Part shown: positions 1 to 64,000 of the stretch, in pieces
Layout: each line of letters starts with the position of its first letter
Numbering within the stretch: position 1 is the first letter of the stretch
Made by a program: the position numbers and the translations under genes
NCBI GenBank assembly: GCA_046757665.1
Contig: JBHHYO010000001.1
Coordinates: forward strand, 1-64,000
DNA: 64,000 bases
Direction of reading: 5' to 3'
DNA from: Nitrospinales bacterium
GTDB lineage: Bacteria; Nitrospinota; Nitrospinia; Nitrospinales; JAJDAT01
The notes under the pieces: generated by a model
The model's database searches: none
What the model was told of the DNA's origin: nothing
What the model saw: the letters and a program-made list of their open reading frames with translations, nothing else

Positions 1-426
1 GAAGCCTATTTAAACGGAATTGCCTGGGAATATGTTTCACAAAACACATCTTTAGATGGTTTATCGAAAAACGAGCAAAACTTAATCCGAGATAGTAGCC
101 AAGTGTCTCTTCGAAAGAAGATAATAAAATATCCTGAAATAATTTCCGGCAAGCCCCTTTGGGATGATGATGAACCAGATGTTAAAAAGTTCCTGGAAAC
201 CATGAAGCCGTTTAGAGACTCCTTGGTTCACCCTTCTCCTTTTTCAGTGACAGAAAAGTTCGGAGGTTATGACAAGTTAAAAATCATTTACCGTTTGGAC
301 CTTAAAGAGGCAAAAGAAACGGCAAAAATGGTCTTCAAACTTATTTCAAAAATCCACTTTCATATTAAGGGAGAAAACGCTGAAATTCCAAAGTGGTTAG
401 ACCGTTTGCAAACGTCAATTAAATAA
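1..426 (+). CDS. Partial (5'-truncated) AT-rich hypothetical protein with a HEPN-like RxxxxH motif
   Basis: Frame is open from base 1 (EAYLNGIAWEYVSQ...) into the listed 103..426 ORF and contains FRDSLVHP. AT-rich compared with neighbouring genes. Confidence 0.6.
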   Translation, partial: EAYLNGIAWEYVSQNTSLDGLSKNEQNLIRDSSQVSLRKKIIKYPEIISGKPLWDDDEPDVKKFLETMKPFRDSLVHPSPFSVTEKFGGYDKLKIIYRLDLKEAKETAKMVFKLISKIHFHIKGENAEIPKWLDRLQTSIK

Positions 427-452
427 AAATTTTGACCTTAGCTTTCCTAACA

Positions 453-513
453 TGACCTTTCCCCCGAATTAGTAGACACTTAGTTAAGTAGCATTAGTCC
501 GTTTTTCAAACTC
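453..513 (-). mobile_element. Probable IS3-family right-end remnant
   Basis: Minus strand reads ...EFEKRTNAT-TAA then CTAAGTGTCTACTAATTCGGGGGAAAGGTCA. This resembles an IS3 OrfB C-terminus followed by a terminal repeat ending in CA. Confidence 0.45.
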
Positions 514-1278
514 ATGGATAGAAGCCCCAAAGACGATCTTTTCGCCCGTGCCGGGGAGGGCGTCAAGTTTGAGTTCAACACTGCCGTGGCGCGGGTGTTC
601 GACGACATGCTGGCGCGCAGTGTTCCTCATTATGAGGAATGCCGGCAAATGGTGTTGCAACTTGCCGCGCCCTTCTGCCGCGCCGGCGCGAACGTTTACG
701 ATCTCGGATGCTCCACGGGCTCCCTGTTGCGGTTGCTGGCGGAAAACCTTCCGCAGTCCGTGCGCCTGACCGGGCTGGACAATTCCGCCGCCATGTTGCA
801 AAAAGCCCGGGAAAAGCTGGAGGCCGAGGGAACATCGAACCGGTGCCGGCTCATCGAGGCCGACCTGGAATCGGACTTTCCCCTGGACAACGCCGACGCG
901 GTGATCATGAATTACACGATGCAGTTCATCCCGCCGCCCGGCCGCGCCGCGCTGGTCGGAAAAATTTTTCGAGCCCTGAACCCCGGCGGCTGTTTCATCC
1001 TCATCGAAAAGGTGAGGAGCGAGAGCCCCGGACTGGACCGCGTTTTCGTGGACCTGCACCACCGGTTCAAGCGCGGCCAGGGATACTCGCAAAACGAAAT
1101 CGCCCAAAAACGCGAGGCTCTGGAAAACGTGCTGATCCCCTTTACCGAGGAGCAGAACAAGGCGCTTCTGCGCGCCGCGGGTTTCACTGCTGTAGACACC
1201 TTTTTCCGCTGGTTCAATTTCTCCGGCCTCATTGCCGTCAGGCAACGCCTGGAGAAAGATGCGCCGGCGCCGAACTGA
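514..1278 (+). CDS. cmoA: Carboxy-S-adenosyl-L-methionine synthase
   Basis: FEFNTAVARVFDDMLARSVPHY, YDLGCSTG, NYTMQF, GYSQNEIAQKREALENVLIP and WFNF motifs. Confidence 0.93.
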   Translation: MDRSPKDDLFARAGEGVKFEFNTAVARVFDDMLARSVPHYEECRQMVLQLAAPFCRAGANVYDLGCSTGSLLRLLAENLPQSVRLTGLDNSAAMLQKAREKLEAEGTSNRCRLIEADLESDFPLDNADAVIMNYTMQFIPPPGRAALVGKIFRALNPGGCFILIEKVRSESPGLDRVFVDLHHRFKRGQGYSQNEIAQKREALENVLIPFTEEQNKALLRAAGFTAVDTFFRWFNFSGLIAVRQRLEKDAPAPN

Positions 1279-1359
1279 TTCAGGGCCACATGCCGGAGCC
1301 CGGTGGGCCTTGCCCGTCCGGCGAAACTGATGTATCCTTGTTTCCATTGGGAGGATGCC

Positions 1360-1542
1360 ATGCCACATTACGATCATTCCTGCCTGGAATGTAAAAAAGA
1401 CTTCGTAGTGGAAATGAAAATCTCCGAAGTGGACAAGAAGGAAGTCGTGTGCCCGAAATGCGGTTCCAAGCAGGTGCGGCGCAACGTAACCAACAGTTCC
1501 TTCACCTCGGAAAGCGTCAACCGCTACGTCTGGGACAAATAA
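1360..1542 (+). CDS. FmdB-family zinc-ribbon protein
   Basis: MPHYDHSCLEC...CPKCGS (two CxxC pairs); GGAGG SD upstream of ATG 1360. Confidence 0.85.
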   Translation: MPHYDHSCLECKKDFVVEMKISEVDKKEVVCPKCGSKQVRRNVTNSSFTSESVNRYVWDK

Positions 1543-1557
1543 ACCGCGCGCCAAGAA

Positions 1558-2682
1558 ATGCCGACGACCGTCAAATCAATCCCCAAGCCCGTCCCCGGGA
1601 AAATCGCCGAATGGGTGCGGTTCCCCTTGCAACGTATTCACGTTGAATTGACCAACGTGTGCAACTTCGACTGTACTTTCTGCCCCAAACAGGAGATGAC
1701 GCGCAAGTACGAGTACATGGACTACGACCGGGTCATCGGCATCGTCGACCAGGTCGCCGAATACAACCTTGCGGAAAAAATCACCTTTCACGTGATGGGT
1801 GAACCTTTCATGCACCCGAGGTTTTTCGATATTCTCGATCACGCGCACCGGAAAGGAGTCGGCACGGGTATCACCACCAACGGCACTTACCTCGATGCGG
1901 AAATCGCCGAAAAACTGGAGTCGGTCCGGGCGACGCAGATCAACATCTCCCTGCAAACCCCCGACGCGGAATCGTTCAAGACCCGCAAGGCCCGGAAAAT
2001 GGATTTCGAGGAATACAAGCAGAAGATTCTGGAGTTCATCGGCCGTTGCCTGAAACAGGAAAACCCGCCGAAAATCAAAATCCATTTCCTCAACACCAAG
2101 TTTGCCTCCGAGGTTCCCGGCGAGGACTGGACCCTGGGCACCATGAACGTCCTCGGCAACACCCCGGAACTGCAACGCACCTTCACCTACTGGGCGGAGG
2201 CGATTCATGAACTGTATCCGCGCAACGGCGGCTTGGAGCGCGTCCGCGACAAGATCAAAAAACTCTCGGTCTTCAAATGGAACGTCGTCGAAGTGCTACC
2301 CAACCTCTACTTTGAAACCTACGTGCTCGACACCTGGGGAAACGCCTTCGTCGGAGACAACGTCGTGCCCTCGCGGATCGGCTATTGCAGTGCGTTGACG
2401 GACCATTTCGCCATCCTCACCAACGGCGACCTGACCTACTGTTGCAAGGACTACAACGGCCAAACGGCGGGCGCGGGAAACGTGTTTGAAACGCCCATCG
2501 TCGAAATTCTCAACTCCGACCGCATTCTGAAAGTCATCGAGGGGTTCCGCAATTTCAAGGTGGTTGATCCCTATTGCCAAAAATGCCTGGGAGGAAGCAC
2601 CTGGTTGAAATCCATGGGCAACCGGCTGGGTTCCATCCTGATCTGGAAATACCTCAAGGATTTTTTCTACAAGAAAAGCTGA
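1558..2682 (+). CDS. Radical SAM protein with C-terminal SPASM/twitch domain
   Basis: CNFDCTFC motif, GEPFMHP, and C-terminal YC...GDLTYCCKD...CQKC. Confidence 0.9.
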   Translation: MPTTVKSIPKPVPGKIAEWVRFPLQRIHVELTNVCNFDCTFCPKQEMTRKYEYMDYDRVIGIVDQVAEYNLAEKITFHVMGEPFMHPRFFDILDHAHRKGVGTGITTNGTYLDAEIAEKLESVRATQINISLQTPDAESFKTRKARKMDFEEYKQKILEFIGRCLKQENPPKIKIHFLNTKFASEVPGEDWTLGTMNVLGNTPELQRTFTYWAEAIHELYPRNGGLERVRDKIKKLSVFKWNVVEVLPNLYFETYVLDTWGNAFVGDNVVPSRIGYCSALTDHFAILTNGDLTYCCKDYNGQTAGAGNVFETPIVEILNSDRILKVIEGFRNFKVVDPYCQKCLGGSTWLKSMGNRLGSILIWKYLKDFFYKKS

Positions 2683-2832
2683 TCATGTCCGGCCGCCTCG
2701 CCGAAGAAAGCCCTCCGTTGTTTTGTAGTATTAATACGACAAAGAATTCGAAAATTGATGATCTTGAAATCGTAGTTCAAAGGATTTTCACTGCCCCTTG
2801 GGCTCGATACAATTTGTAGTACAATGAGTAGC

Positions 2833-2954
2833 TTGCTGAAAAAGTCAATTTGATTGTCATGCTGAGCTTGTCGAAGCATCTTGCCTATTATGCAAATCAA
2901 CGGTTGAAGATTCTTCGACAGGCTCAGAATGACGTTTTGAAACTTTTTCAGCAA
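2833..2954. mobile_element. MITE-like element with 13-bp terminal inverted repeats enclosing a REP-like palindrome pair
   Basis: TTGCTGAAAAAGT (2833-2845) and ACTTTTTCAGCAA (2942-2954) are perfect inverted repeats. The interior holds GTCATGCTGAGCTTGTCGAAG and CTTCGACAGGCTCAGAATGAC. Confidence 0.65.
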
Positions 2955-2975
2955 CCAGTCTTCCTTTTAAACACA

Positions 2976-3086
2976 GGTCATTCGAGTTTCAGCATGCAAC
3001 CGAGTGTTCTTATTCCGCGAGGGTAAGACGGGCTTATCGGGAAGCTCTGACTTAGCGCTCGTTTGTATGCTGAAACCTGGATGGCC
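2976..3086 (+). ncRNA. Candidate structured non-coding RNA (family not recognised)
   Basis: Outer stems 2976-2983/3079-3086 and 2986-3007/3055-3076 pair with several G-U pairs on the + strand. They enclose two inner hairpins, one with a GCGA tetraloop. Confidence 0.4.
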
Positions 3087-3162
3087 GTTCAAGAGAACAT
3101 CCTCCAGTCTTTCCGACGTTCATCCCCGCAAAAAAAGTGAAGCCAAGGCGCGCGTTAAAGCG

Positions 3163-4149
3163 TCATGTCCTCAAATGACAGGCCGTGAAATGGCCCGTCT
3201 CCGTTTCCTTGAGTTCGGGTTCCTGTTCCTCGCAGATTTTCTCCTTGATGGGACAGCGGGGATGGAAGGCGCATCCCGACGGCGGCCCGGCGGCGCTGGG
3301 GATATCCCCGGCGATTAAAATTTTTCTGGCGCGCCGGCCGCTTTCCAGTGTCGGAACGGCGGCGAGCAGGGCTTCCGTGTACGGGTGCCGCGGCGCGGCG
3401 TACAGGGTGTCGCTGTCCGCCAGCTCCACGAATTTGCCCAGATACATCACCGCGACCCGGTCGCAAAAATGCTCCACCACCCCCATGTCATGCGAGATGA
3501 ACAGATAGGAAATGCCCAGCGCGTCCTGCAAGTCCGCCAGCAGGTTGATCACCTGGGCGCGCACGGAAACGTCCAGCGAGGAGACCGGCTCGTCGGCGAC
3601 GATGAATTCCGGATTCAACGCAATGGCGCGGGCAATGCCGATGCGTTGCCGCTGGCCGCCGCTGAACTCGTGCGGGTAGCGCCGGGCATGGTCCGGGGAC
3701 AGCCCCACCTGGCGCAGTAAATCGGCGACGCGCTCGGCCAGTTCCTTTTTGCCGGCCGCCGCCCGGTGAATGGCGAAAGGTTCCTCCAGGATGCGCCCGA
3801 CCCGCATTCTCGGATTGAGCGAGGCGTAGGGGGCCTGGAAGATAATCTGCATTTCCCGGCGTAGCCGCCGCATTTCCCCCGCCGCCAGGCGTGGCAGGTC
3901 CTTGCCCTTGTAGAGGACCTGTCCGGAAGTGGGCCGGATCAACTGCAAAACGGCCCGGCCCGTGGTGGATTTGCCGCAACCGCTTTCCCCTACCAGCCCC
4001 AGGGTCTCCCCCTTGCCCAGGGTGAACGAAACCCCGTCCACCGCTCGCAGGGTTCCCGAAGACCGGTTCAAAATGTTCCCCTTAACGGGGAAATACTTTT
4101 TCAGGTCCTTGACTTGCAGAAGAACCCGGTTTTCCGATGCGGCGGTCAA
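3163..4149 (-). CDS. Oligo/dipeptide ABC transporter ATP-binding protein (OppF/DppF type)
   Basis: GESGCGKST Walker [27 protein letters not shown] and C-terminal GCAFHPRC...ACH. Confidence 0.93.
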
Positions 4150-4197
4150 GGCAGAACCCTCCGGCGAGTGTCACGATGTCGGTCTCTTGCCGCCGGC

Positions 4198-5163
4198 TCA
4201 GGTTTCGTGAAGCCAGCAGGCGGTTTGGTGTTGCGGGCGAATTTCCTTCAGCCCCGGTTTCCGCGTTCGGCACCGCTCCATCACCGCGGGACAGCGCGGG
4301 TGGAACGGGCAACCCTCCGGCATCTCGTTCAGGGAAGGCACACTGCCCTTGATCTCCGCAAGACGTTGCCGCCGTTTGCGCGCGTCGGCAAGCCGCGGCA
4401 GTGAGTTCAGCAATCCCTCCGTGTACGGGTGCAACGGCGACTCGAACAAATCCTTCACCGGCCCCGACTCGACGATTTCCCCGGCGTACATCACCAGAAC
4501 GCGCTGGGCGACTTCCGCGACGACCCCCAGGTCATGGCTGATCAGGATGATGGATAAATCCGTCTCCTTCTTCAACTCGTCCAACAGGCCGAGGATTTGC
4601 GCCTGAATGAGCACGTCCAGCGCCGTGGTCGGCTCGTCGGCGATCAGGATGCGCGGGTTGCACGACAGGGCCATGGCGATCATCGCCCGTTGCCGCATCC
4701 CGCCGCTCAGTTGATGCGGATACACGGACAGCCGGTCGATCTCCACCCGCCGCAGAAGGCCGGCGGCCTTGTCCCCGGCCTGACGGCGCGAAAGCGCCGT
4801 ATGCCGCAGAATCGTTTCCACGATCTGCTCGCCGATGGTGAACACCGGGTTCAGCGACGTCATCGGGTCCTGGAAAATCATGGCGATCTCCTTGCCCCGC
4901 AAGGTCCGCAGTTCCCGGATGGAGTCCGCCGGAATGGCGCGGGAGCCAAAGCGGATTTCGCCGCCGGCGATCTTGCCGGGCGGTTGCGGGATCAACCCGA
5001 GAAGCGCCATCGCGCTCACCGACTTGCCGCAACCCGACTCGCCGACAATGGCCAGGGTCTCCCCCCGGAACAGACGGTAGCCGATGCCGTTGACCGCCGT
5101 CAATTCCCCGTCCGGCGTGGAAAAAGCGACCCGCAAATTTTTGACTTCCAGCTCCGGGGACAT
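4198..5163 (-). CDS. Oligo/dipeptide ABC transporter ATP-binding protein (OppD/DppD type)
   Basis: [40 protein letters not shown] and GCPFHPRC. Confidence 0.93.
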
Positions 5164-5198
5164 GATTGCGAGTGTATCACAAAACCGCCGCCCGCCCT

Positions 5199-5396
5199 GT
5201 CATGGTGAGCCCTTCGGCAGGCTCAGGACAGGTTCTGTTGAAGCATCTCGCTTCGTGTCATCGTGAGCTTGTTTGCACGTCATGCTGAGCCCGTCGAAGC
5301 ATCTTGCTTCTTTCCGCCCAACTTCCCGCGGATGTTGCTTGCCCTGACCGAACCCGCCCGCATTCCTGTCATGGTGAGCCCGTCGAACCATGACAG
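5199..5396. repeat. Cluster of REP-like palindromic repeats (GTCATGSTGAGC..GTCGAA family)
   Basis: Copies at 5199, 5279 and 5366. The 5279-5307 copy matches 2856-2884 at 27 of 29 nt, and 5366-5396 forms the hairpin CTGTCATGGT...ACCATGACAG. Confidence 0.75.
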
Positions 5397-5671
5397 CGCC
5401 TGACGGGAGCCGATTTTCGCGAAAAAAAATTTTTTGAAAAATGAGGAACGAAATAGTCGGAATGTCAGGTCATGAACCCGGCAACCCCTTGCGCCGCAAG
5501 CCGTTTCTTCGGTTGCCGGTCAGGTAAAAAATCAACGAATTTCGCGGCAAAACGCCGCAAAAACCGGATCGAAATTTTCCTGATATCCACTTGATTTTAA
5601 ACGACTTGTAAAAACTGGTTTTGGCATGTCGAACCCCGCGATTTGAAGATTAAAATTTACCATACCGAAAT

Positions 5672-5851
5672 CACCGCAAAGCCGCCAAGGACGCAAAGAA
5701 AAGCTCCCCCAAACCCCCTTCCTTGAAGGAGGCTTTTCTCTGTTCATCTGTGTTCATCCGTGTGCATCGGTGGTTAGATTTTTCTTTTCTTCGCGCCCTC
5801 TGCGCCTTAGCGGTTCAAAGCGTTTCCCGGTCTCCGGTCTCCAGTCTCCGA
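5672..5851. repeat. Nested palindromic/tandem repeats of three kinds
   Basis: Imperfect inverted pair 5672-5702 / 5785-5815 (ACCGCAAAG..CGCAAAGAAAA) encloses ATCTGTGTTC-like decamers and is followed by GTCTCCR heptamers at 5829-5851. Confidence 0.65.
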
Positions 5852-6045
5852 TTTTTATCCCCTTATATATAGCGAGAAATGCAGGTATGCTCCGACGCAA
5901 TGCTTTTTGATCCCGCGCGTTGGAAAGGGAAGGGGGGTAGGTGTTGGCCGGCCCGACAACAAACCAACCGGCCGCGCCAACATGTAGTCAAGTAGAGACT
6001 TTTTACCTGTATTCTTTTGCCGGTATTTATATCCGGGGAATTCCA

Positions 6046-6074
6046 TTGACAAGTACAATTGTACATATTAAGCT
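6046..6074 (+). promoter_or_regulatory. Sigma70-type promoter with palindromic operator for the TA operon
   Basis: TTGACA (6046-6051), 17-bp spacer, TAAGCT (6069-6074). The perfect palindrome GTACAATTGTAC (6053-6064) lies in the spacer. Confidence 0.7.
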
Positions 6075-6080
6075 GATTGT

Positions 6081-6473
6081 ATGAATATCCTGGTTGATAC
6101 CTCGGCGATTATTGCGGTTATTGCCGACGAGCCGGAGAAAGAAAGGCTTGTTGAACTAACGAACAACGCCGACCTTATTTCTCCCCAATCCGTTCACTGG
6201 GAGATCGGGAATGCGTTTTCCGCGATGCTGAAAAGAAACCAGGCAACCCTTGCGCAGGCGTTACAGGCAATGAAAATTTATCGACAAATACCGATCCGCT
6301 TGACGGAAGTGGATATAACCCATTCCCTGGAGTTGTCAAAAACGTTTAATATCTATGCTTACGATGCTTATATAATATCGTGTGCCTTGAAACACAATTG
6401 CCCCGCGGTTACTTTGGATAGAGCGCTGTTGAGGGTGTTAAAACAAGCGGGCGCGAAAACCCTGGAGGTGTGA
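6081..6473 (+). CDS. vapC: PIN-domain (VapC-type) toxin
   Basis: ILVDTSAIIAV, WEIGNA, YAYDAYII and VTLD PIN acidic motifs; 130 aa. Confidence 0.88.
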   Translation: MNILVDTSAIIAVIADEPEKERLVELTNNADLISPQSVHWEIGNAFSAMLKRNQATLAQALQAMKIYRQIPIRLTEVDITHSLELSKTFNIYAYDAYIISCALKHNCPAVTLDRALLRVLKQAGAKTLEV

Positions 6474-6476
6474 GTC

Positions 6477-6698
6477 ATGAATGTGTACACGTTTTCGGAG
6501 GCCAGGCAAAAACTGGCGGCCCTTTTGGAACGCGCCAGACGGGATGGCGAGGTGCAAATCAGGCGGCGCGACGGTCAGCGATTTGTCGTCAAACCCCTGC
6601 GGACGGCAAAATCGCCGCTGGACGTGGAGAGCGTGAATCTGAACCTGTCCACAAAGGATATCGTCAAGACAATCCGTGAAATGCGAAAAAGACGGTGA
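6477..6698 (+). CDS. Phd/YefM-family antitoxin
   Basis: MNVYTFSEARQKLAALLERARRDGEVQIRRRDG is a typical Phd N-terminus; GGAGG SD upstream. Confidence 0.85.
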   Translation: MNVYTFSEARQKLAALLERARRDGEVQIRRRDGQRFVVKPLRTAKSPLDVESVNLNLSTKDIVKTIREMRKRR

Positions 6699-6840
6699 CC
6701 GCCTGCGCGCCGGTCTCGTCAATCTCATGTTGAACGGGGCGGCGGTTTCCTTTATGCTTTTAATGTCAGTTTTCTCTCCCCCGGTCCCTTTCGTCAAGCC
6801 CGGTTCCAGGATATTCGCGAATTGAAAGTCGAGCCCGTCA

Positions 6841-7608
6841 GTGAGCACGAGAATTTTCAGTTGGAACGTCAACGGCATCCGCGCCGCCATCAACAAGGGG
6901 TTTCTGGACTGGTTCGCGGCGGAGTCGCCCGACATCCTTTGCGTTCAGGAAACCAAGGCCTTTCCCGCCCAGGTGGATGACGGCCTACTGCCGCCAAAGG
7001 GGTATGACGCGATCTGGAATTCGGCGCAACGCCCGGGGTACAGCGGCGTCGCCACTTTCGGCAAAAAAAAGCCGCGCGCCGTGCATCTCGGCATGGGAAT
7101 CGAGGAGTTCGACGTCGAGGGCAGGATGATTCGCGGCGAATACGACGGGTTCGATTTGTTGAACGTCTATTTCCCCAACGGCGCCTCCGGCACCGCGCGG
7201 CTGGATTTCAAACTGCGCTTTTACGACGCTTTTCTGGAGCATTGCGAGGCGTTGCGGAAATCGGGAAAGAAACTCATCGTCACCGGCGATTTCAACACCG
7301 CGCATCAGCCGATGGATCTTAAAAATGCCAAGGCGAACGAGAAAAACTCCGGCTTTCTGCCCGAGGAAAGGGCGTGGCTCGACAAGTTCATCGCGCACGG
7401 GTACGTGGACGTCTTTCGCGCGCTTTATCCCGAAAAGGTTCAGTACACCTGGTGGACTTACCGGTTCGGCGCCAGAGAACGCAATATCGGGTGGCGCATC
7501 GACTACTTTTTCGTGACCGAGGACCTGATGCCGAAAGTGAAGGACGCGATTATTTACGATCAGGTGCCCGGCTCCGACCATTGCCCCCTGGCGCTGGTTA
7601 TAAAATAG
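6841..7608 (+). CDS. xth: Exodeoxyribonuclease III
   Basis: SWNVNGIRA, CVQETK, GYSGVA, GDFNTAH, GWRIDYF and SDHCP motifs. Confidence 0.95.
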   Translation: MSTRIFSWNVNGIRAAINKGFLDWFAAESPDILCVQETKAFPAQVDDGLLPPKGYDAIWNSAQRPGYSGVATFGKKKPRAVHLGMGIEEFDVEGRMIRGEYDGFDLLNVYFPNGASGTARLDFKLRFYDAFLEHCEALRKSGKKLIVTGDFNTAHQPMDLKNAKANEKNSGFLPEERAWLDKFIAHGYVDVFRALYPEKVQYTWWTYRFGARERNIGWRIDYFFVTEDLMPKVKDAIIYDQVPGSDHCPLALVIK

Positions 7609-7622
7609 AAATGAGGCACGTT

Positions 7623-10547
7623 ATGACTATGGAACTTCACGGTACGTATCACGGATTTGAATTGCTCCGCCGGGAGGAGGTGCCCGAGCTGAAATCCCTG
7701 GCTCTGCAATTCCGGCACGCGGCCACCGGCGCGGAACTGCTGGTGCTGGAAAACGATGACGACAACAAGGTGTTCAGCGTCACGTTTCGCACCCCGCCGG
7801 CCAACGACCGGGGGGTGGCGCACATTCTCGAACACAGCGTTTTGTGCGGCTCCAGAAAATACCCGGTGAAGGAGCCGTTCATGGAGATGGTGAAGGGAAG
7901 CCTGAAAACCTTCCTCAACGCCATGACCTTCCCCGATAAGACCATGTACCCCGTCGCCAGCCGCAATCGCAAGGATTTGTTTAACCTGATGAGCGTGTAC
8001 CTGGACGCGGTGTTTTTCCCGAAAATCACGCGAGAAACTTTCATGCAGGAAGGCTGGCATCACGAACTGGAGGCCGCCGACGCGGAAGCCGTTTACAAGG
8101 GCGTGGTGTTCAACGAAATGAAGGGCGCGTTCTCCGATCCGGAAAGCCTCATCGACCGCCACCTCTCCCACGCCCTGTTTCCGGACACGGTTTACGGCCA
8201 TGAGTCCGGCGGCGACCCGGAGCGCATCCCGGACCTGACCTACGAGGAGTTCCGCGAGTTTCATGAGAAATATTACCATCCCGCCAACAGCCGGTTGTTT
8301 CTTTACGGCGACGGTTGCACGACGGATTATTTGCAATTCATTCATGAGGGGTACTTGAAGGAATTTTCCGCCAACGGCAAAACCGATTCCCGAATCGATT
8401 TCCAGAAACGTTTTCAGGCGCCGCGGCGCGAGGCGATCCCGTATTCCATCGCCCGCGGCGAGTCGCCGGACAAAAAAACCTATGTGACGCTGGGGATGGC
8501 GCTGGGCCGGGCGGACGACCGGGAACACTGCCTGGCGTTCACCATCTTGAGCCATCTCCTGCTCGGCACCCCCGCCTCGCCCTTGCGGAAGGCCCTGATC
8601 GATTCCGGCCTGGGGTCCGAGGTGGTCGGCGGCGGGTTCGACTCGCAACGCGCCGAAACCTCGTTTACCGTGGGCTTGAAGGGAACGGAAAAGGAAAACG
8701 AGACAGAAATCCTCGAACTGATCGACTCCACCCTGAACCACTTGGCCGAACAGGGCATTGAGGAAGACATGGTCACGGCGGCGGTGAACACCATCGACTT
8801 CAAACTGCGCGAGGCCAACTATGGCGGATTTCCCAAGGGCATCGTTTACAACATTCAAGCCCTCGGCTCCTGGTTGTACGACGCCGACCCGCTGATGCAC
8901 CTGAAATACGAAGACCTGATGCGCAAGATCAAGGAGGAATCGAAACGCGGCTATTTTGAACATTTGATCCGGCGTTACTTGCTCGACAATCCGCACCGAT
9001 GCGTTGTGGTGGCGGAGCCCCGCCCCGGCCTCACCGAGGAGAAGGAAGAAAAAACGCGGCAAAAGCTGAAAGACTTCAAGGCGTCCCTGAAACCGCAGGA
9101 GGTGACGCGGTTGGTGGAAAAAACCAAGCTCCTGCAAGAACTTCAACAAACCCCGGACTCCCCGGAGGCCCTCGCCACCCTTCCCAAGTTGCGGTTGGAC
9201 GACCTGGAGAAGAACTCGACCCGGTATCCCCTGGAAATCAGGAAGGACAACAACATTCTTTTTCACGATTTGTTCACCAACCGGATCGGCTATGTGCAGG
9301 TCGGGTTCGATGCGCGGGCCGTTCCCCTGGACAAGGTTCCCTATCTCTCCCTGCTCGGCACGCTCATTCTTGAGATGGGGACCAAAAAACATGACTACGT
9401 GGAAATCTCGCGGATGCTGGGCATTCATACGGGCGGCATTCGCACCTCGCATTTTTCCTCGGCGCACCTCAACGACTCCAGCCGGATCCTGTCGCGCATT
9501 TTCTTCAACGGCAAGGCGGTGGTGGACAAGCTGGACAAGCTGTTCGACCTTTACGCCGAACTGCTCGGCGACTACGAGTTCGACAACCCCAAGCGCCTGG
9601 TGGAGATCATCCGTAGCGCCAAGGCGGACATGGAGGCCTCCATCATTCCCGCGGGCAACCAGTACGTTGCCGCGCGGCTGAACTCCTACCATTCGCGGAT
9701 CGGCAAATACGATGAGATCGCCGGCGGGTTGACCTCTTACTATTTTCTGGAAAACCTGCTCCAGCGGGTGGAGAAAAATCCGCAAGAGGTTGCCGCCGAG
9801 TTCAAGCAGGTGGCGGAACTGATTTTTACCCGGGAAAACATGCTGGTCAACATCACCTCGGAGGCGGCGGATTACCCCGTGTTCGAGAAAAAAGTGAACG
9901 CCCTGGCCGAGCGGTTTCCGGAGCGCAACGGGGACCCCCTTTGTCTGGAGTTTCCGCCGCAACCCGCCAACGAAGCGTTTTTGACGGCCAGTTCCGTTCA
10001 ATATGTCGGCAGGGGAGCCAACCTGTACTCCCTGGGGTTCGAGTACACCGGGCATTTCAATGTCCTGCGTTCGGTTTTGAACACCGGTTTTCTCTGGGAG
10101 AAAGTGCGTATGCAGGGGGGCGCGTACGGTTGCTCGGCTTCGTTCGATGCCTACAGCGGCGATTTCGGGCTGGTGTCCTACCGCGACCCCAACCTGTCGG
10201 AGACGCTGGCGGTTTACGACGAGATCGCCGGTTTTATCGCCGGCCTCGAACTGTCGCGCGAGGAGCTGGACAAATCCATCGTCGGTTGCGTGGGCAATCT
10301 CGACCCGTCCCTGAGCCCGGACCGCAAGGGATATGTTTCCATGGTGGAGTACCTGACCGGCCTGACCCATGAAACCAAGCAACGCTACCGCGACGAAGTG
10401 TTGAGCACGACGTTGAAGGACATTAAAGCCTTTGCCGCCGTATTCGAGGAGTTAAAGAAGAGCGGCAGTGTTTGTGTTTTGGGAAACGAAAACAAGATCA
10501 GGGAATCGGACGGCCGGTTCGACCGCCTGGTGAAAGTGTTTCACTAA
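7623..10547 (+). CDS. M16C insulinase-family (PreP-like) zinc peptidase
   Basis: HILEH inverted zinc motif, LCGSRKYPVKEPF, KGVVFNEMKG, WEKVRMQGGAYG and SYRDP. Start at ATG 7623 chosen from the GAGG SD (7611 and 7629 are alternatives). Confidence 0.93.
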   Translation: MTMELHGTYHGFELLRREEVPELKSLALQFRHAATGAELLVLENDDDNKVFSVTFRTPPANDRGVAHILEHSVLCGSRKYPVKEPFMEMVKGSLKTFLNAMTFPDKTMYPVASRNRKDLFNLMSVYLDAVFFPKITRETFMQEGWHHELEAADAEAVYKGVVFNEMKGAFSDPESLIDRHLSHALFPDTVYGHESGGDPERIPDLTYEEFREFHEKYYHPANSRLFLYGDGCTTDYLQFIHEGYLKEFSANGKTDSRIDFQKRFQAPRREAIPYSIARGESPDKKTYVTLGMALGRADDREHCLAFTILSHLLLGTPASPLRKALIDSGLGSEVVGGGFDSQRAETSFTVGLKGTEKENETEILELIDSTLNHLAEQGIEEDMVTAAVNTIDFKLREANYGGFPKGIVYNIQALGSWLYDADPLMHLKYEDLMRKIKEESKRGYFEHLIRRYLLDNPHRCVVVAEPRPGLTEEKEEKTRQKLKDFKASLKPQEVTRLVEKTKLLQELQQTPDSPEALATLPKLRLDDLEKNSTRYPLEIRKDNNILFHDLFTNRIGYVQVGFDARAVPLDKVPYLSLLGTLILEMGTKKHDYVEISRMLGIHTGGIRTSHFSSAHLNDSSRILSRIFFNGKAVVDKLDKLFDLYAELLGDYEFDNPKRLVEIIRSAKADMEASIIPAGNQYVAARLNSYHSRIGKYDEIAGGLTSYYFLENLLQRVEKNPQEVAAEFKQVAELIFTRENMLVNITSEAADYPVFEKKVNALAERFPERNGDPLCLEFPPQPANEAFLTASSVQYVGRGANLYSLGFEYTGHFNVLRSVLNTGFLWEKVRMQGGAYGCSASFDAYSGDFGLVSYRDPNLSETLAVYDEIAGFIAGLELSREELDKSIVGCVGNLDPSLSPDRKGYVSMVEYLTGLTHETKQRYRDEVLSTTLKDIKAFAAVFEELKKSGSVCVLGNENKIRESDGRFDRLVKVFH

Positions 10548-10584
10548 GCGTGAACTCGGGCGGCGGGACGTTGCGGGCGCCGTC

Positions 10585-11118
10585 TCAATCCGCGGGTTTG
10601 CCCAGCGAGGTTTCGATGGCGTCGAGTCCCTTGCGGGCGCAGGCTTCATCCAGTTGGGCGCCGGGCGCGCCGCCGACGCCGATTCCCCCGACCACCTGCC
10701 CGGCGATTTTGATGGGGAGTCCGCCGCCGAGGATCAGGATATTTTCATTCATATCCCGCAGCGCCTGAATGGCAGGGATTTTGACGATGAGTCCGGCCAG
10801 CTCCTGGGTCGAGCGGCCGAGGCTGGAGGCGGTGTAGGCTTTTTTCCGGCTACTGTCCAGGGTGTGGGGCCCGGCGCCGTCTTCCCGAAGCAACGCCTGA
10901 ACGTTGCCGCCGCGGTCCACCACGGCGGCGCTCACCCGGTAGCCGTCCTTCCGGCATTGCGTCACGGCGGCGTTTGCGGCCTTTTGCGCCAGGGACAGGG
11001 GCAACTCCCGCGTCTGCCACAGTTCGTCGGCGGCGGACACATACGCCGGCCAGGCAACCGCCATCAAGATTATGACCGGAAAGACCAACCGCAGGCCGTT
11101 CGCAACGCCCTTTAACAT
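10585..11118 (-). CDS. Exported heme-binding protein, GlcG/HbpS family
   Basis: AAVVDRGG, SRKKAYTA, GGGLPI...GGIGVGGA..LDEACA; N-terminal signal-peptide-like segment. Confidence 0.88.
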   Translation of the reverse strand: MLKGVANGLRLVFPVIILMAVAWPAYVSAADELWQTRELPLSLAQKAANAAVTQCRKDGYRVSAAVVDRGGNVQALLREDGAGPHTLDSSRKKAYTASSLGRSTQELAGLIVKIPAIQALRDMNENILILGGGLPIKIAGQVVGGIGVGGAPGAQLDEACARKGLDAIETSLGKPAD

Positions 11119-11239
11119 ATCTCGCTCTGCCTCCAATGAAAACCGGTTGACGACAGCGTCCGGAACAAAAATCCGCGCGCGGAATCGAGAACCTATTTTA
11201 ACCGAAATCGCCGCCGCGAAACCGGAAAAATTTTTCCTG

Positions 11240-11812
11240 TCAGAGCAGTGATTTGGCGAACGCGAACGCCTCTTTCATTTTCGGCAGTTGGCCGAGGTTG
11301 GGCACGATTTCCAGGTAACGCACCACCCCTTCGCGGTCGAGCACGATAATGGCCCGTGTCAACAGGCGGTTTTCGTCGATCAGCAGTCCCGTGGATTTGC
11401 CGAAATCGGCGTCGCGGTAATCGGACAGGAAAAGCAGGTTTTCGATTTTGGCGTTTTTGGAAAAACGTTGTTGCGCGAACGGCAGGTCGCGGCTGATGGT
11501 CACCAGCGTGGCGTCCAGGCCGCCGTTTTCCTCGCTTAAAATATGCGTCTGCTTGTCGCAGGTGGAGGTATCCAGGGAAGGCACGACGCTGAGGATGGCC
11601 ACTCGTCCCCGGAGCGACCGCAGGTTAATCATTTTGAGAGCCATGTTGGGCAGGGAAAGGTTCGGCAGGGGTTGCCCCACCCGCAGGGGCTGGCCCGTCA
11701 GGTTCAGCGCTTTGCCGCGCAGAGTGACCTGCCGCGTTTCCGATGCCTGAACCGCGGACACGGCAAGGGTTGCAAAAACACAGACAATAAAGATAAACCG
11801 ATTTCTGGACAT
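11240..11812 (-). CDS. tpx: Exported thiol peroxidase (Tpx family)
   Basis: VPSLDTSTCDKQT peroxidatic motif, SRDLPFAQ and RAIIVLD; signal peptide ending AVQA; GGAGG SD upstream. Confidence 0.85.
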   Translation of the reverse strand: MSRNRFIFIVCVFATLAVSAVQASETRQVTLRGKALNLTGQPLRVGQPLPNLSLPNMALKMINLRSLRGRVAILSVVPSLDTSTCDKQTHILSEENGGLDATLVTISRDLPFAQQRFSKNAKIENLLFLSDYRDADFGKSTGLLIDENRLLTRAIIVLDREGVVRYLEIVPNLGQLPKMKEAFAFAKSLL

Positions 11813-12067
11813 GGCGATATCCTCCTTCCCGGATTCGAGAAAATACTTGAAACGGGCGCCCACGCGCTCCTATTTTAGAGAGCGCCCGCCGGGGAAAAGG
11901 TTTGGATTTTTGTTTTCCACACGGCAATCATGCCGCCGCGCCCCGGTTTTATTTGCTTTCCCTGGTTCGGCCCTTGTGGTAAATTTCATTTTTAATTTCC
12001 CGCGCACCGGCGGAACCTTCCAGAAAGGGTGGCATGAGGTTTGATCGGCCGAAACGACCGGAAAGCG

Positions 12068-13810
12068 ATGGATAAACCGCCGGTAACAGAACGATTCCGC
12101 GTCCCCCCGGAAACGAATATTTATCTGTTGCTCCTTGCCGTCTTCTATTTTTTCTTTCTTCTGCTGACTCCTCTGGGAACCCACGTCAGTTTTGTGCCCC
12201 ACGGCCTGGAGCCGCGCGGCGTTTACAATGTGCTCAAGATAGACGCCGGCGACGACGCGGGTTATTTCGCCTACCTGCGGTCGATGTTCATCGACCGCGA
12301 CATCGATTTTTTCAACGAGCCTTATTACATTCATCGGAACCGGGTGACCGGCACCGGTTATGTGTTCAACCAATGGAACATCGGGCCGGCGGTGCTCTGG
12401 TTGCCTTTTTTCCTGTTGGCGCATGGGGTCACCAAAATTTACAACCTGCTGGGCGTTCCCCTGGCGCAAGACGGGTTGTCGTTCGTCTATTTTTCCAGCA
12501 CGGCTTTGGGCTCGGCCACTTACGTTTATCTCGGCCTGGTTTTACACTTTATGATTCTGCGGCAGTGGTTTTCCAGGCGAGCCGCCTTTGGGTCGGTGAC
12601 CCTGTTTTTTCTCGCCACGCCCCTGCTGTATTTCACCTTCATCCGATCGCGCATGGCCCATGCGGACGATTATTTTTTGACCTGCCTGTTCATTTTTATT
12701 TGGTTGCGCTTTCGCTCGGCGCCCTCGACGCGCAAAAGCATTTTGCTCGGCCTGGCCGGCGGGCTCATGATTTTGACGCGGATCAATTCCATCTGTTTTC
12801 TGGCGTTGCCGGCGTATGACGTTTGCGTCCGGTGTTATCGCCAGTTCAAGGCCAACGGGACCGTTGACTGGCCCTATTTGCGGTATTCTTTTTGGAGCCT
12901 GCTTTTCTGCGCGCTGGTTTATTCGGTGCAGATGAGCGCGAACCTTGTCTTGTCGGGAACGTTCGGCGCGGACGCGCGCTCGGGACTGGTGCTGGACACG
13001 ATATTCTCCCCGGACGTGTTGCAGAGGCTTTTGACCAACCCCATCCGCATTCTCTGGGGTTCCAACTGGGGATTGTTCTGGCACGCGCCCGTTTATATTT
13101 TCGCCGCCGGCGGATTGCATGGTTTTGTCAAGCGCAATAAAGGCGTCGGCCTGCCCCTGCTGGCGGCTCTTGCCATTCCGCTGGTTCTGGCGTGGGTCTG
13201 GCCACATCACGGGATTTCGTTCGGACAGCGCCACCTGTTGACCACCAACGTTATTTTTTCGTTCGGCCTTGCCTGGTTGTTCGACGCTTGCAAGGGAACC
13301 CGGAAATTTTCGGCTCTTGTCACGGTCTCCGTGTTGTTGATCGTTTGGAACTATATTCAAATCTGCTTTTATAAAATCGTCATCCCTTATTACAGTTCCC
13401 ACTTTGTCCTTCAGGTTGTTCAATCCCTGCGCATTCTTTTTCCCATTCCGGAATTACTGTTGCGGGGGGAGAATTTCTTTTTCCTGATTTTTCATCCCAA
13501 CTTTCAGATCAAAACGTATCTCGATTACTACCTTCTGGTCTTGTTCCCCCTGTTCCAACTGATGGCCCCGCTAATCCTTCTGTTTACAGGGGGTTATATT
13601 TGGGCTAAAATGAGCCAGTGCCTTGAGTTCAAGAAGCGAATCGTTGAACCCGTGATAATAATCATGACGCTGTTTTTTGTGGGGCTGGGCGTGATAATCC
13701 AAACCTGGAACGATCGTAAATCTCCGGAATTCATTGCCCAGCGGAAAGCCCGGGTGGCGGCGCAGGCGGCCGGCGGAACGAATCCACAAACAAGGCTGGA
13801 GCGCCGGTGA
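12068..13810 (+). CDS. Polytopic membrane glycosyltransferase, GT-C-like
   Basis: Acidic GDDAGYFAYLRS loop after the first TM and many hydrophobic segments; lies upstream of a GT2 and DUF2304. Start uncertain (12041 TTG or 12068 ATG). Confidence 0.65.
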   Translation: MDKPPVTERFRVPPETNIYLLLLAVFYFFFLLLTPLGTHVSFVPHGLEPRGVYNVLKIDAGDDAGYFAYLRSMFIDRDIDFFNEPYYIHRNRVTGTGYVFNQWNIGPAVLWLPFFLLAHGVTKIYNLLGVPLAQDGLSFVYFSSTALGSATYVYLGLVLHFMILRQWFSRRAAFGSVTLFFLATPLLYFTFIRSRMAHADDYFLTCLFIFIWLRFRSAPSTRKSILLGLAGGLMILTRINSICFLALPAYDVCVRCYRQFKANGTVDWPYLRYSFWSLLFCALVYSVQMSANLVLSGTFGADARSGLVLDTIFSPDVLQRLLTNPIRILWGSNWGLFWHAPVYIFAAGGLHGFVKRNKGVGLPLLAALAIPLVLAWVWPHHGISFGQRHLLTTNVIFSFGLAWLFDACKGTRKFSALVTVSVLLIVWNYIQICFYKIVIPYYSSHFVLQVVQSLRILFPIPELLLRGENFFFLIFHPNFQIKTYLDYYLLVLFPLFQLMAPLILLFTGGYIWAKMSQCLEFKKRIVEPVIIIMTLFFVGLGVIIQTWNDRKSPEFIAQRKARVAAQAAGGTNPQTRLERR

Positions 13811-14634
13811 TCAAGGCTCAGGAATCAAGACCCGCAAGTTCTTTCATTTCCGATTCCACGGTTTCCCGGGAGGAAAACCGTCCCCGGAATGTTGCGAAAC
13901 AAACGCGCGATTTGCCCTTGACGGAATCCAAAAAAATTTTAATCGTCATTCCGGCGTTCAACGAAGCGGCAAACATCGGCAAAGTGCTGGAAGAGGTCAA
14001 GCGGGAGGTTCCGGATATTCCCGTGCTTCTTGTTAACGACGGTTCGTCCGACGAGACGGAGCGCATCGCCGGGGAGCGGGGGGCCAAGGTCATCAACATG
14101 CCCTTCAACTCCGGTTACGGCGTGGCCCTGCAAACCGGGTTTATCTATGCGTTGCAAAAAAAATATTCCGTGGTCCTGCACATGGACGCCGACGGCCAGC
14201 ATGACGCCCGTTTCATAAAACCTCTGCTCCGGGAGATCGAAAAAGACGATGTGGACGTGGTCATCGGCTCTCGCTTTCTGGGAGCCTGCAAGTACGAAGT
14301 GTCTCTTCCGAGACGCCTGGGGATGCTCTTTTTCGGAGGGATTGCCTCTCTGATCACCGGCCAGAGAGTGACGGACCCCACGTCCGGATTTCAGGTCATC
14401 AAGGGCAAAACGATTGCCTTTGCCGCCGGCGACTTTTATCCGCCCGATTATCCCGACGCCGATTTCATTATCATGTTGCACCGGCACGGATTTAAAATCC
14501 GGGAAATCCCGGTCACCATGCACCCGAACGCCCAAAACAAGTCGATGCACCGGGGCCACAAAACGCTGTACTATGTTTTTAAAATGATCTTGTCGATTGC
14601 GGTCACCCTGCTGAGAAAAAAAACCGGAGACTGA
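13807..14634 (+). CDS. GT2 glycosyltransferase (polyprenol-phosphate glycosyltransferase, DPM1-like)
   Basis: IPAFNE, VNDGSSD, DADGQH, GSRF and DPTSGF motifs. Confidence 0.9.
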   Translation: MIKAQESRPASSFISDSTVSREENRPRNVAKQTRDLPLTESKKILIVIPAFNEAANIGKVLEEVKREVPDIPVLLVNDGSSDETERIAGERGAKVINMPFNSGYGVALQTGFIYALQKKYSVVLHMDADGQHDARFIKPLLREIEKDDVDVVIGSRFLGACKYEVSLPRRLGMLFFGGIASLITGQRVTDPTSGFQVIKGKTIAFAAGDFYPPDYPDADFIIMLHRHGFKIREIPVTMHPNAQNKSMHRGHKTLYYVFKMILSIAVTLLRKKTGD

Positions 14635-14639
14635 TTCCC

Positions 14640-15056
14640 ATGCCGCCGCGAATTAAAATCATCGCCATCCTGATCAGCGTTTTTCTGGTGGCCTACGTTT
14701 TTGAGCTGGTACGGCGAAAACACCTGACCGAGGAGTATTCGATGGGTTGGCTGGTCACCGGCTCGGCGATGCTGGTGCTGTCCGTTTTCGATGAGGTGCT
14801 GAAATGGGTTTCCAATCTTGTCGGGGCCACGTTGTTCACGTCCACCCTGTTCTTTTTTGGGCTGGTGTTTCTGGTGGTGATCTGCCTGCACTTTTCCATT
14901 CGGATTTCCGCGCTGACGCTTCAGGTGCGCCGGTTGACGCAGAACATGGCCATTCTTTACCACGACAAGGCGGAGTTGGAAAACGCGGCGGCGAGCCGCG
15001 CCGCACCCAGTTCTCCTCCGGGAATCAAGGATTTTGAAAGTTTTAAGAACGATTGA
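14640..15056 (+). CDS. DUF2304-family membrane protein
   Basis: ELVRRKHLTEEYSMGWL, three TM segments and a RRLTQNMAIL tail; usual partner of DPM1-like GT2. Confidence 0.8.
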   Translation: MPPRIKIIAILISVFLVAYVFELVRRKHLTEEYSMGWLVTGSAMLVLSVFDEVLKWVSNLVGATLFTSTLFFFGLVFLVVICLHFSIRISALTLQVRRLTQNMAILYHDKAELENAAASRAAPSSPPGIKDFESFKND

Positions 15057-16169
15057 GACGTTCCTTCCCTACGTTTGCGGCCCCGCCAACCAGGCTTTCC
15101 AGATATCCGACCGGTTGGAAGGGCTTGGCATTCATTCGCCGGTATTGACGACCTATTGCGACGTCGATCCCGCGCTTCCGGCAGAGGAGACCATCGGGCG
15201 TACGCGGATCCTGCGCGTCCGCGGCCGGTTGCAAGTCATGCGTTACCACGTAAGCCCCGGCATGATCCGGCATCTGGACGATTTCGATATTCTGCACGCC
15301 CACAACTACCGCAATTTCCAGACCGACTGCGGTTTTTTTTTGCCTCGTTGAAGGGCAGGCCCCGCGTGCTCAATACGCACGGCTCCCTTCTGGGTTACAG
15401 GAAATATCTCCCCGCGGGATTTCAGCGCCTGCCCTACGAGGTTTATGATCGGCTGACTTTCAAGCGGGCGGCAAAAGCGGCCGATGCCGTTGTCGTGTCG
15501 TCGAAATTTGAATACGAAGATGCCGTGGAGTTTGGTATCGACAGAAAAAAATTGCGCGTTATCCCGATGGGGATCGATATCGAACCCTTGCCGGAGCGGC
15601 GGGGCGGGGAAGGGGATGCGGCGTTACAGCTCTTGTTTGTGGGGCGGCTGGCGCGGGTGCGCCGCGTGGAACTGTTGCTCCAGGCGGCGGCGAAACTGTC
15701 CTTCCCTTACCATGTGACGATCGTCGGCGGCGAGGAAAAAACCGCCGGCCTGTCGCCGTCGGGCTATCTGGACGAATTGAAAAAACTTTGCGGCGACCTG
15801 GGAATCGCGGAGCATGTAACATTCGCCGGCGCGCAACCGCCGGAGGCGGTAAGAAACTTTTACCGCGAGGCGGATGTTTTTGTGTATCCCTCGCTGTACG
15901 AAAATTTCGGCCAGCCGGTTCTGGAGGCGGCGGCGGCGGGACTGCCGGTGGTCGCCACCGGCGTGGGCGTCGCCCGGGAGATCGTCCGCGACGGCGAGAC
16001 CGGTTTTCTGGTTCCCGGCGAACCGGAGCGCATCGCCGAACGAATCAAAATCCTTGCCGAACCGGCAACCCGGGCGGCTTTCGGAAACGCCATCCGCGCA
16101 ACCGTCCAAAAAGATTTTTCATGGGATGACATCATTCAACGCTATGTCGATCTCTATAAATCCTTTTAA
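15034..16169 (+). pseudogene. GT4 glycosyltransferase split by a frameshift at a T9 tract
   Basis: ORF 15034-15351 encodes the GT4 N-terminus and a second frame encodes the rest (NTHG, FVGRL, YENFGQPVLEA). One extra T at 15333-15341 joins them. Confidence 0.8.
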
Positions 16170-16173
16170 CCGG

Positions 16174-16866
16174 TCATTTTCTATTCGTTAAATACCGAAA
16201 CATTTCTTCAAGAATCTTAATCACCGAAGTGAATTTAACGGTAGATTCTCCTTTTCTCCTGTCAATCAGTTCCACGGGTATTTCGACTGTTTTCACGTTT
16301 CTTTTTTTGAGTTCATTCAAAAGTTCCGCGTCGATGAACCATCCATTGGAGCGCAAGGTCAAGGTTTTTAACAGGTCCAGCTTAAGTAGCTTAAAGGCGG
16401 AATTGATATGCTTTTGTTTCAACCCAAAAACACATTTTAAGAGCGTGTTGTAACCAAGGGACATAATCCTTCTGGAAATATGTCTTTTGTCCTCGGACCG
16501 ATAACTTAGTACACAGTTATATTTGTCGAGCAAGGGAATGGCATCAAAAACCTTTTCCAATTTGAACGGGATATCCGGAGTGATGACCCAGACCAGATCC
16601 ATTTCCGCATGTGCAAACCCCAGTTTTAAGGCGGAACCAAAACCCTCCCTTTTTTTTTGATGGAATACTTTCAAACAAGGGTTTTCCCGGGCAAAGGAAT
16701 CAACAAGTTTTGAGCTGTTGTCCGTGCTTCCGCTTTCAACAACAATAATTTCCCATTTTGAAAAGGCCTTTTTCAAAAAGGAAGATATTTCGGTTAAAGC
16801 GTCTACGACGACACTTTCTTCATTATAGACGGGGAAGATAACGGATACTGAGTAGCGGTCGATCAC
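16174..16866 (-). CDS. GT2 glycosyltransferase
   Basis: SVIFPVYNEE, ESGSTD, GFGSALKLG and FIDAEL motifs. Confidence 0.85.
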   Translation of the reverse strand: MIDRYSVSVIFPVYNEESVVVDALTEISSFLKKAFSKWEIIVVESGSTDNSSKLVDSFARENPCLKVFHQKKREGFGSALKLGFAHAEMDLVWVITPDIPFKLEKVFDAIPLLDKYNCVLSYRSEDKRHISRRIMSLGYNTLLKCVFGLKQKHINSAFKLLKLDLLKTLTLRSNGWFIDAELLNELKKRNVKTVEIPVELIDRRKGESTVKFTSVIKILEEMFRYLTNRK

Positions 16867-16868
16867 TT

Positions 16869-17363
16869 TTATGCGGGGACTTCCTTTTGTTTTTGTCTCA
16901 TGTATTTGTATAACTCCTCGCTATTGAGGAATTGTTTCAACTTCCTGGCCGGGTTCCCGGCATAAATGGAAAAAGGTTCAATATCCTGCGTTACCACCGC
17001 TCCGGCGCCGACTATGGCGTATTCACCTATAGTGACTCCTCCAACTATGGTCGCGCTGGTTCCGATGCTGGCGCCTTTTTTCACCAGCGTTTTAAGATAT
17101 TCCACCCGCTTTTTTGATCGAGGATATAAATCGTTGGTGAACATGACCCCATGGGAAATGAAAACGTTGTCTTCCAGGGTTACGGAATCACAAAGAAACG
17201 AATGGCTTTCAATGGTGCAGTTTTTTCCGATAAGGGTGTTTCTGGTGATTTCTACAAAAGGACCCACAAAGGAATTGTCGCCGATCTCACAATCGAAGAT
17301 ATTCACCTGATCGGGGTTAAAGATTTTAACGTTTTTCCCCAAAATCACGTTATCGTCTATCAC
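16869..17363 (-). CDS. Hexapeptide-repeat N-acyltransferase (sugar N-acetyltransferase type)
   Basis: Left-handed beta-helix repeats; HGVMFTNDLYPRS and GAGAVVTQD...GNPAR. Confidence 0.88.
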   Translation of the reverse strand: MIDDNVILGKNVKIFNPDQVNIFDCEIGDNSFVGPFVEITRNTLIGKNCTIESHSFLCDSVTLEDNVFISHGVMFTNDLYPRSKKRVEYLKTLVKKGASIGTSATIVGGVTIGEYAIVGAGAVVTQDIEPFSIYAGNPARKLKQFLNSEELYKYMRQKQKEVPA

Positions 17364-18472
17364 AACCCCCCCTTGTTTTTCAGGTAACGGTTAATGGTTT
17401 GAATAACTTTATTCTGGAGGCGGGGCTTAAATTCAGGATACATGGGCAAGGCAATGATGTCATTGCAAAGTTGCTCCGTGTTCGGGAAATCGTTTTTCTT
17501 GTAATTCAAAAATGAATGCGCTTCCTGTAAATGCAAAGGAACGGGGTAGTAAACGTTTGCCTGAATTCCCCGGCTGTCCAAATGGTCGAGCAATTGCTTT
17601 CGATTTCCCCTGAACCTCGCGGAGAAAACATGATAATTGGAGACAACATTATCAGGTATTTTCTGATGAACAAAATAGTCCTCATGCAATTTTTCTTTAT
17701 ACAAGTGGGCGATGGCTTTCCGGTCCCCATTCATTTCTTCCAGATATCTCAATTTGACACGAAGAACAGCCGCCTGCAGTTCATCCAATCGGCTATTGAC
17801 CCCGTTTATTATAATCCGGTCCTTTTCAACCATTCCATACATTCTTAACAGGGTTATTTTGTTCGCAAGCTCCTCGCTGTTTGTGCTGATGATTCCTCCA
17901 TCGCCATAGCCGCCGAGATTTTTCGTCGGATAAAAACTGAACGCCCCCAGAACCCCCAGAGTTCCCGCCTTTTTCCCCGCGATACAGCTTCCATGAGCCT
18001 GGCAGGCATCTTCAATTACGGGAATCCGGCGGTTGGTAACAGCGTCGATTTGATCAACATTTACGACATTGCCGAAGAGATGAACCGGGATTATGGCTTT
18101 GGTTTTTTCCGAAATCGCTTTTTCAATTTTGTTTACATCTATTAAATAGGTGTCTAAATCAATATCGACAAAAACCGGTCTTGCGCCGGCGGCGATTATG
18201 GCGGCTACGGTTGGAATAGCCGTAAAAGGAGTGGTGATCACCTCGTCCCCCGGCGTCAACCCAAGCGCTTTCATGGATAATATCAAGGCATCCGTCCCGC
18301 TAGCGACGCCAACCGCATACTTCGTCCCCAGATACCGGGCAAACTCAAGTTCAAATTGCCGGACTTCTTCTCCCAGCGTATATCGCCCTGACTTCAGCGC
18401 TCTTTTTATGGAAACGTCAATTTCCTTTGAGTACTTTTTATACTGTTTTGATAAGTCACAGCGCAGGATCAT
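17360..18472 (-). CDS. DegT/DnrJ/EryC1/StrS aminotransferase
   Basis: SGTDAL, PVHLFG, EDACQAHG, SFYPTKNLG and NSRLDELQAA motifs. Confidence 0.93.
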   Translation of the reverse strand: MILRCDLSKQYKKYSKEIDVSIKRALKSGRYTLGEEVRQFELEFARYLGTKYAVGVASGTDALILSMKALGLTPGDEVITTPFTAIPTVAAIIAAGARPVFVDIDLDTYLIDVNKIEKAISEKTKAIIPVHLFGNVVNVDQIDAVTNRRIPVIEDACQAHGSCIAGKKAGTLGVLGAFSFYPTKNLGGYGDGGIISTNSEELANKITLLRMYGMVEKDRIIINGVNSRLDELQAAVLRVKLRYLEEMNGDRKAIAHLYKEKLHEDYFVHQKIPDNVVSNYHVFSARFRGNRKQLLDHLDSRGIQANVYYPVPLHLQEAHSFLNYKKNDFPNTEQLCNDIIALPMYPEFKPRLQNKVIQTINRYLKNKGGL

Positions 18473-18697
18473 TACAGTCGGGCTCTCAGCTAAGGAAGGT
18501 GTTAAGGGTCTAACAGAAATGATTCATTGTGTCCGAGGACGCATCTTTTCCTCAAAGATCCAAGTGAAAATCCCGGGCAATCTCGACGAGGTTGGAGGAA
18601 GTGATACCCGCAGAGAGGATTCTGCGATAATTGGCTCTGCGCGCCAAAAACCAAAAAGACCGTAACAGTCAATCTTGAAAAAAGGGTGGTTAAAAAT

Positions 18698-19687
18698 TCA
18701 GCAAGTAGGAACTTTCCTGCTTTCAAAGTATTCGATGGTTTTTTGCAAGGACATCTTTAATTGTGTGAACTTAATATCACCTATCTTTTTTCTTAACGCC
18801 AAATCGGAATACCTGGTTTCTCCCACATCAACCAGTTTAACCTTCTCCGGAAAGGGAAGGATAACGTAGTCTCCTTTTCCCGTTATTTCTTTAATGTGTC
18901 TCAATAAAGACTCCAGGGAGACTTCCGCTCCGGCTACATTGAGCGCCTCAAAGCCCTGGAAAGCCGTGGTTGTCGCCTTTGCGATAATTCTGACCAAATC
19001 CCTGACATAAATCAAACTTTTTTTTCGGTTCGCATCGCCGTAAATTTCAACTGTCTTGCCGCTTAAAATATCCTTAATAAATGATCCCACCAACCCGATA
19101 TCCGCGCCATGGTTTTTTTGGTGCTCGCCAAAACAATTTACAATTCTCAAGCTGAGTATATTAAAACCGTATCTCGATGAATAAACCTTGTAGAAACTTT
19201 CCGCGGCCAGTTTGTTTATCCCTTGCACATCCAAAGGCGACATTGGAGTTTGTTCGGTTATTGAGTCCGTGTCAGCTTTTCCATATTGGGATCGGGATCC
19301 CAGAAAAATCACTTTTTTATCCTGGGCGGATTTCAATCCTTCGATCAGATGGATATGGGAAATAAGGTTGGCCCGGCTGTCGACGAGCGGGTATTTTATC
19401 CCCAATTCATGGGAAGTGAATCCCATGCAGTCTATGATCACATCATTTGTCTCGACAAGCTGACTTAAGTTTTCAAGACTTTCAATGGGGGTTTTAAAAA
19501 GCCGGATTCTGGATAAAAAAGGATTGATGTTCTCAATGTTGGCTCCTGTGTCTTTTACAAAACCGTCGATGATGGTGACATGGGCTCCGAGATTTAATAG
19601 CTCATCCGCCAGAACACTGCCAATGAAGCCGGCTCCACCCAGGATCAAAACATTTTTCTTGTCGTAAAACTCCATCCAGGCATTCAT
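18698..19687 (-). CDS. NAD-dependent epimerase/dehydratase
   Basis: LILGGAGFIGS Rossmann motif and extended-SDR layout; catalytic YxxxK appears as QGINK. Confidence 0.85.
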   Translation of the reverse strand: MNAWMEFYDKKNVLILGGAGFIGSVLADELLNLGAHVTIIDGFVKDTGANIENINPFLSRIRLFKTPIESLENLSQLVETNDVIIDCMGFTSHELGIKYPLVDSRANLISHIHLIEGLKSAQDKKVIFLGSRSQYGKADTDSITEQTPMSPLDVQGINKLAAESFYKVYSSRYGFNILSLRIVNCFGEHQKNHGADIGLVGSFIKDILSGKTVEIYGDANRKKSLIYVRDLVRIIAKATTTAFQGFEALNVAGAEVSLESLLRHIKEITGKGDYVILPFPEKVKLVDVGETRYSDLALRKKIGDIKFTQLKMSLQKTIEYFESRKVPTC

Positions 19688-20397
19688 GAAGTTTGGTCTT
19701 TAAAATGGTCCAAATAAGCTTCATGAGCTATTTTGTAGTCATTGATGTTGCCGATATCCAGCCAGTATTCGCTGATTAAATATTTGGCGACGGGCAATTT
19801 GGCCTTGAACATTTTTTTTATCAGCATATCCATGCCGAAATATTCATCTTCCGGGATCAAGTCGATGACCGAGGGTTTCAGCACATAAATACCTGCGATG
19901 ATTTCAAGTTTTAAATCGGGTTTTTCCTCGATGCTTGTGAGGTAATCGCCCTCGGAATTTACGTTGCCAAACTCAAAAGGGGTGATTATTTCTTTTGTTG
20001 CCACAACAAAATCCGAATCAATGCGGAGAGCAAAATCGTACAACTTCGAGAAATCCATTGTGGTCAGAATGTCTCCATTGATGACCAAAAACGGTTGATC
20101 CAGCTTATCGCTGAGCAGGCGTATGGGTCCGCAAGTTCCCAAAGGTTTTTTTTCCTTGTTGACCGTTAATTTCACGCCCAAACGGGATCCATCGGCAAAA
20201 AAGGATTGTATATAGTCGGATTTGTAGTTGGTTGCCAAATAAATTTCATCAAAGCCATGCTTTTTTAATCGTGATATTTGAACTTCCAAAAGAGACTTTT
20301 CGCCAATAGGCAACAGGGGTTTCGGTATGACTTCCGTAAACGGCTTCAACCTTGCCCCTAACCCTCCAGCTAGAATAACGGCTTTCATCGAAGACAC
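19684..20397 (-). CDS. Sugar-phosphate nucleotidyltransferase
   Basis: AVILAGGLGARLKP...PKPLLP, NGDI, EEKP and WLDIG motifs. Confidence 0.9.
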   Translation of the reverse strand: MSSMKAVILAGGLGARLKPFTEVIPKPLLPIGEKSLLEVQISRLKKHGFDEIYLATNYKSDYIQSFFADGSRLGVKLTVNKEKKPLGTCGPIRLLSDKLDQPFLVINGDILTTMDFSKLYDFALRIDSDFVVATKEIITPFEFGNVNSEGDYLTSIEEKPDLKLEIIAGIYVLKPSVIDLIPEDEYFGMDMLIKKMFKAKLPVAKYLISEYWLDIGNINDYKIAHEAYLDHFKDQTS

Positions 20398-20400
20398 CTT

Positions 20401-21375
20401 TTAAACGTTATACAAATCCAACTTGCCATGGTCCAAATTGCATTTTGTCCATTCAATGGTTTCCAACAACCCTGTTTCCAAATTATATTGGTTCTTCCAA
20501 TTGGTTTTTTGAATAAGTTTTGAATTGTCGCACAGCAATCGTTTAACCTCGCTCCCTGCCGGCCTCAACCGTTGAGTTTCGGGCTCAAGGGAAATCTCCT
20601 TACCCAGCAGTTTGGCTATAAAGCCGGCAAGGTCGCCGACGGAGATTTCTTCTTTCATGCCGATATTTGTAACTTCGCCACGAAGCGCATCCGATTTGGC
20701 GATCTCGATAAATCCTCCGACAACATCTTTTACAAATGTAAAATCTCTTGTTGGAAACAGATTGCCCAGCCGGATATTTTTTTTGTCGGCCAGAACCTGG
20801 GAAATAATGGTCGGTATAATTGCCCTCATGGATTGACGCGGCCCGTAGGCGTTGAAAGGCCTGACTATTTTTATGGGCGCGCCAAAGGAAAGATGAAAAC
20901 TCAAAGCCAGCTGGTCCGCGGCGATTTTCGTTGCCGAATAAGGGGATTGGCCGACCATGGGATGCTGTTCATCCATTGGCACATATTGAGATGAGCCGTA
21001 AACCTCGCTTGTCGAAGTGACCAAGACATTTTCGACTTCCATTTCCCTGGCGCTTTGAAGGATATTGTAGGTTCCCTCGATATTAGTTTTAATGTACGCC
21101 AAGGGAGAGACATAAGAATAAGGAATGCCCACCAAAGCCGCAAGGTGAAAAACCGTGTCTCGCCCCTCCATCGCTTTATGGACGGAATCAGAATCACGGA
21201 TGTCCCCGGAAATAATTTCGATGTCGTTTTTATACTTGGAAAAGTCCAGCCATCCCCAGCTGTTTCGCGAGTTGTAATGGACAAAGGCTCGAACTTTATA
21301 GCCTGATTCCACACATCTTTCCGTCAGGTGGGATCCTATAAACCCTCCCGCCCCGGTTACCAGAATATGCTTCAT
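20401..21375 (-). CDS. NDP-sugar 4,6-dehydratase, LegB-like SDR
   Basis: TGAGGFIGSHL, YNSRNSWGWLD, IPYSYVSP, STSEVYG and QSPYSATK. Confidence 0.85.
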   Translation of the reverse strand: MKHILVTGAGGFIGSHLTERCVESGYKVRAFVHYNSRNSWGWLDFSKYKNDIEIISGDIRDSDSVHKAMEGRDTVFHLAALVGIPYSYVSPLAYIKTNIEGTYNILQSAREMEVENVLVTSTSEVYGSSQYVPMDEQHPMVGQSPYSATKIAADQLALSFHLSFGAPIKIVRPFNAYGPRQSMRAIIPTIISQVLADKKNIRLGNLFPTRDFTFVKDVVGGFIEIAKSDALRGEVTNIGMKEEISVGDLAGFIAKLLGKEISLEPETQRLRPAGSEVKRLLCDNSKLIQKTNWKNQYNLETGLLETIEWTKCNLDHGKLDLYNV

Positions 21376-21738
21376 AAATCCATGCCCTTGGATGAACTAC
21401 AAAAACGGAGTGGATGGTTCTGCTACCCAATCAACTTTAATGGAAGTTGTTCGCGGCGTCCAGGAATGCGGATGCCGAATATCGAACGTATGATACTAGT
21501 CGAACACTATCCCGTCTACATAAATCGCCCGCAAGCTTGACTCACGCAGGGCACCGCTGTCTCAGCGTCTCAACAGCTCCACGGGCAAGAATAGCTGACC
21601 CTTCCGGCCCAATGACCGATAACTCTTTTCTGTGTTTCTTGTCCAGAATGTGATAATTTCTATCAATGGCAGTTTCCTCCTTTAATGTTTTACGCCTGAT
21701 CTTTTAAACCCTTTATCAGCCCGTTCCATCACCCAGCC

Positions 21739-23373
21739 ATGCCTCCTGATAAACTCTGGAAAGCCCACTCCCTGCCCATTGCATTTTTGACGGTTTATTC
21801 GGCAATGCTTATTTTCACCGGTCTGGATGACAGTGTCCTTCAAGTCGATGAAGGTGCGGATACTTTTATCTCCACCACGATTCTGAAATATGGCGTCCCC
21901 ATGCATTCAGACGGGGTCAACCATATCATGGAGTTTGCGGATGTTTACGAGGGATTGTTTGTCTATCGGACATGGTTCCCCTATTACATTCAGGCATTTT
22001 CATTGTGGGTCTTGGGGCATACCACCTTTGCGGCGCGGTTTCCTTTTGCCCTTTGCGGGGTATTTTCCGTCCTCTTTTTGTACGTTCTGACGTTAAAGCT
22101 CACCTCAAAAAAAACCGTCGCTTTCCTGGCTTCTCTATTTCTTGCTTCTTCGGTTCCGGCGATTCTTTACTTCCGAACGGCCCGGTACATTGGGTTTCCG
22201 ATCTTGTTGACGATACTGCTGATCTTTTTTTACATGAAAATGTATGATGAGGACAAAAAATGGAATCTTGTTCCGTTCGCCATTACTTCCATATTGTATT
22301 TTCATTCGATGTACGTTGAATTTGCCGGAACCATCCTCGGCATTTTTATTCATTTCCTCCTTCACCGGAAAACTCTGAGCGGCGAAACTCAGAAGAAGGT
22401 ACTCATTTGTATGGGTGTAATCATCGCATTTACGCTTCCGTGGATAATTTTTATTTCACCGGTTTTCCAAAAAGTATACCAGGTCCTTGAAATAAGAAGT
22501 CGCTACATTGACGTAACCTCTTGGGGCTATTTAAAGCGGTTTTTTGCCTTCTTGTTTCAGTTGAACAATTACATTTTCCCCTTCATTGTTATTCCTGTTT
22601 TATTCCTTAAGCGTCTGGGCGCTTACAAATCGCAAATCCAGCTCCTTGTTATTTGCACCTTGACCACGGTTGGTATTTCCGTGCTTCATTACATTCCGCT
22701 ACAAAATTATATCGCATCCGTTTTCCCCCTGGTTTTTATCCTGCTGGCCCTTATTATTGCAGAAGGGTTCCGGGCGCCGCTTTTGGTGAAGACAACCGCA
22801 GTCCTGTTGCTGATTTCCACCAACATCTTTCACGTGGGTCCGTTGCTTCCCGTGAAGAAAGTTCTCGTCACGCAACCCGGCTGGTTTGAGAGTAGTCAAT
22901 ATCTCAAAGGGGTTCACTCTACCTTTGTTTGGCAGGTCGATTTGTTTTCAATATACTTTAAATATTTGTATGAGATTTCTCACCCCTACAAGGGGCCCCT
23001 GGACGCCGTGGTTGCATTTTTCAACAACCGTGGGAAGCCGGGAGACACCTGCGTTATCGACCGGGAGGGAATTTCGTTGGCGTTTTACACCGGAATGAAA
23101 TTGATAAATAAAAATAATCTGACTTTTCAAGATACGCCTGATTGGATTATATTACGAAGCAAGAGTATCGATTTAGACGGGGAAAAGTCTACCCTTTCTT
23201 CCACCCTGGCTACCCTGAAGACGATTGTCCAATCCAACCCTTACGAGAAGTTTGTTTTAAATGCCCCGGTAAACCGCATCAACAATTCGTATGAAATTCA
23301 ATTGCACAAGTTCCAAATTCCCGCTAAAAAAGGTAAGATTTATATCTATAAATTAATCAAGCCCTCGACGTGA
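21739..23373 (+). CDS. ArnT/GT39-like membrane glycosyltransferase (GT-C)
   Basis: LQVDEG acidic loop, AARFPFALCG and YFRTARY; multiple TM segments. Confidence 0.75.
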   Translation: MPPDKLWKAHSLPIAFLTVYSAMLIFTGLDDSVLQVDEGADTFISTTILKYGVPMHSDGVNHIMEFADVYEGLFVYRTWFPYYIQAFSLWVLGHTTFAARFPFALCGVFSVLFLYVLTLKLTSKKTVAFLASLFLASSVPAILYFRTARYIGFPILLTILLIFFYMKMYDEDKKWNLVPFAITSILYFHSMYVEFAGTILGIFIHFLLHRKTLSGETQKKVLICMGVIIAFTLPWIIFISPVFQKVYQVLEIRSRYIDVTSWGYLKRFFAFLFQLNNYIFPFIVIPVLFLKRLGAYKSQIQLLVICTLTTVGISVLHYIPLQNYIASVFPLVFILLALIIAEGFRAPLLVKTTAVLLLISTNIFHVGPLLPVKKVLVTQPGWFESSQYLKGVHSTFVWQVDLFSIYFKYLYEISHPYKGPLDAVVAFFNNRGKPGDTCVIDREGISLAFYTGMKLINKNNLTFQDTPDWIILRSKSIDLDGEKSTLSSTLATLKTIVQSNPYEKFVLNAPVNRINNSYEIQLHKFQIPAKKGKIYIYKLIKPST

Positions 23374-24323
23374 AACTCATCATCCAAATTCCCTGCCTCA
23401 ACGAAGAGGAAACCCTGCCGGCTACTTTAGCGGATCTGCCGAAAGAGATCGACGGGGTGGATAGCATCGAAATCCTGGTCATCGACGACGGCAGTACGGA
23501 CCGCACCGTGGAGGTGGCGCGCGAGCACGGCGTCGACCACGTTCTTCGTTTGACCAACAACAAGGGTCTGGCCAAGGCGTTCATGCACGGCATCAACTAC
23601 GCCCTGGAGCAGGAGGCGGATATTATCGTCAACACCGACGCCGACAATCAATATCATGGAGGGGATATCCCCAAGCTGATTCAACCCATTATTGAGGGGC
23701 GGGCCGATATCGTCATCGGCGACCGGGAGGTGGAAACCATCAAGCATTTTTCGCCGTTGAAAATTTTTCTGCAAAAATTCGGCAGTTGGGTGGTGCGCCA
23801 GTTTTCGGGAACCGATATTCCGGACGTCACCAGCGGTTTTCGCGCCTATTCCCGGGAAGCCGCGCTACAACTTAACGTCGTCTCGGATTTCACCTACACC
23901 GTCGAAACCATCATCAGCGCCGGCAAGAAGAATCTGGCGATTACCCATGTTCCCATAAGAACCAATCCGCAATTGCGCGAATCCCGGTTGTTTCCCAGCA
24001 TCCGCGCCTACATCCAGCGAACGGTCATCACCATCATTAAAATTTACTCCATGTACAAGCCGCTGAAGGTGTTTTCCATCGTCGGCGGCGCCTCTTTTTC
24101 ATTGGGATTCATCATCGGTTGCCGTTACCTGTACTTTTTCTTTCAAGGCAGTACCGCCGGACACATCCAATCCCTGATTCTTTCGGCGATCTTGTTAATC
24201 GTCGGGTTTCAAATTATAATGATGGGAATCATGGCCGAGTTGATCGCCATCAACCGGCAACTCCTGGAAGATGTCCAGTTGAGGATCAAAAAAAAGGAAT
24301 TCCGGAAGGATCGATCCGGTTGA
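23370..24323 (+). CDS. GT2 glycosyltransferase with two C-terminal TM helices
   Basis: IQIPCLNEE, IDDGSTD, NTDADNQY and DVTSGFRAYSR. Confidence 0.92.
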   Translation: MKLIIQIPCLNEEETLPATLADLPKEIDGVDSIEILVIDDGSTDRTVEVAREHGVDHVLRLTNNKGLAKAFMHGINYALEQEADIIVNTDADNQYHGGDIPKLIQPIIEGRADIVIGDREVETIKHFSPLKIFLQKFGSWVVRQFSGTDIPDVTSGFRAYSREAALQLNVVSDFTYTVETIISAGKKNLAITHVPIRTNPQLRESRLFPSIRAYIQRTVITIIKIYSMYKPLKVFSIVGGASFSLGFIIGCRYLYFFFQGSTAGHIQSLILSAILLIVGFQIIMMGIMAELIAINRQLLEDVQLRIKKKEFRKDRSG

Positions 24324-24356
24324 TTTCTCCGTGATTTTTCACCCCGCTTCGGCCTC

Positions 24357-25121
24357 ATGATGTCACAAACAAATATTGGGCTGTACCAAAAATCAAGAAA
24401 AGTCGATAAAGAAGACTACGAGACTCCTTACGAATCGTTTGCGACCGATTTTTACCAGAGACTCATTACTGAAAAGCTAAAAGACCAAGATGCCAGAATC
24501 CTTGACGTGGGGTGTTTCAAGGGGATACTGGTAAACAAACTTCGGAGCTACAAATCATTTGGTCTGGACGTTACAGCGGATGGTTTTTTCAAACCCGGGA
24601 AATACATGGTTGGCACTGCCGAACATTTACCCGTCAAGTCCGATTCGCTGGATTGTGTTGCCATCACCGAAGTGATTGAACACATCATGGAACCCGCGAA
24701 AGTTTTTCAGGAAATTCACAGGGTTCTTAAGCCGAAAGGCTATTTATTGATTACCCACCCTAACAAATATAACCTCTTCGACGAGCTTATTGAACATATA
24801 AAAGAAAACAATACCGTGAGAAGGTTATTGAATCGTCCTCTTTACGAGGGGGTTCAACATGTACAGGAGTTTACCTACTCTGACACGATTGATTTCCTGA
24901 AACCGCTTAACTTCACCATTGAGTCCTGCCATGCGCTCACGTTTTCCCTGCACCGGATTTTTTCCATGTTTGTTTACGGAAGGTTAAAATGCACCCCCGT
25001 ATTCAAGTTAATAGAAAAAGTAATTCAATTGGAATATTTCTTGATGAGACGATTAGGGAAGGCGGGGCTTCCCTTGGCCGGTAGTTGCATTATGTTGTTC
25101 AAGGCATCGAAGACCGTTTAG
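24357..25121 (+). CDS. Class I SAM-dependent methyltransferase
   Basis: ILDVGC, EVIEHI and HRVLKPKG motifs. Confidence 0.85.
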   Translation: MMSQTNIGLYQKSRKVDKEDYETPYESFATDFYQRLITEKLKDQDARILDVGCFKGILVNKLRSYKSFGLDVTADGFFKPGKYMVGTAEHLPVKSDSLDCVAITEVIEHIMEPAKVFQEIHRVLKPKGYLLITHPNKYNLFDELIEHIKENNTVRRLLNRPLYEGVQHVQEFTYSDTIDFLKPLNFTIESCHALTFSLHRIFSMFVYGRLKCTPVFKLIEKVIQLEYFLMRRLGKAGLPLAGSCIMLFKASKTV

Positions 25122-25162
25122 AGTCAACGCTTCTTTTTCCCAATAGCCTTATTTCTCCAAAC

Positions 25163-26374
25163 ATGAAAAAAAACGTGCTCGTTTTCACCTCCACTTTTCC
25201 ACGATGGCAGTCCGATCCGGTTACGGCGCGGTTCGTTTTGGATTTGGCGAGGGAACTGACAAAATATTGCAACACCTACGTCCTGACCCCTCACACTCCG
25301 GGAGCGAAAAAGCATGAGGAATGGGATGGACTGAAAATCATCCGGTTTCCCTATTTTTATCCGCTGGCCTCGCAGGCGCTGGTAAACGGTTCCGGGATGC
25401 TGGCGTGTTTACGAAAAAACAAGCTTTCGATGGCGCAAATTCCCGCGTTCCTGCTTTGTCAACTCCAGGCGTTGCGCCGGGTGGTCAAGGAATTCAAAAT
25501 CGACGTGGTGAACAGCCATTGGATGATTCCCCAGGGTTTCAGCGCCGCATGGCTCAAACCCTCGCTGGGATTCAAGCATATTCTGACCATTCATGCGGCC
25601 GGACTGTTTGCCCTGCGGCGGTTACCCCTCGGCAAACAGATGGCTAAAATGATCGTCAGGAATACGGAAAAAATCTATAGCGTCAGCGCCTACAATCAGC
25701 GCATGTTGAGCGACCTGGTGCAAACCGAGGTTCAGGCTCAAATCCTTCCCATGGGCATTCACACCGGATTTTATGACGACAGCATGGACCAGCAAACCGC
25801 GCGGCAGGAGTTGGGAATCGGGGAAGGAAAAATCATCCTCTACGTCGGAAAACTCAGCGAAAAAAAAGGCGTCACCTATCTCATGCGGGCTTTCAGTCAA
25901 GTGGGCAAAGAATGTTCGGACGTCTCTTTGGTCATCGTCGGTGGAGGTGAACTGGAGCATCCCTTGAAATCAGAGGCGGAACGGTTGGGTATTTCCTCCA
26001 GAGTCATTTTCGCGGGATACCGGGGAAAAGAGGAAATCAAAAAATATTATAAAGCCTGCGATCTCGTCGTCATTCCTTCCATCATCGACTCCAGGGGAGA
26101 AACCGAGGGACTGCCCGTGGTTCTGTTGGAGGCATTGGCCTCGGGCAAACCCGTTGTGGCTACCCGGGTCGGCGGCATGGCCGATGTGGTGAGGGACGGG
26201 GAAAACGGGTTTCTCGTCCCCCAAAAAGAGCCGCGGGTGCTGGCGGAAAAAATCGAAATCGTATTCAACGTCGGTCCCGAAAACTTTTCCCAACAAGCTT
26301 TGAACTCCGCGAAAAAATACGATTGGGAAACCATTGGATTGGATTACAACAAAAGCGTTTTAAAACTTGTCTGA
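25163..26374 (+). CDS. GT4 glycosyltransferase
   Basis: TSTFPRW, YVGKLSEKKG and EGLPVVLLEALASGKPVVAT. Start ATG 25163 inferred. Confidence 0.9.
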   Translation: MKKNVLVFTSTFPRWQSDPVTARFVLDLARELTKYCNTYVLTPHTPGAKKHEEWDGLKIIRFPYFYPLASQALVNGSGMLACLRKNKLSMAQIPAFLLCQLQALRRVVKEFKIDVVNSHWMIPQGFSAAWLKPSLGFKHILTIHAAGLFALRRLPLGKQMAKMIVRNTEKIYSVSAYNQRMLSDLVQTEVQAQILPMGIHTGFYDDSMDQQTARQELGIGEGKIILYVGKLSEKKGVTYLMRAFSQVGKECSDVSLVIVGGGELEHPLKSEAERLGISSRVIFAGYRGKEEIKKYYKACDLVVIPSIIDSRGETEGLPVVLLEALASGKPVVATRVGGMADVVRDGENGFLVPQKEPRVLAEKIEIVFNVGPENFSQQALNSAKKYDWETIGLDYNKSVLKLV

Positions 26375-26461
26375 CGCGGTCGGCTGGATATTATGGAAGT
26401 ATTCCTTCCAACTCATAGCAAAACATTCGACCGCATCGGATTGAACAGGGACACGCAACCC

Positions 26462-27403
26462 ATGCCCGCTAAAAAACGGATGGCCATGCGGATTTTGGCA
26501 GTCATCGCCTTGATGGCGGCCTTTGGATTCATCGGCCGGGTCTGCTACAAAAACTGGGAACGGCTGGAGAATTTAACCGTTCACTTTGATTTGGCTTTCG
26601 TTGCGCTATCGGTTTTTTTGCTTTCCGCGGCCATCTTCAGCGCCGGTTGGGGCTGGTTTATTATTCTCAGGTCCGTTGGGATAAATGCGCCCTATCGCCT
26701 GGTGCAATATAACTGGTTTTTGTCGAACCTTGGCAAATACATTCCCGGAAAAATTTGGACCATTTCCAGCCGCGTTTATCTTCATAGCGCTCACAATCAC
26801 TCCGCGAAACAGGTGGTTTCCGCCAGTCTTCTTGAAGCTATATTCTCTTATACGGTAGCCGTGCTTGTCGTTTTAATCCTGGCGGTCTATCTGGGAAAAC
26901 TGAATGTTTATTTAGGCCCGCTGGCACTGATCTTTTTTCTTGGCTGTCTTTTCCTGTCTCCCAGGCTTTTCTCAAAAGCTCTGAACCTGGGTTTATCCTT
27001 GATTAAAAAAGGGGATATCCAAATCACCCTGGACATTGTGTCCCGGCTAAAAATTGCTTTTGTCTATTTGGGAGCTTTTATCTTCTGGGGCCTGGCTTTC
27101 TCCTTTTTCGTCAAATCGCTTTTCCCGGTGGCGCCCAGCGAATTCGCTTATTTCACCTTGTCCTTTGTTTTCTCCAGTCTGGCCGGCATGTTGGCATTTT
27201 TTGTTCCCAAGGGAGTGGGGGTCAGGGAAAGCATGTTGGTTCTCATGTTGTCACCAGTCATCGGCGAGCCGGCCGCCTTGGTGGCGGCCATCTCCTCCCG
27301 CTTATGGATTGTTTTGACGGAAGCTTTCCTGATGTTTCTCAGTTATCTGGCATTTAAGCCTAAAGCGGGCAAAGCTCCAGCTTTAGAAAAAGAAACAGCG
27401 TGA
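26462..27403 (+). CDS. Lysylphosphatidylglycerol synthase TM/UPF0104 flippase-like membrane protein
   Basis: SNLGKYIPGKIW and PKGVGVRE...SRLW signature; polytopic. Start uncertain (26393, 26462 or 26480). Confidence 0.8.
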   Translation: MPAKKRMAMRILAVIALMAAFGFIGRVCYKNWERLENLTVHFDLAFVALSVFLLSAAIFSAGWGWFIILRSVGINAPYRLVQYNWFLSNLGKYIPGKIWTISSRVYLHSAHNHSAKQVVSASLLEAIFSYTVAVLVVLILAVYLGKLNVYLGPLALIFFLGCLFLSPRLFSKALNLGLSLIKKGDIQITLDIVSRLKIAFVYLGAFIFWGLAFSFFVKSLFPVAPSEFAYFTLSFVFSSLAGMLAFFVPKGVGVRESMLVLMLSPVIGEPAALVAAISSRLWIVLTEAFLMFLSYLAFKPKAGKAPALEKETA

Positions 27404-27513
27404 GCCAAGAAATCAGGCCGTACTCTCTTATGATCGGCAGGCTCCTGTGTTATATTGTGAAATTAGCGGGTAATCCTGAAACCATGAAATTTTAAGACGC
27501 TTTTTTGAATGTC

Positions 27514-29064
27514 ATGAATATACAAGTACTCGATCGCGAAAAAAACAGCCTGACTTTTGCGGAAACCAACACGAACAAGCCTCTGGATATTCTTCTGATT
27601 TATCCGGGAACGAAAACCGACTTCCCGCGAACCCCTTTCAGTATCATGACTCTGGCCTCATGGATTAGAAAACATGGGTACAGTGTCAAGCTTATGGACG
27701 AAAGGGTGGAGGAGATCGACTGGGATTTGATTGGCGCCGCGAAGTTGATAGGAATCAGCTCAATGACGGGCCCGCAGTTGGCGGCGGCAGTTCCTTTGGC
27801 CAGGACAATAAAGGCCCGAGAGCCGGATACACCTCTTATCTGGGGCGGGCCCCATGTCTCTTTTTTTCCCGAGCAATCATGTCAATCCGATGTCGTTGAC
27901 TACGTTGTTGAAGCGGAGGGAGAACCGGTTATTATTGAGCTGATGAAAAAACTTCTTGCGGGAGAGGAACCCAAAAATGTTGCGGGAGTTACCTATAAAA
28001 ATCAGCAAGGGGAAATTATTTCATACCCGAAACCGCCGCAAATAGACCTGGATCTTTTGGATTTGCCTGCCTATGACATGATCGACATGAAAAAATATAA
28101 TGATCTCTCGAACGGCTTGAGCTATGAGTCCAGCAGAGGATGCCCCTACCCATGCAGGTTTTGCTATGTATATACGTTTCATGACCGCAAATTTCGCGGA
28201 AAATCTCCGCAAAAAGTGCTCGATGAAGTCAAATACTTGAAAAATAAATATGGAATAAAGAAGATTTATTTTACGGAAGATTATTTGTGGACTCAAAAGA
28301 AAAGAGCGCTGGAGCAGTTTCAATTATTTATCGACAATGATTTGAATATTACCTGGGAAGGGTTTTGCCGAGCCGATTTTCTTTCAAAGGTATCGGATGA
28401 AGAAATGGAAATTATCGCAAAGAGCGGCGCGGAAATTCTAACCCTTGGTTTGGAATCCGGGTCGGAAAGAATGCTAAAACATATTCAGAAGCATATCACC
28501 CTGGATCAGGCCAAGGCGGCCATCAAAAAATGCGTCAAACACAACATCATGACCACAAGCTCCTTCATTATTGGAATGCCCACGGAAACCGACGAGGATC
28601 TCGAAGATACTATTCGAATGTACAATACCCTTACCAGTTACTCTGACAATATAGAAATTAACGGGTTTTTCCTTTATGCGCCTTATCCCGGCGTTCCGTT
28701 ATATGACGAAGCCCTGGGAAATGGCTACAAGAAAATGAACTCTCTGGAGGAATGGTGCCAATGGAATTACAGTGATGCTTCCAACAACGTCTGGATAGAA
28801 AAAAAACGTCTGCACCGCTTGCAAACCCTGAGCATTTTGGTGCGCTTCAAGTATTTACTGCATCGGTTCAAATATTATTCCCAAAAATCGCCTCGGTATA
28901 AAGAAAAGAAACTGAACCGCCTGTCTTTGAGAATAGCTTTTAACCTTCTTGTTCCCTTCATAAGCCGGATTGCCGATTTTCGCTGGAAGCACCGGCTGTT
29001 TTCATGGGGGTATGAATGGAGGCTCTGGAGATGGTTTGTTGCCAAACGGTTTAATATCAACTAA
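27514..29064 (+). CDS. B12-binding radical SAM protein
   Basis: N-terminal B12-type domain (WGGPH, EGE), SSRGCPYPCRFC, GLESGS and FIIGMPTET. Confidence 0.9.
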   Translation: MNIQVLDREKNSLTFAETNTNKPLDILLIYPGTKTDFPRTPFSIMTLASWIRKHGYSVKLMDERVEEIDWDLIGAAKLIGISSMTGPQLAAAVPLARTIKAREPDTPLIWGGPHVSFFPEQSCQSDVVDYVVEAEGEPVIIELMKKLLAGEEPKNVAGVTYKNQQGEIISYPKPPQIDLDLLDLPAYDMIDMKKYNDLSNGLSYESSRGCPYPCRFCYVYTFHDRKFRGKSPQKVLDEVKYLKNKYGIKKIYFTEDYLWTQKKRALEQFQLFIDNDLNITWEGFCRADFLSKVSDEEMEIIAKSGAEILTLGLESGSERMLKHIQKHITLDQAKAAIKKCVKHNIMTTSSFIIGMPTETDEDLEDTIRMYNTLTSYSDNIEINGFFLYAPYPGVPLYDEALGNGYKKMNSLEEWCQWNYSDASNNVWIEKKRLHRLQTLSILVRFKYLLHRFKYYSQKSPRYKEKKLNRLSLRIAFNLLVPFISRIADFRWKHRLFSWGYEWRLWRWFVAKRFNIN

Positions 29065-29107
29065 AGTTATTTCTCAAACTCGTCAATCCAAAAAAGTTTC
29101 AAGCCTA

Positions 29108-30070
29108 GTGAACCTTCCGTTCGAGCCCATTCAAAAACCCTGCATTTTTATTACCTCGGGAGGCCGGACAGGCACTTTTTTCCTTTCAAAATTACTGGCG
29201 GTCGCCGTTCATGACTGCCATTCCGTTCAAGAACCCGATGTCCTTCGCGTGGATCAACCACTAATCAGTTTCAACGATAGGGAAAACTGGTATCAAAAAG
29301 CCCGGGATTTTGGTTTTTTCAGTATGGTTTTTGGAAAGTTTACTACCCTGGGCAGTGCCAGAGGGTTGTCTCTGGCCCGGCAAACAAATAAAATCGATGC
29401 CGTCTCTGCCGCCGCCAGGCTCCACCATCTTCGAAACCGTTACATTTGCCGGCTGGAAAAGTCCGTCTTTGCCGAATGTAATTTACAACTGGCAGGTTTG
29501 ATTGATATTATTCCACTGGTTTTTCCAAACTCAAAAACGGTCTTCATGATTCGTGATGGGCGTAACTGGGTTCGTTCCTGGCTCAACCTGTCCAACACCC
29601 CTTATGGCAAAAAGGATCCCCTTTATTACCTTCTTTCCGGCCGCCCCAAGGCTCAAATGATTCCCGATGATCCTTTTCGCAACCAATGGGAAAGATTTTC
29701 GCAATTTCAGCGGACCTGTTGGGCGTGGCGTTTCCACATCGAGTACGCGATAAAGTCGATCAAAGCAAATCCTCATGCAAAACTCGTAAAATATGAGGAC
29801 CTGTTCGAGGGCGCTCACCAAAAGGAATCCATAAACAATTTGTTAAAATATGTAACGGTTTTCCCAGATGGCTATCAAGCGGAATATCGATACAATGGAG
29901 AACTGTCAGGAAAAAAATTCCACGAATCCAGGCTCAACCAGCTTCCAAAGTGGGAAAACTGGTCCCCGGACCAGGTTAGGGAATTCCAGGAAGTTTGTGG
30001 CGATTTTTTGATTCAGCAAGGCTATGGGAAAGAACCTCAATGGCAGGAAATGACGGCCAAGGCTACATAG
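29108..30070 (+). CDS. Sulfotransferase-like protein
   Basis: FITSGGRTGTFFL (5'-PSB loop), IRDGRNWVRS (3'-PB) and VKYEDL. GTG 29108 start inferred. Confidence 0.75.
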   Translation: MNLPFEPIQKPCIFITSGGRTGTFFLSKLLAVAVHDCHSVQEPDVLRVDQPLISFNDRENWYQKARDFGFFSMVFGKFTTLGSARGLSLARQTNKIDAVSAAARLHHLRNRYICRLEKSVFAECNLQLAGLIDIIPLVFPNSKTVFMIRDGRNWVRSWLNLSNTPYGKKDPLYYLLSGRPKAQMIPDDPFRNQWERFSQFQRTCWAWRFHIEYAIKSIKANPHAKLVKYEDLFEGAHQKESINNLLKYVTVFPDGYQAEYRYNGELSGKKFHESRLNQLPKWENWSPDQVREFQEVCGDFLIQQGYGKEPQWQEMTAKAT

Positions 30071-30103
30071 GAGCTTGCAACCGGTCTCGTTGCGCGAAAA
30101 AGA

Positions 30104-30682
30104 GTGAGCAATTATCTTTCCATGAAATTCCGGTATAATGAATGGCTCAGGGAATTTTTTTATCTGTTCAAGCCGTTCTTTGACGATAACATCAATGCCT
30201 CTTACACGCTTTTCAATCTTTTTCTTTTGATCCCTTTTTTGAGAATTTGGATTTTTCGCCTTAAAGTCAGCCGCACGGGGAAAAACTTGAAATTGAAATA
30301 TCCCGTTTATGTGCAAAACGGCAGAAATATTTCATTAGGAGACAACGCCACCTTCGGTAGCGGTTGCCATATCCAGGCGGGTAGGAAAAGCGTCATCAAA
30401 ATAGGAAACAACCTGACTTGCGGACCGGGGGCTATGATTTTTGCGGCAAGCCATGGCTCCAGGAAAGGCGAATTGATCAAGTACCAGGATTTGGTGGAAA
30501 AAGATATTGTCATGGGAGACGATGTGTTTTTGGGGGCGGGTTCGGTGGTTTTGGAAGGCACCACCCTGGCCGACGGCACCCTTGTGGGAGCGAACTCCGT
30601 TGTGGGCCCCAATTTCAAAAACGAGCCTTTTGAAATTCTTCAGGGCGTTCCCGCAAAACTTAAGAGAAAGAGAAAGGCCTGA
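30104..30682 (+). CDS. Hexapeptide-repeat acyltransferase
   Basis: Beta-helix repeats; MGDDVFLGAGSVV...GANSVV...GVPAK. Confidence 0.85.
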   Translation: MSNYLSMKFRYNEWLREFFYLFKPFFDDNINASYTLFNLFLLIPFLRIWIFRLKVSRTGKNLKLKYPVYVQNGRNISLGDNATFGSGCHIQAGRKSVIKIGNNLTCGPGAMIFAASHGSRKGELIKYQDLVEKDIVMGDDVFLGAGSVVLEGTTLADGTLVGANSVVGPNFKNEPFEILQGVPAKLKRKRKA

Positions 30683-30784
30683 TTCCCTGGTTTTCCTGCG
30701 GGCACCCTATTCCACTGGGGACAACAAGCCACCGCGAAATCGAATGACCTCGGTCAACCTCTACAGAAATAGTCTGTTTCCGTA

Positions 30785-31330
30785 ATGCAAAAAAAAGCGA
30801 TTGTATTGTGGTTCACGGGGATGTCGGGGGCGGGCAAATCGACCATTGCCGAACTGGCGGCTGAACGATTAAAATCCGAAGGGTTTAAAGCATCCGTCAT
30901 AGACGGCGATCAGGTTCGCAAAAATCTTCATAAGCACCTTTCGTTTTCCAGGGAAGATATTCTGGAAAATAATCGGTTGATCGCCCAATTATGCGCGCAA
31001 CATCTTTCAGGTTTTGATGTTATTCTGGTCCCCATCATATCTCCCTACGCTCTGGGCAGGCGACGGGCGCGGGAAATCATCGGCGATACCTTTTTCGAAG
31101 TTTACATCAAAGCCTCGTTGGAGGAGCTTATCAAGAGAGATACAAAAGGTCTGTATCAAAAAAGTATGGAAGGAAAAATGGACGACTTAATCGGGTTTTC
31201 TCCGAAAAGCCCCTATGAAGAACCCCAGTCCCCCGACCTCTCAATCAATACCGATCGGGAAAATCCTCAAAACAATGTCGAAAAATTGATGGAATCCGTG
31301 CGCCGGTGGATGAAGCGCCCCACACACTGA
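30785..31330 (+). CDS. cysC: Adenylyl-sulfate (APS) kinase
   Basis: LWFTGMSGAGKST, DGDQVR, FSREDILENN, RDTKGLY and PYEEP. Confidence 0.93.
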   Translation: MQKKAIVLWFTGMSGAGKSTIAELAAERLKSEGFKASVIDGDQVRKNLHKHLSFSREDILENNRLIAQLCAQHLSGFDVILVPIISPYALGRRRAREIIGDTFFEVYIKASLEELIKRDTKGLYQKSMEGKMDDLIGFSPKSPYEEPQSPDLSINTDRENPQNNVEKLMESVRRWMKRPTH

Positions 31331-31398
31331 CGATACCGTCGAAATGAACGGAAAATCTTTCCCCAAAGGCTTCTCACTCAATTCCTGGAACTAATTTC

Positions 31399-33582
31399 AT
31401 GAGCAAAGAAATTCTGTGCACCCTGGGGCCGGCCTCATTGAAGAAAACCGTATTGCAACGGATGAACGATCTGCCGGTCACCTTGTTTCGAATTAACCTT
31501 TCCCACACCTCGCTCGACGACCTCAGCGAAAATATCCGGCTGATTCAAAGCATAAGCGACAAGCCCCTCTGTATCGACACCGAGGGGCCTCAGATAAGGA
31601 CGGGGAAGGTGGCCGAGGGGCGGGTCTTGCTCCAGGAGGGGAGCTTTTTAACGATTCATCGAGAAAGCGTCCCGGGGAATGCCCAGGAAGTAGCTTTCTA
31701 TCCCGCGGTAGCCATCGACCAGATTCAACGGTTCGATTTCATTTCCATAGACACGCACGGTGTCATGGTCCAGGTTGTAGAAAAGAAAGACGGTCGGTTG
31801 CGCGCAAAAGTAATCACGGAGGGTTTTATAGGGAGCAACAAAGCCGTTACGGTGGCGAACCGTTCGGTGATTTTGAATTCGCTGACGCAAAAAGATGAAA
31901 AAGCCATCCAAATCGCCGGTCATTTCGGTATCAGGCATTTCGCCCTCTCATTTGCGAGTCGCCGGGAAGATGTCCTTGAATTGCGGCGGTTGACGGGGAA
32001 AAACAGCACGCTCATTGCAAAAATAGAGAACCGCTCCGGCGTCGATCATGTCGAATCCATCGCCAGGGAATCCGACGCCATTCTCATCGACAGGGGGGAC
32101 CTCTCCCGCGAGGAACCCATCGAGGCCATTCCGCTTCTTCAAAAACACATCATCCAGGCGGCAAAAAAAGTGGGGACAAAGGTTTACGTGGCGACCAACC
32201 TTCTGGAATCCATGGTAACCCAGGCAAAACCCACCCGCGCCGAGGTAAACGATGTCTTCAACACTTTAATTGACGGTGCGGATGGCCTTGTCCTGGCGGC
32301 GGAGACCGCTATTGGAAGTAATCCCGTGGGATGCGTGAACATGATTTCCAAGCTGATTCACCAGTATGACAATTACTCCAAATTCGGCATTCAAACGATC
32401 AAATATGACAAACGGTCTCTGTTGATTGAACCTCACGGAGGTTCCCTGATTAACCGGTTTTTAGAAAATCCCGATATCGATGAAATCGGCAGGCTTCCCT
32501 GTTTGACGGTGGACGAAAAAATCGTTTTGGATTGTGAACAGATCGCCTTTGGCGTGTATTCTCCTTTACAGGGTTTTATGAACCGGGAGGAGGTTGAAAA
32601 TGTTTTGGATCATTATCATCTGCCCAGCGGCGATGTCTGGACTTTACCCATCGTTTTTCAAATTCCAAAAGAACGGGCGGCAAAACTTAAGCCGGGCGAC
32701 ACGGTGGCCCTGTTTAACGAAACTTTGAACGAGCGGTTTGCCCTTCTGCACCTGGAAGAAATATTTTCGCTGGATTTGGATTCCCTCGCCAAGCGGATGT
32801 TCGGCACGGATTCATCCGACCATCCGGGAGTGGATCAGGTAAAAAATGCGGGGAATACGTTTCTCGGCGGCAAAATCGACTTGATCAAGGTCCCGGAAAA
32901 ACCGTCTCAAACGACGCCTTACATTTTAAGGCCGGCGGATACACGCATGATTTTTGAACAAAAAAACTGGTTTCGGATCGTTGGTTTCCACACCCGGAAC
33001 GTCATCCACCGGGGGCATGAATTTATTCAAATGAAAGCCCTCAACGATCACTATTGCGACGGTTTGTTTATCAGCCCCGTTATCGGCCCCAAGAAGAAAA
33101 ACGACTTCCAAAGCGAAGTCGTGCTCCACGCTTATCAGACCATGGTGGATTGCAATCTGTATCCCAAAAACAAAGTTCTGATAGGCGCCTTCCTGACTTA
33201 TCCGCGCTATGCCGGCCCTCGGGAAGCGGTGTTTACGGCCCTTTGTCGAAAAAATTTCGGATGTTCTCATTTTATCATTGGGCGTGACCATGCCGGCGTC
33301 AAAGACTTTTATCATGCTACGGCATCCGCTCGTTTCTTCGATGATCTGGGAGATATCGGCATCGAACCGGTTTTTTTCGATGAGGTTGTCTATTGCCGCC
33401 AATGCAAGACGCATCGGTTGTCTTGCAACCATTCGGAGACGGATGTCCAGCGCATCAGTGGTTCCCAGGTCAGGCAAACCTTTTGTGAAGGCAAGAGCTT
33501 TCCCTCCTGGTTGTTGCGTGAGGAAATATCGGAGATTTTGAGCAAGGCAAGGAAGACCGGCAAACAAATCTTTGTAACGTAA
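31399..33582 (+). CDS. Pyruvate kinase-sulfate adenylyltransferase fusion protein
   Basis: About aa 1-325 is pyruvate kinase (CTLGPAS, RINLSH, AKIEN, RGDL, ATNLLESM, PTRAEV). About aa 340-727 is Sat (PHGG, FHTRNVIHRGH, YAGPREA, GRDHAG). Confidence 0.88.
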   Translation: MSKEILCTLGPASLKKTVLQRMNDLPVTLFRINLSHTSLDDLSENIRLIQSISDKPLCIDTEGPQIRTGKVAEGRVLLQEGSFLTIHRESVPGNAQEVAFYPAVAIDQIQRFDFISIDTHGVMVQVVEKKDGRLRAKVITEGFIGSNKAVTVANRSVILNSLTQKDEKAIQIAGHFGIRHFALSFASRREDVLELRRLTGKNSTLIAKIENRSGVDHVESIARESDAILIDRGDLSREEPIEAIPLLQKHIIQAAKKVGTKVYVATNLLESMVTQAKPTRAEVNDVFNTLIDGADGLVLAAETAIGSNPVGCVNMISKLIHQYDNYSKFGIQTIKYDKRSLLIEPHGGSLINRFLENPDIDEIGRLPCLTVDEKIVLDCEQIAFGVYSPLQGFMNREEVENVLDHYHLPSGDVWTLPIVFQIPKERAAKLKPGDTVALFNETLNERFALLHLEEIFSLDLDSLAKRMFGTDSSDHPGVDQVKNAGNTFLGGKIDLIKVPEKPSQTTPYILRPADTRMIFEQKNWFRIVGFHTRNVIHRGHEFIQMKALNDHYCDGLFISPVIGPKKKNDFQSEVVLHAYQTMVDCNLYPKNKVLIGAFLTYPRYAGPREAVFTALCRKNFGCSHFIIGRDHAGVKDFYHATASARFFDDLGDIGIEPVFFDEVVYCRQCKTHRLSCNHSETDVQRISGSQVRQTFCEGKSFPSWLLREEISEILSKARKTGKQIFVT

Positions 33583-33583
33583 T

Positions 33584-35593
33584 ATGATCGTCCCCGGCTT
33601 GTTTCTCACGGTTGTCATTGGTTATTTGCTGGTGGTTTCGTTAAATCCCTCCTCAGGCGCCGGTGAGCGTCTCAGCCTGTCGGCGCCTTTCGGCCTGGGG
33701 TGTACCACCCTGGTTATTTGGGTTCTGCTTGCGCTTCACCTTCCCCTTTCGCCAACCTCGCTGATGACTGCCCAGATGTCCCTTGCCGCCGGCCTGCTGT
33801 ACCTCGCCTGCCGAACGAAAACCATAGCTCTGTCATCGAGCCGTCCGGTCTTTCCCAAGGTTAATGCGGGTTTGATTCTCATTCTCTTGCTGGTGGGAGC
33901 CGGACTGGTGTTCAATATTTTTTTTCCTATAACCGTGTCCGACGGCATTGGCTATAAAATCCATGGGATCGTTGCGGTGGACAAAAAAAATCTCATGGCT
34001 TTTGAGGACGTCTTGCATATTGGCGACCAAAACAGAACGCTGGGGTTTCAATTAATCTCGGGATTTTTTTATTTGTTTGATTTTGATTACCCCAAGCTGG
34101 TCCAGTCCGTATTCTACGCAAGTATGTTGGGATTCTTTTATGTCTCGATTCGCAAATTCATGGACTCCGGCCCGGCGAGGGGTATGACCCTGCTATTGGC
34201 GACCGCTCCCATGGTTTGGTGGCAATCCTTTTTGTATCTGAACAATCTTTCGTCGGGGGTTTATTTTTTGTGCGGAACTTTATACTGGTTTTTCGCCATT
34301 CATTACAAACAACCGCGCTACATGTTGATTGCATCGTTTGCATTCATGCTTGCCGCCTGGACGAGGTATGAACTCATCGTAATGTATATGATCCCGCTGG
34401 CGTTCACCTTTTTCCTGTCCGCAAAAAACAGGCAGGCCAGGCCTGCTTTATTGCTTTTGATTTTTCCCCTGATTTTTTCGGGCGCATGGGCCGCCCATAG
34501 TTTCGCTTACTACCCTGAAATGAAGCGCTCCGCCCACTATTTTTATATTTTTTTATTTCTGCTTTCGAGCGGCATTATTTTCGGCGTTATTCATGCGTTG
34601 CAGATCAGGCTTCGGCTCGTTATGGGAGCCATAGTTGCCGTTATCGCGTCAGCCGCCGTCTTCGTGATTTTTAATGAGCTTTTTCAGGATAAAATTGTGC
34701 TGTTGCAACGTGTGCTACTGGCCAAACTTCTCAACAATACGATGGTTCAGTGCGTTTGGGGGTTGGGGATTTTGCTGGTATTGCTTGTTCCCGTCTATTA
34801 CAGAGGGTTTCAGCCGGCCCAAAAATACCTGTTGTTCAATTTAATTTCTTTATTCATGGGCTTCACCCTTCTCTTTTCGTTAGTTACCATGGGACACCCC
34901 ATGCTGGACGAACCCGTCGTTGAAAGAATAAAGTTCTTCCTCGAGTTTCCGGGCAGGATTGCGGTGAGAACGTCCAGCCGGGAGTTTTTTATATTATTTC
35001 CTTCCCTGCTGTTCATGTTGGGGACGACGATTTATCAGAGCAATCTGACCTCAAAAGTTGCCCTGTCTTTTAAAAAGTCCTTGTTCAAAAACAGTTTGTT
35101 TAGCGGTCTCAATTGTTTGGTCGTGGGGAATTTGCTTCTGATCTCCGTAGTTTTTCTGATTCCAAGGGCCGTTTTTATGAAAAACCATTTTGGAGAATCT
35201 CATTCCGAGTTGGAGAGAACCGGCGGCCCAAGAGATATTCCCAACCTTTATCAGCCAACATACATTATTGCTCATGCCGTTTCCCGGCATACTCCAGAGG
35301 ACTCCGTTGTTCTTTTCCCCTTTCCCTATGGAGCGCTGACCTTTAAAAAAGAGCCCTATAATTCTCTTGGTTTGTTTGCCGGCGCTGACGCCCTGTATCC
35401 CCGGGTCCTGTTTTGGGGAAAAGCGGAGCTTGACAAAATCAGGAAATCATTTCCAAATAAGCGAATTTACCGAGTGACCTATCCGGGCTGGTTGGACAAT
35501 CAATGCAAAAACCATCCCGATGGAAAATCCCTGGAGTACCATGAATGGTATCTTTGCCCCATTGACGGGCGCAATCTACGCCCTGAGGGATAA
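33584..35593 (+). CDS. Polytopic membrane protein, possible GT-C glycosyltransferase
   Basis: Many TM segments, FPITVSDG loop, AAWTRYE and a soluble C-terminal tail. Confidence 0.55.
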   Translation: MIVPGLFLTVVIGYLLVVSLNPSSGAGERLSLSAPFGLGCTTLVIWVLLALHLPLSPTSLMTAQMSLAAGLLYLACRTKTIALSSSRPVFPKVNAGLILILLLVGAGLVFNIFFPITVSDGIGYKIHGIVAVDKKNLMAFEDVLHIGDQNRTLGFQLISGFFYLFDFDYPKLVQSVFYASMLGFFYVSIRKFMDSGPARGMTLLLATAPMVWWQSFLYLNNLSSGVYFLCGTLYWFFAIHYKQPRYMLIASFAFMLAAWTRYELIVMYMIPLAFTFFLSAKNRQARPALLLLIFPLIFSGAWAAHSFAYYPEMKRSAHYFYIFLFLLSSGIIFGVIHALQIRLRLVMGAIVAVIASAAVFVIFNELFQDKIVLLQRVLLAKLLNNTMVQCVWGLGILLVLLVPVYYRGFQPAQKYLLFNLISLFMGFTLLFSLVTMGHPMLDEPVVERIKFFLEFPGRIAVRTSSREFFILFPSLLFMLGTTIYQSNLTSKVALSFKKSLFKNSLFSGLNCLVVGNLLLISVVFLIPRAVFMKNHFGESHSELERTGGPRDIPNLYQPTYIIAHAVSRHTPEDSVVLFPFPYGALTFKKEPYNSLGLFAGADALYPRVLFWGKAELDKIRKSFPNKRIYRVTYPGWLDNQCKNHPDGKSLEYHEWYLCPIDGRNLRPEG

Positions 35594-35643
35594 CTCAAAC
35601 CCCTCCTCAAGCTTTCGCATTTCGACAGGGTATAAAAAGATTT

Positions 35644-36666
35644 TTAGACGGAAGGATGGGCGGGAGCTTTAAATGCTTCTTTTGCCTCGCGGTAAAGCTG
35701 TTCCCGGCGGTGCGTGTGTTTCGCCGAAAAATGGAAGACCGTCAGGTTTTTTACCGCGGCCATTTTCGCCAGCGTGCCGGCTTGTTTCGAGGTTAAATGG
35801 CACCGCTCCCGGCCACGCTCCTCTTCCTCGGCGAGGAAGGGCGACTCGCAAAAAAACCGGTCCGCGCCGCGAACCAGCTCCACGATTCTTGCGCTGTTCT
35901 CTTTATTGAATACCGTGTCCGTGACATAACCGATCTTTTGCCCGGGAGAAATGAGGACCAAATCCTCCCGCAACTCTCCCAGGGCATATTGCCGGTTCAC
36001 CACTTTCCCGTTGGCGCTTACCGGCACGGACACCAATTCTTCATCCGGCCGCTTTTGGTGGATCATTTGTTTCAGCTCGTTCAACCAGGAGCCGGGAACG
36101 AAGTCCCGGGCATCCAGACGTTCTTTCCGGACATTGACGTGGAACTTCTCGGTCAACGTAAAACCCAGACAAGGCACGCGGTGTTCCAGAATAGCCGCAT
36201 GAACGGCAAACGAAGGCTCGTCCCATAACAGACCCTTCACAAAAGGCTCCCGGCACTCACCGGTTTTTTCAAACCGGTCGACAGCCCGAAACGTTGCCCG
36301 CAACAACTCCTCCTGCCTCACCTCCACCACCTGTAGCGTGATCGACTCCGCATAGCGGTCTACCAGGTTCCAGGTGAATCCCGCCAGTTTCCCCTGCACG
36401 TTGGCGATGAAATTCTCAGGGCCGTATAAACAGATCGTTTTGTTTCGGCCAAAACACACCCGAAGCAACTGGTCGAATCCGATGAAATGGTCGATATGAG
36501 TATGACTGACAAAAACGTGCGTCACATTCAGCAGGGTTTTGTTGGTGATGCGCGACAAATTTCCCAGGTCGAACAACAGGACGCGGCTCTCGTACAAAAA
36601 CTGCACCAGAAGCCCCGGGTCGCCGAACGGATCGTTAACCAGTTTTGGATGAAAAATCGGTTTCAT
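35644..36666 (-). CDS. Ribonuclease Z-like MBL-fold hydrolase
   Basis: PKLVNDPFGDPG, SHTHIDHFIG (HxHxDH), YVTDT, HLT and FHFS. Confidence 0.85.
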   Translation of the reverse strand: MKPIFHPKLVNDPFGDPGLLVQFLYESRVLLFDLGNLSRITNKTLLNVTHVFVSHTHIDHFIGFDQLLRVCFGRNKTICLYGPENFIANVQGKLAGFTWNLVDRYAESITLQVVEVRQEELLRATFRAVDRFEKTGECREPFVKGLLWDEPSFAVHAAILEHRVPCLGFTLTEKFHVNVRKERLDARDFVPGSWLNELKQMIHQKRPDEELVSVPVSANGKVVNRQYALGELREDLVLISPGQKIGYVTDTVFNKENSARIVELVRGADRFFCESPFLAEEEERGRERCHLTSKQAGTLAKMAAVKNLTVFHFSAKHTHRREQLYREAKEAFKAPAHPSV

Positions 36667-36719
36667 AGTCAGTTGACAGTTGGCGGTTGCCAGTTGACGG
36701 TTGTCAACCGCCAACTGCC
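36667..36719. repeat. Heptamer (RGTTGNC) tandem and inverted repeat
   Basis: AGTTGAC AGTTGGC GGTTGCC AGTTGAC GGTTGTC followed by the reverse-type AACCGCC AACTGCC. Confidence 0.7.
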
Positions 36720-37805
36720 TTCAACAAATACGCTTCTATAAATTGGTCCAGGTCGCCGTCCAGGACGGCATCGACGTTGCCGGTTTCCACCTGGGTTCGC
36801 AAATCCTTCACCATGCGGTAGGGATGCAGGACATAAGAACGAATCTGGCTTCCCCATTCGATCTTTTTTTTGTCCTTTTCGAGGCCCTTTATCTCCTCCC
36901 TTTGCTTTTCCTGTTCCAGCTCATACAGCCGGGCTTTCAGGACTTTCAAACAAGACGCCTTGTTTTTGTGTTGCGAGCGCTCGTTCTGGCACTGAACCAC
37001 GATACCGGAGGGGACGTGCGTCATGCGGACGGCGGAGTCGGTCGTATTGACTCCCTGGCCTCCCGGCCCGGACGCCCGGAACACATCGATTTTGAGATCG
37101 GCCTCGAGGATGTCCACCTCGACGTCCTCATCAATTTCCGGATAAACAAACACCGACGCAAAGGAAGTGTGGCGGCGCTTGTTGGCGTCGAAGGGGGAAA
37201 TCCGCACCAGCCGGTGAACGCCGATCTCCGCTTTCAAATAACCGTAGGCATAGTCGCCGGTAAACAGAAGCGTGGCGCTTTTGATCCCGGCTTCCTCGCC
37301 GTATTGCCTGTCCAGAATTTCGGATTTGAACCCGTGCCGCTCGCCCCAGCGGAAATACATGCGCATCAGCATCAAGGCCCAGTCTTGCGACTCGGTGCCG
37401 CCGGCGCCGGAGTTGATCGCCAGAATGGCATTGTTGAAATCGTTGTCGCCGGAGAGCATGGCCTTGAATTCCGCCTCCGCCAGGTTATGCTCGAGAGCGG
37501 TCAGCGAAGATTGTATTTCGGAAATCAGGGACTCCTCGTTTTCCTCCTCGCAGAGGGAGATCATCGCTCCGGCATCCTCGCATTCCTGATGCAGGGACTT
37601 CCAAAGGTTGACGGGGCGTTGGCAGACGGATCGTTGTTGAAGGGTCTTTTTTGCCGCGATGTTATCGTTCCAGAAATCCGGCCGGGAAACCTCCCGGTCC
37701 AAAATCTCCAGCTCTTTCAGCTTGTCGGCAACGTCAAAGATAGCCTCGCAGCCGCTCCACCCGCCGGCTCACATCCTGATATTTTTTCTTCAATTCTTCC
37801 AGCAT
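36704..37805 (-). CDS. prfB: Peptide chain release factor 2 with programmed +1 frameshift
   Basis: ATG 37805 with AAGGAG SD; MLEELKK...RGYL then CTT-TGA-C at 37739-37733. The +1 frame carries SPF and GGQ. Confidence 0.96.
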
Positions 37806-38016
37806 AACGCTCCTTATCGGATAATGGGGAATAGATTCATCGACTCATTGTCTTTAATCCGGGCGCGAATTGCAAGCGGTCAAATCAGGACTTTCGGGCA
37901 GATGGCCATTCCCCGGCTGGGTTAAAATTTATTTGGATTCATCCGAAAATCGTTTAGAATGAACTGTTGAATATAGCAACGGCCGCAATAGACCTGCCGC
38001 ATCGCCCTGGAGCCAG

Positions 38017-39186
38017 ATGAATTTAGCCGCACCCACAAAACCCAAGAAAGAAGCCTCCCCCACCGCAACCCTGTCCAAGAACGGCGGTCAAGGCCCGGTC
38101 AGGGAGATGATCAAGGGTTGGATCAAAAAACTGCCGTTTTTTCTGGAAGCGGATTATTATCGGCGCAAAATTTATGATTCCCCTCTGTTCGATTTTTCCG
38201 TGAAACCCTTGGCCGACACCCTCGCCGAGTGGCCGCGGGCGTTGGTTCTTGACATCACCAACCGATGTAATGCCAAGTGCTCGTGGTGCCCGCAACCGCA
38301 ACTGGAGGATGTCGGCGCCATGAAAATGCCTTTGTACCGAAAAATCATCGACGACTACGCCGTCCGCGGCGGGGTGGTTCATTTCGGTACCTTTGGCGAA
38401 CCGCTGATGGACAAAACGTTCGCGGAAAAAGTCCGCTATTTGAAAAACTATCCTTCCATACAAAAGGTCGAGATGGTCACCAACGCCTTTTTCCTGAATG
38501 AAAAAATCGTTCCGACGCTGATCGAAAACAAAGTGAATGTCGAGATCAGTCTGGACGAGCTGGAAAAGGAGACTTTCGAAGAAATCAAGAAAATGAGTTA
38601 CGATGTTGTGCGCGCCAACATTCTTGAATTTTTGAAGCTCAACGACCGGTCCGCGGAACCGGTCAACGTCAACTTCCGCGTCAAATCATCCCTTTCCAGG
38701 CAACACACGATGGCCCATGAACTGTTCCGCGAACTTGCTTCACATCGTTGCACCATCGAACTCACCCCCATTGACGAGGACAGCATCACCACCTGGGCGG
38801 GCCGGTTCGACAAAATGGCGTTTTATGAAGATCACATGAAAAACACCGCCATCGTAAAAGATCACAACCCCAAGGAGTTCAACAAAACCAACACCGCGCC
38901 CTGCAACCAATTGTGGAAATGGATGGTGGTATACTGGGACGGGAGCGTGGTGCTTTGTTGCGTCGATATGTTTTCCTCCACCATTCTGGGAAACCTGAAC
39001 GACAACACGATCGAGGAAATATGGACGGGGCCCGTGCTCACGCAACTGCGACAAAAAATGATCCAAAGGAAACGCTTTGAAATCCCCATTTGCCAGGACT
39101 GCGACCTCCACCTGAGTTGGCGCTATTTAAAGACCTGCTACAAGCCCGACGGCAGTTTGTCCCATCACTTAAACTTCATCAGTTAA
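38017..39186 (+). CDS. Radical SAM protein with SPASM/twitch domain
   Basis: CNAKCSWC, GEPLMD and PCNQLW...DGSVVLCC...CQDC. Confidence 0.9.
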   Translation: MNLAAPTKPKKEASPTATLSKNGGQGPVREMIKGWIKKLPFFLEADYYRRKIYDSPLFDFSVKPLADTLAEWPRALVLDITNRCNAKCSWCPQPQLEDVGAMKMPLYRKIIDDYAVRGGVVHFGTFGEPLMDKTFAEKVRYLKNYPSIQKVEMVTNAFFLNEKIVPTLIENKVNVEISLDELEKETFEEIKKMSYDVVRANILEFLKLNDRSAEPVNVNFRVKSSLSRQHTMAHELFRELASHRCTIELTPIDEDSITTWAGRFDKMAFYEDHMKNTAIVKDHNPKEFNKTNTAPCNQLWKWMVVYWDGSVVLCCVDMFSSTILGNLNDNTIEEIWTGPVLTQLRQKMIQRKRFEIPICQDCDLHLSWRYLKTCYKPDGSLSHHLNFIS

Positions 39187-39189
39187 ACA

Positions 39190-39957
39190 TTGCTGAAAAA
39201 TTTTCTTAAAGGATTGCTGGCTGGGAAACAAAATCGAGTCGTTGGCCGGTACTATGATTTTGTAAACTCTTTTTCCTCGCTGTCGCCCGAACTTGTATCC
39301 GGTCTTCCGCCGGGAAACAATATCCTGGTGTTCGCCCCGCATTGCGACGACGAGTCGCTGGGTTGCGGCGGGACTCTGCATAAACATCACCTTGAAGGAC
39401 ACAACCTTACTGTGGTATTCATGACCGACGGATCCCAATGCGATTCCGGCGGCCTGGCTAAAGATGAAATCGTTCAGACCAGGATTCAGGAAGCGCGGCG
39501 GGCCGGCGAAATCCTTGGCGTCAATCGTTGTGTTTTTCTCGGCTATCCCGACCGGCGATTGCGGGGGACGGAGGAGATCGCTTCTCGAATCGATGACACC
39601 CTGCAAAAGGTCAAGCCGGACCTGGTCTATCTGCCGTTTTATCTGGACAACCACCCCGACCATATGGAAACGGCGGTCATTTGCCTGGATGCGCTTCGCA
39701 GACGTCCGGTCAAAACCATCTTGTTTTATGAAATTTGGACCACCATGATCCCCAACCAGCTTGTAGACATCACATCGACAATGGAAAAAAAGATGGAGGC
39801 CGTGCGGACTTACCGCTCTCAAAAAGGCATTGATGAGTTCGCGGAAAAAATCAAATCGCTAAACCGCTTTCGATCCCTTCATTCCGGCAATCGGTACCAG
39901 TATAGCGAAGCTTTTTTTAAGTTGAATCTCCAAGACCTGGGTAAAATCCTTTCCTGA
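39190..39957 (+). CDS. PIG-L/LmbE-family N-deacetylase
   Basis: APHCDDESLGCGG, MTDG, HPDH and YRSQ motifs. Confidence 0.9.
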   Translation: MLKNFLKGLLAGKQNRVVGRYYDFVNSFSSLSPELVSGLPPGNNILVFAPHCDDESLGCGGTLHKHHLEGHNLTVVFMTDGSQCDSGGLAKDEIVQTRIQEARRAGEILGVNRCVFLGYPDRRLRGTEEIASRIDDTLQKVKPDLVYLPFYLDNHPDHMETAVICLDALRRRPVKTILFYEIWTTMIPNQLVDITSTMEKKMEAVRTYRSQKGIDEFAEKIKSLNRFRSLHSGNRYQYSEAFFKLNLQDLGKILS

Positions 39958-39961
39958 TCCC

Positions 39962-40483
39962 ATGTTCGAAAAAGTAAAAACCTTGTTGCGTGTCCTTCTT
40001 AAAGGCGGTTTTTACCGCGAACTTTTCAGCAATGGGATCCATTATCTTTATGAGCACATTCTCCCCATGGAGACCCTGGAGATGGGGGGTAATCCGGAAA
40101 TTCACCCTACGGTTTCCTTCCGGTTTGAAAACAACATTGTGCTTGGCGACAATATTGTTTTGGACGCCCACTGTTGTCTGTGGGCCTCGGAAAACTCGAA
40201 AATTACCTTGGGCGATAATACCGGCATCGGCCCCGGCACCGTGGTGGTGTCCTCCAACCACTCTTTCCCAAAAGGCAAAGTTTATGTGGAAGAACCCATG
40301 AGTGAGAAAGATATCGTCGTCGGCAAAAATGTTTGGATCGGGGCGAATTCCACCTTGCTGGCCGGAGCAGAGGTCGGCGACGGATGCGTTATCGGAGCCG
40401 GTTGCGTAATTTCCGGGAAAATCCCCGAAAACTCGGTGGTCGTCAGCGGAAGCCGAAAACTTTCCATCGTCAAGCGGAGGTAA
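39962..40483 (+). CDS. Hexapeptide-repeat acyltransferase
   Basis: SSNH...IVVGKNVWIGANSTLLAGAEVGDGCVIGAG. Confidence 0.87.
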   Translation: MFEKVKTLLRVLLKGGFYRELFSNGIHYLYEHILPMETLEMGGNPEIHPTVSFRFENNIVLGDNIVLDAHCCLWASENSKITLGDNTGIGPGTVVVSSNHSFPKGKVYVEEPMSEKDIVVGKNVWIGANSTLLAGAEVGDGCVIGAGCVISGKIPENSVVVSGSRKLSIVKRR

Positions 40484-40492
40484 CCCGGACTG

Positions 40493-40903
40493 ATGCCCGA
40501 TTTCGATTCCATTCAAGTAGGCGACGAGGCGACTCTCACGCGCACAATCACGGAAAAAGACATACAAGCGTATGCCGCTCTTACCGGCGATGACAACTCA
40601 GTTCATACAAACAAACAATTCGCGGAGCGGACACGGTTCAAGCAACCCATCGCTCATGGCATGTTGACGGCGTCTCTCTTCTCCGCCATTATCGGCACTC
40701 GTCTGCCGGGCCATGGGTCGTTGTATGTCAGCCAGGACTTGAACTTTAAAAATCCCGTCATGGTCGATGATATAATCCAGGCCAAGGTGAAAGTGGTTCA
40801 AAAAGTTGAGAGTACCAAAATGATCGTATTGAAAACCACCGCGTCCAATCAGCGTTCCCAGGTGGTCCTGAGCGGAACCGCCAAGGTTACGTGGGCTTTT
40901 TAA
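40493..40903 (+). CDS. MaoC-family (hot-dog) dehydratase
   Basis: LTGDDNSVH and IAHGML hydratase motifs. Confidence 0.9.
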   Translation: MPDFDSIQVGDEATLTRTITEKDIQAYAALTGDDNSVHTNKQFAERTRFKQPIAHGMLTASLFSAIIGTRLPGHGSLYVSQDLNFKNPVMVDDIIQAKVKVVQKVESTKMIVLKTTASNQRSQVVLSGTAKVTWAF

Positions 40904-40916
40904 CGGAAGAGAAACG

Positions 40917-41669
40917 ATGTTTAATCTGGAAAACGAAATCGCGATTGTCACTGGGGCCAGCCGGGGAATCGGCGCGGATATCGCCGGAACGCTTGCCGGT
41001 CACGGTTGCAAGGTGATCGTCAATTACAATCAGAGCCGGGAAAAAGCCGAGGCGGTTGTTGATGGAATCCGGCAAGCCGGCGGGAAAGCCATACCGTTCA
41101 AGGCAAACGTAACCGAACCGGAGCCGGTTCGGCAAATGGTCGAGGCCGCCGTCCGCGAATTCGGCAACCCTACCATTTTAATCAATAACGCTTCTTCACC
41201 CATGATCCACAAAAAAATTTCCCGGACCGACTGGGATGAGTTCCTTTCCTGTTTTGAAATGGCGGTCAAATCGTCCCACCTGTGTTGCGCCGCGGTTACC
41301 CCCATGATGAAAAAAAGCCGAAAAGGCAAAATCGTCAACGTGGTCACCCAATACTCACGGGGGGTTCCGCCGTTGGCGCTGGCAACCTATGTGACCGCCA
41401 AATACGCCCTGGTTGGGTTTTCAAAAAGCCTGGCGGTGGAACTGGCGCCTTTTGGAATACAAGTCAACATGGTCTCCCCCGGTTTGACGGAAACCGATCT
41501 GGTAAGCGGTTTGCCGGACAGCTTCAAGCAAGCCATTGCTCAACAAACGCCCATGAAAAAAAATGCGACATGCGGCGACGTATCCAAAGCCATTATGTTC
41601 CTGGTGTCCGATCTTTCCGATTTCATTACCGGCGTGAACCTCCCCGTTTGCGGCGGTAACATAATGTGA
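40917..41669 (+). CDS. SDR oxidoreductase (FabG-like)
   Basis: TGASRGIG, NNA, YVTAK and VNMVSPG. Confidence 0.9.
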   Translation: MFNLENEIAIVTGASRGIGADIAGTLAGHGCKVIVNYNQSREKAEAVVDGIRQAGGKAIPFKANVTEPEPVRQMVEAAVREFGNPTILINNASSPMIHKKISRTDWDEFLSCFEMAVKSSHLCCAAVTPMMKKSRKGKIVNVVTQYSRGVPPLALATYVTAKYALVGFSKSLAVELAPFGIQVNMVSPGLTETDLVSGLPDSFKQAIAQQTPMKKNATCGDVSKAIMFLVSDLSDFITGVNLPVCGGNIM

Positions 41670-41670
41670 T

Positions 41671-43428
41671 ATGACCCCATCCGAGCCGAAAGGCCCTTGC
41701 GCCGGCAAGCAACTGAAAGAAACGCGAGTCGCCTTCATCGGCAATATCACCCTTCAACCCGTCCAGTCCCATCTCAGGACACTCTGCCTCGAATTGGGCT
41801 TGAAGCTTGAAATCTTTTTCGGCGGGTACGACTTGTATGTCCAGGAAATAGTTGACCCCCAATCCGGCCTGTACAAATTCAACCCCCATTTCACTTTTCT
41901 CATTCTTGACAATCAAACGCTGTTGCCCGAATTGTATAAAGATTTTTTCAGCATTGAACCCGGACGGAGACTGGAGATGGTCGAAAACAAAATGGGCCAA
42001 CTGCTGGCTCTCGCGGATCAATTTCTTGAACATTCAAATTCCGGCCTGGCGCTCGGCAATTTTCCGTTTCCGCGAAATTACCTGATGGGAATATATGATT
42101 CCAAAACGCCCGCCGGTGAACGGGAAATCCTGCAAAAGATGAATCAAACCCTGATCGATCATGTTCGATCGGTTTCCGGCAGACTCCATGTACTCGATAT
42201 CGAAAAACTGCTTGCCAATTGCGGCAAGACTGCCGCCGCCGATGAGAAGATGCGCTACCTCGCCAAAATGATGATTCCGGCAAAGGTCATGCCGTCTCTG
42301 GCGCGGGAACTCATGCGCTACATCCGTCCGGTGATGGGCATGACTCGAAAATGCCTGGTACTGGACCTGGACAACACATTATGGGGAGGGGTTCTTGGAG
42401 AAGACGGAATAGAAGGCATCAAGCTGGGATTGGAGCCGCCCGGCAATGCCTTTTACGAATTTCAGAAAACGGTGAAATCTCTGCAACACCGCGGCGTACT
42501 TCTCGCCATCAACAGCAAGAACGATCTGGAGTTGGTGCGCGAGGTTTTCCAAAAACATCCCGACATGCAACTCAAACTTGACGATTTTGCCTGTGTCCGG
42601 GCCAATTGGCAGGATAAGGCGCAGAACATGCGGGAAATTGCCGCGGAACTGAACATCGGCCTGGACAGCCTGGTTTTTATGGACGACCATCCCGCGGAGC
42701 GCTTGCTGATCCAGCAAGCGCTACCGGAAATTTTGACGGTGGACATGCCGGAGGATTGCGCGGAGTTTGCCCAAACGCTTCTGGCTCTGGATGCCTTCGA
42801 GGTCCTGCACCTTACCGAGGAGGACAGAAAAAGGAAGCGCCTTTACCGGGCGGAAGCCAAAAGAAAAGAATTGAAACGCCAGGTCACCGACCTCACCCAG
42901 TATCTGCAATCCTTGCGGATCGCCGTGCAGGTTTGCCCGGCGGATCCGTTTTCCATTCCCCGCATTGCCCAGCTAACGCAACGCACCAACCAGTTCAACT
43001 TGACGACCCGAAGATACAATGAAGCCGATATAAAAAAATTCGCCGCATCCCAGGCTCATCGCGTATACTTTCTCAAATCTTCCGACCGCTTCGGCGAACA
43101 CGGCATCGTTGGAGCCTGCATCACCCAAAAGAACGGGAGCGCCGTGGAAATCGACACGCTTCTGTTGAGTTGCCGGGTGATCGGCCGGGGAATCGAACAG
43201 GCTTTTTTGCATTTTGTTTGTAACGAAGCCCGGACGCAGGCCGCGGACAAGCTGGTTGGCCACTACCTGCCGACTCGCAAGAACCGGCTCGCGGAAAATT
43301 TTTATGCCGACGAGAAATTTGATGTCATCCTGCGCTCCGAACAGGAGACGATTTTTGAACTCGATCTCAGGCGAAAGACCGTACCGTTGCCGGCCCATAT
43401 CCGGTTGAATGCCAATTATGGACGATAA
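41671..43428 (+). CDS. FkbH-family HAD-IIIC glyceryl transferase/phosphatase
   Basis: LDLDNTLWGG, SKND, FMDD..ER, RTNQFNLT, DRFGEHG and LLSCRV. Confidence 0.93.
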   Translation: MTPSEPKGPCAGKQLKETRVAFIGNITLQPVQSHLRTLCLELGLKLEIFFGGYDLYVQEIVDPQSGLYKFNPHFTFLILDNQTLLPELYKDFFSIEPGRRLEMVENKMGQLLALADQFLEHSNSGLALGNFPFPRNYLMGIYDSKTPAGEREILQKMNQTLIDHVRSVSGRLHVLDIEKLLANCGKTAAADEKMRYLAKMMIPAKVMPSLARELMRYIRPVMGMTRKCLVLDLDNTLWGGVLGEDGIEGIKLGLEPPGNAFYEFQKTVKSLQHRGVLLAINSKNDLELVREVFQKHPDMQLKLDDFACVRANWQDKAQNMREIAAELNIGLDSLVFMDDHPAERLLIQQALPEILTVDMPEDCAEFAQTLLALDAFEVLHLTEEDRKRKRLYRAEAKRKELKRQVTDLTQYLQSLRIAVQVCPADPFSIPRIAQLTQRTNQFNLTTRRYNEADIKKFAASQAHRVYFLKSSDRFGEHGIVGACITQKNGSAVEIDTLLLSCRVIGRGIEQAFLHFVCNEARTQAADKLVGHYLPTRKNRLAENFYADEKFDVILRSEQETIFELDLRRKTVPLPAHIRLNANYGR

Positions 43429-43642
43429 ATTACGCACCATCCTGGCTCAAGCTATCGATGTGGATGCCGAGGAACTAACCGATGAATCCTCGCCCGACAC
43501 CATGCCGGAATGGGATTCGTTTGCCCACTTGAATATGGTGGCAAGCATCGAACAAGAGTATGGGATCAGTCTCACCCTTGAAGAAGTCATCGAAATGCAG
43601 TCCCTCCCGAAAATCAAGGAAGTCATCGCCCGCAAACTTTAA
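43418..43642 (+). CDS. Acyl carrier protein
   Basis: Acidic 74-aa protein with WDSFAHL phosphopantetheine site; overlaps the FkbH stop. Confidence 0.9.
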   Translation: MDDKLRTILAQAIDVDAEELTDESSPDTMPEWDSFAHLNMVASIEQEYGISLTLEEVIEMQSLPKIKEVIARKL

Positions 43643-43683
43643 ACCTTGCCACCCGGCGGCGCAACGGCCCGGAGGATACTCAA

Positions 43684-44643
43684 ATGGTAATGGACCAACC
43701 CGTTCCGCTTTCCCAGCCGGCGTCTCTCGACTTGTCCATTATCATCGTCAGTTTCAATACGCGGCAGATTCTGCTCGCCTGCCTGGAGTCCGTTTATGCC
43801 CGCACGCGGGACCTGGCGTTTGAGGTTCTGGTGATCGACAACAATTCCGCCGACGGTAGCGCCGACGCGGTAAAAGAGCGTTTCCCATCCGTTGGTCTCA
43901 TCAGAAACCCGGAAAACCGCGGCCTGTCCTCCGCATACAATCAGGGCATAAAGGCGTCCCGCGGCCGGTATCTGGTTTTTCTCAACAGCGATACCATTTT
44001 GACCGAAAACAGTTTTTTGAAAATCGTCCGCTACTTGGACGAACACTCCGAGTTCGGCATCGGCACCCCGCGCATCGTTGACGAAAGTAATGTCGTCAGC
44101 TCCATGCGCTTCCGGCAGGATACTCCCTGGGACGCTCTCCGCAAAATCCTGGGGAAGTATGATGGGGACAAGGAAGCCCGGGAAATGGGCAAGGAAGAAG
44201 CCAAGGAGGTCGAAGCGATCGGCGGCCCCAGTTTTTTTGTGCGCCGGACGCTCCTTGAAACCATCGGCCTGTTCGACGAAAATTATTTTTTGTACAACGA
44301 GGAGGACGACTTTTGCCGCCGCGCCCGTCGCCGCGGCCACAAAGTTCTTTATTATCCGGAAACAACCCTTGTGCATCTCCGCGGCAAAAGCACCCACCTG
44401 CCGCAAATCCGCGAAAAGGTCATCATCGAAACCTACAAGAGCAACTTGTATTTTTACGCCAAGTATTATTCCCCCGCCTGGAACCTGGTTTTAAGGCTTG
44501 CGTACCGGGGCGCCTTCATTCTGGGAATGCTGAAATCCGCGTGGCGTTGCCTCACCGGGCGGCCGCCGCGAACCGCCGACGACTCCATTGCCTTGAAATG
44601 GAAACTTCTCTTTCTGAAAACCCCGAGCGCCAGGCGGAAATAA
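43684..44643 (+). CDS. GT2 glycosyltransferase (WbbL-like)
   Basis: IIIVSFN, IDNNSADGS, FLNSD and FDENYFLYNEEDD. Confidence 0.9.
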   Translation: MVMDQPVPLSQPASLDLSIIIVSFNTRQILLACLESVYARTRDLAFEVLVIDNNSADGSADAVKERFPSVGLIRNPENRGLSSAYNQGIKASRGRYLVFLNSDTILTENSFLKIVRYLDEHSEFGIGTPRIVDESNVVSSMRFRQDTPWDALRKILGKYDGDKEAREMGKEEAKEVEAIGGPSFFVRRTLLETIGLFDENYFLYNEEDDFCRRARRRGHKVLYYPETTLVHLRGKSTHLPQIREKVIIETYKSNLYFYAKYYSPAWNLVLRLAYRGAFILGMLKSAWRCLTGRPPRTADDSIALKWKLLFLKTPSARRK

Positions 44644-44662
44644 CGCGCCGGCCCAGAGCCTG

Positions 44663-44691
44663 TTGACCCTCTCCGCCGGGCGTATTATACT
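44663..44691 (+). promoter_or_regulatory. Putative sigma70 promoter
   Basis: TTGACC (44663-44668), 17 bp, TATACT (44686-44691), about 160 bp upstream of ATG 44851. Confidence 0.55.
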
Positions 44692-44850
44692 TTTCACCGT
44701 TCGATGGAATCGACATTGCACCCGCTCGTCCGGACCTAAAGAAATAGCGCCTCGCAACCGATGATTACGATGTGGGAGGTCGATGATTCTTCCCGTCCTT
44801 GCCTGGAACAGCATTAACCGTCCGTCCAAAACTTAACCAGCGAGCCAAGC

Positions 44851-47034
44851 ATGTCCCTCATGGATTTTCAGTCACTCCCATGCCTTGCGATCGTCATCCT
44901 GATTGCCGTTTTATCTCGTCTGCCGTTCCTGCGCTTTCCCATGGACGAGGACATGGCCACCTTCACCTACCGCGCCCGGTTTGCCGCCAGGGGGTTTGAA
45001 TGGAAACGGGACCTGTTCGTTTTTTATCCGACTTGCCGGATGCGCCTGTTCGACGCATTGTACGGTCGCCCCGGGGGGGGCGTCTTGCGGATCCGCCTTT
45101 TTTTCATGGCGGCTCATATCGTCACTTCCCTGGCGGTTTATTCGGCCATATTCTTTCTGACGGGAAACCCTTTCGCGGCACTGTTTGGTGGAGCGAGCTA
45201 TGCGTTTTTCGCCACGGCGCCCGCGCTGTGCGCGGTTTCGTTCAATTTTGAGCCGTTGTATTTGCCGCTTCTCTTGATCGGCTTGCAACTGCTTTGGCGG
45301 GACATGATTCCCCTGGCCGGAATCTGTTTCGGACTGGCCGTCGTGCTCAAGGTTTCCACGGGGATTTATGTTCCGGTGATGATGCTGTTTGTCGCCCGTC
45401 AATACGGGTACGGAGACTCTCTGCTTTTCATGGTCGCGGCGGCGGCTCCCGGCCTGATCTCGCACGCGCTGGACTGGAGCATGGGCTATCTGGACCAGGA
45501 AGCGAAAAAACAATTCAACCTGCGCCTGGCCGCCACCCTGCGGTGCGCCAAATTGAAACGGATGTATGGAAGCATTTCACAAGACATCCGGTTGACCGTT
45601 AAACAGACCCTGCCCCTGTGGCTTGCCGGCATCCCCGGCCTGGTGATCGCTTCGACGGAAGCGCCTGGCCTTTCCATTTCCCTGTTCGCCGTGCCGACGA
45701 TAGTCATGATCCTTTGCCAGCGCGGGTTTTCCCGGTATCATTACATTCCTTTTATTGGTCTCCTGGCTCTCGGAGCGGGTCCGGCGGTCGATCGGCTTTG
45801 GCGGATGCCGGAACCCGTTGCTTTTGCCGCCGCGGCCTTGCTTGTGGCGGCGACTGTCTGGACGCTCTATCGTCTGGCTCCTTTTTATCTTCGTCCCCTG
45901 GAGGCCGAAACCCTGGCGCGATACGACAAGTTCGACCAGTTCATTTACCTGCCGTACCTGGGGAAAATCCTCAAACGCCTTGTCCGCATCCGCAAGGAAA
46001 CGGATCGCCGGCTTTTTGTTTGGGGAAACTTTATTCAGCTTTATCATGAAACCGGACTCCCCGCCGCCGACCGCTTCGCGCATTACTGCATCGGCCCCTG
46101 GGACAGCCCGGTTCTTGAAGAATATTTCGATACCGTCATCGGCGGACTGATGCGCCACCAGCCGGTTTACCTGGTCAAGGCCTTTCCCGACCTGGACATG
46201 GAGTTGCTGGAGCGAGTCACGGGTCTGCGGTACCGGCTGATCAAGGTGGCATTGGCGCGGTTTCCGATTTATCGGCTGGCGGGTTTCACGCCGCCCGCCG
46301 GCGATCCTCTTGATCTGCCGTGGCGCGAGAAAATGCGCCTGTTCGATGCGCTGACGCAGGGCGAACACGTTCCCGGTATCGACAAGACGGCGGCCGCCGG
46401 ATTGAGCAAGACCCTGAACGAATGCCGAAAGCTGTGCCGGTTGAATCCGCATGACACACAAGGCATGTGGTTTCTCGCGGAATTGCAGGACCGGCTTGGG
46501 CAAGCGGACGCGGCCGCATCCACTTGCGAAAAACTGTTGCACGAAAACCCGTCGGACCCACGGCTTCTGCTACTGCTGGCAAAACAAAAGGTAAAGCAAA
46601 ACCGGCCGGACGAAACGCGGCGCGCCCGGGAAATCTATAACGATATATGGAAACGGCCGATGCGCCCGCATGAGGACGGGCTTCGCACCCAGGCCGCGGT
46701 GGCCGTCGCCGAACTCGACTCCGGGCGGCGTCCCGAAGCGGAGACGCTGGAACGGTTTCTCGCCCGCGACCCGCGCAACGAATCGTTGGCTTACGCGCGC
46801 GCCTCGGCCCTGGAGCGCCGGGGCAATCGCGAGCAGGCGCGCCGTCTGTTCGAACAATTTACCGCCACCTTTACCAAACCCCCGCTTCAGGCGGCGGCGT
46901 GGTTCCGCCTGGCCCGCCTGTCGCCGCCGGAGCAACGCGAACAAATACTCAAGCAATGCCTGAAGCTCGATCCCGCGCATTCCGGCGCGCAAAAACTCCT
47001 GCAAGCTCTGGAGACTTGCCGTGTCGAAGCGTAA
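44851..47034 (+). CDS. GT-C-like membrane protein with C-terminal TPR repeats
   Basis: PMDED acidic loop after TM1, multiple TMs and RYHYIP, followed by helical TPR-like repeats. Confidence 0.65.
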   Translation: MSLMDFQSLPCLAIVILIAVLSRLPFLRFPMDEDMATFTYRARFAARGFEWKRDLFVFYPTCRMRLFDALYGRPGGGVLRIRLFFMAAHIVTSLAVYSAIFFLTGNPFAALFGGASYAFFATAPALCAVSFNFEPLYLPLLLIGLQLLWRDMIPLAGICFGLAVVLKVSTGIYVPVMMLFVARQYGYGDSLLFMVAAAAPGLISHALDWSMGYLDQEAKKQFNLRLAATLRCAKLKRMYGSISQDIRLTVKQTLPLWLAGIPGLVIASTEAPGLSISLFAVPTIVMILCQRGFSRYHYIPFIGLLALGAGPAVDRLWRMPEPVAFAAAALLVAATVWTLYRLAPFYLRPLEAETLARYDKFDQFIYLPYLGKILKRLVRIRKETDRRLFVWGNFIQLYHETGLPAADRFAHYCIGPWDSPVLEEYFDTVIGGLMRHQPVYLVKAFPDLDMELLERVTGLRYRLIKVALARFPIYRLAGFTPPAGDPLDLPWREKMRLFDALTQGEHVPGIDKTAAAGLSKTLNECRKLCRLNPHDTQGMWFLAELQDRLGQADAAASTCEKLLHENPSDPRLLLLLAKQKVKQNRPDETRRAREIYNDIWKRPMRPHEDGLRTQAAVAVAELDSGRRPEAETLERFLARDPRNESLAYARASALERRGNREQARRLFEQFTATFTKPPLQAAAWFRLARLSPPEQREQILKQCLKLDPAHSGAQKLLQALETCRVEA

Positions 47035-49180
47035 GAAAGTCGCCGTCTTCGCCACCGAACCGGTGACCGGAAGACTGGGTGGACTCGGTATTCGCCAGCT
47101 CCAGGTGGCTCGCACCCTTGCAAAATTTTTTGAGGTCCGTCTGTTCACTGAGTACCGGGTGGAACGGCATCGCGAACCTTTTCAAATTCTGCAAATCGAT
47201 TATGAACAATCCCATACCCTGGAAGAACCCGTCCGCTGGGCCGACGTCGTGTATTCCAGCCAGCCGGCGGTTGCCCCGTTCACCAAAAAATTCGGCAAGC
47301 CCGTCGCCGTGGATTTGCTGGTCCATGAGTATTTCGAGGACCTGGAGTTCCTGCCGCTCGAAACAATGGAGCCGCTGGAACAATCCGTTTATTTTTCGGA
47401 CTGCATTTTGCGGCTTTCGCGCCAGTTGGATATGGGCGATTTTTTTCTATGCTCCAACGAGCGGGAGCGGGATTTCTATCTCGGTGTCCTCACTCTTTTG
47501 GGAAAACTGATTCCCGGCACCTATCAAACGGACCCGCAGTTTCGTTTCCTGATCGACGTGGCTCCATTTGGTCTCCCAAAAAGGGAGCCGAAAAAAGGCA
47601 AGAATATTTTACGCGGCGAAATCCCCGGTATCGGCCCCAGGGATTTTCTCATCGTCTGGGGCGGGTCGCTTGCCAACTGGTTCGACAGCCTCACTCCCGT
47701 GCGGGCCATGGCCCGGCTCAAAAAAACATGCCCCAGGGCAAAGCTGGTGTTCGTCGGCAACAAGCATCCCGTCCCGGCGGAACAGCCCTCGGCTTTTCAG
47801 AAAACCGTCAACCTCGCAAAACGCCGCGGCCTTTACGGCAAAAACGTTTTTTTTTACACCGACTGGGTTCCCTACGACCGGCACGATTATTACCTGACCG
47901 AGGCGGACGCCGGAATGGTTGCCTTTCACGATCATCTTGAAAACCACTTTTCGTTTCGCATCCGGGTGGTGGATTACTTTTGGGCGGACCTCCCCGTTTT
48001 AACCAACCCCGGAAATGTGCTGAGCCGTCTTATTGAAAGCAAAAACATGGGGAAGGTTTTTCCGTTTGGGGACGACAAAAGCCTGGCGGAGGCCATCGAA
48101 TGGATGGCGGCCCATCGGGCGGGCTGTCGAAAAATGCGCCAGGACATCGCCCGCGAGAAAAAACAGTTTCACTGGGACCGGGTCCTGGCGCCTCTCATCG
48201 ACTTTTGCCGGTCGCCCCGGAAGGCCGCCACCCTGTTCGACGGCGGCAGACTGCCCGAACTGGAGCAACTGAAAAAACAGCGCCGCTTCACGCCGGAGCA
48301 ACTGTTGCGCCTTGTGCCGTCGCATCCTTACATGCGGCTGATGCTGGCCCGGAAAAGCATCCTGGAAAACAAACCGCAAAAAGCCGCCAGCCTGATAAAC
48401 GACCATTTGCGATTATTTGGCTACGGACTGGAAACCGAATTGTTTCGCCTGCCACTGCTGGACGTGCCGGGCGATTTCACCTACGAGGAAATACTTCGCC
48501 TGGTCCCCTCGCACCCCTACTCGCGGTTGATGAGGGCCAGGCTGAAAATGAACGAAAGCAAGTTTCCGCAGGCCGGAAAACTGATTGAAGAGGAAATCGA
48601 ACTGTTCGGCGAAACCGCCGAGGCCCTGTTCTGCCGCGGACTGCTTCGCCAACGGCTTGGAGAGCATCGAAAGGCAGTGGCGGATTTCGAGAGGGTTCGC
48701 CGGGAAATGCCGGAGCGGATCGACTGCTGGCTTCCCCTGGCCGGCTCGCTGGCGGAATTGGGAGACACCAAGCAGGCCAAAAAACTCTACGCCCAGGCAT
48801 GGAACAAGGCTCAGGGCAGGGGGGGAGAGGGAATCCGCGCCCGCGTCGCGGCGGCCATGGCGAAGCTGGAGGCCCCCCGCAGGCCGGAACATGAAACCTG
48901 GGCGCTCTACGAACAACGCGACCCCTGCAACGAAGCGCTGGCGTATGCACACGCCTCGGCGCTGGAACGCGCCGGAAAAACCGGTGAGGCCCGCTCCCGT
49001 TTCGCATCCTTCACCAAAATTTTCCGGAATGAAAAAATCCGGGCGGGAGCCTGGTTCCGTCTGGCGCGGCTGTCTCCACAAAACCAGCGGGGGAAAATGC
49101 TTCGGGCCGCTTTAAAACTGGACCCCTCGCATTCCGCGGCGCGGGAAATGCTACGGCAATTGCGGAACAACGCGGATTAA
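47021..49180 (+). CDS. GT4-like glycosyltransferase with C-terminal TPR repeats
   Basis: GGLGIR, CSNERERDFYLG, WGGSLANWFD, ENHFSFRIRVVDYFWADLP, followed by a TPR tail. Confidence 0.75.
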   Translation: MSKRKKVAVFATEPVTGRLGGLGIRQLQVARTLAKFFEVRLFTEYRVERHREPFQILQIDYEQSHTLEEPVRWADVVYSSQPAVAPFTKKFGKPVAVDLLVHEYFEDLEFLPLETMEPLEQSVYFSDCILRLSRQLDMGDFFLCSNERERDFYLGVLTLLGKLIPGTYQTDPQFRFLIDVAPFGLPKREPKKGKNILRGEIPGIGPRDFLIVWGGSLANWFDSLTPVRAMARLKKTCPRAKLVFVGNKHPVPAEQPSAFQKTVNLAKRRGLYGKNVFFYTDWVPYDRHDYYLTEADAGMVAFHDHLENHFSFRIRVVDYFWADLPVLTNPGNVLSRLIESKNMGKVFPFGDDKSLAEAIEWMAAHRAGCRKMRQDIAREKKQFHWDRVLAPLIDFCRSPRKAATLFDGGRLPELEQLKKQRRFTPEQLLRLVPSHPYMRLMLARKSILENKPQKAASLINDHLRLFGYGLETELFRLPLLDVPGDFTYEEILRLVPSHPYSRLMRARLKMNESKFPQAGKLIEEEIELFGETAEALFCRGLLRQRLGEHRKAVADFERVRREMPERIDCWLPLAGSLAELGDTKQAKKLYAQAWNKAQGRGGEGIRARVAAAMAKLEAPRRPEHETWALYEQRDPCNEALAYAHASALERAGKTGEARSRFASFTKIFRNEKIRAGAWFRLARLSPQNQRGKMLRAALKLDPSHSAAREMLRQLRNNAD

Positions 49181-49293
49181 CCTCGCGCGAACGAAGCGTT
49201 GTCTCTTCAAGATTCTGTTTTATCCGCCGAAAAGGTTATAATGGCCCGTTCGCCCCTTTTGGGGTCCTCAAGCAATCGACAGAGGAATCGACG

Positions 49294-52188
49294 GTGAAAA
49301 TTCTTGTCTGCAATCCGCCCGGCCGATTTCCCGGAAACCGGTACGTCTGCCCCTTTCCCAGCCGATGGACCAGCATGTTCAAGGGGTATCCGGTTTTCAT
49401 TTATTACCCTTACGAGTTGGCCTACCTGTCCGCCCTCCTGAAAAGAGAGTTGCCCGGCGACCAGGTGAAGATGGTGGACGGCGCCTGGCTACGGTTTACC
49501 GCCGACGATTACATTCGCTTCCTGAAACACGAAAAACCCGACTGGGTGGTGTTTGAGGTGGATACCGTCACCTACGGCGAAACGCGCAAAATAGCCGACC
49601 GCATCAAATCGGACCTGGGAACCCGGGTTATCATGACCGGCCAATACCCGACGGCGTTTCCCGAAAAAGTGGCGGCGGACGGTTATCGCTATGTCTGCAT
49701 CGGCGAGTTCGAAGCCACCGTCCTGGACGTGTTGAGGGGGAATGACCCGAAATCCATCGAGGGGCTCCACCCGAACTCCTATCGCAAGGTTCTCGATCTT
49801 GACTGGCTTCCGGACCCCGAGGACGAGGATATCCGCCGCATCGACTACAGTTATTCCGGCGGGCACCGCTGGACGCGCTACCGGGAAATCGAGGTTCACC
49901 CGTCGCGCGGGTGCCCTTACACGTGCGATTTTTGCGTAGCCGGCACCGTTTACTACGAAAACATCAACTGGCGTTTTCGCAAGCCGGAACGGATCGTCAA
50001 TGAGATCGAAACCCTGCGCCGCAAATATCCGCAAATGGAAGGCTGTTTCTTCAACGAAGAAACCCACATCATCAGGAAAAAAAACATTCTGGAATTTTGC
50101 GATGCCCTCATCGCCTCCGGCAACAACGACCTGCATTTCGAGGCCATGGCCAACCACCAGCGGCTGGACGAGGAAATTCTCGAAGCCTTGAAGCGGGCCG
50201 GTTACTATAAACTGCGCATCGGCATCGAAAGCGTGGACGAAGCCACCGGGCAAAGCATCGGCCTGGTCAAGACCCGTCCCGACCGCCTGGAAAAGGTTTT
50301 GAAAATCGCCGCCAAGCTGGGGATCGAAATGTACGGCACCTTTCTCTTCGGGGCATCCGGTTCCACCCGGGAGGGCGACCGCAAAACCATCGAGTTCGGA
50401 CGCAGAGTTATCTCAAAGGGGTTGTTGACCAGTTGGCAGGCATCCATTGCCGTCCCCCACCCGGCAACGCCGTTTTACCGAAAAGCCGTCGAAAACGACT
50501 GGCTGGTGACCGACAGCCTGGACCGCTTCAACGGCATCAGCGACACCGTGGTCAGCTATCCCGATTACCCGCGAGAGCAAATCCTGGAAACGGTGAAGGA
50601 GATGGGACGGGAGTTTGAAGCCGCGCGGTCTTTCGATACCGTTCGCAGGCATAAATCCGTCGCCCAGGAAAAAACCGCTATCCTCAAAAAAGACGAGGCC
50701 GTCGTTAATCGAAAACTGGACGCCCTGGCTCCGTTGTTCCAAAGCGGCGAAAACGAAAAAACCCTGGAAGCCGCAAGAGCCATCCTCAAGACTTTTCCGC
50801 AAGCCCTGACGGCCCGCCACGCGATCGGCTCCGTTTACAAGCGAATGGGGGATTTGGCCGCGGCCCGGCGGGAGTTCGAGTTCATTGTCGCCACCGCCTT
50901 CGATTATGAGGATGCGTTGCAGTATGCCGCCGGCGCGCATTTTCATCTCGGCGTTATCGGCCTGGCGGAAAATAAAATCGAGGAGGCTCGCCGGCATCTT
51001 AAAAACTGTATGCACCTGAACCCGGACCACGAGGAAGCCCGGCGGCACTATTGGATGTTGACGGAAACCGGCGGCCGGTGGCTGAGCCTCGAGCGCGCAC
51101 TGCTCGCCTGGAAGCCGGAAGAGAAATGCCATTCCGCCATGATGGCGCTGTTCTCCCTTTGCGCGCCGTTGTTTCGGCTTTGGCTTAGACCCCCGCCAGC
51201 GGTAGCGCCCGCTCGCAAGAGGACACCGCTGGAGTTTAAAGTCCTGCACGAGCCCGCCTCCCGCGGCACGCCCGATGTCTCTGTCGTTATCCGCGCCTGC
51301 AACGAGGCCGAGTTGCTTGCCCAAACCCTGGATGCCGTTACGGAGCAGAAGGGAATCGAAAAAGAAATCATTGTGATCGACTCGCAATCCACGGACGCCA
51401 CGGTGGACATTGCGCGTTCCTTTTCGGCGCGGGTTGTTGAAATCGAAAAAAGCGGCTTCAACTATGCGGCGGCGCTGAACCTGGGTGTCCGCCTGGCGCG
51501 TGGGAAATATGTCGTCAACCTGAGCGCCCATGCCGTGCCGGTGGACACGCGATGGCTGGCGAACCTGATTCAACCCCTGGCCGAGGACCCCGAAACGGCG
51601 GGAGTGCATGGCCGCGAGTTGCCCATGAGGAACCGGTGCGGCGTATTTGAATGGAAAATCCTTGCCGATTCGTTTCCGGACCGCCGGCTCGAGAAAAAGA
51701 ACGATTTCTTTTTTTCCAATGCCAACTCCGCCATGCGCCGGGAGACGCTTGTGGCTTATCCCTTTGACGAATCCGTCGGCTGGGCGGAGGACCAGTTGTG
51801 GGCGGACCGGGTGCAGAAAGCCGGATACAAAACCGTTTACCAACCGGGCGCGGCGGTCTTTCATTCCCACAACCTGACGGCCAAACAGAACTTCGAGCGG
51901 TGCTTGAAATATTATCAAACACTGTTCGCCACCGTTTACCGCGACCGGGCTGTCGAGGTGCGCGGCGCGTTTCGCGCCTCGCTCGCGGCGCGCGCGGTGT
52001 CACTGCGCCGGTTTCTGGTCGAGCGGCGGTTGATGCGGCCGCTTCCGGCGTTCTTTTACGCGCCGTTTTGCGAATACGTCAATTACCTGGGTTGCGAGAT
52101 TTCCTGCGCCGCCCGAACCGCCCCGGAAAAAATTTCCGGTATCCGGGAAAACCGTGTCCGGCAACCTCAAAATCAGGCTGTATCGTGA
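49294..52188 (+). CDS. B12-binding radical SAM-TPR-GT2 fusion protein
   Basis: SRGCPYTCDFC and GIES core, TPR-like middle, then VSVVIRACNE, IDSQSTD, LSAHA and WAEDQ GT2 motifs. Confidence 0.85.
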   Translation: MKILVCNPPGRFPGNRYVCPFPSRWTSMFKGYPVFIYYPYELAYLSALLKRELPGDQVKMVDGAWLRFTADDYIRFLKHEKPDWVVFEVDTVTYGETRKIADRIKSDLGTRVIMTGQYPTAFPEKVAADGYRYVCIGEFEATVLDVLRGNDPKSIEGLHPNSYRKVLDLDWLPDPEDEDIRRIDYSYSGGHRWTRYREIEVHPSRGCPYTCDFCVAGTVYYENINWRFRKPERIVNEIETLRRKYPQMEGCFFNEETHIIRKKNILEFCDALIASGNNDLHFEAMANHQRLDEEILEALKRAGYYKLRIGIESVDEATGQSIGLVKTRPDRLEKVLKIAAKLGIEMYGTFLFGASGSTREGDRKTIEFGRRVISKGLLTSWQASIAVPHPATPFYRKAVENDWLVTDSLDRFNGISDTVVSYPDYPREQILETVKEMGREFEAARSFDTVRRHKSVAQEKTAILKKDEAVVNRKLDALAPLFQSGENEKTLEAARAILKTFPQALTARHAIGSVYKRMGDLAAARREFEFIVATAFDYEDALQYAAGAHFHLGVIGLAENKIEEARRHLKNCMHLNPDHEEARRHYWMLTETGGRWLSLERALLAWKPEEKCHSAMMALFSLCAPLFRLWLRPPPAVAPARKRTPLEFKVLHEPASRGTPDVSVVIRACNEAELLAQTLDAVTEQKGIEKEIIVIDSQSTDATVDIARSFSARVVEIEKSGFNYAAALNLGVRLARGKYVVNLSAHAVPVDTRWLANLIQPLAEDPETAGVHGRELPMRNRCGVFEWKILADSFPDRRLEKKNDFFFSNANSAMRRETLVAYPFDESVGWAEDQLWADRVQKAGYKTVYQPGAAVFHSHNLTAKQNFERCLKYYQTLFATVYRDRAVEVRGAFRASLAARAVSLRRFLVERRLMRPLPAFFYAPFCEYVNYLGCEISCAARTAPEKISGIRENRVRQPQNQAVS

Positions 52189-53150
52189 AAATCAGCGTCA
52201 TCGTTCCCAATTGGAACGGCATCCGGTTCGTCGGCATGTGCCTGGACTCCCTGGCAAAATCGCAGTTCGATGATTGCGAGGTGATCGTCGTGGACAACGG
52301 CTCCACCGACGGGTCGAGGGAAATGATCCAGGAAAAATACCCCTGGGTGAGGCTGATCGCGCTTCCGCAAAATCTCGGTTTTGCCCGCGCCTGCAATGAG
52401 GGAATCAAGGCCTCGCGGGCCGAATATGTCGTCCTTCTCAACAACGACATCGAAGTAACTCCCCACTGGCTCCGCGAACTTTACGACGGCATGGAACGGC
52501 ATCCGGAATGCGGGATGGGAACCAGCAAGATGATGTTTCTGCACGACCGCGAAACGTTTTACAATGCGGGAGACTTGTTCTACGCCTGGTCGTCGGGCGG
52601 AGGCCGGGGCCAGGGCGAAAAGGATGTTGGACAATATGAACGGGAAGAACACGTTTTCGGCGCCTGCGCCGGAGCCGGGATTTACCGCCGCGGTTTGTTT
52701 CAAACCATCGGCTTGTTTGACGAGGATTTTTTTATCTTCGCCGAGGATGTCGATCTCAATCTGCGCAGTCAACTGCGGGGATTCAAGTCGGTTTACCTGC
52801 CCCGCGCCAAGGTGTACCACATCGGCACGGCCACCGTCGGCCTTTACAGTGACCGGCACATTTATCTTTGCAAGAGGAACGATATTTTAGTCATGGTCAA
52901 AAATTATTCCCTCGCCATGTACTTCAGGCATTTGTTGTCGATCATCAGGCATCAGTTGGCGGACATCGGCTATTTCTCCAGCCGGGGGCAGGGCGGGGCG
53001 CTTTTCAAGAGCAAGTGGCACGCCCTCGCCATGATGCCGAAAATGCTGGCCCGGCGCCGTTCCATTCAGCGTTCCAGAACGGCGCCGGACTCGGAAGTGG
53101 AACAAATGATAATCACCGACCGATGCCATGCCCCGCCGGGCTCAAGTTAA
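52185..53150 (+). CDS. GT2 glycosyltransferase
   Basis: GTG start overlapping the upstream stop (GTGA); VIVPNWNG, VDNGSTDGS, LLNND and FDEDFFIFAEDVD. Confidence 0.9.
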   Translation: MKISVIVPNWNGIRFVGMCLDSLAKSQFDDCEVIVVDNGSTDGSREMIQEKYPWVRLIALPQNLGFARACNEGIKASRAEYVVLLNNDIEVTPHWLRELYDGMERHPECGMGTSKMMFLHDRETFYNAGDLFYAWSSGGGRGQGEKDVGQYEREEHVFGACAGAGIYRRGLFQTIGLFDEDFFIFAEDVDLNLRSQLRGFKSVYLPRAKVYHIGTATVGLYSDRHIYLCKRNDILVMVKNYSLAMYFRHLLSIIRHQLADIGYFSSRGQGGALFKSKWHALAMMPKMLARRRSIQRSRTAPDSEVEQMIITDRCHAPPGSS

Positions 53151-53212
53151 AGGGCTCGGATTCCGTTCAGGAAGAGAAAACCCTTGCGTTTCCTGGTAGC
53201 CGAAATAATATC

Positions 53213-55297
53213 ATGAAGATTCTTTTGCTCTATCCTCCCGACCGGGCGTTCCCGGCGGTTCCCTACGCCAGCCTGCCGGCCCTGGCGCCCTGTCTGCAAC
53301 AGGCGGGCCACGAGGTCGTTCTCCGCGACGCTTCCCTGGATGTTTTTCATCGGTTGATGAAGGAGGAAACGCTTTTCCGCTATCTCAAGACGTATCGGGA
53401 GCGGTTGCGCGTTCTGGAAGCGAAAGTTTCCCTGAATCCCGATGAAGCGGAAGAATACAAGGCTCTCGTTCAAACTCTCGCGGTTCCCGAGGAAGCATTG
53501 CGCCGGGTGACCGCTTCCATCCGGATCATGCAAAGCGAGGAGTTTTACAAGCCCGAATCGTTCACGCGGGCCTGGGATGATTTGCGGAGCGCCATGCGGT
53601 TTTATTACGGACCGAACCCCATCGACTCGCCGAATTACCCCGACTTTGCCGACCGGCTCCGCAAAGCGTTAAGCGCCCGGTGGATCGACCCCGTTGCCGA
53701 CGTTTACGGTCAAGGTTACATCGAGAGCCTGTTGCGGGAAACACCCGACCTGATCGGAATCAGCATTCCGTTTATCGTGTCTTATTACGAAGCCATGAAG
53801 CTGGCGAAACATATCCGTGCCCGAGCCCCACGCATCCCACTGGTGATCGGCGGCTCCCTGATCGACACTTACAAGGACGTTATGGCCGCCGATCCCGGAT
53901 TATACGATCTTTTCGATTATGCCATGGTGGGCGAGGGAGAGGAAGCCGTCTGCCGGCTAGCCGCGGCGCTGGAAAACGGCGCCGGCCTGGATGCGGTGCC
54001 CAACCTGTATTACCGGGACGCCGCCGGCGCGGTGAAACATACCGCGAAAAAGTCCGTGGAGGATTTGAACGTGCTTCCGGCTCCGGATTTCACGGGACTG
54101 CCGCTGGAAAAATATCTTTCGCCCGAACCGATCGCCAGTTTCCAGACTTCGCGTGGGTGTTACTACGGCAAGTGCACGTTTTGCTCCCTGTCTTTCCGCG
54201 ATAACTTCCGCCTTCGGGACCCGCGGCGGGTTGTTCAGGATATGATCGACATCCACGCGAGCACGGGCATCAAGACATTTCTTTTGTGGGATTCCCTGTC
54301 GCCACCCAAGACAGTGCGCGCCGTCGCCGGTCAGGTCAGGGACGAGAACCTGGGGTTTCACTGGTTCGCCGAGACCAAGTTTGAAAAAACGTATCTGAAT
54401 AAAAAGTTCCTGCAAGACCTTGGAGAGGGCGGATGCCGGTTCCTGCAATTCGGAATGGAGTCGGCCAGCGAGCGCATCCTCGACCTGATCGACAAAGGCA
54501 ACAAGAATGCGGAGATCGACGTCATGCTGGACAACATGGCGGCGGCGGGAATCGGCGCCAGCTTGACCTGGTTCATCGGTTTTCCCACGGAAACCGAGGC
54601 GGAAGCCGACGCCAGTTACGATTTCATCGAGGCCCGCCGGCACAAGGTGACTCTTTCCGCCTATACCGGAACATATAACCTGTTGCCCGACCAGCCGTTG
54701 TTTTACGACCGGGACAGTTATGGGATCGACATCCATCGCAACGCCGATGGCGGCTATTATTTCACTTACCGGGACGGTTCCGAGCCTTACGACCGGAGCG
54801 AGCGCAACCACGCTTTTCTGGCGCGCGGCGATGCGGAGCTTCTCAAGCATGGCGCATACATTCTTTATTCGACCTATTGCCCGGACCGTATTCATAAACT
54901 GTCGGGCGCGTATCGGGTGGGTCCCCTGGTCCGCGACGTCGAGAACCTTGAGGAAGCGGTGGTGCAACGCACGCCGGAGACGCACATCACCGCTTTTGCC
55001 AGGGACCCGATCAAGGATTTTAACGCGCCGCCTTCTCCCGTAAAACTGGTTTACCAGTCCATGACCGGGGAGGTTTTTCGGCTTCGGGGAAGGGAGATGG
55101 CCGTCCTTGATGCCGGCGCGGAGCCTGTGTCGCTCGCCGCGATTGGAAAAAGAATCGGCATGGACTGGCGGGAACTGGAGTCCATTGTTCATACCCTGAC
55201 GAATCGCGGGTTGCTGAAATTCATTGTGAATGGGAACAGCCCGGACGCGCAAAACCGGGTTCTTGAGAAAATTGAAGCCTGCGTGGAGTCGCCATGA
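53213..55297 (+). CDS. B12-binding radical SAM protein (paralog 1) with C-terminal winged-helix/RRE-like domain
   Basis: MKILLLYPP, GEGE, TSRGCYYGKCTFC, GMES and FIGFPTET. Confidence 0.88.
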   Translation: MKILLLYPPDRAFPAVPYASLPALAPCLQQAGHEVVLRDASLDVFHRLMKEETLFRYLKTYRERLRVLEAKVSLNPDEAEEYKALVQTLAVPEEALRRVTASIRIMQSEEFYKPESFTRAWDDLRSAMRFYYGPNPIDSPNYPDFADRLRKALSARWIDPVADVYGQGYIESLLRETPDLIGISIPFIVSYYEAMKLAKHIRARAPRIPLVIGGSLIDTYKDVMAADPGLYDLFDYAMVGEGEEAVCRLAAALENGAGLDAVPNLYYRDAAGAVKHTAKKSVEDLNVLPAPDFTGLPLEKYLSPEPIASFQTSRGCYYGKCTFCSLSFRDNFRLRDPRRVVQDMIDIHASTGIKTFLLWDSLSPPKTVRAVAGQVRDENLGFHWFAETKFEKTYLNKKFLQDLGEGGCRFLQFGMESASERILDLIDKGNKNAEIDVMLDNMAAAGIGASLTWFIGFPTETEAEADASYDFIEARRHKVTLSAYTGTYNLLPDQPLFYDRDSYGIDIHRNADGGYYFTYRDGSEPYDRSERNHAFLARGDAELLKHGAYILYSTYCPDRIHKLSGAYRVGPLVRDVENLEEAVVQRTPETHITAFARDPIKDFNAPPSPVKLVYQSMTGEVFRLRGREMAVLDAGAEPVSLAAIGKRIGMDWRELESIVHTLTNRGLLKFIVNGNSPDAQNRVLEKIEACVESP

Positions 55298-57381
55298 AGG
55301 TTCTATTGATATACCCGCCGGACAGGGGACTGCCGTCGGCTCCCTACGCCAGCTTGCCCGTCCTGGGCGCCGCCCTGAAACAGGGAGGCCACGAGGTGGT
55401 CCTGCGCGATATCAATCTTGAAGTCTTCCATGCGTTGGTGCGGGAGGAAACAGCGCTCCATTATCGCGAAGCTTTTGCCGGGCGGTTGCGGGACCTGGAA
55501 ACCAGGCTGTCGTTGAATCCGCGCGAAGCCGAAGAATACAGCGCTCTCACGCAAATACTCTCCATTCCCGAACAGGCGCTGGGAAACACGTCTTCCGCCA
55601 TCCGCGTTATGCAAAGTCCCGGCGATTTCTACAACCCCGAAAAATTTAACCGGGCGCACGACGATCTGGCGGACGCCATTCGATTTTATTATGGACTGAA
55701 CCCCCTGGAGTCGGCTGAACTGCCCAATCTGGTTGACCGGCTTTTCGCCGCGTTGGACGACCGGCCGGTCGATCCTGTAGCGGACATATACCGGCAAAAG
55801 ATTGTTGCGGATATTTTGCGTGAGCAACCCGGCCTGATCGGACTCAGCATCCCGTTCATGATTTCTTACTATGAAACCATGAAGCTTATAAAACATATCC
55901 GGGAGCAAGCCCCCGCCATTCCCATAGTGATCGGAGGGGTCATGCTGGAAAACCGCATCGACCCCCTGGCAACCGATCCGCGGCTTTATCAACTGTTTGA
56001 TTATGTCATCGTTGGGGAAGGCGATTTGGCTCTATGCGAGCTGGCCGCGGCTTTGGAAACGGGAGGCGATCTGGATTCGGTGTCCAACTTGTGTTACCGG
56101 TCGTCCGACGGCACGGTGAAGCACACGGAAAAAAAGTCGGTGGAGAATTTAAACGATCTTCCGTCACCGGACTTCACCGAACTGCCGCTGGAGAAATACC
56201 TTTCGCCTGAACCCGTTGCCAGTTTCCAGACTTCGCGGGGATGTTACTATGGCAAGTGCACCTTTTGTTCCCTGTCCTTTCGCGACAACTTCCGCCTTAG
56301 AGACCCGCGGCTGGTTGTCGAGGACATGATCCATGTTCACGAGGTTACAGGCATCAAAATGTTCCTGTTGTGGGACTCGCTGTCTCCGCCCAGGACGCTC
56401 AAGTATATCGCCCGGGAAATCCGGGAGAAAAATCTGGGGTTCCACTGGTTTGCCGAGACCAAGTTTGAAAAGGTTTTTCTAAAACCCGAATTTGCGAAAA
56501 AACTTTACGAAGGCGGATGCCGCGTTCTCCAGTTGGGGCTGGAGTCCTCCACCCAGCGCATCCTCGACCTGACCGAAAAAGGCAACCGGATCGAGGACGT
56601 GGACATAATGCTGGACAATATAGCGGCGGCGGGAATATTGAGCAGTGTGTTCTGGTTCATCGGATTTCCCGGCGAAACCGGGGAAGAGGCCCGGCGGACT
56701 TATGATTTTATCCAAAGCCGGCGCGCCAAAATCACGCTTTCGCCCTATACCGGGACCTATACCCTACTGCCCGATCAGCCGTTGTTTCATCAACCCGGCC
56801 GCTATGGCATACAAATCCACCGCGATGCAGACAGCGGCAAATACCGGTACACTTACGCGGACGGTTCCCCGCCTTGCGACCTGACGGAACTGGATTATGC
56901 GTTTCAATCCCGCAGTGACGCAAAACTGCTCACCCACGGCGTTTATCTGCCATACGCCGTGAACAATGCGCCGGGACTGAAAAAACTGACCGGCAACAAC
57001 CGGCTGGGATTCCTGGCCCTCGAAATCGAAAGTCTGGACGAAGCGGTGGCGCAACGAACACCGGAAACTTATATTTATTCCTTCGCCAGGGACCCCATCA
57101 AGGATTTTGCCGCTCCGCCCCAGCCGGTAAAGCTGGTCTACCAAGCTGTTACGGGAAAAGTTTTTCGTCCGCGAGGCAGGGAGATGGCGGTTTTGGAAGC
57201 GATGCGTCAACCCACGCCGCTGTATTTGTTGACGGAAATCCTCGACATGGACTGGGAGGAGATCAAGCAAATTGTCGAAAAACTTTCCAACCGGGGGCTG
57301 ATCAAATTCCTGGTCGGTTTATCCGCTTACCAGGACTGCGGCAGACCGGATGAGGCTTTTTCCGAAATGGTTCAGCCGTGA
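55294..57381 (+). CDS. B12-binding radical SAM protein (paralog 2) with C-terminal winged-helix/RRE-like domain
   Basis: Colinear with paralog 1 over its whole length with an identical TSRGCYYGKCTFCSLSFRDNFRLRDPR block; ATGA overlap. Confidence 0.88.
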   Translation: MKVLLIYPPDRGLPSAPYASLPVLGAALKQGGHEVVLRDINLEVFHALVREETALHYREAFAGRLRDLETRLSLNPREAEEYSALTQILSIPEQALGNTSSAIRVMQSPGDFYNPEKFNRAHDDLADAIRFYYGLNPLESAELPNLVDRLFAALDDRPVDPVADIYRQKIVADILREQPGLIGLSIPFMISYYETMKLIKHIREQAPAIPIVIGGVMLENRIDPLATDPRLYQLFDYVIVGEGDLALCELAAALETGGDLDSVSNLCYRSSDGTVKHTEKKSVENLNDLPSPDFTELPLEKYLSPEPVASFQTSRGCYYGKCTFCSLSFRDNFRLRDPRLVVEDMIHVHEVTGIKMFLLWDSLSPPRTLKYIAREIREKNLGFHWFAETKFEKVFLKPEFAKKLYEGGCRVLQLGLESSTQRILDLTEKGNRIEDVDIMLDNIAAAGILSSVFWFIGFPGETGEEARRTYDFIQSRRAKITLSPYTGTYTLLPDQPLFHQPGRYGIQIHRDADSGKYRYTYADGSPPCDLTELDYAFQSRSDAKLLTHGVYLPYAVNNAPGLKKLTGNNRLGFLALEIESLDEAVAQRTPETYIYSFARDPIKDFAAPPQPVKLVYQAVTGKVFRPRGREMAVLEAMRQPTPLYLLTEILDMDWEEIKQIVEKLSNRGLIKFLVGLSAYQDCGRPDEAFSEMVQP

Positions 57382-57551
57382 TTCAATCGGCAATGACGGG
57401 TACGCTCGTGCCATGATTTCCTGGTTCTTCTCCGCCGCGTGGTTCTTATGAAATTACTTTGAATTATTTTCCGGTTTATGTTTAGATGCAAGGCAGAAGC
57501 TGACCGGAAAAAAAGTTTGATTCCTCCAGAAACCTCCTAACCGCTTCAAAA

Positions 57552-60500
57552 ATGCCGTACCCCGCCACTGGCCTCAAAAATTTTTCTCTGGACTTTAAAA
57601 ACTCGTTTCGCCGTCCGCGGGACGGGGAAAAAATCGAATTGTCGCCGCCATCGGGGTTTGCCTTGATGCCCGAAGGCGGCCTGGTTGTCGCCGACGACTT
57701 CAACCACCGCATCCAGCTTTACGACCGGGAACACAACCTGCAAACCTGTTTCGGGGAAAAGGGAAAAGACAACGGACAGTTCATGTATCCCCGGGGGATT
57801 GCCGTCGATTCCGAGGGACATATTTATGTCGCTGACAGCTGGAATCACCGTGTGCAAAAGTTCGACGCATCGGGAAACCATTTGTTGACTTTTGGCGATC
57901 ATGGGGAAGGGTGGGGACAGTTGAACGAGCCTTACGATGTTCTGGCGCTTCCCTCGGGCGAAATCGTCGTCGTGGAGCGATACAACCATCGAATCCAGTT
58001 TTTCGACGCCGGGGGACATTCCCTCGGTTGGGTTGGAGCCCGCGGGACCGTGCTGGAAGACCGGCTGGCGCAGATTTATGAAACGCCTCCCCATCTTTTT
58101 CCCCGGCCGGTATTTGAATTTCCAACCTCCATCGCGCAGGACAGCCTGGGAAACTTTTTCGTCGCCGACAGCGGCAACCATAGAATCGTCAAGTTCGATC
58201 CGCGGTGGAACCTCGTTGGAGTCATTGGCGAAAAGGGCGGCGAAGCCGGGCAATTTCAATACCCTCTCTGCGTCGCAACCGGTCCAAACGATTTGTTATA
58301 CGTTGCCGACCTGAATAACAATCGGGTTCAGGTGTTTACCTCGCAAGGGCAGTTCCTGACGGCGATTGATGAAGGCGGCGAAAAAATCCAAACGCCCTGC
58401 CTGACTCTTGTGGATGCCGAGGGACGACTGTACGTTGGGTTGACTTTCAACCCCGCCGTTCTGGTTTTTCAAACCTCATCCCGCTCTCCGGATTCTATTT
58501 ATAAAAGCTTCGCCGAAGAGCAAGCGAAGGATTTCCGGGTGTTCTTTTCCCGGGGAAACTTTCACGAAGAAACCGGGTCGGCGGACCTCGCGCTGGAAGC
58601 CTACGGCAAGGCCGTTTCCATTTTAGCGGCTCAAGGCGGTCAGGATTCTTTTGACCCGTCTTTCGGTTTCGAGCAAGCCGCCTGTCTCCCCTTGCGTTTT
58701 TGCCGGGCGGCGGCTCAGGGTCCGCACGACCGGGAAATTGAGTCCTCGCTTCTGCAATGTCTGGATATTTATGATGCGCTTACCCGGAGCCTCTACCAAA
58801 AAATTCTGGATCGCAAGAAAGAATGGGACGACGCGGCGACAATTTATTTTCGGGAATTGATCCGCGAGGAAAACCTGATCCTGAACCAAAAAGAGGACCC
58901 CCTTGCGTTCAACAAAAAACTTTATTCGGCGGAAAAGGCGGACAAAACATTTTTCCGCGAAATCCGGATTTTGTTTTACTACTACAGGAAGGTTTGTGAG
59001 CAAAAGGCGGAATTCGTTCTTGCCTTGTTACATTCCGAATTGTCCGCCCAGGGCGTGGAAAAACTCGTGGCCTCCCTTGAATCCAGGTACCACGCCATCT
59101 GCGGCGAAATCAACGTGATTCTGGATGACAAGGAAAACCATGAGGTCGCCATGGTCGGCGCTTTGTCTGGCGCGGAAAATAACGAGGAGAAATGGGAGAG
59201 CTTTCGCATCAAATCCATGCTCAACGCCAGGCTCATGGACAGCCTCAAGCATTTTTTGTTTGAGTTGCGTTCTATTTTGAAAAGTATCAAGGCGACGGCC
59301 TTGAAGTTTCAAAACGCTTCGGTAAGAAACTGCTTGACGGAACTGTTCATCAAAGTGCCCGTCGCTTCCCTGATTCCCTCCATTTTGTTACGGATTCAGG
59401 AAGATTGGGACACGCTCCCCTCCCTGGAAACGGAACACAAGGAAATTCTGGATATCTGGCTTGCGGGGCATCGGGGGCAAGGAGAAGTGCGGCGTGTCGA
59501 CAACGATTTTTTCGCTCCGGTTCCTTACGATGTTGAGGATGTGGATACCGGGGACATTGTGCGTGCCCTGTTGATGGAGGGGGCGCCGCCGGCAAAAACC
59601 GAACAGGGGCTGGCTTGCGGTAATGAAATTTATCCGCCGGAATCCCTCGGAGACGATGCCGAAAACATCTGCGCACAGTTGCGGGCCGTGCTGGACAATT
59701 CCGCGACATATGAGAAAAAAACCGCAGAGACCTTCAAGGAGCTGGAATCTTTTTCCCTGCAAAAGGCCGACCTGGAAACCAAACTGAAGAACGTCAATCC
59801 TCGCGACAAAAAAGAGCCTATCCCTTTGCGCAACAACCTTCAGGTCGTGGAATTCCAGATCAACCTGTTGAAACGGATGATCAAGACGTTGGAAATCAAT
59901 GAAATGAACAACCTGCTCAAGCTGGTTCTCGGCGCCGCGTTGGCGGCTGTTGCTCCCGTCTGCCGCGACCGCAAGCCGACCCGGGATTTGTTCGATGCGC
60001 TACGATCTTACCGGGACGATTTGCAGGCAAGGACCGCAAGCGCCACCCTGCAAATGAAATCCGTGGTCCTGAAAAAGGGCGCCCTGGAAAAGCAACTGAA
60101 AGAAGAACTTTTCAAACACGATATCAGTCATATCGATCAATCCGTTAAAATCAAGGACGGCCTTTTAAAGGCGCAAATAGAATTGAACCGCTTGACGGCG
60201 GATTTGGCCCGCCGTTTCAGGCCTAAAAACCTCCTGGACAAATTATTCGATTTCGTTTCGCAAGCCGGGGAAGCCGCATCCGCGCAGGACGGTTTTCGCA
60301 TGAAGTTCAAGTTTGTGTCCGGAGGGCTGGGTTTGGACGCCGGACACTTTCTTTATCCTCTCGGCATTACGCACACTCCGGAAGGCGATTTGCTGATAGC
60401 CGACTATGACCGTCATTTGATCCGCAAATTTTCCCGGGAAGGGGTCTACCGCTTCTCTTTTGGGGGGATGGGCAATGCCCGGGGGGCTTTTAACTCGCCC

Positions 60501-61157
60501 GCCGGGGTGCAGGTCGATCCGCGGGGAAACATCTATGTGGCGGACCAACTGAACCACCGCATCCAGAAACTCGCGCCGGACGGGAAATTCCTTTTGGCTT
60601 TTGGCGACCGGGGAAAACAGGAAGAGCGGCTGGGGGAAATCTATTCTCTTTCCATGGATACGGAAAACAATATCTGGGTGGCCGATCCGCAACATCACCG
60701 CGTGGCTATTTTCTCCCCGCTGGGGGAATACCTGCGCGCCATCGGCAAGCAGGGAAAGCGCCCCGAGGAACTTTGCGAGCCCGTCAGCGTCTGTTGCCTG
60801 GAAAACGGCGATTACCTGGTGGGAGACCGGTCGGAGTATGTTTTAAAACGTTTCAACCCGAAAGGCGAGCTGTTACACGTCCTCAAAAAAGACATTCCCA
60901 CCATCGACGTGGTATTTTTCCTGACCTCGGATCCCCGCTACGGAATCTTCGCCGCGGAGTCGCTGAACAAACGGCTTCTCCGGCTGAATTCCAAACTGGA
61001 GCCGGTCTTTATCTATCATTGTCCCGGCGACCGTGCCGGCGGATTTGGAATTATCGGCGGATTATCCATTCACGGCGACACCCTGATGGTGACGGATTCG
61101 GGAAACCACCGGATCCAGGCTTTTGAGTTGCAACTGAAGGATCACGTCTCCACTTAG
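57552..61157 (+). CDS. Large NHL-repeat protein with two beta-propeller regions and a central helical/coiled-coil region
   Basis: Repeated F..P.GI.VD..G.IYVAD..NHR.Q units at both ends; about 600 aa helical middle. Confidence 0.85.
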   Translation: MPYPATGLKNFSLDFKNSFRRPRDGEKIELSPPSGFALMPEGGLVVADDFNHRIQLYDREHNLQTCFGEKGKDNGQFMYPRGIAVDSEGHIYVADSWNHRVQKFDASGNHLLTFGDHGEGWGQLNEPYDVLALPSGEIVVVERYNHRIQFFDAGGHSLGWVGARGTVLEDRLAQIYETPPHLFPRPVFEFPTSIAQDSLGNFFVADSGNHRIVKFDPRWNLVGVIGEKGGEAGQFQYPLCVATGPNDLLYVADLNNNRVQVFTSQGQFLTAIDEGGEKIQTPCLTLVDAEGRLYVGLTFNPAVLVFQTSSRSPDSIYKSFAEEQAKDFRVFFSRGNFHEETGSADLALEAYGKAVSILAAQGGQDSFDPSFGFEQAACLPLRFCRAAAQGPHDREIESSLLQCLDIYDALTRSLYQKILDRKKEWDDAATIYFRELIREENLILNQKEDPLAFNKKLYSAEKADKTFFREIRILFYYYRKVCEQKAEFVLALLHSELSAQGVEKLVASLESRYHAICGEINVILDDKENHEVAMVGALSGAENNEEKWESFRIKSMLNARLMDSLKHFLFELRSILKSIKATALKFQNASVRNCLTELFIKVPVASLIPSILLRIQEDWDTLPSLETEHKEILDIWLAGHRGQGEVRRVDNDFFAPVPYDVEDVDTGDIVRALLMEGAPPAKTEQGLACGNEIYPPESLGDDAENICAQLRAVLDNSATYEKKTAETFKELESFSLQKADLETKLKNVNPRDKKEPIPLRNNLQVVEFQINLLKRMIKTLEINEMNNLLKLVLGAALAAVAPVCRDRKPTRDLFDALRSYRDDLQARTASATLQMKSVVLKKGALEKQLKEELFKHDISHIDQSVKIKDGLLKAQIELNRLTADLARRFRPKNLLDKLFDFVSQAGEAASAQDGFRMKFKFVSGGLGLDAGHFLYPLGITHTPEGDLLIADYDRHLIRKFSREGVYRFSFGGMGNARGAFNSPAGVQVDPRGNIYVADQLNHRIQKLAPDGKFLLAFGDRGKQEERLGEIYSLSMDTENNIWVADPQHHRVAIFSPLGEYLRAIGKQGKRPEELCEPVSVCCLENGDYLVGDRSEYVLKRFNPKGELLHVLKKDIPTIDVVFFLTSDPRYGIFAAESLNKRLLRLNSKLEPVFIYHCPGDRAGGFGIIGGLSIHGDTLMVTDSGNHRIQAFELQLKDHVST

Positions 61158-61807
61158 CCCTTTTGGGTGACTCCCACTCTTTTGCAGAACTCGGCGATGC
61201 GGCATGAATCGCAAAGCGGCGATAAGGGTTTGCAGACGTTTTGCCCAAAAGCCACCAGCAAGCCGTTGAGTTCCTTCCAGAATTTTTTAGGCAATTTTTT
61301 CCTCAAAGCCTGTTCCGTGCTGTCCGGCGACCGGGTGGCGACGTAGCCCCACCGGTTGACGATCCTGTGAACATGGGTATCGACGCAGATTCCCGGTTTG
61401 TCGTAGCCCAGGATCACGGTCAGGTTGGCGGTTTTTCTGCCGACACCCTTGAGCTTCAGAAGTTCGTCTATGGAATCGGGAACCCGCCCGCCGTAGTTAT
61501 CCAGCAGTCGCCGGCAGATATTGTGCAGGGTTTTGGTTTTCACCCGGTAGAAAGCCGCCGGGTAAATGGCGTTTTCAATGGATCGGGGGTCGAGACCGAG
61601 CATTGCGCCCGGCGTGTCGGCAAGGGCGAACAGGCGGCGAGTGGCGGCGTCCGTCACGGCGTCCCGCGTACGCAGGCTGAGGATGCAACTCACGAGAACC
61701 CGGAACGGTTGTTTCTCCCGGCCGGCACGGACAACTGCTGGAGTTTCCCATTGCCGGGCGGCTTGTTTGACGAGATGGATTGCCTGTTCAATTTGTGATT
61801 GGGTCAC
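61154..61807 (-). CDS. nth: Endonuclease III
   Basis: LKGVGRKTAN HhH, VDTHVHRI and CKPLSPLCDSC..C Fe-S motif. Confidence 0.93.
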   Translation of the reverse strand: MTQSQIEQAIHLVKQAARQWETPAVVRAGREKQPFRVLVSCILSLRTRDAVTDAATRRLFALADTPGAMLGLDPRSIENAIYPAAFYRVKTKTLHNICRRLLDNYGGRVPDSIDELLKLKGVGRKTANLTVILGYDKPGICVDTHVHRIVNRWGYVATRSPDSTEQALRKKLPKKFWKELNGLLVAFGQNVCKPLSPLCDSCRIAEFCKRVGVTQKG

Positions 61808-61947
61808 GGTTGTTTCCCGGCGGCGGACAAAGTCGCGGGCTCTATGGAAAATGCGGAACGTTTTTGTTATTATAACCTCTTTGACCGCTCAAACTGAAAG
61901 CCCGTGGTTTGCGCTACTCATTAACTATTTAAACAACCTTTGACCCG

Positions 61948-62436
61948 ATGCAACATACGATTGCCGTTTTAGTCACCAACCGTTTTGGCGTGTTGTCGCG
62001 CATTTCCGGCTTGTTCAGTGGTCGCGGTTTCAATATCGAGAGTCTTAACGTAGCGGAAACCAACGACCCCAACGTCTCCCGAATGACGATCGTCACCCGC
62101 GGCGACGACAAAAAAATCGAGCAAATTACCAAGCAGTTGAACAAGCTGATTGACATCATCAAGGTCGTCGACTTGACGGCGGAGAGCTTCATCGACCGTG
62201 AAATGATTCTGGTTAAAATGAACGCCGAACCCGCCGCGCGGGAGGAAATTCTTCGCATTGTCGGCATTTTCCGGGCCAAGGTTGTGGATGTCAGCTCCTC
62301 CACCTACACGATCGAAATCACCGGCGACGAAGGCAAACTCAAGGGCATTTTGGAATTGTTGCGGCCCTTGGGGATCAAGGAAGTGGTGCGCTCCGGCAGA
62401 ATCGCCCTGGCCCGGGGCATGAAGTCGATAAACTAA
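61948..62436 (+). CDS. ilvN: Acetolactate synthase small (regulatory) subunit
   Basis: [37 protein letters not shown] and EVVRSG. Confidence 0.95.
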
Positions 62437-62498
62437 TCGGCAGGGAACAAGTACGTCTGTTTCTTGCTTCTCGAAGCACATGGAATAAGGAGAAAAAC

Positions 62499-63506
62499 GT
62501 GGGAAACATCTATTATGACCGAGACGCCGATTTAAAATACCTGGAAGGCAAAACCGTCGCCGTCATCGGTTACGGTAGCCAGGGTCATGCTCATGCCCGG
62601 AATTTATATGACAGCGGCGTCAAGTCCCTGGTCGGCTTGCGAAGGGAGAGCGCCTTTTGGGACTGCGTCGTTAAGGACGGCCTGGAGGTCTTGACCGTCG
62701 CCGAGGCTTCCAAAAAAGCCGATATCATCATGATTCTGGTCCCGGACGACAAGCAACGCGACGTTTATTTAAAAGACATCCGGCCGCACCTCGAAAAGGG
62801 AAACGCCCTGGCTTTTGGACATGGATTCAACATCCATTTCGGCCAGGTGGTTCCCCCGGACAATGTCGACGTTTTCATGGTTGCGCCCAAGGGTCCCGGA
62901 CACTTGGTGCGCCGCACCTATGAGTCGGGCGCCGGCGTGCCCTGCCTGCTGGCCGTCGAGCAGGACGTATCGGGGACTTGCCAGCAAGTCGCTCTCGCTT
63001 ACGCGAAAGCCATCGGCGGAACCCGCGCCGGTGTCCTGGAAACCAGCTTCCGGGAAGAAACGGAAACCGATCTCTTCGGTGAACAAGCTGTGCTGTGCGG
63101 AGGGCTGACCGAGTTGATCCGCGCGGCTTTCGACACGTTGGTCGAGGCCGGATACAATCCCGACCTGGCTTACTTTGAATGCCTCCACGAGGTTAAACTC
63201 ATCGTGGACCTGATTTACGAGGGCGGCATCGACAATATGCGTTACTCCATCAGCACCACCGCGGCTTACGGAGATGTTACCCGCGGGCCGAGAATTATCA
63301 CCCAGGAAACCCGCAAGGCGATGAAGGGGATCCTGCGGGAAATCCAGAACGGCAGTTTTGCCCGGGAATTCATTCTCGAAAACCAGGCCAACCGGCCGGT
63401 TTTCAATGCCCGGTTGAAAGAAGATTCTCAGCACATGATCGAAGATGTCGGCGAACGGTTGCGCAAAATGATGCCTTTTGTCGGTTCGAAAATTAACAAA
63501 CCGTGA
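62499..63506 (+). CDS. ilvC: Ketol-acid reductoisomerase
   Basis: [34 protein letters not shown] and YFECLHE. Confidence 0.97.
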
Positions 63507-64000
63507 TGGTGGAAAAAACACGGATACCGATAGCAAGGGAAGGACTTGTCTTCATCATTCCCTTGGGTTTGTTGAGCAGTTTTCTGTGGCTGGCGGAATG
63601 GACGATCACCGCCTCGGTCATTACCGGTTTATTTTTGTTTGTGCTTTATTTTTTTCGCGATCCGGAGCGGGCAATCCCGCCGGGTGAAGACATCATCGTT
63701 TCTCCGGCGGACGGGAAGATCATGGAAATTACCTCTGACGTGGATCCTTTCCTGGGCGAAGCGTTTACCCGCGTTACTATTTTTTTGTCTGTGTTCAACG
63801 TTCACATTAACCGGGCGCCCATTGGCGGGGAAGTCGAAAAAAAACGTTACGACCCCGGCAAAATGCTGGCCGCATTCAACCCCAGGGCTTCAAAGGAAAA
63901 TGAGCAGAATATTCTTCTGTTCGGCAATGGCCGAGCCCATATTCTGGTCAAACAAATTACCGGACTGATCGCGCGCCGCATTGTTTGCTGGGCCAACGTG
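63506..64000 (+). CDS. psd: Phosphatidylserine decarboxylase proenzyme (3'-truncated)
   Basis: Not in the ORF track because it runs off the window. Read manually from ATG 63506: [13 protein letters not shown]...FFRDPER...VSPADG...IFLSVFNVHINRAP. Confidence 0.9.
   Translation, partial: MVEKTRIPIAREGLVFIIPLGLLSSFLWLAEWTITASVITGLFLFVLYFFRDPERAIPPGEDIIVSPADGKIMEITSDVDPFLGEAFTRVTIFLSVFNVHINRAPIGGEVEKKRYDPGKMLAAFNPRASKENEQNILLFGNGRAHILVKQITGLIARRIVCWANV

Follow-up and report, generated by a model that had tools for sequence, protein, structure and literature searches.

APS kinase (CysC) makes PAPS and releases ADP. In some algae, ATP sulfurylase (Sat) is fused to inorganic pyrophosphatase, and the rhizobial NodPQ/NodH proteins constitute a PAPS-dependent sulfation module of the Sat, CysC and sulfotransferase type. 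The bifunctional PAPS synthases, represented by the enzyme of Aquifex aeolicus (2gks), the family NF004040 and animal PAPSS1/2, carry APS kinase on the Sat chain, where it pulls the unfavourable first step. The stand-alone Sats of Methanothermococcus thermolithotrophicus (8a8d/8a8g) and Thermus thermophilus (1v47) contain a PUA-like domain and a catalytic domain. Canonical pyruvate kinases (PKs), such as Escherichia coli PykF (1pky) and the enzyme of Pseudomonas aeruginosa (7oo1), are built from an A barrel, a B cap and a C-terminal allosteric and tetramerization domain. In an engineered in vitro cascade, Sat and APS kinase were combined with PK and PEP, which remove ADP and restore ATP; PAPS was reported to be "practically missing" without the recycling, since ADP otherwise locks APS kinase into a dead-end enzyme–ADP–APS complex (PMC9885120).

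We analysed a 64,000-nucleotide stretch of DNA (the window) from a marine Nitrospinota bacterium of the Nitrospinales, in which a gene within a sugar-coat (glycan-biosynthesis) cluster encodes PK joined to Sat (Table 1). The preliminary description, made from the sequence alone, had placed both enzymes on one 727-residue open reading frame, and the translation and a Pfam scan bear this out. The motifs that it had listed can all be read in the translation: AKIENRSG, DRGDLSRE, VATNLLESM and PTRAEV in the PK half, and IHRGHE, RYAGPREA, IGRDHAGV and YCRQCKTHRLSCNH in the Sat half. It had also stated that Sat replaces the C-terminal domain of PK. In agreement with this, the reading frame gave no Pfam match to the PK C-terminal alpha/beta domain, which contains the allosteric site and tetramer interface; the linker follows the end of the barrel at residue 312, and PUA_2 starts at residue 343. 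The AlphaFold2 model of the fusion has a mean pLDDT of 88.5, with both halves confidently folded.

Table 1. Features of the PK-Sat locus (window coordinates; aa, residues of the encoded protein)
Feature	Position	Strand	Remarks
Sulfotransferase-like ORF, probable PAPS consumer	28970..30070	+	Sulfotransfer_3 E 2.9e-6, weak
Hexapeptide-repeat acyltransferase (sugar O-acetyltransferase type)	30104..30682	+	Pfam Hexapep 1.5e-10
cysC, APS kinase, 181 aa	30785..31330	+	Pfam APS_kinase 6.5e-43
PK-Sat fusion gene	31399..33582	+	727 aa, ATG start, one unbroken ORF
PK A barrel plus B cap, aa 4-312	31408..32334	+	Pfam PF00224 E 1.3e-62
Flexible interdomain linker, aa 334-345	32398..32433	+	Sole AlphaFold2 segment with pLDDT < 50
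N-terminal PUA-like domain of Sat, aa 343-497	32425..32889	+	Pfam PUA_2 (PF14306) 2.1e-40
ATP sulfurylase catalytic domain, aa 508-716	32920..33546	+	Pfam PF01747 3.3e-70
Membrane protein, 669 aa, lead for GT-C type (PMT_2/ArnT-like) glycosyltransferase	33584..35593	+	ESM Atlas neighbours

The fusion differs from the PAPS synthases in that the partner of Sat is PK, whereas APS kinase is encoded by a separate gene. The Sat half aligns with 2gks (E 5.8e-52), but the chain contains no APS_kinase domain in the Pfam scan and scores 235.1 bits against the cut-off of 669 of NF004040. Among the 120 PDB sequences matched, not one covers PK and Sat together, and the 60 listed match one or the other. Likewise, the Foldseek matches listed are each to PK or Sat alone and none to both.

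The joining of two separate genes by an error of assembly or gene calling is for practical purposes refuted. Apart from the origin of the window in a 160-contig draft assembly, no support for such an artefact was found. The same three domains are present in all 120 homologs listed (685–752 residues, 48–70% identity), and the fusion is encoded across the junction in each of the 80 metagenome loci fetched, although a few are cut by a contig end. In per-run assemblies, separate contigs from two runs each span positions 30700–33700 unbroken and with 0 differences; the runs are two samples of one study, which is possibly the origin of the window DNA. Furthermore, complete genomes of cultured Methyloversatilis encode a 730-residue member, on contigs 4.25 and 4.38 Mb long, and Methyloversatilis discipulorum is a cultured carrier of the family. 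Neither the stop nor the misassembly at the junction against which the preliminary description had cautioned is present.

The domains and motifs of the C-terminal half identify it as a predicted Sat-type ATP sulfurylase (EC 2.7.7.4). It matches the stand-alone enzymes 8a8d (E 8.3e-88) and 1v47 (E 5e-81), with which it shares 36–41% identity, the PUA-like and catalytic domains, and a Foldseek target TM-score of 0.90 in both cases. The catalytic domain holds FHTRN followed by HRGH, the GRDHAG loop and the C-terminal Cys/His cluster. The residues H537 and H540 of HxxH and G628, R629, H631 and G633 of GRDHAG are invariant in 31 fusions, and both motifs align with those of 8a8d and 1v47, which also have the Cys/His cluster. 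The score of the Sat half is just above the cut-off of NCBIfam NF003166 (388.7 against 387 bits) and slightly below that of TIGR00339 (313 against 322.95 bits). Besides the additional N-terminal PK, the fusion differs from the stand-alone enzymes in the QTRN sulfate/phosphate-binding motif, in which the threonine, arginine and asparagine are retained and the glutamine is replaced by histidine. The replacement is found in 161 of 162 fused proteins, whereas the unfused Sats of two Nitrospinota genomes described below (G024 and G037) have FQTRN, as do 8a8d and 1v47.

The PF00224 match of the N-terminal half covers profile positions 5–327 of 328, and therefore both the A barrel and the B cap are present. 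Foldseek superimposes the model on the PK chains 3srf_F and 1e0u_A with rmsd of 2.8–2.9 Å over 338–341 columns. The catalytic residues are like those of 1pky, 7oo1 and the second, canonical PK of the same genome (475 residues), at about 33% identity. R31, N33, S35, H36, D60, R67, K208, E210, D234, T266 and E302 are invariant in the 31 fusions (48–69% identity). At least 137 of the 141 members of the clade of PKs to which the fusion belongs retain this set, across roughly 35–70% identity, and the position of K148 is occupied by lysine in 128 members and arginine in 10. Catalytic roles were assigned using the numbering of rabbit-muscle PK, in which we take the equivalent residues to be R73, N75, S77, D113, R120, K270, E272, D296, T328 and E364. 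The half is thus predicted to convert PEP and ADP to pyruvate and ATP (EC 2.7.1.40).

The clade differs from canonical PKs in the missing C-terminal domain and in the signature DTEGxQIR, IDRGDLSR, ATNLLESM and LAAETA. The PK half of the fusion scores below the equivalog cut-offs (260.6 against 306.4 bits for TIGR01064, the NCBIfam pyruvate kinase equivalog, and 272.6 against 432 bits for NF004491). Near-invariant changes close to the active site include Q65 (138 of 141 members), which is lysine in the canonical PKs sampled and glutamate in E. coli PykF, as well as E62 (127), D231 (139), S236 (131), R/K237 (133), N267 (133) and A300 (124), the last replacing a serine kept by seven of seven canonical PKs sampled. 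The absent allosteric domain, the low equivalog score and A300 could also be expected of a non-catalytic regulatory or scaffolding domain that senses PEP or ADP or builds an oligomer, and fungal ATP sulfurylase, which bears an APS-kinase-like allosteric domain, provides a parallel. Such a role is very unlikely for the PK half, since retention of the phosphoryl-transfer and metal-binding residues in nearly the whole clade would be unexpected for a mere scaffold, and the B cap is still in place.

The PK domains lacking the C-terminal domain form one clade (141 of 150 rows of the tree, SH-like support 100), which contains standalone short PKs in addition to fusions. The architecture search that the preliminary description had suggested revealed that Sat is the usual fusion partner of PK (PK-Sat in 96 of 165 sequences classified) and that variants with APS kinase exist. 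Three proteins of 904–930 residues (P0195, P0212 and P0227) have the order PK-PUA-Sat-APS kinase, and thus carry APS kinase on the Sat chain as PAPS synthases do, and two (P0132 and P0248) join PK to APS kinase without Sat. The sequences indicate that the same PK clade is joined to both sulfate-activating enzymes in independent fusion events. Unfused counterparts occur in G024 and G037, where cysC, sat and a gene for a 317-residue PK follow one another with gaps or overlaps of 1–4 nucleotides, and in G098, where a 337-residue PK is directly followed by cysC. The fusion family is large and spread across phyla. It is named by automatic annotation only, no description of it was found in the literature searched, and it is apparently unstudied.

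The immediate surroundings of the fusion match the preliminary description, which had noted cysC directly upstream and a sulfotransferase-like gene two genes further up. The gap between cysC and the fusion is 68 nucleotides. The CysC scores 166.2 bits against the cut-off of 138.7 of TIGR00455, and its P-loop residues G12, G17 and K18 and the D40-G41-D42 motif are invariant across 21 fusion-adjacent CysCs. The match of the sulfotransferase-like product to Pfam is weak (Sulfotransfer_3, 28.2 bits with the cut-off at 27; Sulfotransfer_1, E 8.4e-4); its translation contains a GRTGT loop, and homologs with 50–59% identity are encoded directly upstream of the fusion at two other loci (L012 and L019). 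The reading frame is listed from TTG, and its true start may be further downstream. Together with cysC and the fusion, it lies on one strand within 4.6 kb, so that the window, like the NodPQ/NodH-type module, clusters sulfate-activation genes with a candidate sulfotransferase. The best NCBIfam matches of the acyltransferase are WbbJ/WcaF-type polysaccharide acetyltransferases, every one below its cut-off. The gene for the membrane protein begins 1 nucleotide past the stop codon of the fusion and has a 41% identical homolog in the equivalent position in L012. The protein has no match in Pfam or NCBIfam, and its feature and structure neighbours in the ESM Atlas include PMT_2/GT39-like clusters, which we regard as a lead only.

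A survey of neighbourhoods for cysC and sulfotransferases, also called for by the preliminary description, covered 79 non-redundant loci including the window. These loci were picked by similarity and many are mutually related, so the counts do not represent independent events: 34 have cysC within 1.5 kb, 36 have a Pfam sulfotransferase no more than four ORFs away, and 52 have one or the other. For the 25 loci flanked by 3 kb or more on each side, the corresponding numbers are 18, 14 and 21, with both present at 11 and neither cysC nor a recognised sulfotransferase at four. The description had allowed that fusions elsewhere might be unconnected with sulfation; instead, they sit in sulfation and glycan loci.

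The module might alternatively serve assimilatory sulfate reduction for cysteine synthesis, given that the fusion contains the only Sat-type ATP sulfurylase of the genome and that a CysH-like reductase is encoded on contig 42. However, contig 18 encodes a CysD and CysN-APS-kinase-like pair, the fusion is surrounded by glycosyltransferases, sugar-nucleotide enzymes and the sulfotransferase-like gene, and a full-length copy is present in eight of 120 Nitrospinota genomes, which fits an accessory rather than a core assimilation gene. A function in assimilation is therefore highly improbable. With a canonical PK, CysD/CysN and the CysH-like protein encoded elsewhere, the fusion constitutes an extra, dedicated set, and CysD/CysN would serve sulfur assimilation separately.

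Based on these comparisons, a mechanism of PAPS supply for glycan sulfation can be proposed, to which we assign a probability of about 0.7. The Sat half would convert ATP and sulfate to APS and PPi, and the adjacent CysC would convert APS and ATP to PAPS and ADP. The PK half, free of its regulatory domain, would then use PEP to turn the CysC-derived ADP back into ATP. Local ATP would be held high and ADP low, the dead-end APS kinase–ADP–APS complex would be avoided, and re-phosphorylation of ADP would draw the unfavourable reaction of Sat onwards. Overall, the three enzymes would carry out sulfate + ATP + PEP → PAPS + PPi + pyruvate, with PAPS passing to the sulfotransferase encoded in the glycan-biosynthesis cluster around the fusion. 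We infer that each half is an active enzyme, that the PK half phosphorylates ADP, that proximity or channelling brings a gain, and that a surface glycan is what is finally sulfated. ADP recycling by the fusion as a drive for PAPS synthesis, already put forward in the preliminary description, is supported by the observed domain architecture, conservation of catalytic residues, range of fusion variants and operons, and genomic contexts. Against it speak the near-invariant changes beside the PK active site, the score of the PK half under the pyruvate kinase equivalog cut-off, the well-flanked loci that lack cysC or both cysC and a recognised sulfotransferase, and the weakness of the sulfotransferase match in the window. 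The algal fusion also places a helper on the same chain, but it removes PPi, whereas PK would remove ADP and regenerate ATP. The logic is that of the engineered cascade, which is a mixture of separate commercial enzymes, whereas the fusion is a natural single polypeptide of predicted activity (PMC9885120).

The PK half might instead serve mainly Sat, providing ATP for sulfate adenylylation, or act on another nucleoside diphosphate, and some members of the family may deliver APS instead of PAPS to the downstream step. Sat is the usual fusion partner, seven of the 25 well-flanked loci have no cysC within 1.5 kb, and the E62 and Q65 changes near the cation and nucleotide region allow altered specificity. 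Nevertheless, Sat yields no ADP of its own, which leaves a PK paired only with Sat without a substrate produced nearby. In two fusions PK is joined to APS kinase with no Sat on the chain, and cysC is within 250 bp at 16 of the 25 loci, as it is in the window. We consider it unlikely that the PK half works chiefly for Sat.

The recycling of CysC-derived ADP may extend further. We speculate, tentatively and with more doubt than conviction, that the clade lacking the C-terminal domain is a dedicated PAPS-synthesis pyruvate kinase rather than a housekeeping PK fused by chance, and that it operates in an assembly of three enzymes, the other two being Sat and APS kinase. APS kinase would hand its ADP to PK and receive ATP in return, unmixed with the pool of the cell, which would let PEP drive sulfation directly. 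The active-site signature of E62, Q65, D231, S236, R237, N267 and A300, together with the glutamine-to-histidine change in the QTRN motif of Sat, would then be an adaptation to the coupling, and might reflect altered cation dependence or altered handling of nucleotides or anions.

The fusion of pyruvate kinase (PK) and ATP sulfurylase (Sat) is real and widespread, and the mechanism that can be proposed for it is plain and testable. A Pfam scan finds both enzymes on a single chain, as anticipated by the preliminary description, and each of the motifs quoted there can be read in the translation (Table). The PK match extends over profile positions 5–327 of 328 and so takes in A barrel and B cap alike. 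No match to the PK C-terminal domain was found by Pfam on the 727-residue chain, in agreement with its previously noted loss. An AlphaFold2 model calculated from an alignment of 31 family members has a mean pLDDT of 88.5 and a pTM of 0.72. Its sole disordered stretch is predicted to be a short flexible linker joining two well-folded enzymes. In Foldseek comparisons, the Sat half matches the ATP sulfurylases 8a8d/8a8g and 1v47 with a target TM-score of ~0.90, and the PK half matches PK chains with an rmsd of 2.8–2.9 Å over ~340 columns. Among the matches listed by Foldseek and the sequence search, no chain spans both halves.

Table. Positions of the fusion, its neighbours and related loci (all window genes listed are on the + strand; L-numbers, fetched loci; G-numbers, Nitrospinota genomes).
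Feature	Position (nt)	Residues	Observation
Low-G+C island	16000-36000		G+C 44–50%, versus 52–59% in flanking DNA
Run of genes on one strand	21739-35593		every gene on +
GT2			first of the listed genes 5′ of fusion
Methyltransferase			follows GT2
GT4			follows methyltransferase
LPG_synthase_TM-like membrane protein			follows GT4
B12-binding radical SAM	27505-29064		overlaps next ORF by 95 nt, as listed
Sulfotransferase-like ORF	28970-30070		Sulfotransfer_3, E 2.9e-6
Hexapeptide acyltransferase			precedes cysC
cysC (APS kinase)	30785-31330		APS_kinase, 6.5e-43; 68 nt 5′ of fusion
PK-Sat fusion	31399-33582	1-727	727 codons, one open frame
PK barrel		4-312	Pfam, E 1.3e-62
Disordered stretch		334-345	AlphaFold2 model
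PUA_2 domain		343-497	Pfam
ATP-sulfurylase domain		508-716	Pfam, E 3.3e-70
FH(T/S)RN motif	32989-33003	531-535	Sat half
Membrane protein, 669 aa	33584-35593		starts 1 nt past fusion stop codon
Split fusion gene, G002	L094:4484-6683		ORFs of 412 and 331 aa, 35-nt overlap
cysC-sat-PK, G024	L092:6155-8704		unfused, one strand
cysC-sat-PK, G037	L091:5052-7631		unfused, one strand
Alkaline-phosphatase-superfamily gene	L076:8504-9973		adjoins fusion or cysC
Alkaline-phosphatase-superfamily gene	L093:3921-5627		adjoins fusion or cysC
APS kinase + Inositol_P protein	L076:12781-14151	456 aa	near PK-Sat fusion

The fusion junction is genuine. The 120 homologs listed out of more than 4000 (685–752 residues, 48–70% identity) all contain the identical set of three Pfam domains, and 80 of 80 metagenome loci fetched with the family alignment encode the fusion through the junction, a few of them being truncated by a contig end. 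The region 30700–33700 occurs in one piece and with zero differences on contigs from two sequencing runs (depths 16.7 and 12.3), which represent two samples of one study, possibly the source of the window DNA, and are thus not independent. Cultured Methyloversatilis encodes a 730-residue member, on contigs of 4.25 and 4.38 Mb. Together, these observations rule out the stop or misassembly that the preliminary description had named as a risk. The source names of the 120 listed homologs include Nitrospina, Omnitrophota, Brocadiaceae, Deltaproteobacteria, Alphaproteobacteria and Bacteroidota.

In the window, the expected cysC gene lies directly upstream of the fusion. The sulfotransferase-like gene claimed to lie farther upstream is present, but its Pfam match is weak, barely over the cut-off. 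The membrane protein that follows the fusion has no Pfam or NCBIfam match; its Atlas neighbours make it a candidate GT-C/PMT_2-like glycosyltransferase, which we regard as a lead only. A homolog with 41% identity occupies the equivalent position at locus L012. Farther out, the cluster contains additional glycosyltransferases, sugar-nucleotide enzymes, acetyltransferases and radical SAM enzymes. A promoter and terminator scan of positions 21000–38500 gave no decisive sign of operon structure. The low-G+C island covers the sugar-modification and sulfation genes, as would fit a glycan locus that varies between strains and may have been transferred.

The neighbourhood survey covers mainly metagenome contigs, since a scan of genome contigs with a single-protein query yielded five loci only. 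One locus, which encodes a Sat-CysC protein without PK (L010), was removed and fusions at least 95% identical were merged (six pairs), leaving 79 loci with the window counted. Pfam labels were given to BLAST clusters via their representatives. The greedy ORF picker discards any gene whose overlap with a longer ORF exceeds 60 nt, and it missed the sulfotransferase-like ORF of the window and several cysC genes. For this reason, tblastn was used to count cysC, and the numbers given for sulfotransferases are minima, since the picker is imperfect and the family divergent. cysC lies within 1.5 kb of the fusion at 34 of the 79 loci and at 18 of the 25 well-flanked loci, which have at least 3 kb on both sides; within 250 bp, the counts are 29/79 (23 downstream and 6 upstream) and 16/25. 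A Pfam sulfotransferase occurs within four ORFs at no fewer than 36 of the 79 loci and at least 14 of the well-flanked ones. Either gene is present at 52/79 and 21/25 loci, and both at 18/79 and 11/25; the surveyed loci are related to each other, and the counts carry no statistical test. The association of the fusions with sulfation loci, on which the original proposal depended, is thus borne out by the well-flanked loci. The four that have neither gene are still located amid polysaccharide or nonulosonic-acid genes. Other genes that recur nearby encode glycosyltransferases, NeuB, CMP-sugar synthetases, DegT aminotransferases, flippases and Wzy/Wzz, as well as TauE-type exporters, CysQ-type phosphatases, B12 radical SAM enzymes and sulfatase or alkaline-phosphatase-superfamily proteins.

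Based on the domain content and neighbourhoods of the fusion, a role in PAPS supply can be proposed. PAPS is the universal sulfate donor, and its synthesis is costly and self-inhibiting. The Sat equilibrium towards APS is unfavourable, and CysC pulls it forward via PAPS and releases ADP. Biochemists add PK and PEP to make PAPS synthesis run in the test tube. In a published cascade of this kind, ADP and APS trap APS kinase as a dead-end complex, and without ADP recycling by PK and PEP, PAPS was “practically missing” (PMC9885120). The Sat-tethered PK, with CysC encoded next door or residing on the same chain in relatives, would recycle ADP in vivo likewise. The resulting PAPS is probably used by the cluster's sulfotransferase-like enzyme, for a sulfated surface glycan. 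Judging from sequence and comparison, we consider it likely, with a probability of roughly 0.7, that the PK half recycles ADP with PEP for PAPS synthesis and thereby feeds surface-glycan sulfation.

The architectures of related proteins bear on what the PK half supplies. The PK half alone was searched against 1.84 billion representatives, and the nearest 150 matches were taken. These are mainly fusions, and canonical PKs of 470–479 residues appear just near the bottom, at ~35% identity. Sorting of 165 sequences by domain content (149 representatives, 11 listed homologs and 5 from genomes) gave 96 PK-Sat, 3 PK-Sat-APS kinase, 2 PK-APS kinase and 64 PK-only proteins, the last group including fragments, ~30 standalone proteins of 317–376 residues and seven canonical PKs. 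Pfam confirmed the triple fusions (P0195, P0212 and P0227; 904–930 residues), which were met in the representative search alone and were absent from the 84 fetched loci, as well as the two PK-APS kinase proteins (P0132 and P0248). The PK half might simply provide more ATP for Sat; however, the PK-APS kinase proteins lack Sat and tie PK to the ADP-producing step, which favours ADP recycling. The idea that PK replaces APS kinase in a PEP-dependent phosphorylation of APS was rejected, since cysC usually lies next to the fusion or is part of it. One main-clade PK is joined to a CBS domain instead of Sat (P0122, 478 residues), and in another protein a Phosphodiest domain is fused N-terminally to PK (P0246, 786 residues), both according to Pfam. 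The main PK clade is repeatedly associated with an alkaline-phosphatase-superfamily domain (Pfam Phosphodiest or Sulfatase), including as separate genes at two loci.

In a FastTree phylogeny of 150 PK domains, whose rows were picked by similarity to the query and whose support values are local, 141 domains form one clade with an SH-like support of 100. This main clade holds all fusions and 31 short standalone PKs, and the seven canonical PKs are outside it. Starred branches within the clade require the PK-Sat label to have changed 14 times or more, which indicates that the domains were repeatedly joined and separated.

The full-length fusion is present in eight of the 120 Nitrospinota genomes searched (G000, G001, G013, G015, G016, G059, G061 with two copies, and G107), and G006 and G014 contain pieces truncated by contig ends. 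In G002 the gene is split inside the PUA domain. A 412-residue protein on record (P0188) is nearly identical to the ORF of that length, and the Sat motif pattern has no match in the second ORF. A frameshift, a pseudogene or a genuine separation could account for the split. G024 and G037 encode CysC, a 356-residue Sat and a 317-residue PK barrel, in that order, as neighbouring genes with overlaps or gaps of 1–4 nt, and in G098 a gene for a 337-residue PK directly precedes cysC. The PKs of G024 and G037 form a separate long branch outside the main clade and have the canonical K at the position of Q65 and PSIAE in place of PTRAE; the accompanying unfused Sat keeps FQTRN. These PKs may have branched off early, or a PK lacking the C-terminal domain may have been paired with Sat and CysC independently a second time.

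Residues R31, N33, S35, H36, D60, R67, K208, E210, D234, T266 and E302 are invariant in 31 fusions and align with the PK catalytic set, to which we assign the roles taken from work on rabbit-muscle PK. The set is kept in at least 137 of the 141 main-clade members; at position 148, in the B domain, 128 of them have K and 10 have R. The Foldseek entries include 7r6y, “E117K mutant pyruvate kinase from rabbit muscle”, in line with a role of PK position 117 in governing K+ dependence. The clade has a near-invariant PK signature of its own: DTEGxQIR, versus DTKGPEIR in E. coli PykF and DLQGPKIR in the canonical PK of this genome; and IDRGDLSR, ATNLLESM and LAAETA, versus ARGDLGVE, ATQMLESM and LS(A/G)ETA in canonical PKs. 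The Sat half has H for Q in its FH(T/S)RN motif in 161 of 162 fused proteins; 8a8d and 1v47 have FQTRN. In yeast ATP sulfurylase, the Q contacts sulfate. These changes in both halves are the chief reason why a more specialised mechanism stays open.

The fusion contains the only Sat-type sulfurylase of the genome. A canonical PK of 475 residues is encoded elsewhere, as are CysD adjoining a CysN-APS-kinase-like protein (contig 18), a CysH-like protein (contig 42) and two Inositol_P-family (CysQ-type) proteins. The fusion is therefore an extra sulfate-activation set inside a glycan cluster.

Among known systems, bifunctional Sat-APS kinase PAPS synthases (2gks, PAPSS1/2), stand-alone Sat (8a8d, 1v47), canonical PK and engineered PK/PEP-assisted PAPS cascades come closest. 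The family tests for Sat include the fusion. Unlike canonical PK, it has no C domain and scores under the equivalog cut-offs, and unlike a bifunctional PAPS synthase, it has no APS kinase on its chain. NCBIfam holds no model dedicated to the fusion, and database names of its members are “pyruvate kinase” or “sulfate adenylyltransferase” only. No description of a natural PK-Sat fusion was found in the openly available full texts searched. A Nitrospinota genome paper treats Sat and Pyk as individual enzymes of their pathways (PMC10839748). If correct, ADP recycling by the fusion would reveal how microbes pay for surface-glycan sulfation, the fusion would flag loci for sulfated glycans across many uncultured phyla, and it would offer a compact catalyst for enzymatic sulfation, for heparin-like and other products. 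The hypothesis is directly testable, since the cultured Methyloversatilis discipulorum carries a 730-residue member; the protein of this species is filed as WP_029143666.1.

Several other gene families recur beside the fusions. A cluster of B12-binding radical SAM proteins has, besides the window copy, ten members at ten loci within four ORFs of the fusion. A gene of the HpcH/HpaI aldolase family, another PEP/pyruvate-binding barrel family, is located just 3′ of the fusion at L007, L008, L015 (+1) and L033 (+2), Nitrospina MAGs included. At L076, the APS kinase domain is joined to an Inositol_P domain of the CysQ-type PAP phosphatases.

What the first reader, a model, noticed from the sequence alone, without database searches (positions are those of the whole stretch)
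38017..44643. PKS-free deacetylase/acyltransferase/MaoC/SDR/FkbH/ACP cassette: candidate glyceryl or lactyl acyl-swap on a glycan
Seen: a tightly packed run of rSAM-SPASM, PIG-L deacetylase, hexapeptide acyltransferase, MaoC dehydratase, SDR, FkbH, ACP and GT2, with no ketosynthase. Known: FkbH loads glycerate from 1,3-bisphosphoglycerate onto ACP, and dehydratase-like/KR-like/FkbH loading modules in some trans-AT PKSs (e.g. bryostatin) are proposed to yield lactyl-ACP. Inference: these stand-alone enzymes make glyceryl-, pyruvyl- or lactyl-ACP, the deacetylase frees a sugar amine, and the acyltransferase installs the C3 acyl group.
Basis: partly seen in the sequence, partly recalled or inferred. 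Interest (0 to 1): 0.75.

Follow-up and report, generated by a model that had tools for sequence, protein, structure and literature searches.

The report
Carrier-protein lactyl cassette for glycan acylation
Eight tightly packed genes in a Nitrospinota sugar locus most likely turn a glycolysis intermediate into a carrier-bound three-carbon acyl group (probably lactyl) and put it on a surface sugar, a route known from antibiotic synthesis but not yet tested for glycans.

Summary
Eight co-directional genes at 38017-44643 encode a radical-SAM/SPASM enzyme, a PIG-L deacetylase, a hexapeptide acyltransferase, a MaoC dehydratase, a FabG-like SDR, a long-form FkbH, an ACP and a GT2. No ketosynthase lies on the contig.

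The refutation test (no co-occurrence) failed. All eight families recur in 9 further Nitrospinota loci, in three gene orders. Among 80 FkbH loci from many phyla, 73 have an ACP and 26 a MaoC domain. Nine of these carry MaoC and SDR fused in one ORF. Single polypeptides elsewhere join FkbH to MaoC plus an aminoglycoside-type N-acetyltransferase, to GNATs, to glycosyltransferases and to a radical-SAM/SPASM domain.

Best reading (about 0.5): FkbH makes glyceryl-ACP, MaoC and SDR convert it to lactyl-ACP, GT2 and PIG-L provide a free sugar amine, and the hexapeptide enzyme acylates it. Only the sequence features and co-occurrence are shown. All chemistry is inferred, and the radical-SAM role is unknown.

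It works like DH-KR-FkbH-ACP loading modules of polyketide synthases but is not one.

This scan noted the same kind of cassette before on at least 12 other genomes. I found no paper describing it.

The parts
38017..39186 (+). Radical SAM enzyme with a SPASM/twitch C-terminal domain (389 aa). Role unknown.
   Evidence: Pfam Radical_SAM 50.9 bits and SPASM 58.3 bits. CX3CX2C at residues 84-91 and seven further Cys. The only PDB sequence relatives are BtrN (E 4e-11, residues 77-172) and MoaA. Present in all 10 Nitrospinota cassettes, split into two ORFs in L118.
39190..39957 (+). PIG-L/LmbE-family zinc de-N-acetylase (255 aa).
   Evidence: Pfam PIG-L 110.7 bits. Best NCBIfam hit is BshB1 at 104.8 bits, below its cut-off of 182.5. 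Nearest PDB relatives are diacetylchitobiose deacetylase, LmbE-related protein and BshB. Motifs PHCDD and HPDH are present. It is the only PIG-L gene in the genome.
39962..40483 (+). Left-handed beta-helix (hexapeptide) acyltransferase (173 aa). Candidate for the final acyl transfer.
   Evidence: Pfam Hexapep 50.2 bits. Nearest PDB relatives are about equally a WxcM-like sugar N-acetyltransferase (4MZU, 7e-14) and maltose/galactoside O-acetyltransferases (2e-13 to 7e-13), with LpxD only at 1e-6. His100 is nearly invariant in 14 sequences.
40493..40903 (+). MaoC/PhaJ-type (R)-specific hydratase/dehydratase, single hotdog (136 aa).
   Evidence: Pfam MaoC_dehydratas 85 bits. PDB relatives are PhaJ 5CPG (2.1e-26) and 1IQ6 (6.7e-26), with the G-D-x-N-x-x-H stretch aligned. 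It is the only MaoC match above cut-off in the genome.
40917..41669 (+). Classical SDR, FabG-like reductase (250 aa).
   Evidence: Pfam adh_short_C2 177.3 bits. TIGR01830 FabG scores 180.6 bits, below its cut-off of 297.75. The PDB top hits are FabG proteins. TGASRGIG is at 12-19 and YVTAK at 158-162.
41671..43428 (+). Long-form FkbH-like loader (585 aa): FkbH_N domain, HAD-IIIC phosphatase domain and a GNAT-fold C-terminal domain with a conserved Cys.
   Evidence: TIGR01686 scores 325.1 bits against a cut-off of 146.65, and FkbH_N 53.6 bits. Invariant D232, D234, K316, D338, D339 and C501 in 12 diverse sequences. AF2 model mean pLDDT 82.2. Residues from about 410 to 585 match GNAT folds (TM on target 0.65-0.76) and the N-terminal two domains match 3SLR (sequence match).
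43409..43642 (+). Dedicated acyl carrier protein (77 aa from the first ATG; the orthologues suggest a start at the second ATG, 43418).
   Evidence: Pfam PP-binding 26.6 bits. W35, S37, E48 and E59 are invariant in 14 sequences. An ACP lies within 5 kb of FkbH in 73 of 80 loci.
43684..44643 (+). GT2 glycosyltransferase (319 aa), a conserved member of the cassette.
   Evidence: Pfam Glycos_transf_2 95.3 bits. An orthologue scoring 362-406 bits lies next to the cassette in L112-L118, and a more distant one (129 bits) in L119 and L120.
37703..38016 (.). Divergent intergenic region between prfB (minus strand) and the first cassette gene. Presumed promoter region.
   Evidence: prfB is at 36704-37702 on the minus strand (Pfam PCRF + RF-1). 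The same prfB/MBL-fold neighbours flank the cassette in 6 of the 9 other Nitrospinota loci. No promoter-like match stood out in the scan.

Best explanation
This is a free-standing, ketosynthase-less 'C3 acyl-carrier' pathway joined to a sugar acyl-swap.

Step 1. FkbH takes 1,3-bisphosphoglycerate. It forms a phosphoglyceryl thioester on Cys501, removes the phosphate with its HAD domain, and passes glyceryl to the phosphopantetheine arm of the dedicated ACP, which is held by the GNAT-fold domain. This is the family's known chemistry. That it holds for this long form is inferred.

Step 2. The PhaJ-like MaoC dehydratase removes the C3 hydroxyl, giving 2-hydroxyacryloyl-ACP, which tautomerises to pyruvoyl-ACP (inferred).

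Step 3. The FabG-like SDR reduces this to lactyl-ACP. Reduction of either the keto form or the enol C=C gives lactyl (inferred).

Step 4. The GT2 adds an N-acetyl-hexosamine-type sugar to the growing glycan. The PIG-L enzyme strips its N-acetyl group. The hexapeptide acyltransferase then moves lactyl from ACP to the freed amine, giving an N-lactyl sugar (inferred; this is the weakest step).

Step 5. The radical-SAM/SPASM enzyme does a further, unknown tailoring step, possibly a BtrN-like oxidation.

What is shown: the genes, their intact catalytic motifs, their conserved co-occurrence, and natural gene fusions linking these functions.
For: (a) All eight families are confirmed with catalytic motifs intact.

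(b) Among 20 regions fetched around FkbH-like genes of Nitrospinota, 9 carry all eight families, in three gene orders. Two more (L122, L123) carry just MaoC-SDR-FkbH-ACP.

(c) Among the 80 genome-contig loci most similar to the query (of 593 confirmed):
- ACP lies within 5 kb in 73;
- a MaoC domain in 26;
- an SDR in 19;
- both in 14;
- MaoC and SDR in one fused ORF in 9. Pfam confirmed the fusion in all 5 of the 9 that I checked, and in 2 further Nitrospinota loci.

(d) On a tree of 80 FkbH proteins the MaoC association needs 16 changes, at least 10 of them forced by well-supported branches. It is therefore not one inherited arrangement.

(e) Single polypeptides found elsewhere:
- AAC(3)-like N-acetyltransferase + MaoC + FkbH (P0190, P0198);
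- FkbH-GNAT (9 of the 120 listed);
- FkbH-ACP-thioesterase joined to GT2 or GT4 (P0184, P0212);
- PKS-type DH + FkbM + FkbH + ACP (P0192);
- FkbH with radical-SAM/SPASM (P0121).
ACP-GNAT fusions occur in L031 and L078.

(f) In this genome FkbH, PIG-L and the only MaoC match above cut-off each occur once, all in the cassette. An AcpS-type phosphopantetheinyl transferase exists on contig C15.

(g) Papers, passages seen:
- OocJ has a DH-MT-FkbH-ACP module (PMC4552970);
- the FkbH domain of SuoB is proposed to load glycerate (PMC8609519);
- amide-linked lactyl groups on Rha4N, Fuc3N and Pse are rare but known (PMC9912281, section 4.6).
Against: - No enzyme of the long form (with FkbH_N) was found to have been assayed. 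The only solved relative, 3SLR, is labelled uncharacterized.
- The nearest characterised relatives of MaoC act on C4-C6 enoyl-CoA (PhaJ). Those of the SDR act on 3-oxoacyl-ACP, not 2-oxoacyl.
- 12 of the 26 MaoC-positive loci have no SDR within 5 kb, and 5 loci have an SDR without MaoC. The pair is therefore not obligatory.
- The hexapeptide enzyme's closest relatives use acetyl-CoA. Half of them are O-acetyltransferases, and the ACP-dependent LpxD is only a weak match.
- PIG-L accompanies FkbH only in the Nitrospinota cassettes and one other locus (5 of 80). The 'swap' is therefore not a general feature of the family.
- The radical-SAM enzyme, conserved in every Nitrospinota cassette, has no role in this scheme.
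- The acceptor sugar is unknown.
Confidence: 0.5

Rival explanations
1. The same C3 acyl-ACP is made, but it is attached as an ester to a sugar hydroxyl by the maltose/galactoside-O-acetyltransferase-like hexapeptide enzyme. The PIG-L enzyme independently leaves a free amine (a GlcN-type residue) in the same glycan.
For: The top NCBIfam hits of the hexapeptide enzyme are galactoside and maltose O-acetyltransferases and WbbJ. In the PDB, O-acetyltransferases score as well as the N-acetyltransferase 4MZU. A conserved His100 fits a general base for an alcohol nucleophile (the catalytic role is recalled). FkbH-ACP-thioesterase and FkbH-MBOAT fusions elsewhere suggest ester formation in other variants.
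Against: PIG-L is kept in all ten Nitrospinota cassettes through three gene orders, which suggests a coupled role. Fusions of FkbH with AAC(3)-like and GNAT domains point to amine acceptors. Polysaccharide deacetylases of a second, unrelated family recur near FkbH-ACP: BLAST clusters of 7 and 5 loci, whose overlap I did not check.
Confidence: 0.2
2. MaoC and SDR do not touch the FkbH product. They supply a different short acyl group (for example (R)-3-hydroxybutyryl from crotonyl- or acetoacetyl-thioesters), and FkbH/ACP delivers unmodified glyceryl. The locus would then install two different decorations.
For: MaoC is about as close to short-chain PhaJ hydratases as a 136-aa protein can be (E 2e-26). 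The SDR's best matches are 3-oxoacyl reductases. N-glyceroyl sugars exist (PMC5378307 and PMC9912281, passages).
Against: MaoC-SDR fusions sit directly beside FkbH-ACP in several phyla. MaoC is fused into the same polypeptide as FkbH in P0190 and P0198. PKS-type DH domains, an unrelated dehydratase fold, are also found fused to FkbH-ACP (P0192; OocJ, PMC4552970). No ketosynthase or thiolase lies in the cassette. This genome has no other MaoC match above cut-off.
Confidence: 0.1
3. The cassette makes a small soluble glycoside (a low-molecular-weight thiol or solute built like bacillithiol or mycothiol: glycosyltransferase, PIG-L deacetylase, then acylation of the amine) rather than decorating a polymer.
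For: The best NCBIfam match of the PIG-L protein is the bacillithiol deacetylase BshB1. The GT2-PIG-L-acyltransferase order mirrors BshA-BshB-BshC logic (the pathway logic is recalled).
Against: The BshB1 score of 104.8 bits is far below the model's cut-off of 182.5. The cassette is embedded in about 40 kb of glycosyltransferases, sugar-nucleotide enzymes, sulfotransferases and methyltransferases. FkbH relatives are fused to polymer-type GT2/GT4 enzymes. The cassette is patchy within the phylum: an FkbH-like gene occurs in 21 of 120 genomes, unlike a core redox buffer.
Confidence: 0.07

Closest known systems
DH-KR-FkbH-ACP (and DH-MT-FkbH-ACP) loading modules of trans-AT polyketide synthases (lankacidin, OocJ; bryostatin BryA and FR901464 recalled only)
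   Same: The set of functions is the same: an FkbH loader, a carrier protein, a dehydratase and a reductase. These are proposed to turn 1,3-bisphosphoglycerate into pyruvoyl- or lactoyl-ACP (PMC6162330, passage). The MaoC-SDR fusions next to FkbH-ACP even have the same order.
   Different: Here the parts are separate proteins. The dehydratase is a MaoC/PhaJ single hotdog, not a PKS-type DH (Pfam). No ketosynthase follows. The neighbours are a glycosyltransferase, a sugar deacetylase and an acyltransferase. The FkbH carries an extra N-terminal FkbH_N domain.
FkbH/OzmB-type glyceryl-ACP formation (methoxymalonyl-ACP and tetronate pathways) and NRPS loading modules with FkbH domains (SuoB)
   Same: It has the TIGR01686 FkbH domain with HAD motifs and the conserved Cys, and a dedicated ACP next door. 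In those pathways glycerate ends up in the product (PMC8609519, passage; the title of Sun et al. 2008 was seen in the reference list of PMC4552970).
   Different: There are no FkbI/FkbK/FkbG-type oxidation or methylation partners in the cassette and no assembly line. The fate of the acyl group is a glycan, not a polyketide or peptide.
Deacetylate-then-reacylate logic of LpxC/LpxD in lipid A and of the PIG-L-family deacetylase plus acyltransferase in teicoplanin biosynthesis (both recalled)
   Same: A GlcNAc-type residue is stripped by a zinc deacetylase, and the amine is re-acylated. In LpxD this is done by a left-handed beta-helix enzyme using acyl-ACP.
   Different: The deacetylase here is PIG-L, not LpxC. 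The beta-helix enzyme is only weakly similar to LpxD (E 1e-6). The acyl group is C3 and made by a private pathway.
Campylobacter jejuni flagellin glycosylation locus gene cj1302 (fkbH-domain)
   Same: It is an FkbH-domain gene inside a glycan-modification locus. A strain in which it is a pseudogene lacks the dimethylglyceric-acid forms of pseudaminic acid (PMC7099621, passages).
   Different: The link there is only a correlation noted in passing. Whether that locus has a MaoC or SDR partner I did not see, and no biochemical test was reported in the passages I read.

Membership tests
FkbH family (NCBIfam TIGR01686, HAD-IIIC + C-terminal transfer domain) | Match to the family model above its curated cut-off | tested here: met
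   325.1 bits against a cut-off of 146.65, residues 225-548; 327 bits in the genome search.
FkbH family (NCBIfam TIGR01686, HAD-IIIC + C-terminal transfer domain) | HAD phosphatase motifs (DxDxT, Ser/Thr, Lys, DD) and the conserved Cys of the transfer domain | tested here: met
   D232, D234, T236, S282, K316, D338, D339 and C501 are invariant in 12 diverse homologues, with positions confirmed. That the Cys carries the acyl intermediate is recalled.
FkbH family (NCBIfam TIGR01686, HAD-IIIC + C-terminal transfer domain) | Loads glycerate from 1,3-bisphosphoglycerate onto an ACP | not testable with these tools
   This needs an enzyme assay. Support is indirect only: an ACP lies within 5 kb in 73 of 80 loci.
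PKS loading module of the DH-KR-FkbH-ACP type | PKS-type dehydratase and KR domains in one polypeptide with FkbH and ACP, followed by a ketosynthase | tested here: not met
   The proteins are separate. The dehydratase hits MaoC_dehydratas, not PS-DH. No ketosynthase lies on the contig. It works like such a module but is not a member.
MaoC/PhaJ (R)-specific hydratase-dehydratases | Pfam MaoC domain above cut-off, with the catalytic Asp and His of the hydratase-2 motif | tested here: met
   85 bits against a cut-off of 27. G-D33-D-N-S-V-H38 aligns with the same stretch of PhaJ 5CPG and 1IQ6. The catalytic assignment is recalled.
FabG (3-oxoacyl-ACP reductase, TIGR01830 equivalog) | Score above the equivalog cut-off | tested here: not met
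   180.6 bits against a cut-off of 297.75. It is a classical SDR with TGxxxGxG and YxxxK, but not FabG proper.
PIG-L/LmbE de-N-acetylases | Pfam domain above cut-off, with the metal-binding His/Asp motifs | tested here: met
   110.7 bits against a cut-off of 28.2. PHCDD is at 50-54 and HPDH at 155-158. It is not BshB1, BshB2, MshB or Mca: all are below their cut-offs.
ACP-dependent left-handed beta-helix acyltransferases (LpxA/LpxD) | Sequence membership or a demonstrated acyl-ACP donor | tested here: inconclusive
   LpxD models and structures match only the terminal hexapeptide turns (E 3.6e-8 in NCBIfam; 1e-6 in PDB). The nearest relatives are acetyl-CoA users. Donor use is not testable here.
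Radical SAM / SPASM-twitch enzymes | CX3CX2C cluster motif and a Cys-rich C-terminal SPASM domain | tested here: met
   C84, C88 and C91, then C296, C314, C315, C359, C362 and C374. SPASM scores 58.3 bits. No equivalog model is reached.
Dlt-like, MBOAT-fed carrier-protein acylation of surface polymers | A membrane-bound O-acyltransferase (MBOAT/DltB-like) beside the carrier protein | tested here: not met
   There was no MBOAT hit among the ORFs scanned in the window. The genome's single PF03062 match is on contig C43.

The most novel reading that the evidence does not exclude
FkbH-ACP cassettes, with or without MaoC and SDR, are the general and so far unrecognised genetic source of N-glyceroyl, N-pyruvoyl and N-lactyl decorations on prokaryotic surface glycans. 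They occur from Nitrospinota to ammonia-oxidising and Asgard archaea. The Nitrospinota eight-gene version is a complete unit that adds a HexNAc, strips the acetyl, re-acylates with lactyl and tailors by radical chemistry. Its radical-SAM/SPASM enzyme would perform chemistry on the C3 acyl group or its sugar that has no described precedent.
Probability: 0.35. Interest if true: 0.75.

Novelty: new variant of a known kind. Interest (0 to 1): 0.6.

Why it matters
Amide-linked glyceroyl and lactyl groups on bacterial sugars are known from chemistry (PMC9912281). Their genetic basis was called 'a major challenge' for the N-glyceroyl pseudaminic acid of Tannerella forsythia (PMC5378307, discussion passage).

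A carrier-protein route fed directly from glycolysis would explain them. It would also give a simple genomic predictor:
- FkbH-ACP alone predicts glyceroyl;
- plus MaoC predicts pyruvoyl;
- plus MaoC and SDR predicts lactyl.

It would show that 'polyketide' loading chemistry has a much wider life in cell-envelope biosynthesis. The module is widespread: at least 7,999 homologues at E <= 1e-10 and 593 loci in one genome per species. The pay-off of one biochemical test would therefore be broad.

Tried and rejected
- Complex prediction of the hexapeptide acyltransferase (3 copies) with the ACP gave 'no answer' (score 0.00, controls not run). It is not evidence either way.
- The look-up of sequencing runs listed no RNA holder, so I laid no reads and can say nothing on expression.
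- The Rfam scan of 30000-50000 found nothing. The promoter/terminator scan gave counts near the shuffled expectation.
- The protein-atlas search for the radical-SAM protein returned only generic rSAM/SPASM clusters.
- NCBIfam gave no family for the 376-aa protein that follows ACP in Acidobacteria, nor for the 657-aa and 669-aa unknowns.
- Paper searches were swamped by unrelated hits. Searches found FkbH only in polyketide or peptide contexts, apart from the cj1302 mention. All 10 searches are used, subscription journals are not covered, and no supplements were read.
- I considered and rejected a methoxymalonyl-ACP pathway, because the cassette has no acyl-CoA-dehydrogenase-like or O-methyltransferase partner.
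- I considered and rejected a Dlt-like MBOAT export route, because no MBOAT lies on the contig.
- I could not look into the genomes of named N-lactyl or N-glyceroyl producers, because the genome tools give no access by organism name.

Full report
**What is there**

The window carries eight co-directional ORFs on the + strand between 38017 and 44643. They are separated by 1-13 nt, one 20-nt overlap and one 41-nt gap. Pfam places each above its gathering score: Radical_SAM + SPASM, PIG-L, Hexapep, MaoC_dehydratas, adh_short/adh_short_C2, FkbH_N, PP-binding and Glycos_transf_2. NCBIfam adds the FkbH domain model TIGR01686 at 325.1 bits against a cut-off of 146.65. It also shows that none of the other seven reaches a named equivalog: the SDR scores 180.6 against 297.75 for FabG, and the PIG-L protein 104.8 against 182.5 for BshB1.

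Catalytic motifs are intact:
- rSAM: CX3CX2C at 84-91 plus seven later Cys
- PIG-L: PHCDD and HPDH
- beta-helix enzyme: a nearly invariant His100
- MaoC: D33 and H38, aligned with PhaJ
- SDR: TGxxxGxG and Y158xxxK162
- FkbH: DLDNT, K316, DD and C501
- ACP: an invariant Ser37

No ketosynthase is present. None was found among the 31 ORFs scanned from 16174 to 52188. The genome's PF00109 and PF08541 matches all lie on other contigs.

**Setting**

The genome is a 2.97-Mb assembly of 160 contigs. Its closest FkbH relatives carry Nitrospinota/Nitrospina names. The cassette starts after a divergent gap next to prfB and an MBL-fold gene on the minus strand.

Upstream lie about 20 kb of sugar-nucleotide enzymes, glycosyltransferases, a methyltransferase, a B12-radical-SAM enzyme, a sulfotransferase and sulfate-activation genes. 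Downstream lie TPR-containing glycosyltransferases. In this genome FkbH, PIG-L and the only MaoC match above cut-off each occur once, all in the cassette. An AcpS-type phosphopantetheinyl transferase is on contig C15.

A search of 120 Nitrospinota genomes found FkbH-like genes in 21, with orthologues of at least 55% identity in seven besides the window's genome. I fetched 20 regions of up to 20 kb around these hits and searched their ORFs with the window's proteins.
- Nine regions (L112-L120, from eight genomes) carry all eight families.
- They show three gene orders: the window's order (L112, L113); rSAM-LbH-ACP-PIGL-MaoC-SDR-FkbH-GT2 (L114-L118); and GT2-rSAM-LbH-MaoC-SDR-FkbH-ACP-PIGL (L119, L120).
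- Six of the nine sit beside prfB and the MBL gene, as here.
- In L118 the radical-SAM gene is split into two ORFs.
- Two regions (L122, L123) have only MaoC-SDR-FkbH-ACP.
- L125 and L130 have a fused MaoC-SDR protein beside FkbH (Pfam), and L131 has MaoC, FkbH and ACP.
- The other six have no MaoC.

Four of the genome-contig loci (L002-L004, L006) appear to be the same contigs as L114, L115, L113 and L119.

**Beyond the phylum**

The family is very large: 7,999 of the 8,000 scored candidates reach E <= 1e-10, and 593 loci were confirmed in one genome per species. The 80 loci returned are those most similar to the query, so the shares below do not describe the whole family. Within 5 kb of FkbH:
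- ACP in 73 of 80. Several of the 7 without one appear to be cut off by a contig end, judged from the coordinates.
- A MaoC domain in 26.
- An SDR in 19.
- Both in 14. In 9 of these, MaoC and SDR lie in one ORF. Pfam confirmed MaoC-then-SDR in all five that I checked.
- MaoC without SDR in 12, mostly archaea and Patescibacteria.
- SDR without MaoC in 5.
- A hexapeptide acyltransferase in 20.
- PIG-L in 5 and the radical-SAM enzyme in 5.

On a FastTree of 80 FkbH proteins the MaoC label needs 16 changes, at least 10 forced by well-supported branches. One locus, L074, whose FkbH ORF is under 450 aa, was left out of this tree. The association therefore recurs across the family rather than being inherited once. 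Contig ends can hide neighbours, so losses are over-counted.

Other recurrent neighbours are GT4 enzymes, UDP-sugar dehydrogenases and epimerases, sulfotransferases, AcpS-type transferases (12 loci), VOC/glyoxalase proteins (11), FemAB-like GNATs (10), NodB-type deacetylases (clusters of 7 and 5 loci) and an unknown 376-aa protein (15 loci). The general context of this FkbH form is polysaccharide biosynthesis.

**Natural fusions**

Among proteins longer than 1,024 aa that match the query (311 at E <= 1e-30, 120 listed), Pfam confirms the following:
- an AAC(3)-like N-acetyltransferase, MaoC and FkbH in one chain (P0190, P0198);
- FemAB-like GNAT + AAC(3)-like + FkbH (P0187);
- FkbH-ACP-thioesterase-GT2 (P0184) and GT4-FkbH-ACP-thioesterase (P0212);
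- a PKS-type DH + FkbM methyltransferase + FkbH + ACP (P0192);
- a giant protein with both an FkbH-like part and radical-SAM/SPASM (P0121).

The precomputed Pfam column also shows FkbH-GNAT chains (9 of the 120 listed). ACP-GNAT chains occur in L031 and L078, and an FkbH-GNAT chain in L059.

These fusions tie FkbH to dehydratases of two unrelated folds, to amine-acylating enzymes, to glycosyltransferases and to a radical-SAM/SPASM domain. These are the functions found as separate genes here.

**The FkbH protein itself**

An AlphaFold2 model from 12 sequences has mean pLDDT 82.2. Foldseek matches its first two domains to 3SLR, the 'N-terminal part of BF1531 containing phosphatase domain'. It matches residues from about 410 to 585 to many GNAT acetyltransferases (TM on target 0.65-0.76). 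Cys501 lies in L-S-C-R-V-I-G-R-G. By my reading (inference) this sits where GNATs bind the pantetheine-pyrophosphate of CoA, which fits a domain that presents the acyl-Cys to the arm of holo-ACP.

The FkbH_N domain lacks a conserved Ser at the position where a few homologues resemble GDSL hydrolases (Pfam column). I take it to be non-catalytic here (inference). Most Nitrospinota orthologues carry an extra N-terminal TPR region of about 170 aa that the window's protein lacks.

**Mechanism**

FkbH-family enzymes are described as loading glycerate-derived units on carrier proteins. [quoted passage not shown]' (passage and reference-list title seen), and PMC8609519 proposes that the FkbH domain of SuoB loads glycerate (passage).

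Glyceryl-ACP is a 3-hydroxyacyl thioester. A PhaJ-type dehydratase could therefore remove water to give 2-hydroxyacryloyl-ACP, the enol of pyruvoyl-ACP. An SDR acting on either tautomer gives lactyl-ACP. [quoted passage not shown] The bryostatin and FR901464 cases are recalled only.

The second half is the weakest part. It proposes that GT2 adds a HexNAc, PIG-L frees the amine, and the beta-helix enzyme transfers the acyl group. PIG-L's nearest solved relatives are GlcNAc-type de-N-acetylases. The beta-helix enzyme is equally close to a sugar N-acetyltransferase (4MZU) and to maltose/galactoside O-acetyltransferases, all of them acetyl-CoA users. An ester product, or acetyl transfer unrelated to the ACP, remains possible.

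The radical-SAM enzyme matches only BtrN, a radical dehydrogenase of an aminocyclitol (function recalled), over about 100 residues. Its role is open.

**Comparison with the known**

The cassette works like the DH-KR-FkbH-ACP loading modules but fails their membership test: the proteins are separate, the dehydratase is MaoC rather than a PKS-type DH, and no ketosynthase follows. It is also not a methoxymalonyl-ACP cassette, since it has no FkbI/FkbK/FkbG-type partners. Nor is it a Dlt-like MBOAT system, since the single MBOAT match is on another contig.

In glycobiology, amide-linked lactyl groups are 'rare' but reported on Rha4N, Fuc3N and Pse. Glyceric acid amides are reported on Qui4N (PMC9912281, section 4.6 passage). 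The genetic basis of the N-glyceroyl group of T. forsythia was open in 2017 (PMC5378307, passage). The only glycan-context mention of FkbH that my ten searches found is cj1302 of C. jejuni: a strain in which it is a pseudogene lacks the dimethylglyceric-acid sugars (PMC7099621, passages).

The 29 papers that hold 'FkbH-like', 'FkbH domain', 'FkbH family' or 'HAD-IIIC' were otherwise, in the 26 listed, mostly about polyketides or peptides and none about glycans (listing only). So I found no description of this cassette in print. This statement rests on searches of an open-access library only.

**Earlier notes of this scan**

The same kind of cassette (FkbH, ACP, MaoC, SDR in glycan loci) was noted before on at least 12 other genomes, with GNAT, NodB-deacetylase or MBOAT partners. 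Those are unchecked AI notes and not independent support. They agree with my reading. What is particular here is the PIG-L + beta-helix + GT2 + radical-SAM/SPASM set and its conservation in Nitrospinota.

**Verdict**

It is a new variant of a known kind. Confidence in the full pathway is about 0.5, and interest is 0.6.

Noticed in passing
window 31399-33582 (+): One 727-aa ORF joins a pyruvate-kinase barrel domain (residues 4-312), a PUA-like domain and an ATP-sulfurylase domain. It sits next to an APS kinase and a sulfotransferase. I do not know of a described pyruvate-kinase-barrel/ATP-sulfurylase fusion.
   Followed up: no
window 33584-35593 (+): A 669-aa ORF between the sulfate-activation genes and the MBL-fold gene has no Pfam or NCBIfam match. 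A weak relative (125 bits) lies in the same position in L112.
   Followed up: partly
L072:9989-11119 and 14 other loci (Acidobacteriota): A conserved protein of about 376 aa follows FkbH-ACP directly in 15 of 77 loci. It has no Pfam or NCBIfam family. It is a candidate for the unknown acyl-ACP transferase of that variant.
   Followed up: partly
L037:5407-5844 and 10 other loci; protein P0060: VOC/glyoxalase-fold proteins recur beside FkbH-ACP (11 loci) and are fused to FkbH in P0060. The fold includes thioester epimerases (recalled), so this may set the C2 configuration of the acyl group.
   Followed up: no
L024:11288-12160, L060:4608-5675 and relatives; window 28970-30070: Sulfotransferases recur near FkbH-ACP (clusters of 9 and 7 loci). 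One lies in this window's locus together with PAPS synthesis genes. In the NRPS examples the FkbH-loaded glycerate is methylated and sulfonated (PMC8609519). Sulfated hydroxy-acyl decorations on glycans are therefore conceivable.
   Followed up: no
L118 (G013:C41) 1620-2803: In one orthologous cassette the radical-SAM gene is split into two overlapping ORFs, and extra DNA separates it from the acyltransferase gene. It may be a pseudogene, which would mean the radical-SAM step is dispensable there.
   Followed up: no
window 41671; orthologues in L112-L120: The window's FkbH (585 aa) lacks the N-terminal TPR extension of about 170 aa that most Nitrospinota orthologues carry (734-764 aa). TPR regions also occur in the three large proteins downstream.
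   Followed up: partly
window 36704-37702 (-): The release-factor gene (PCRF + RF-1 domains) interrupts the glycan region. It is overlapped on the opposite strand by a 368-aa ORF with no family, probably spurious.
   Followed up: no
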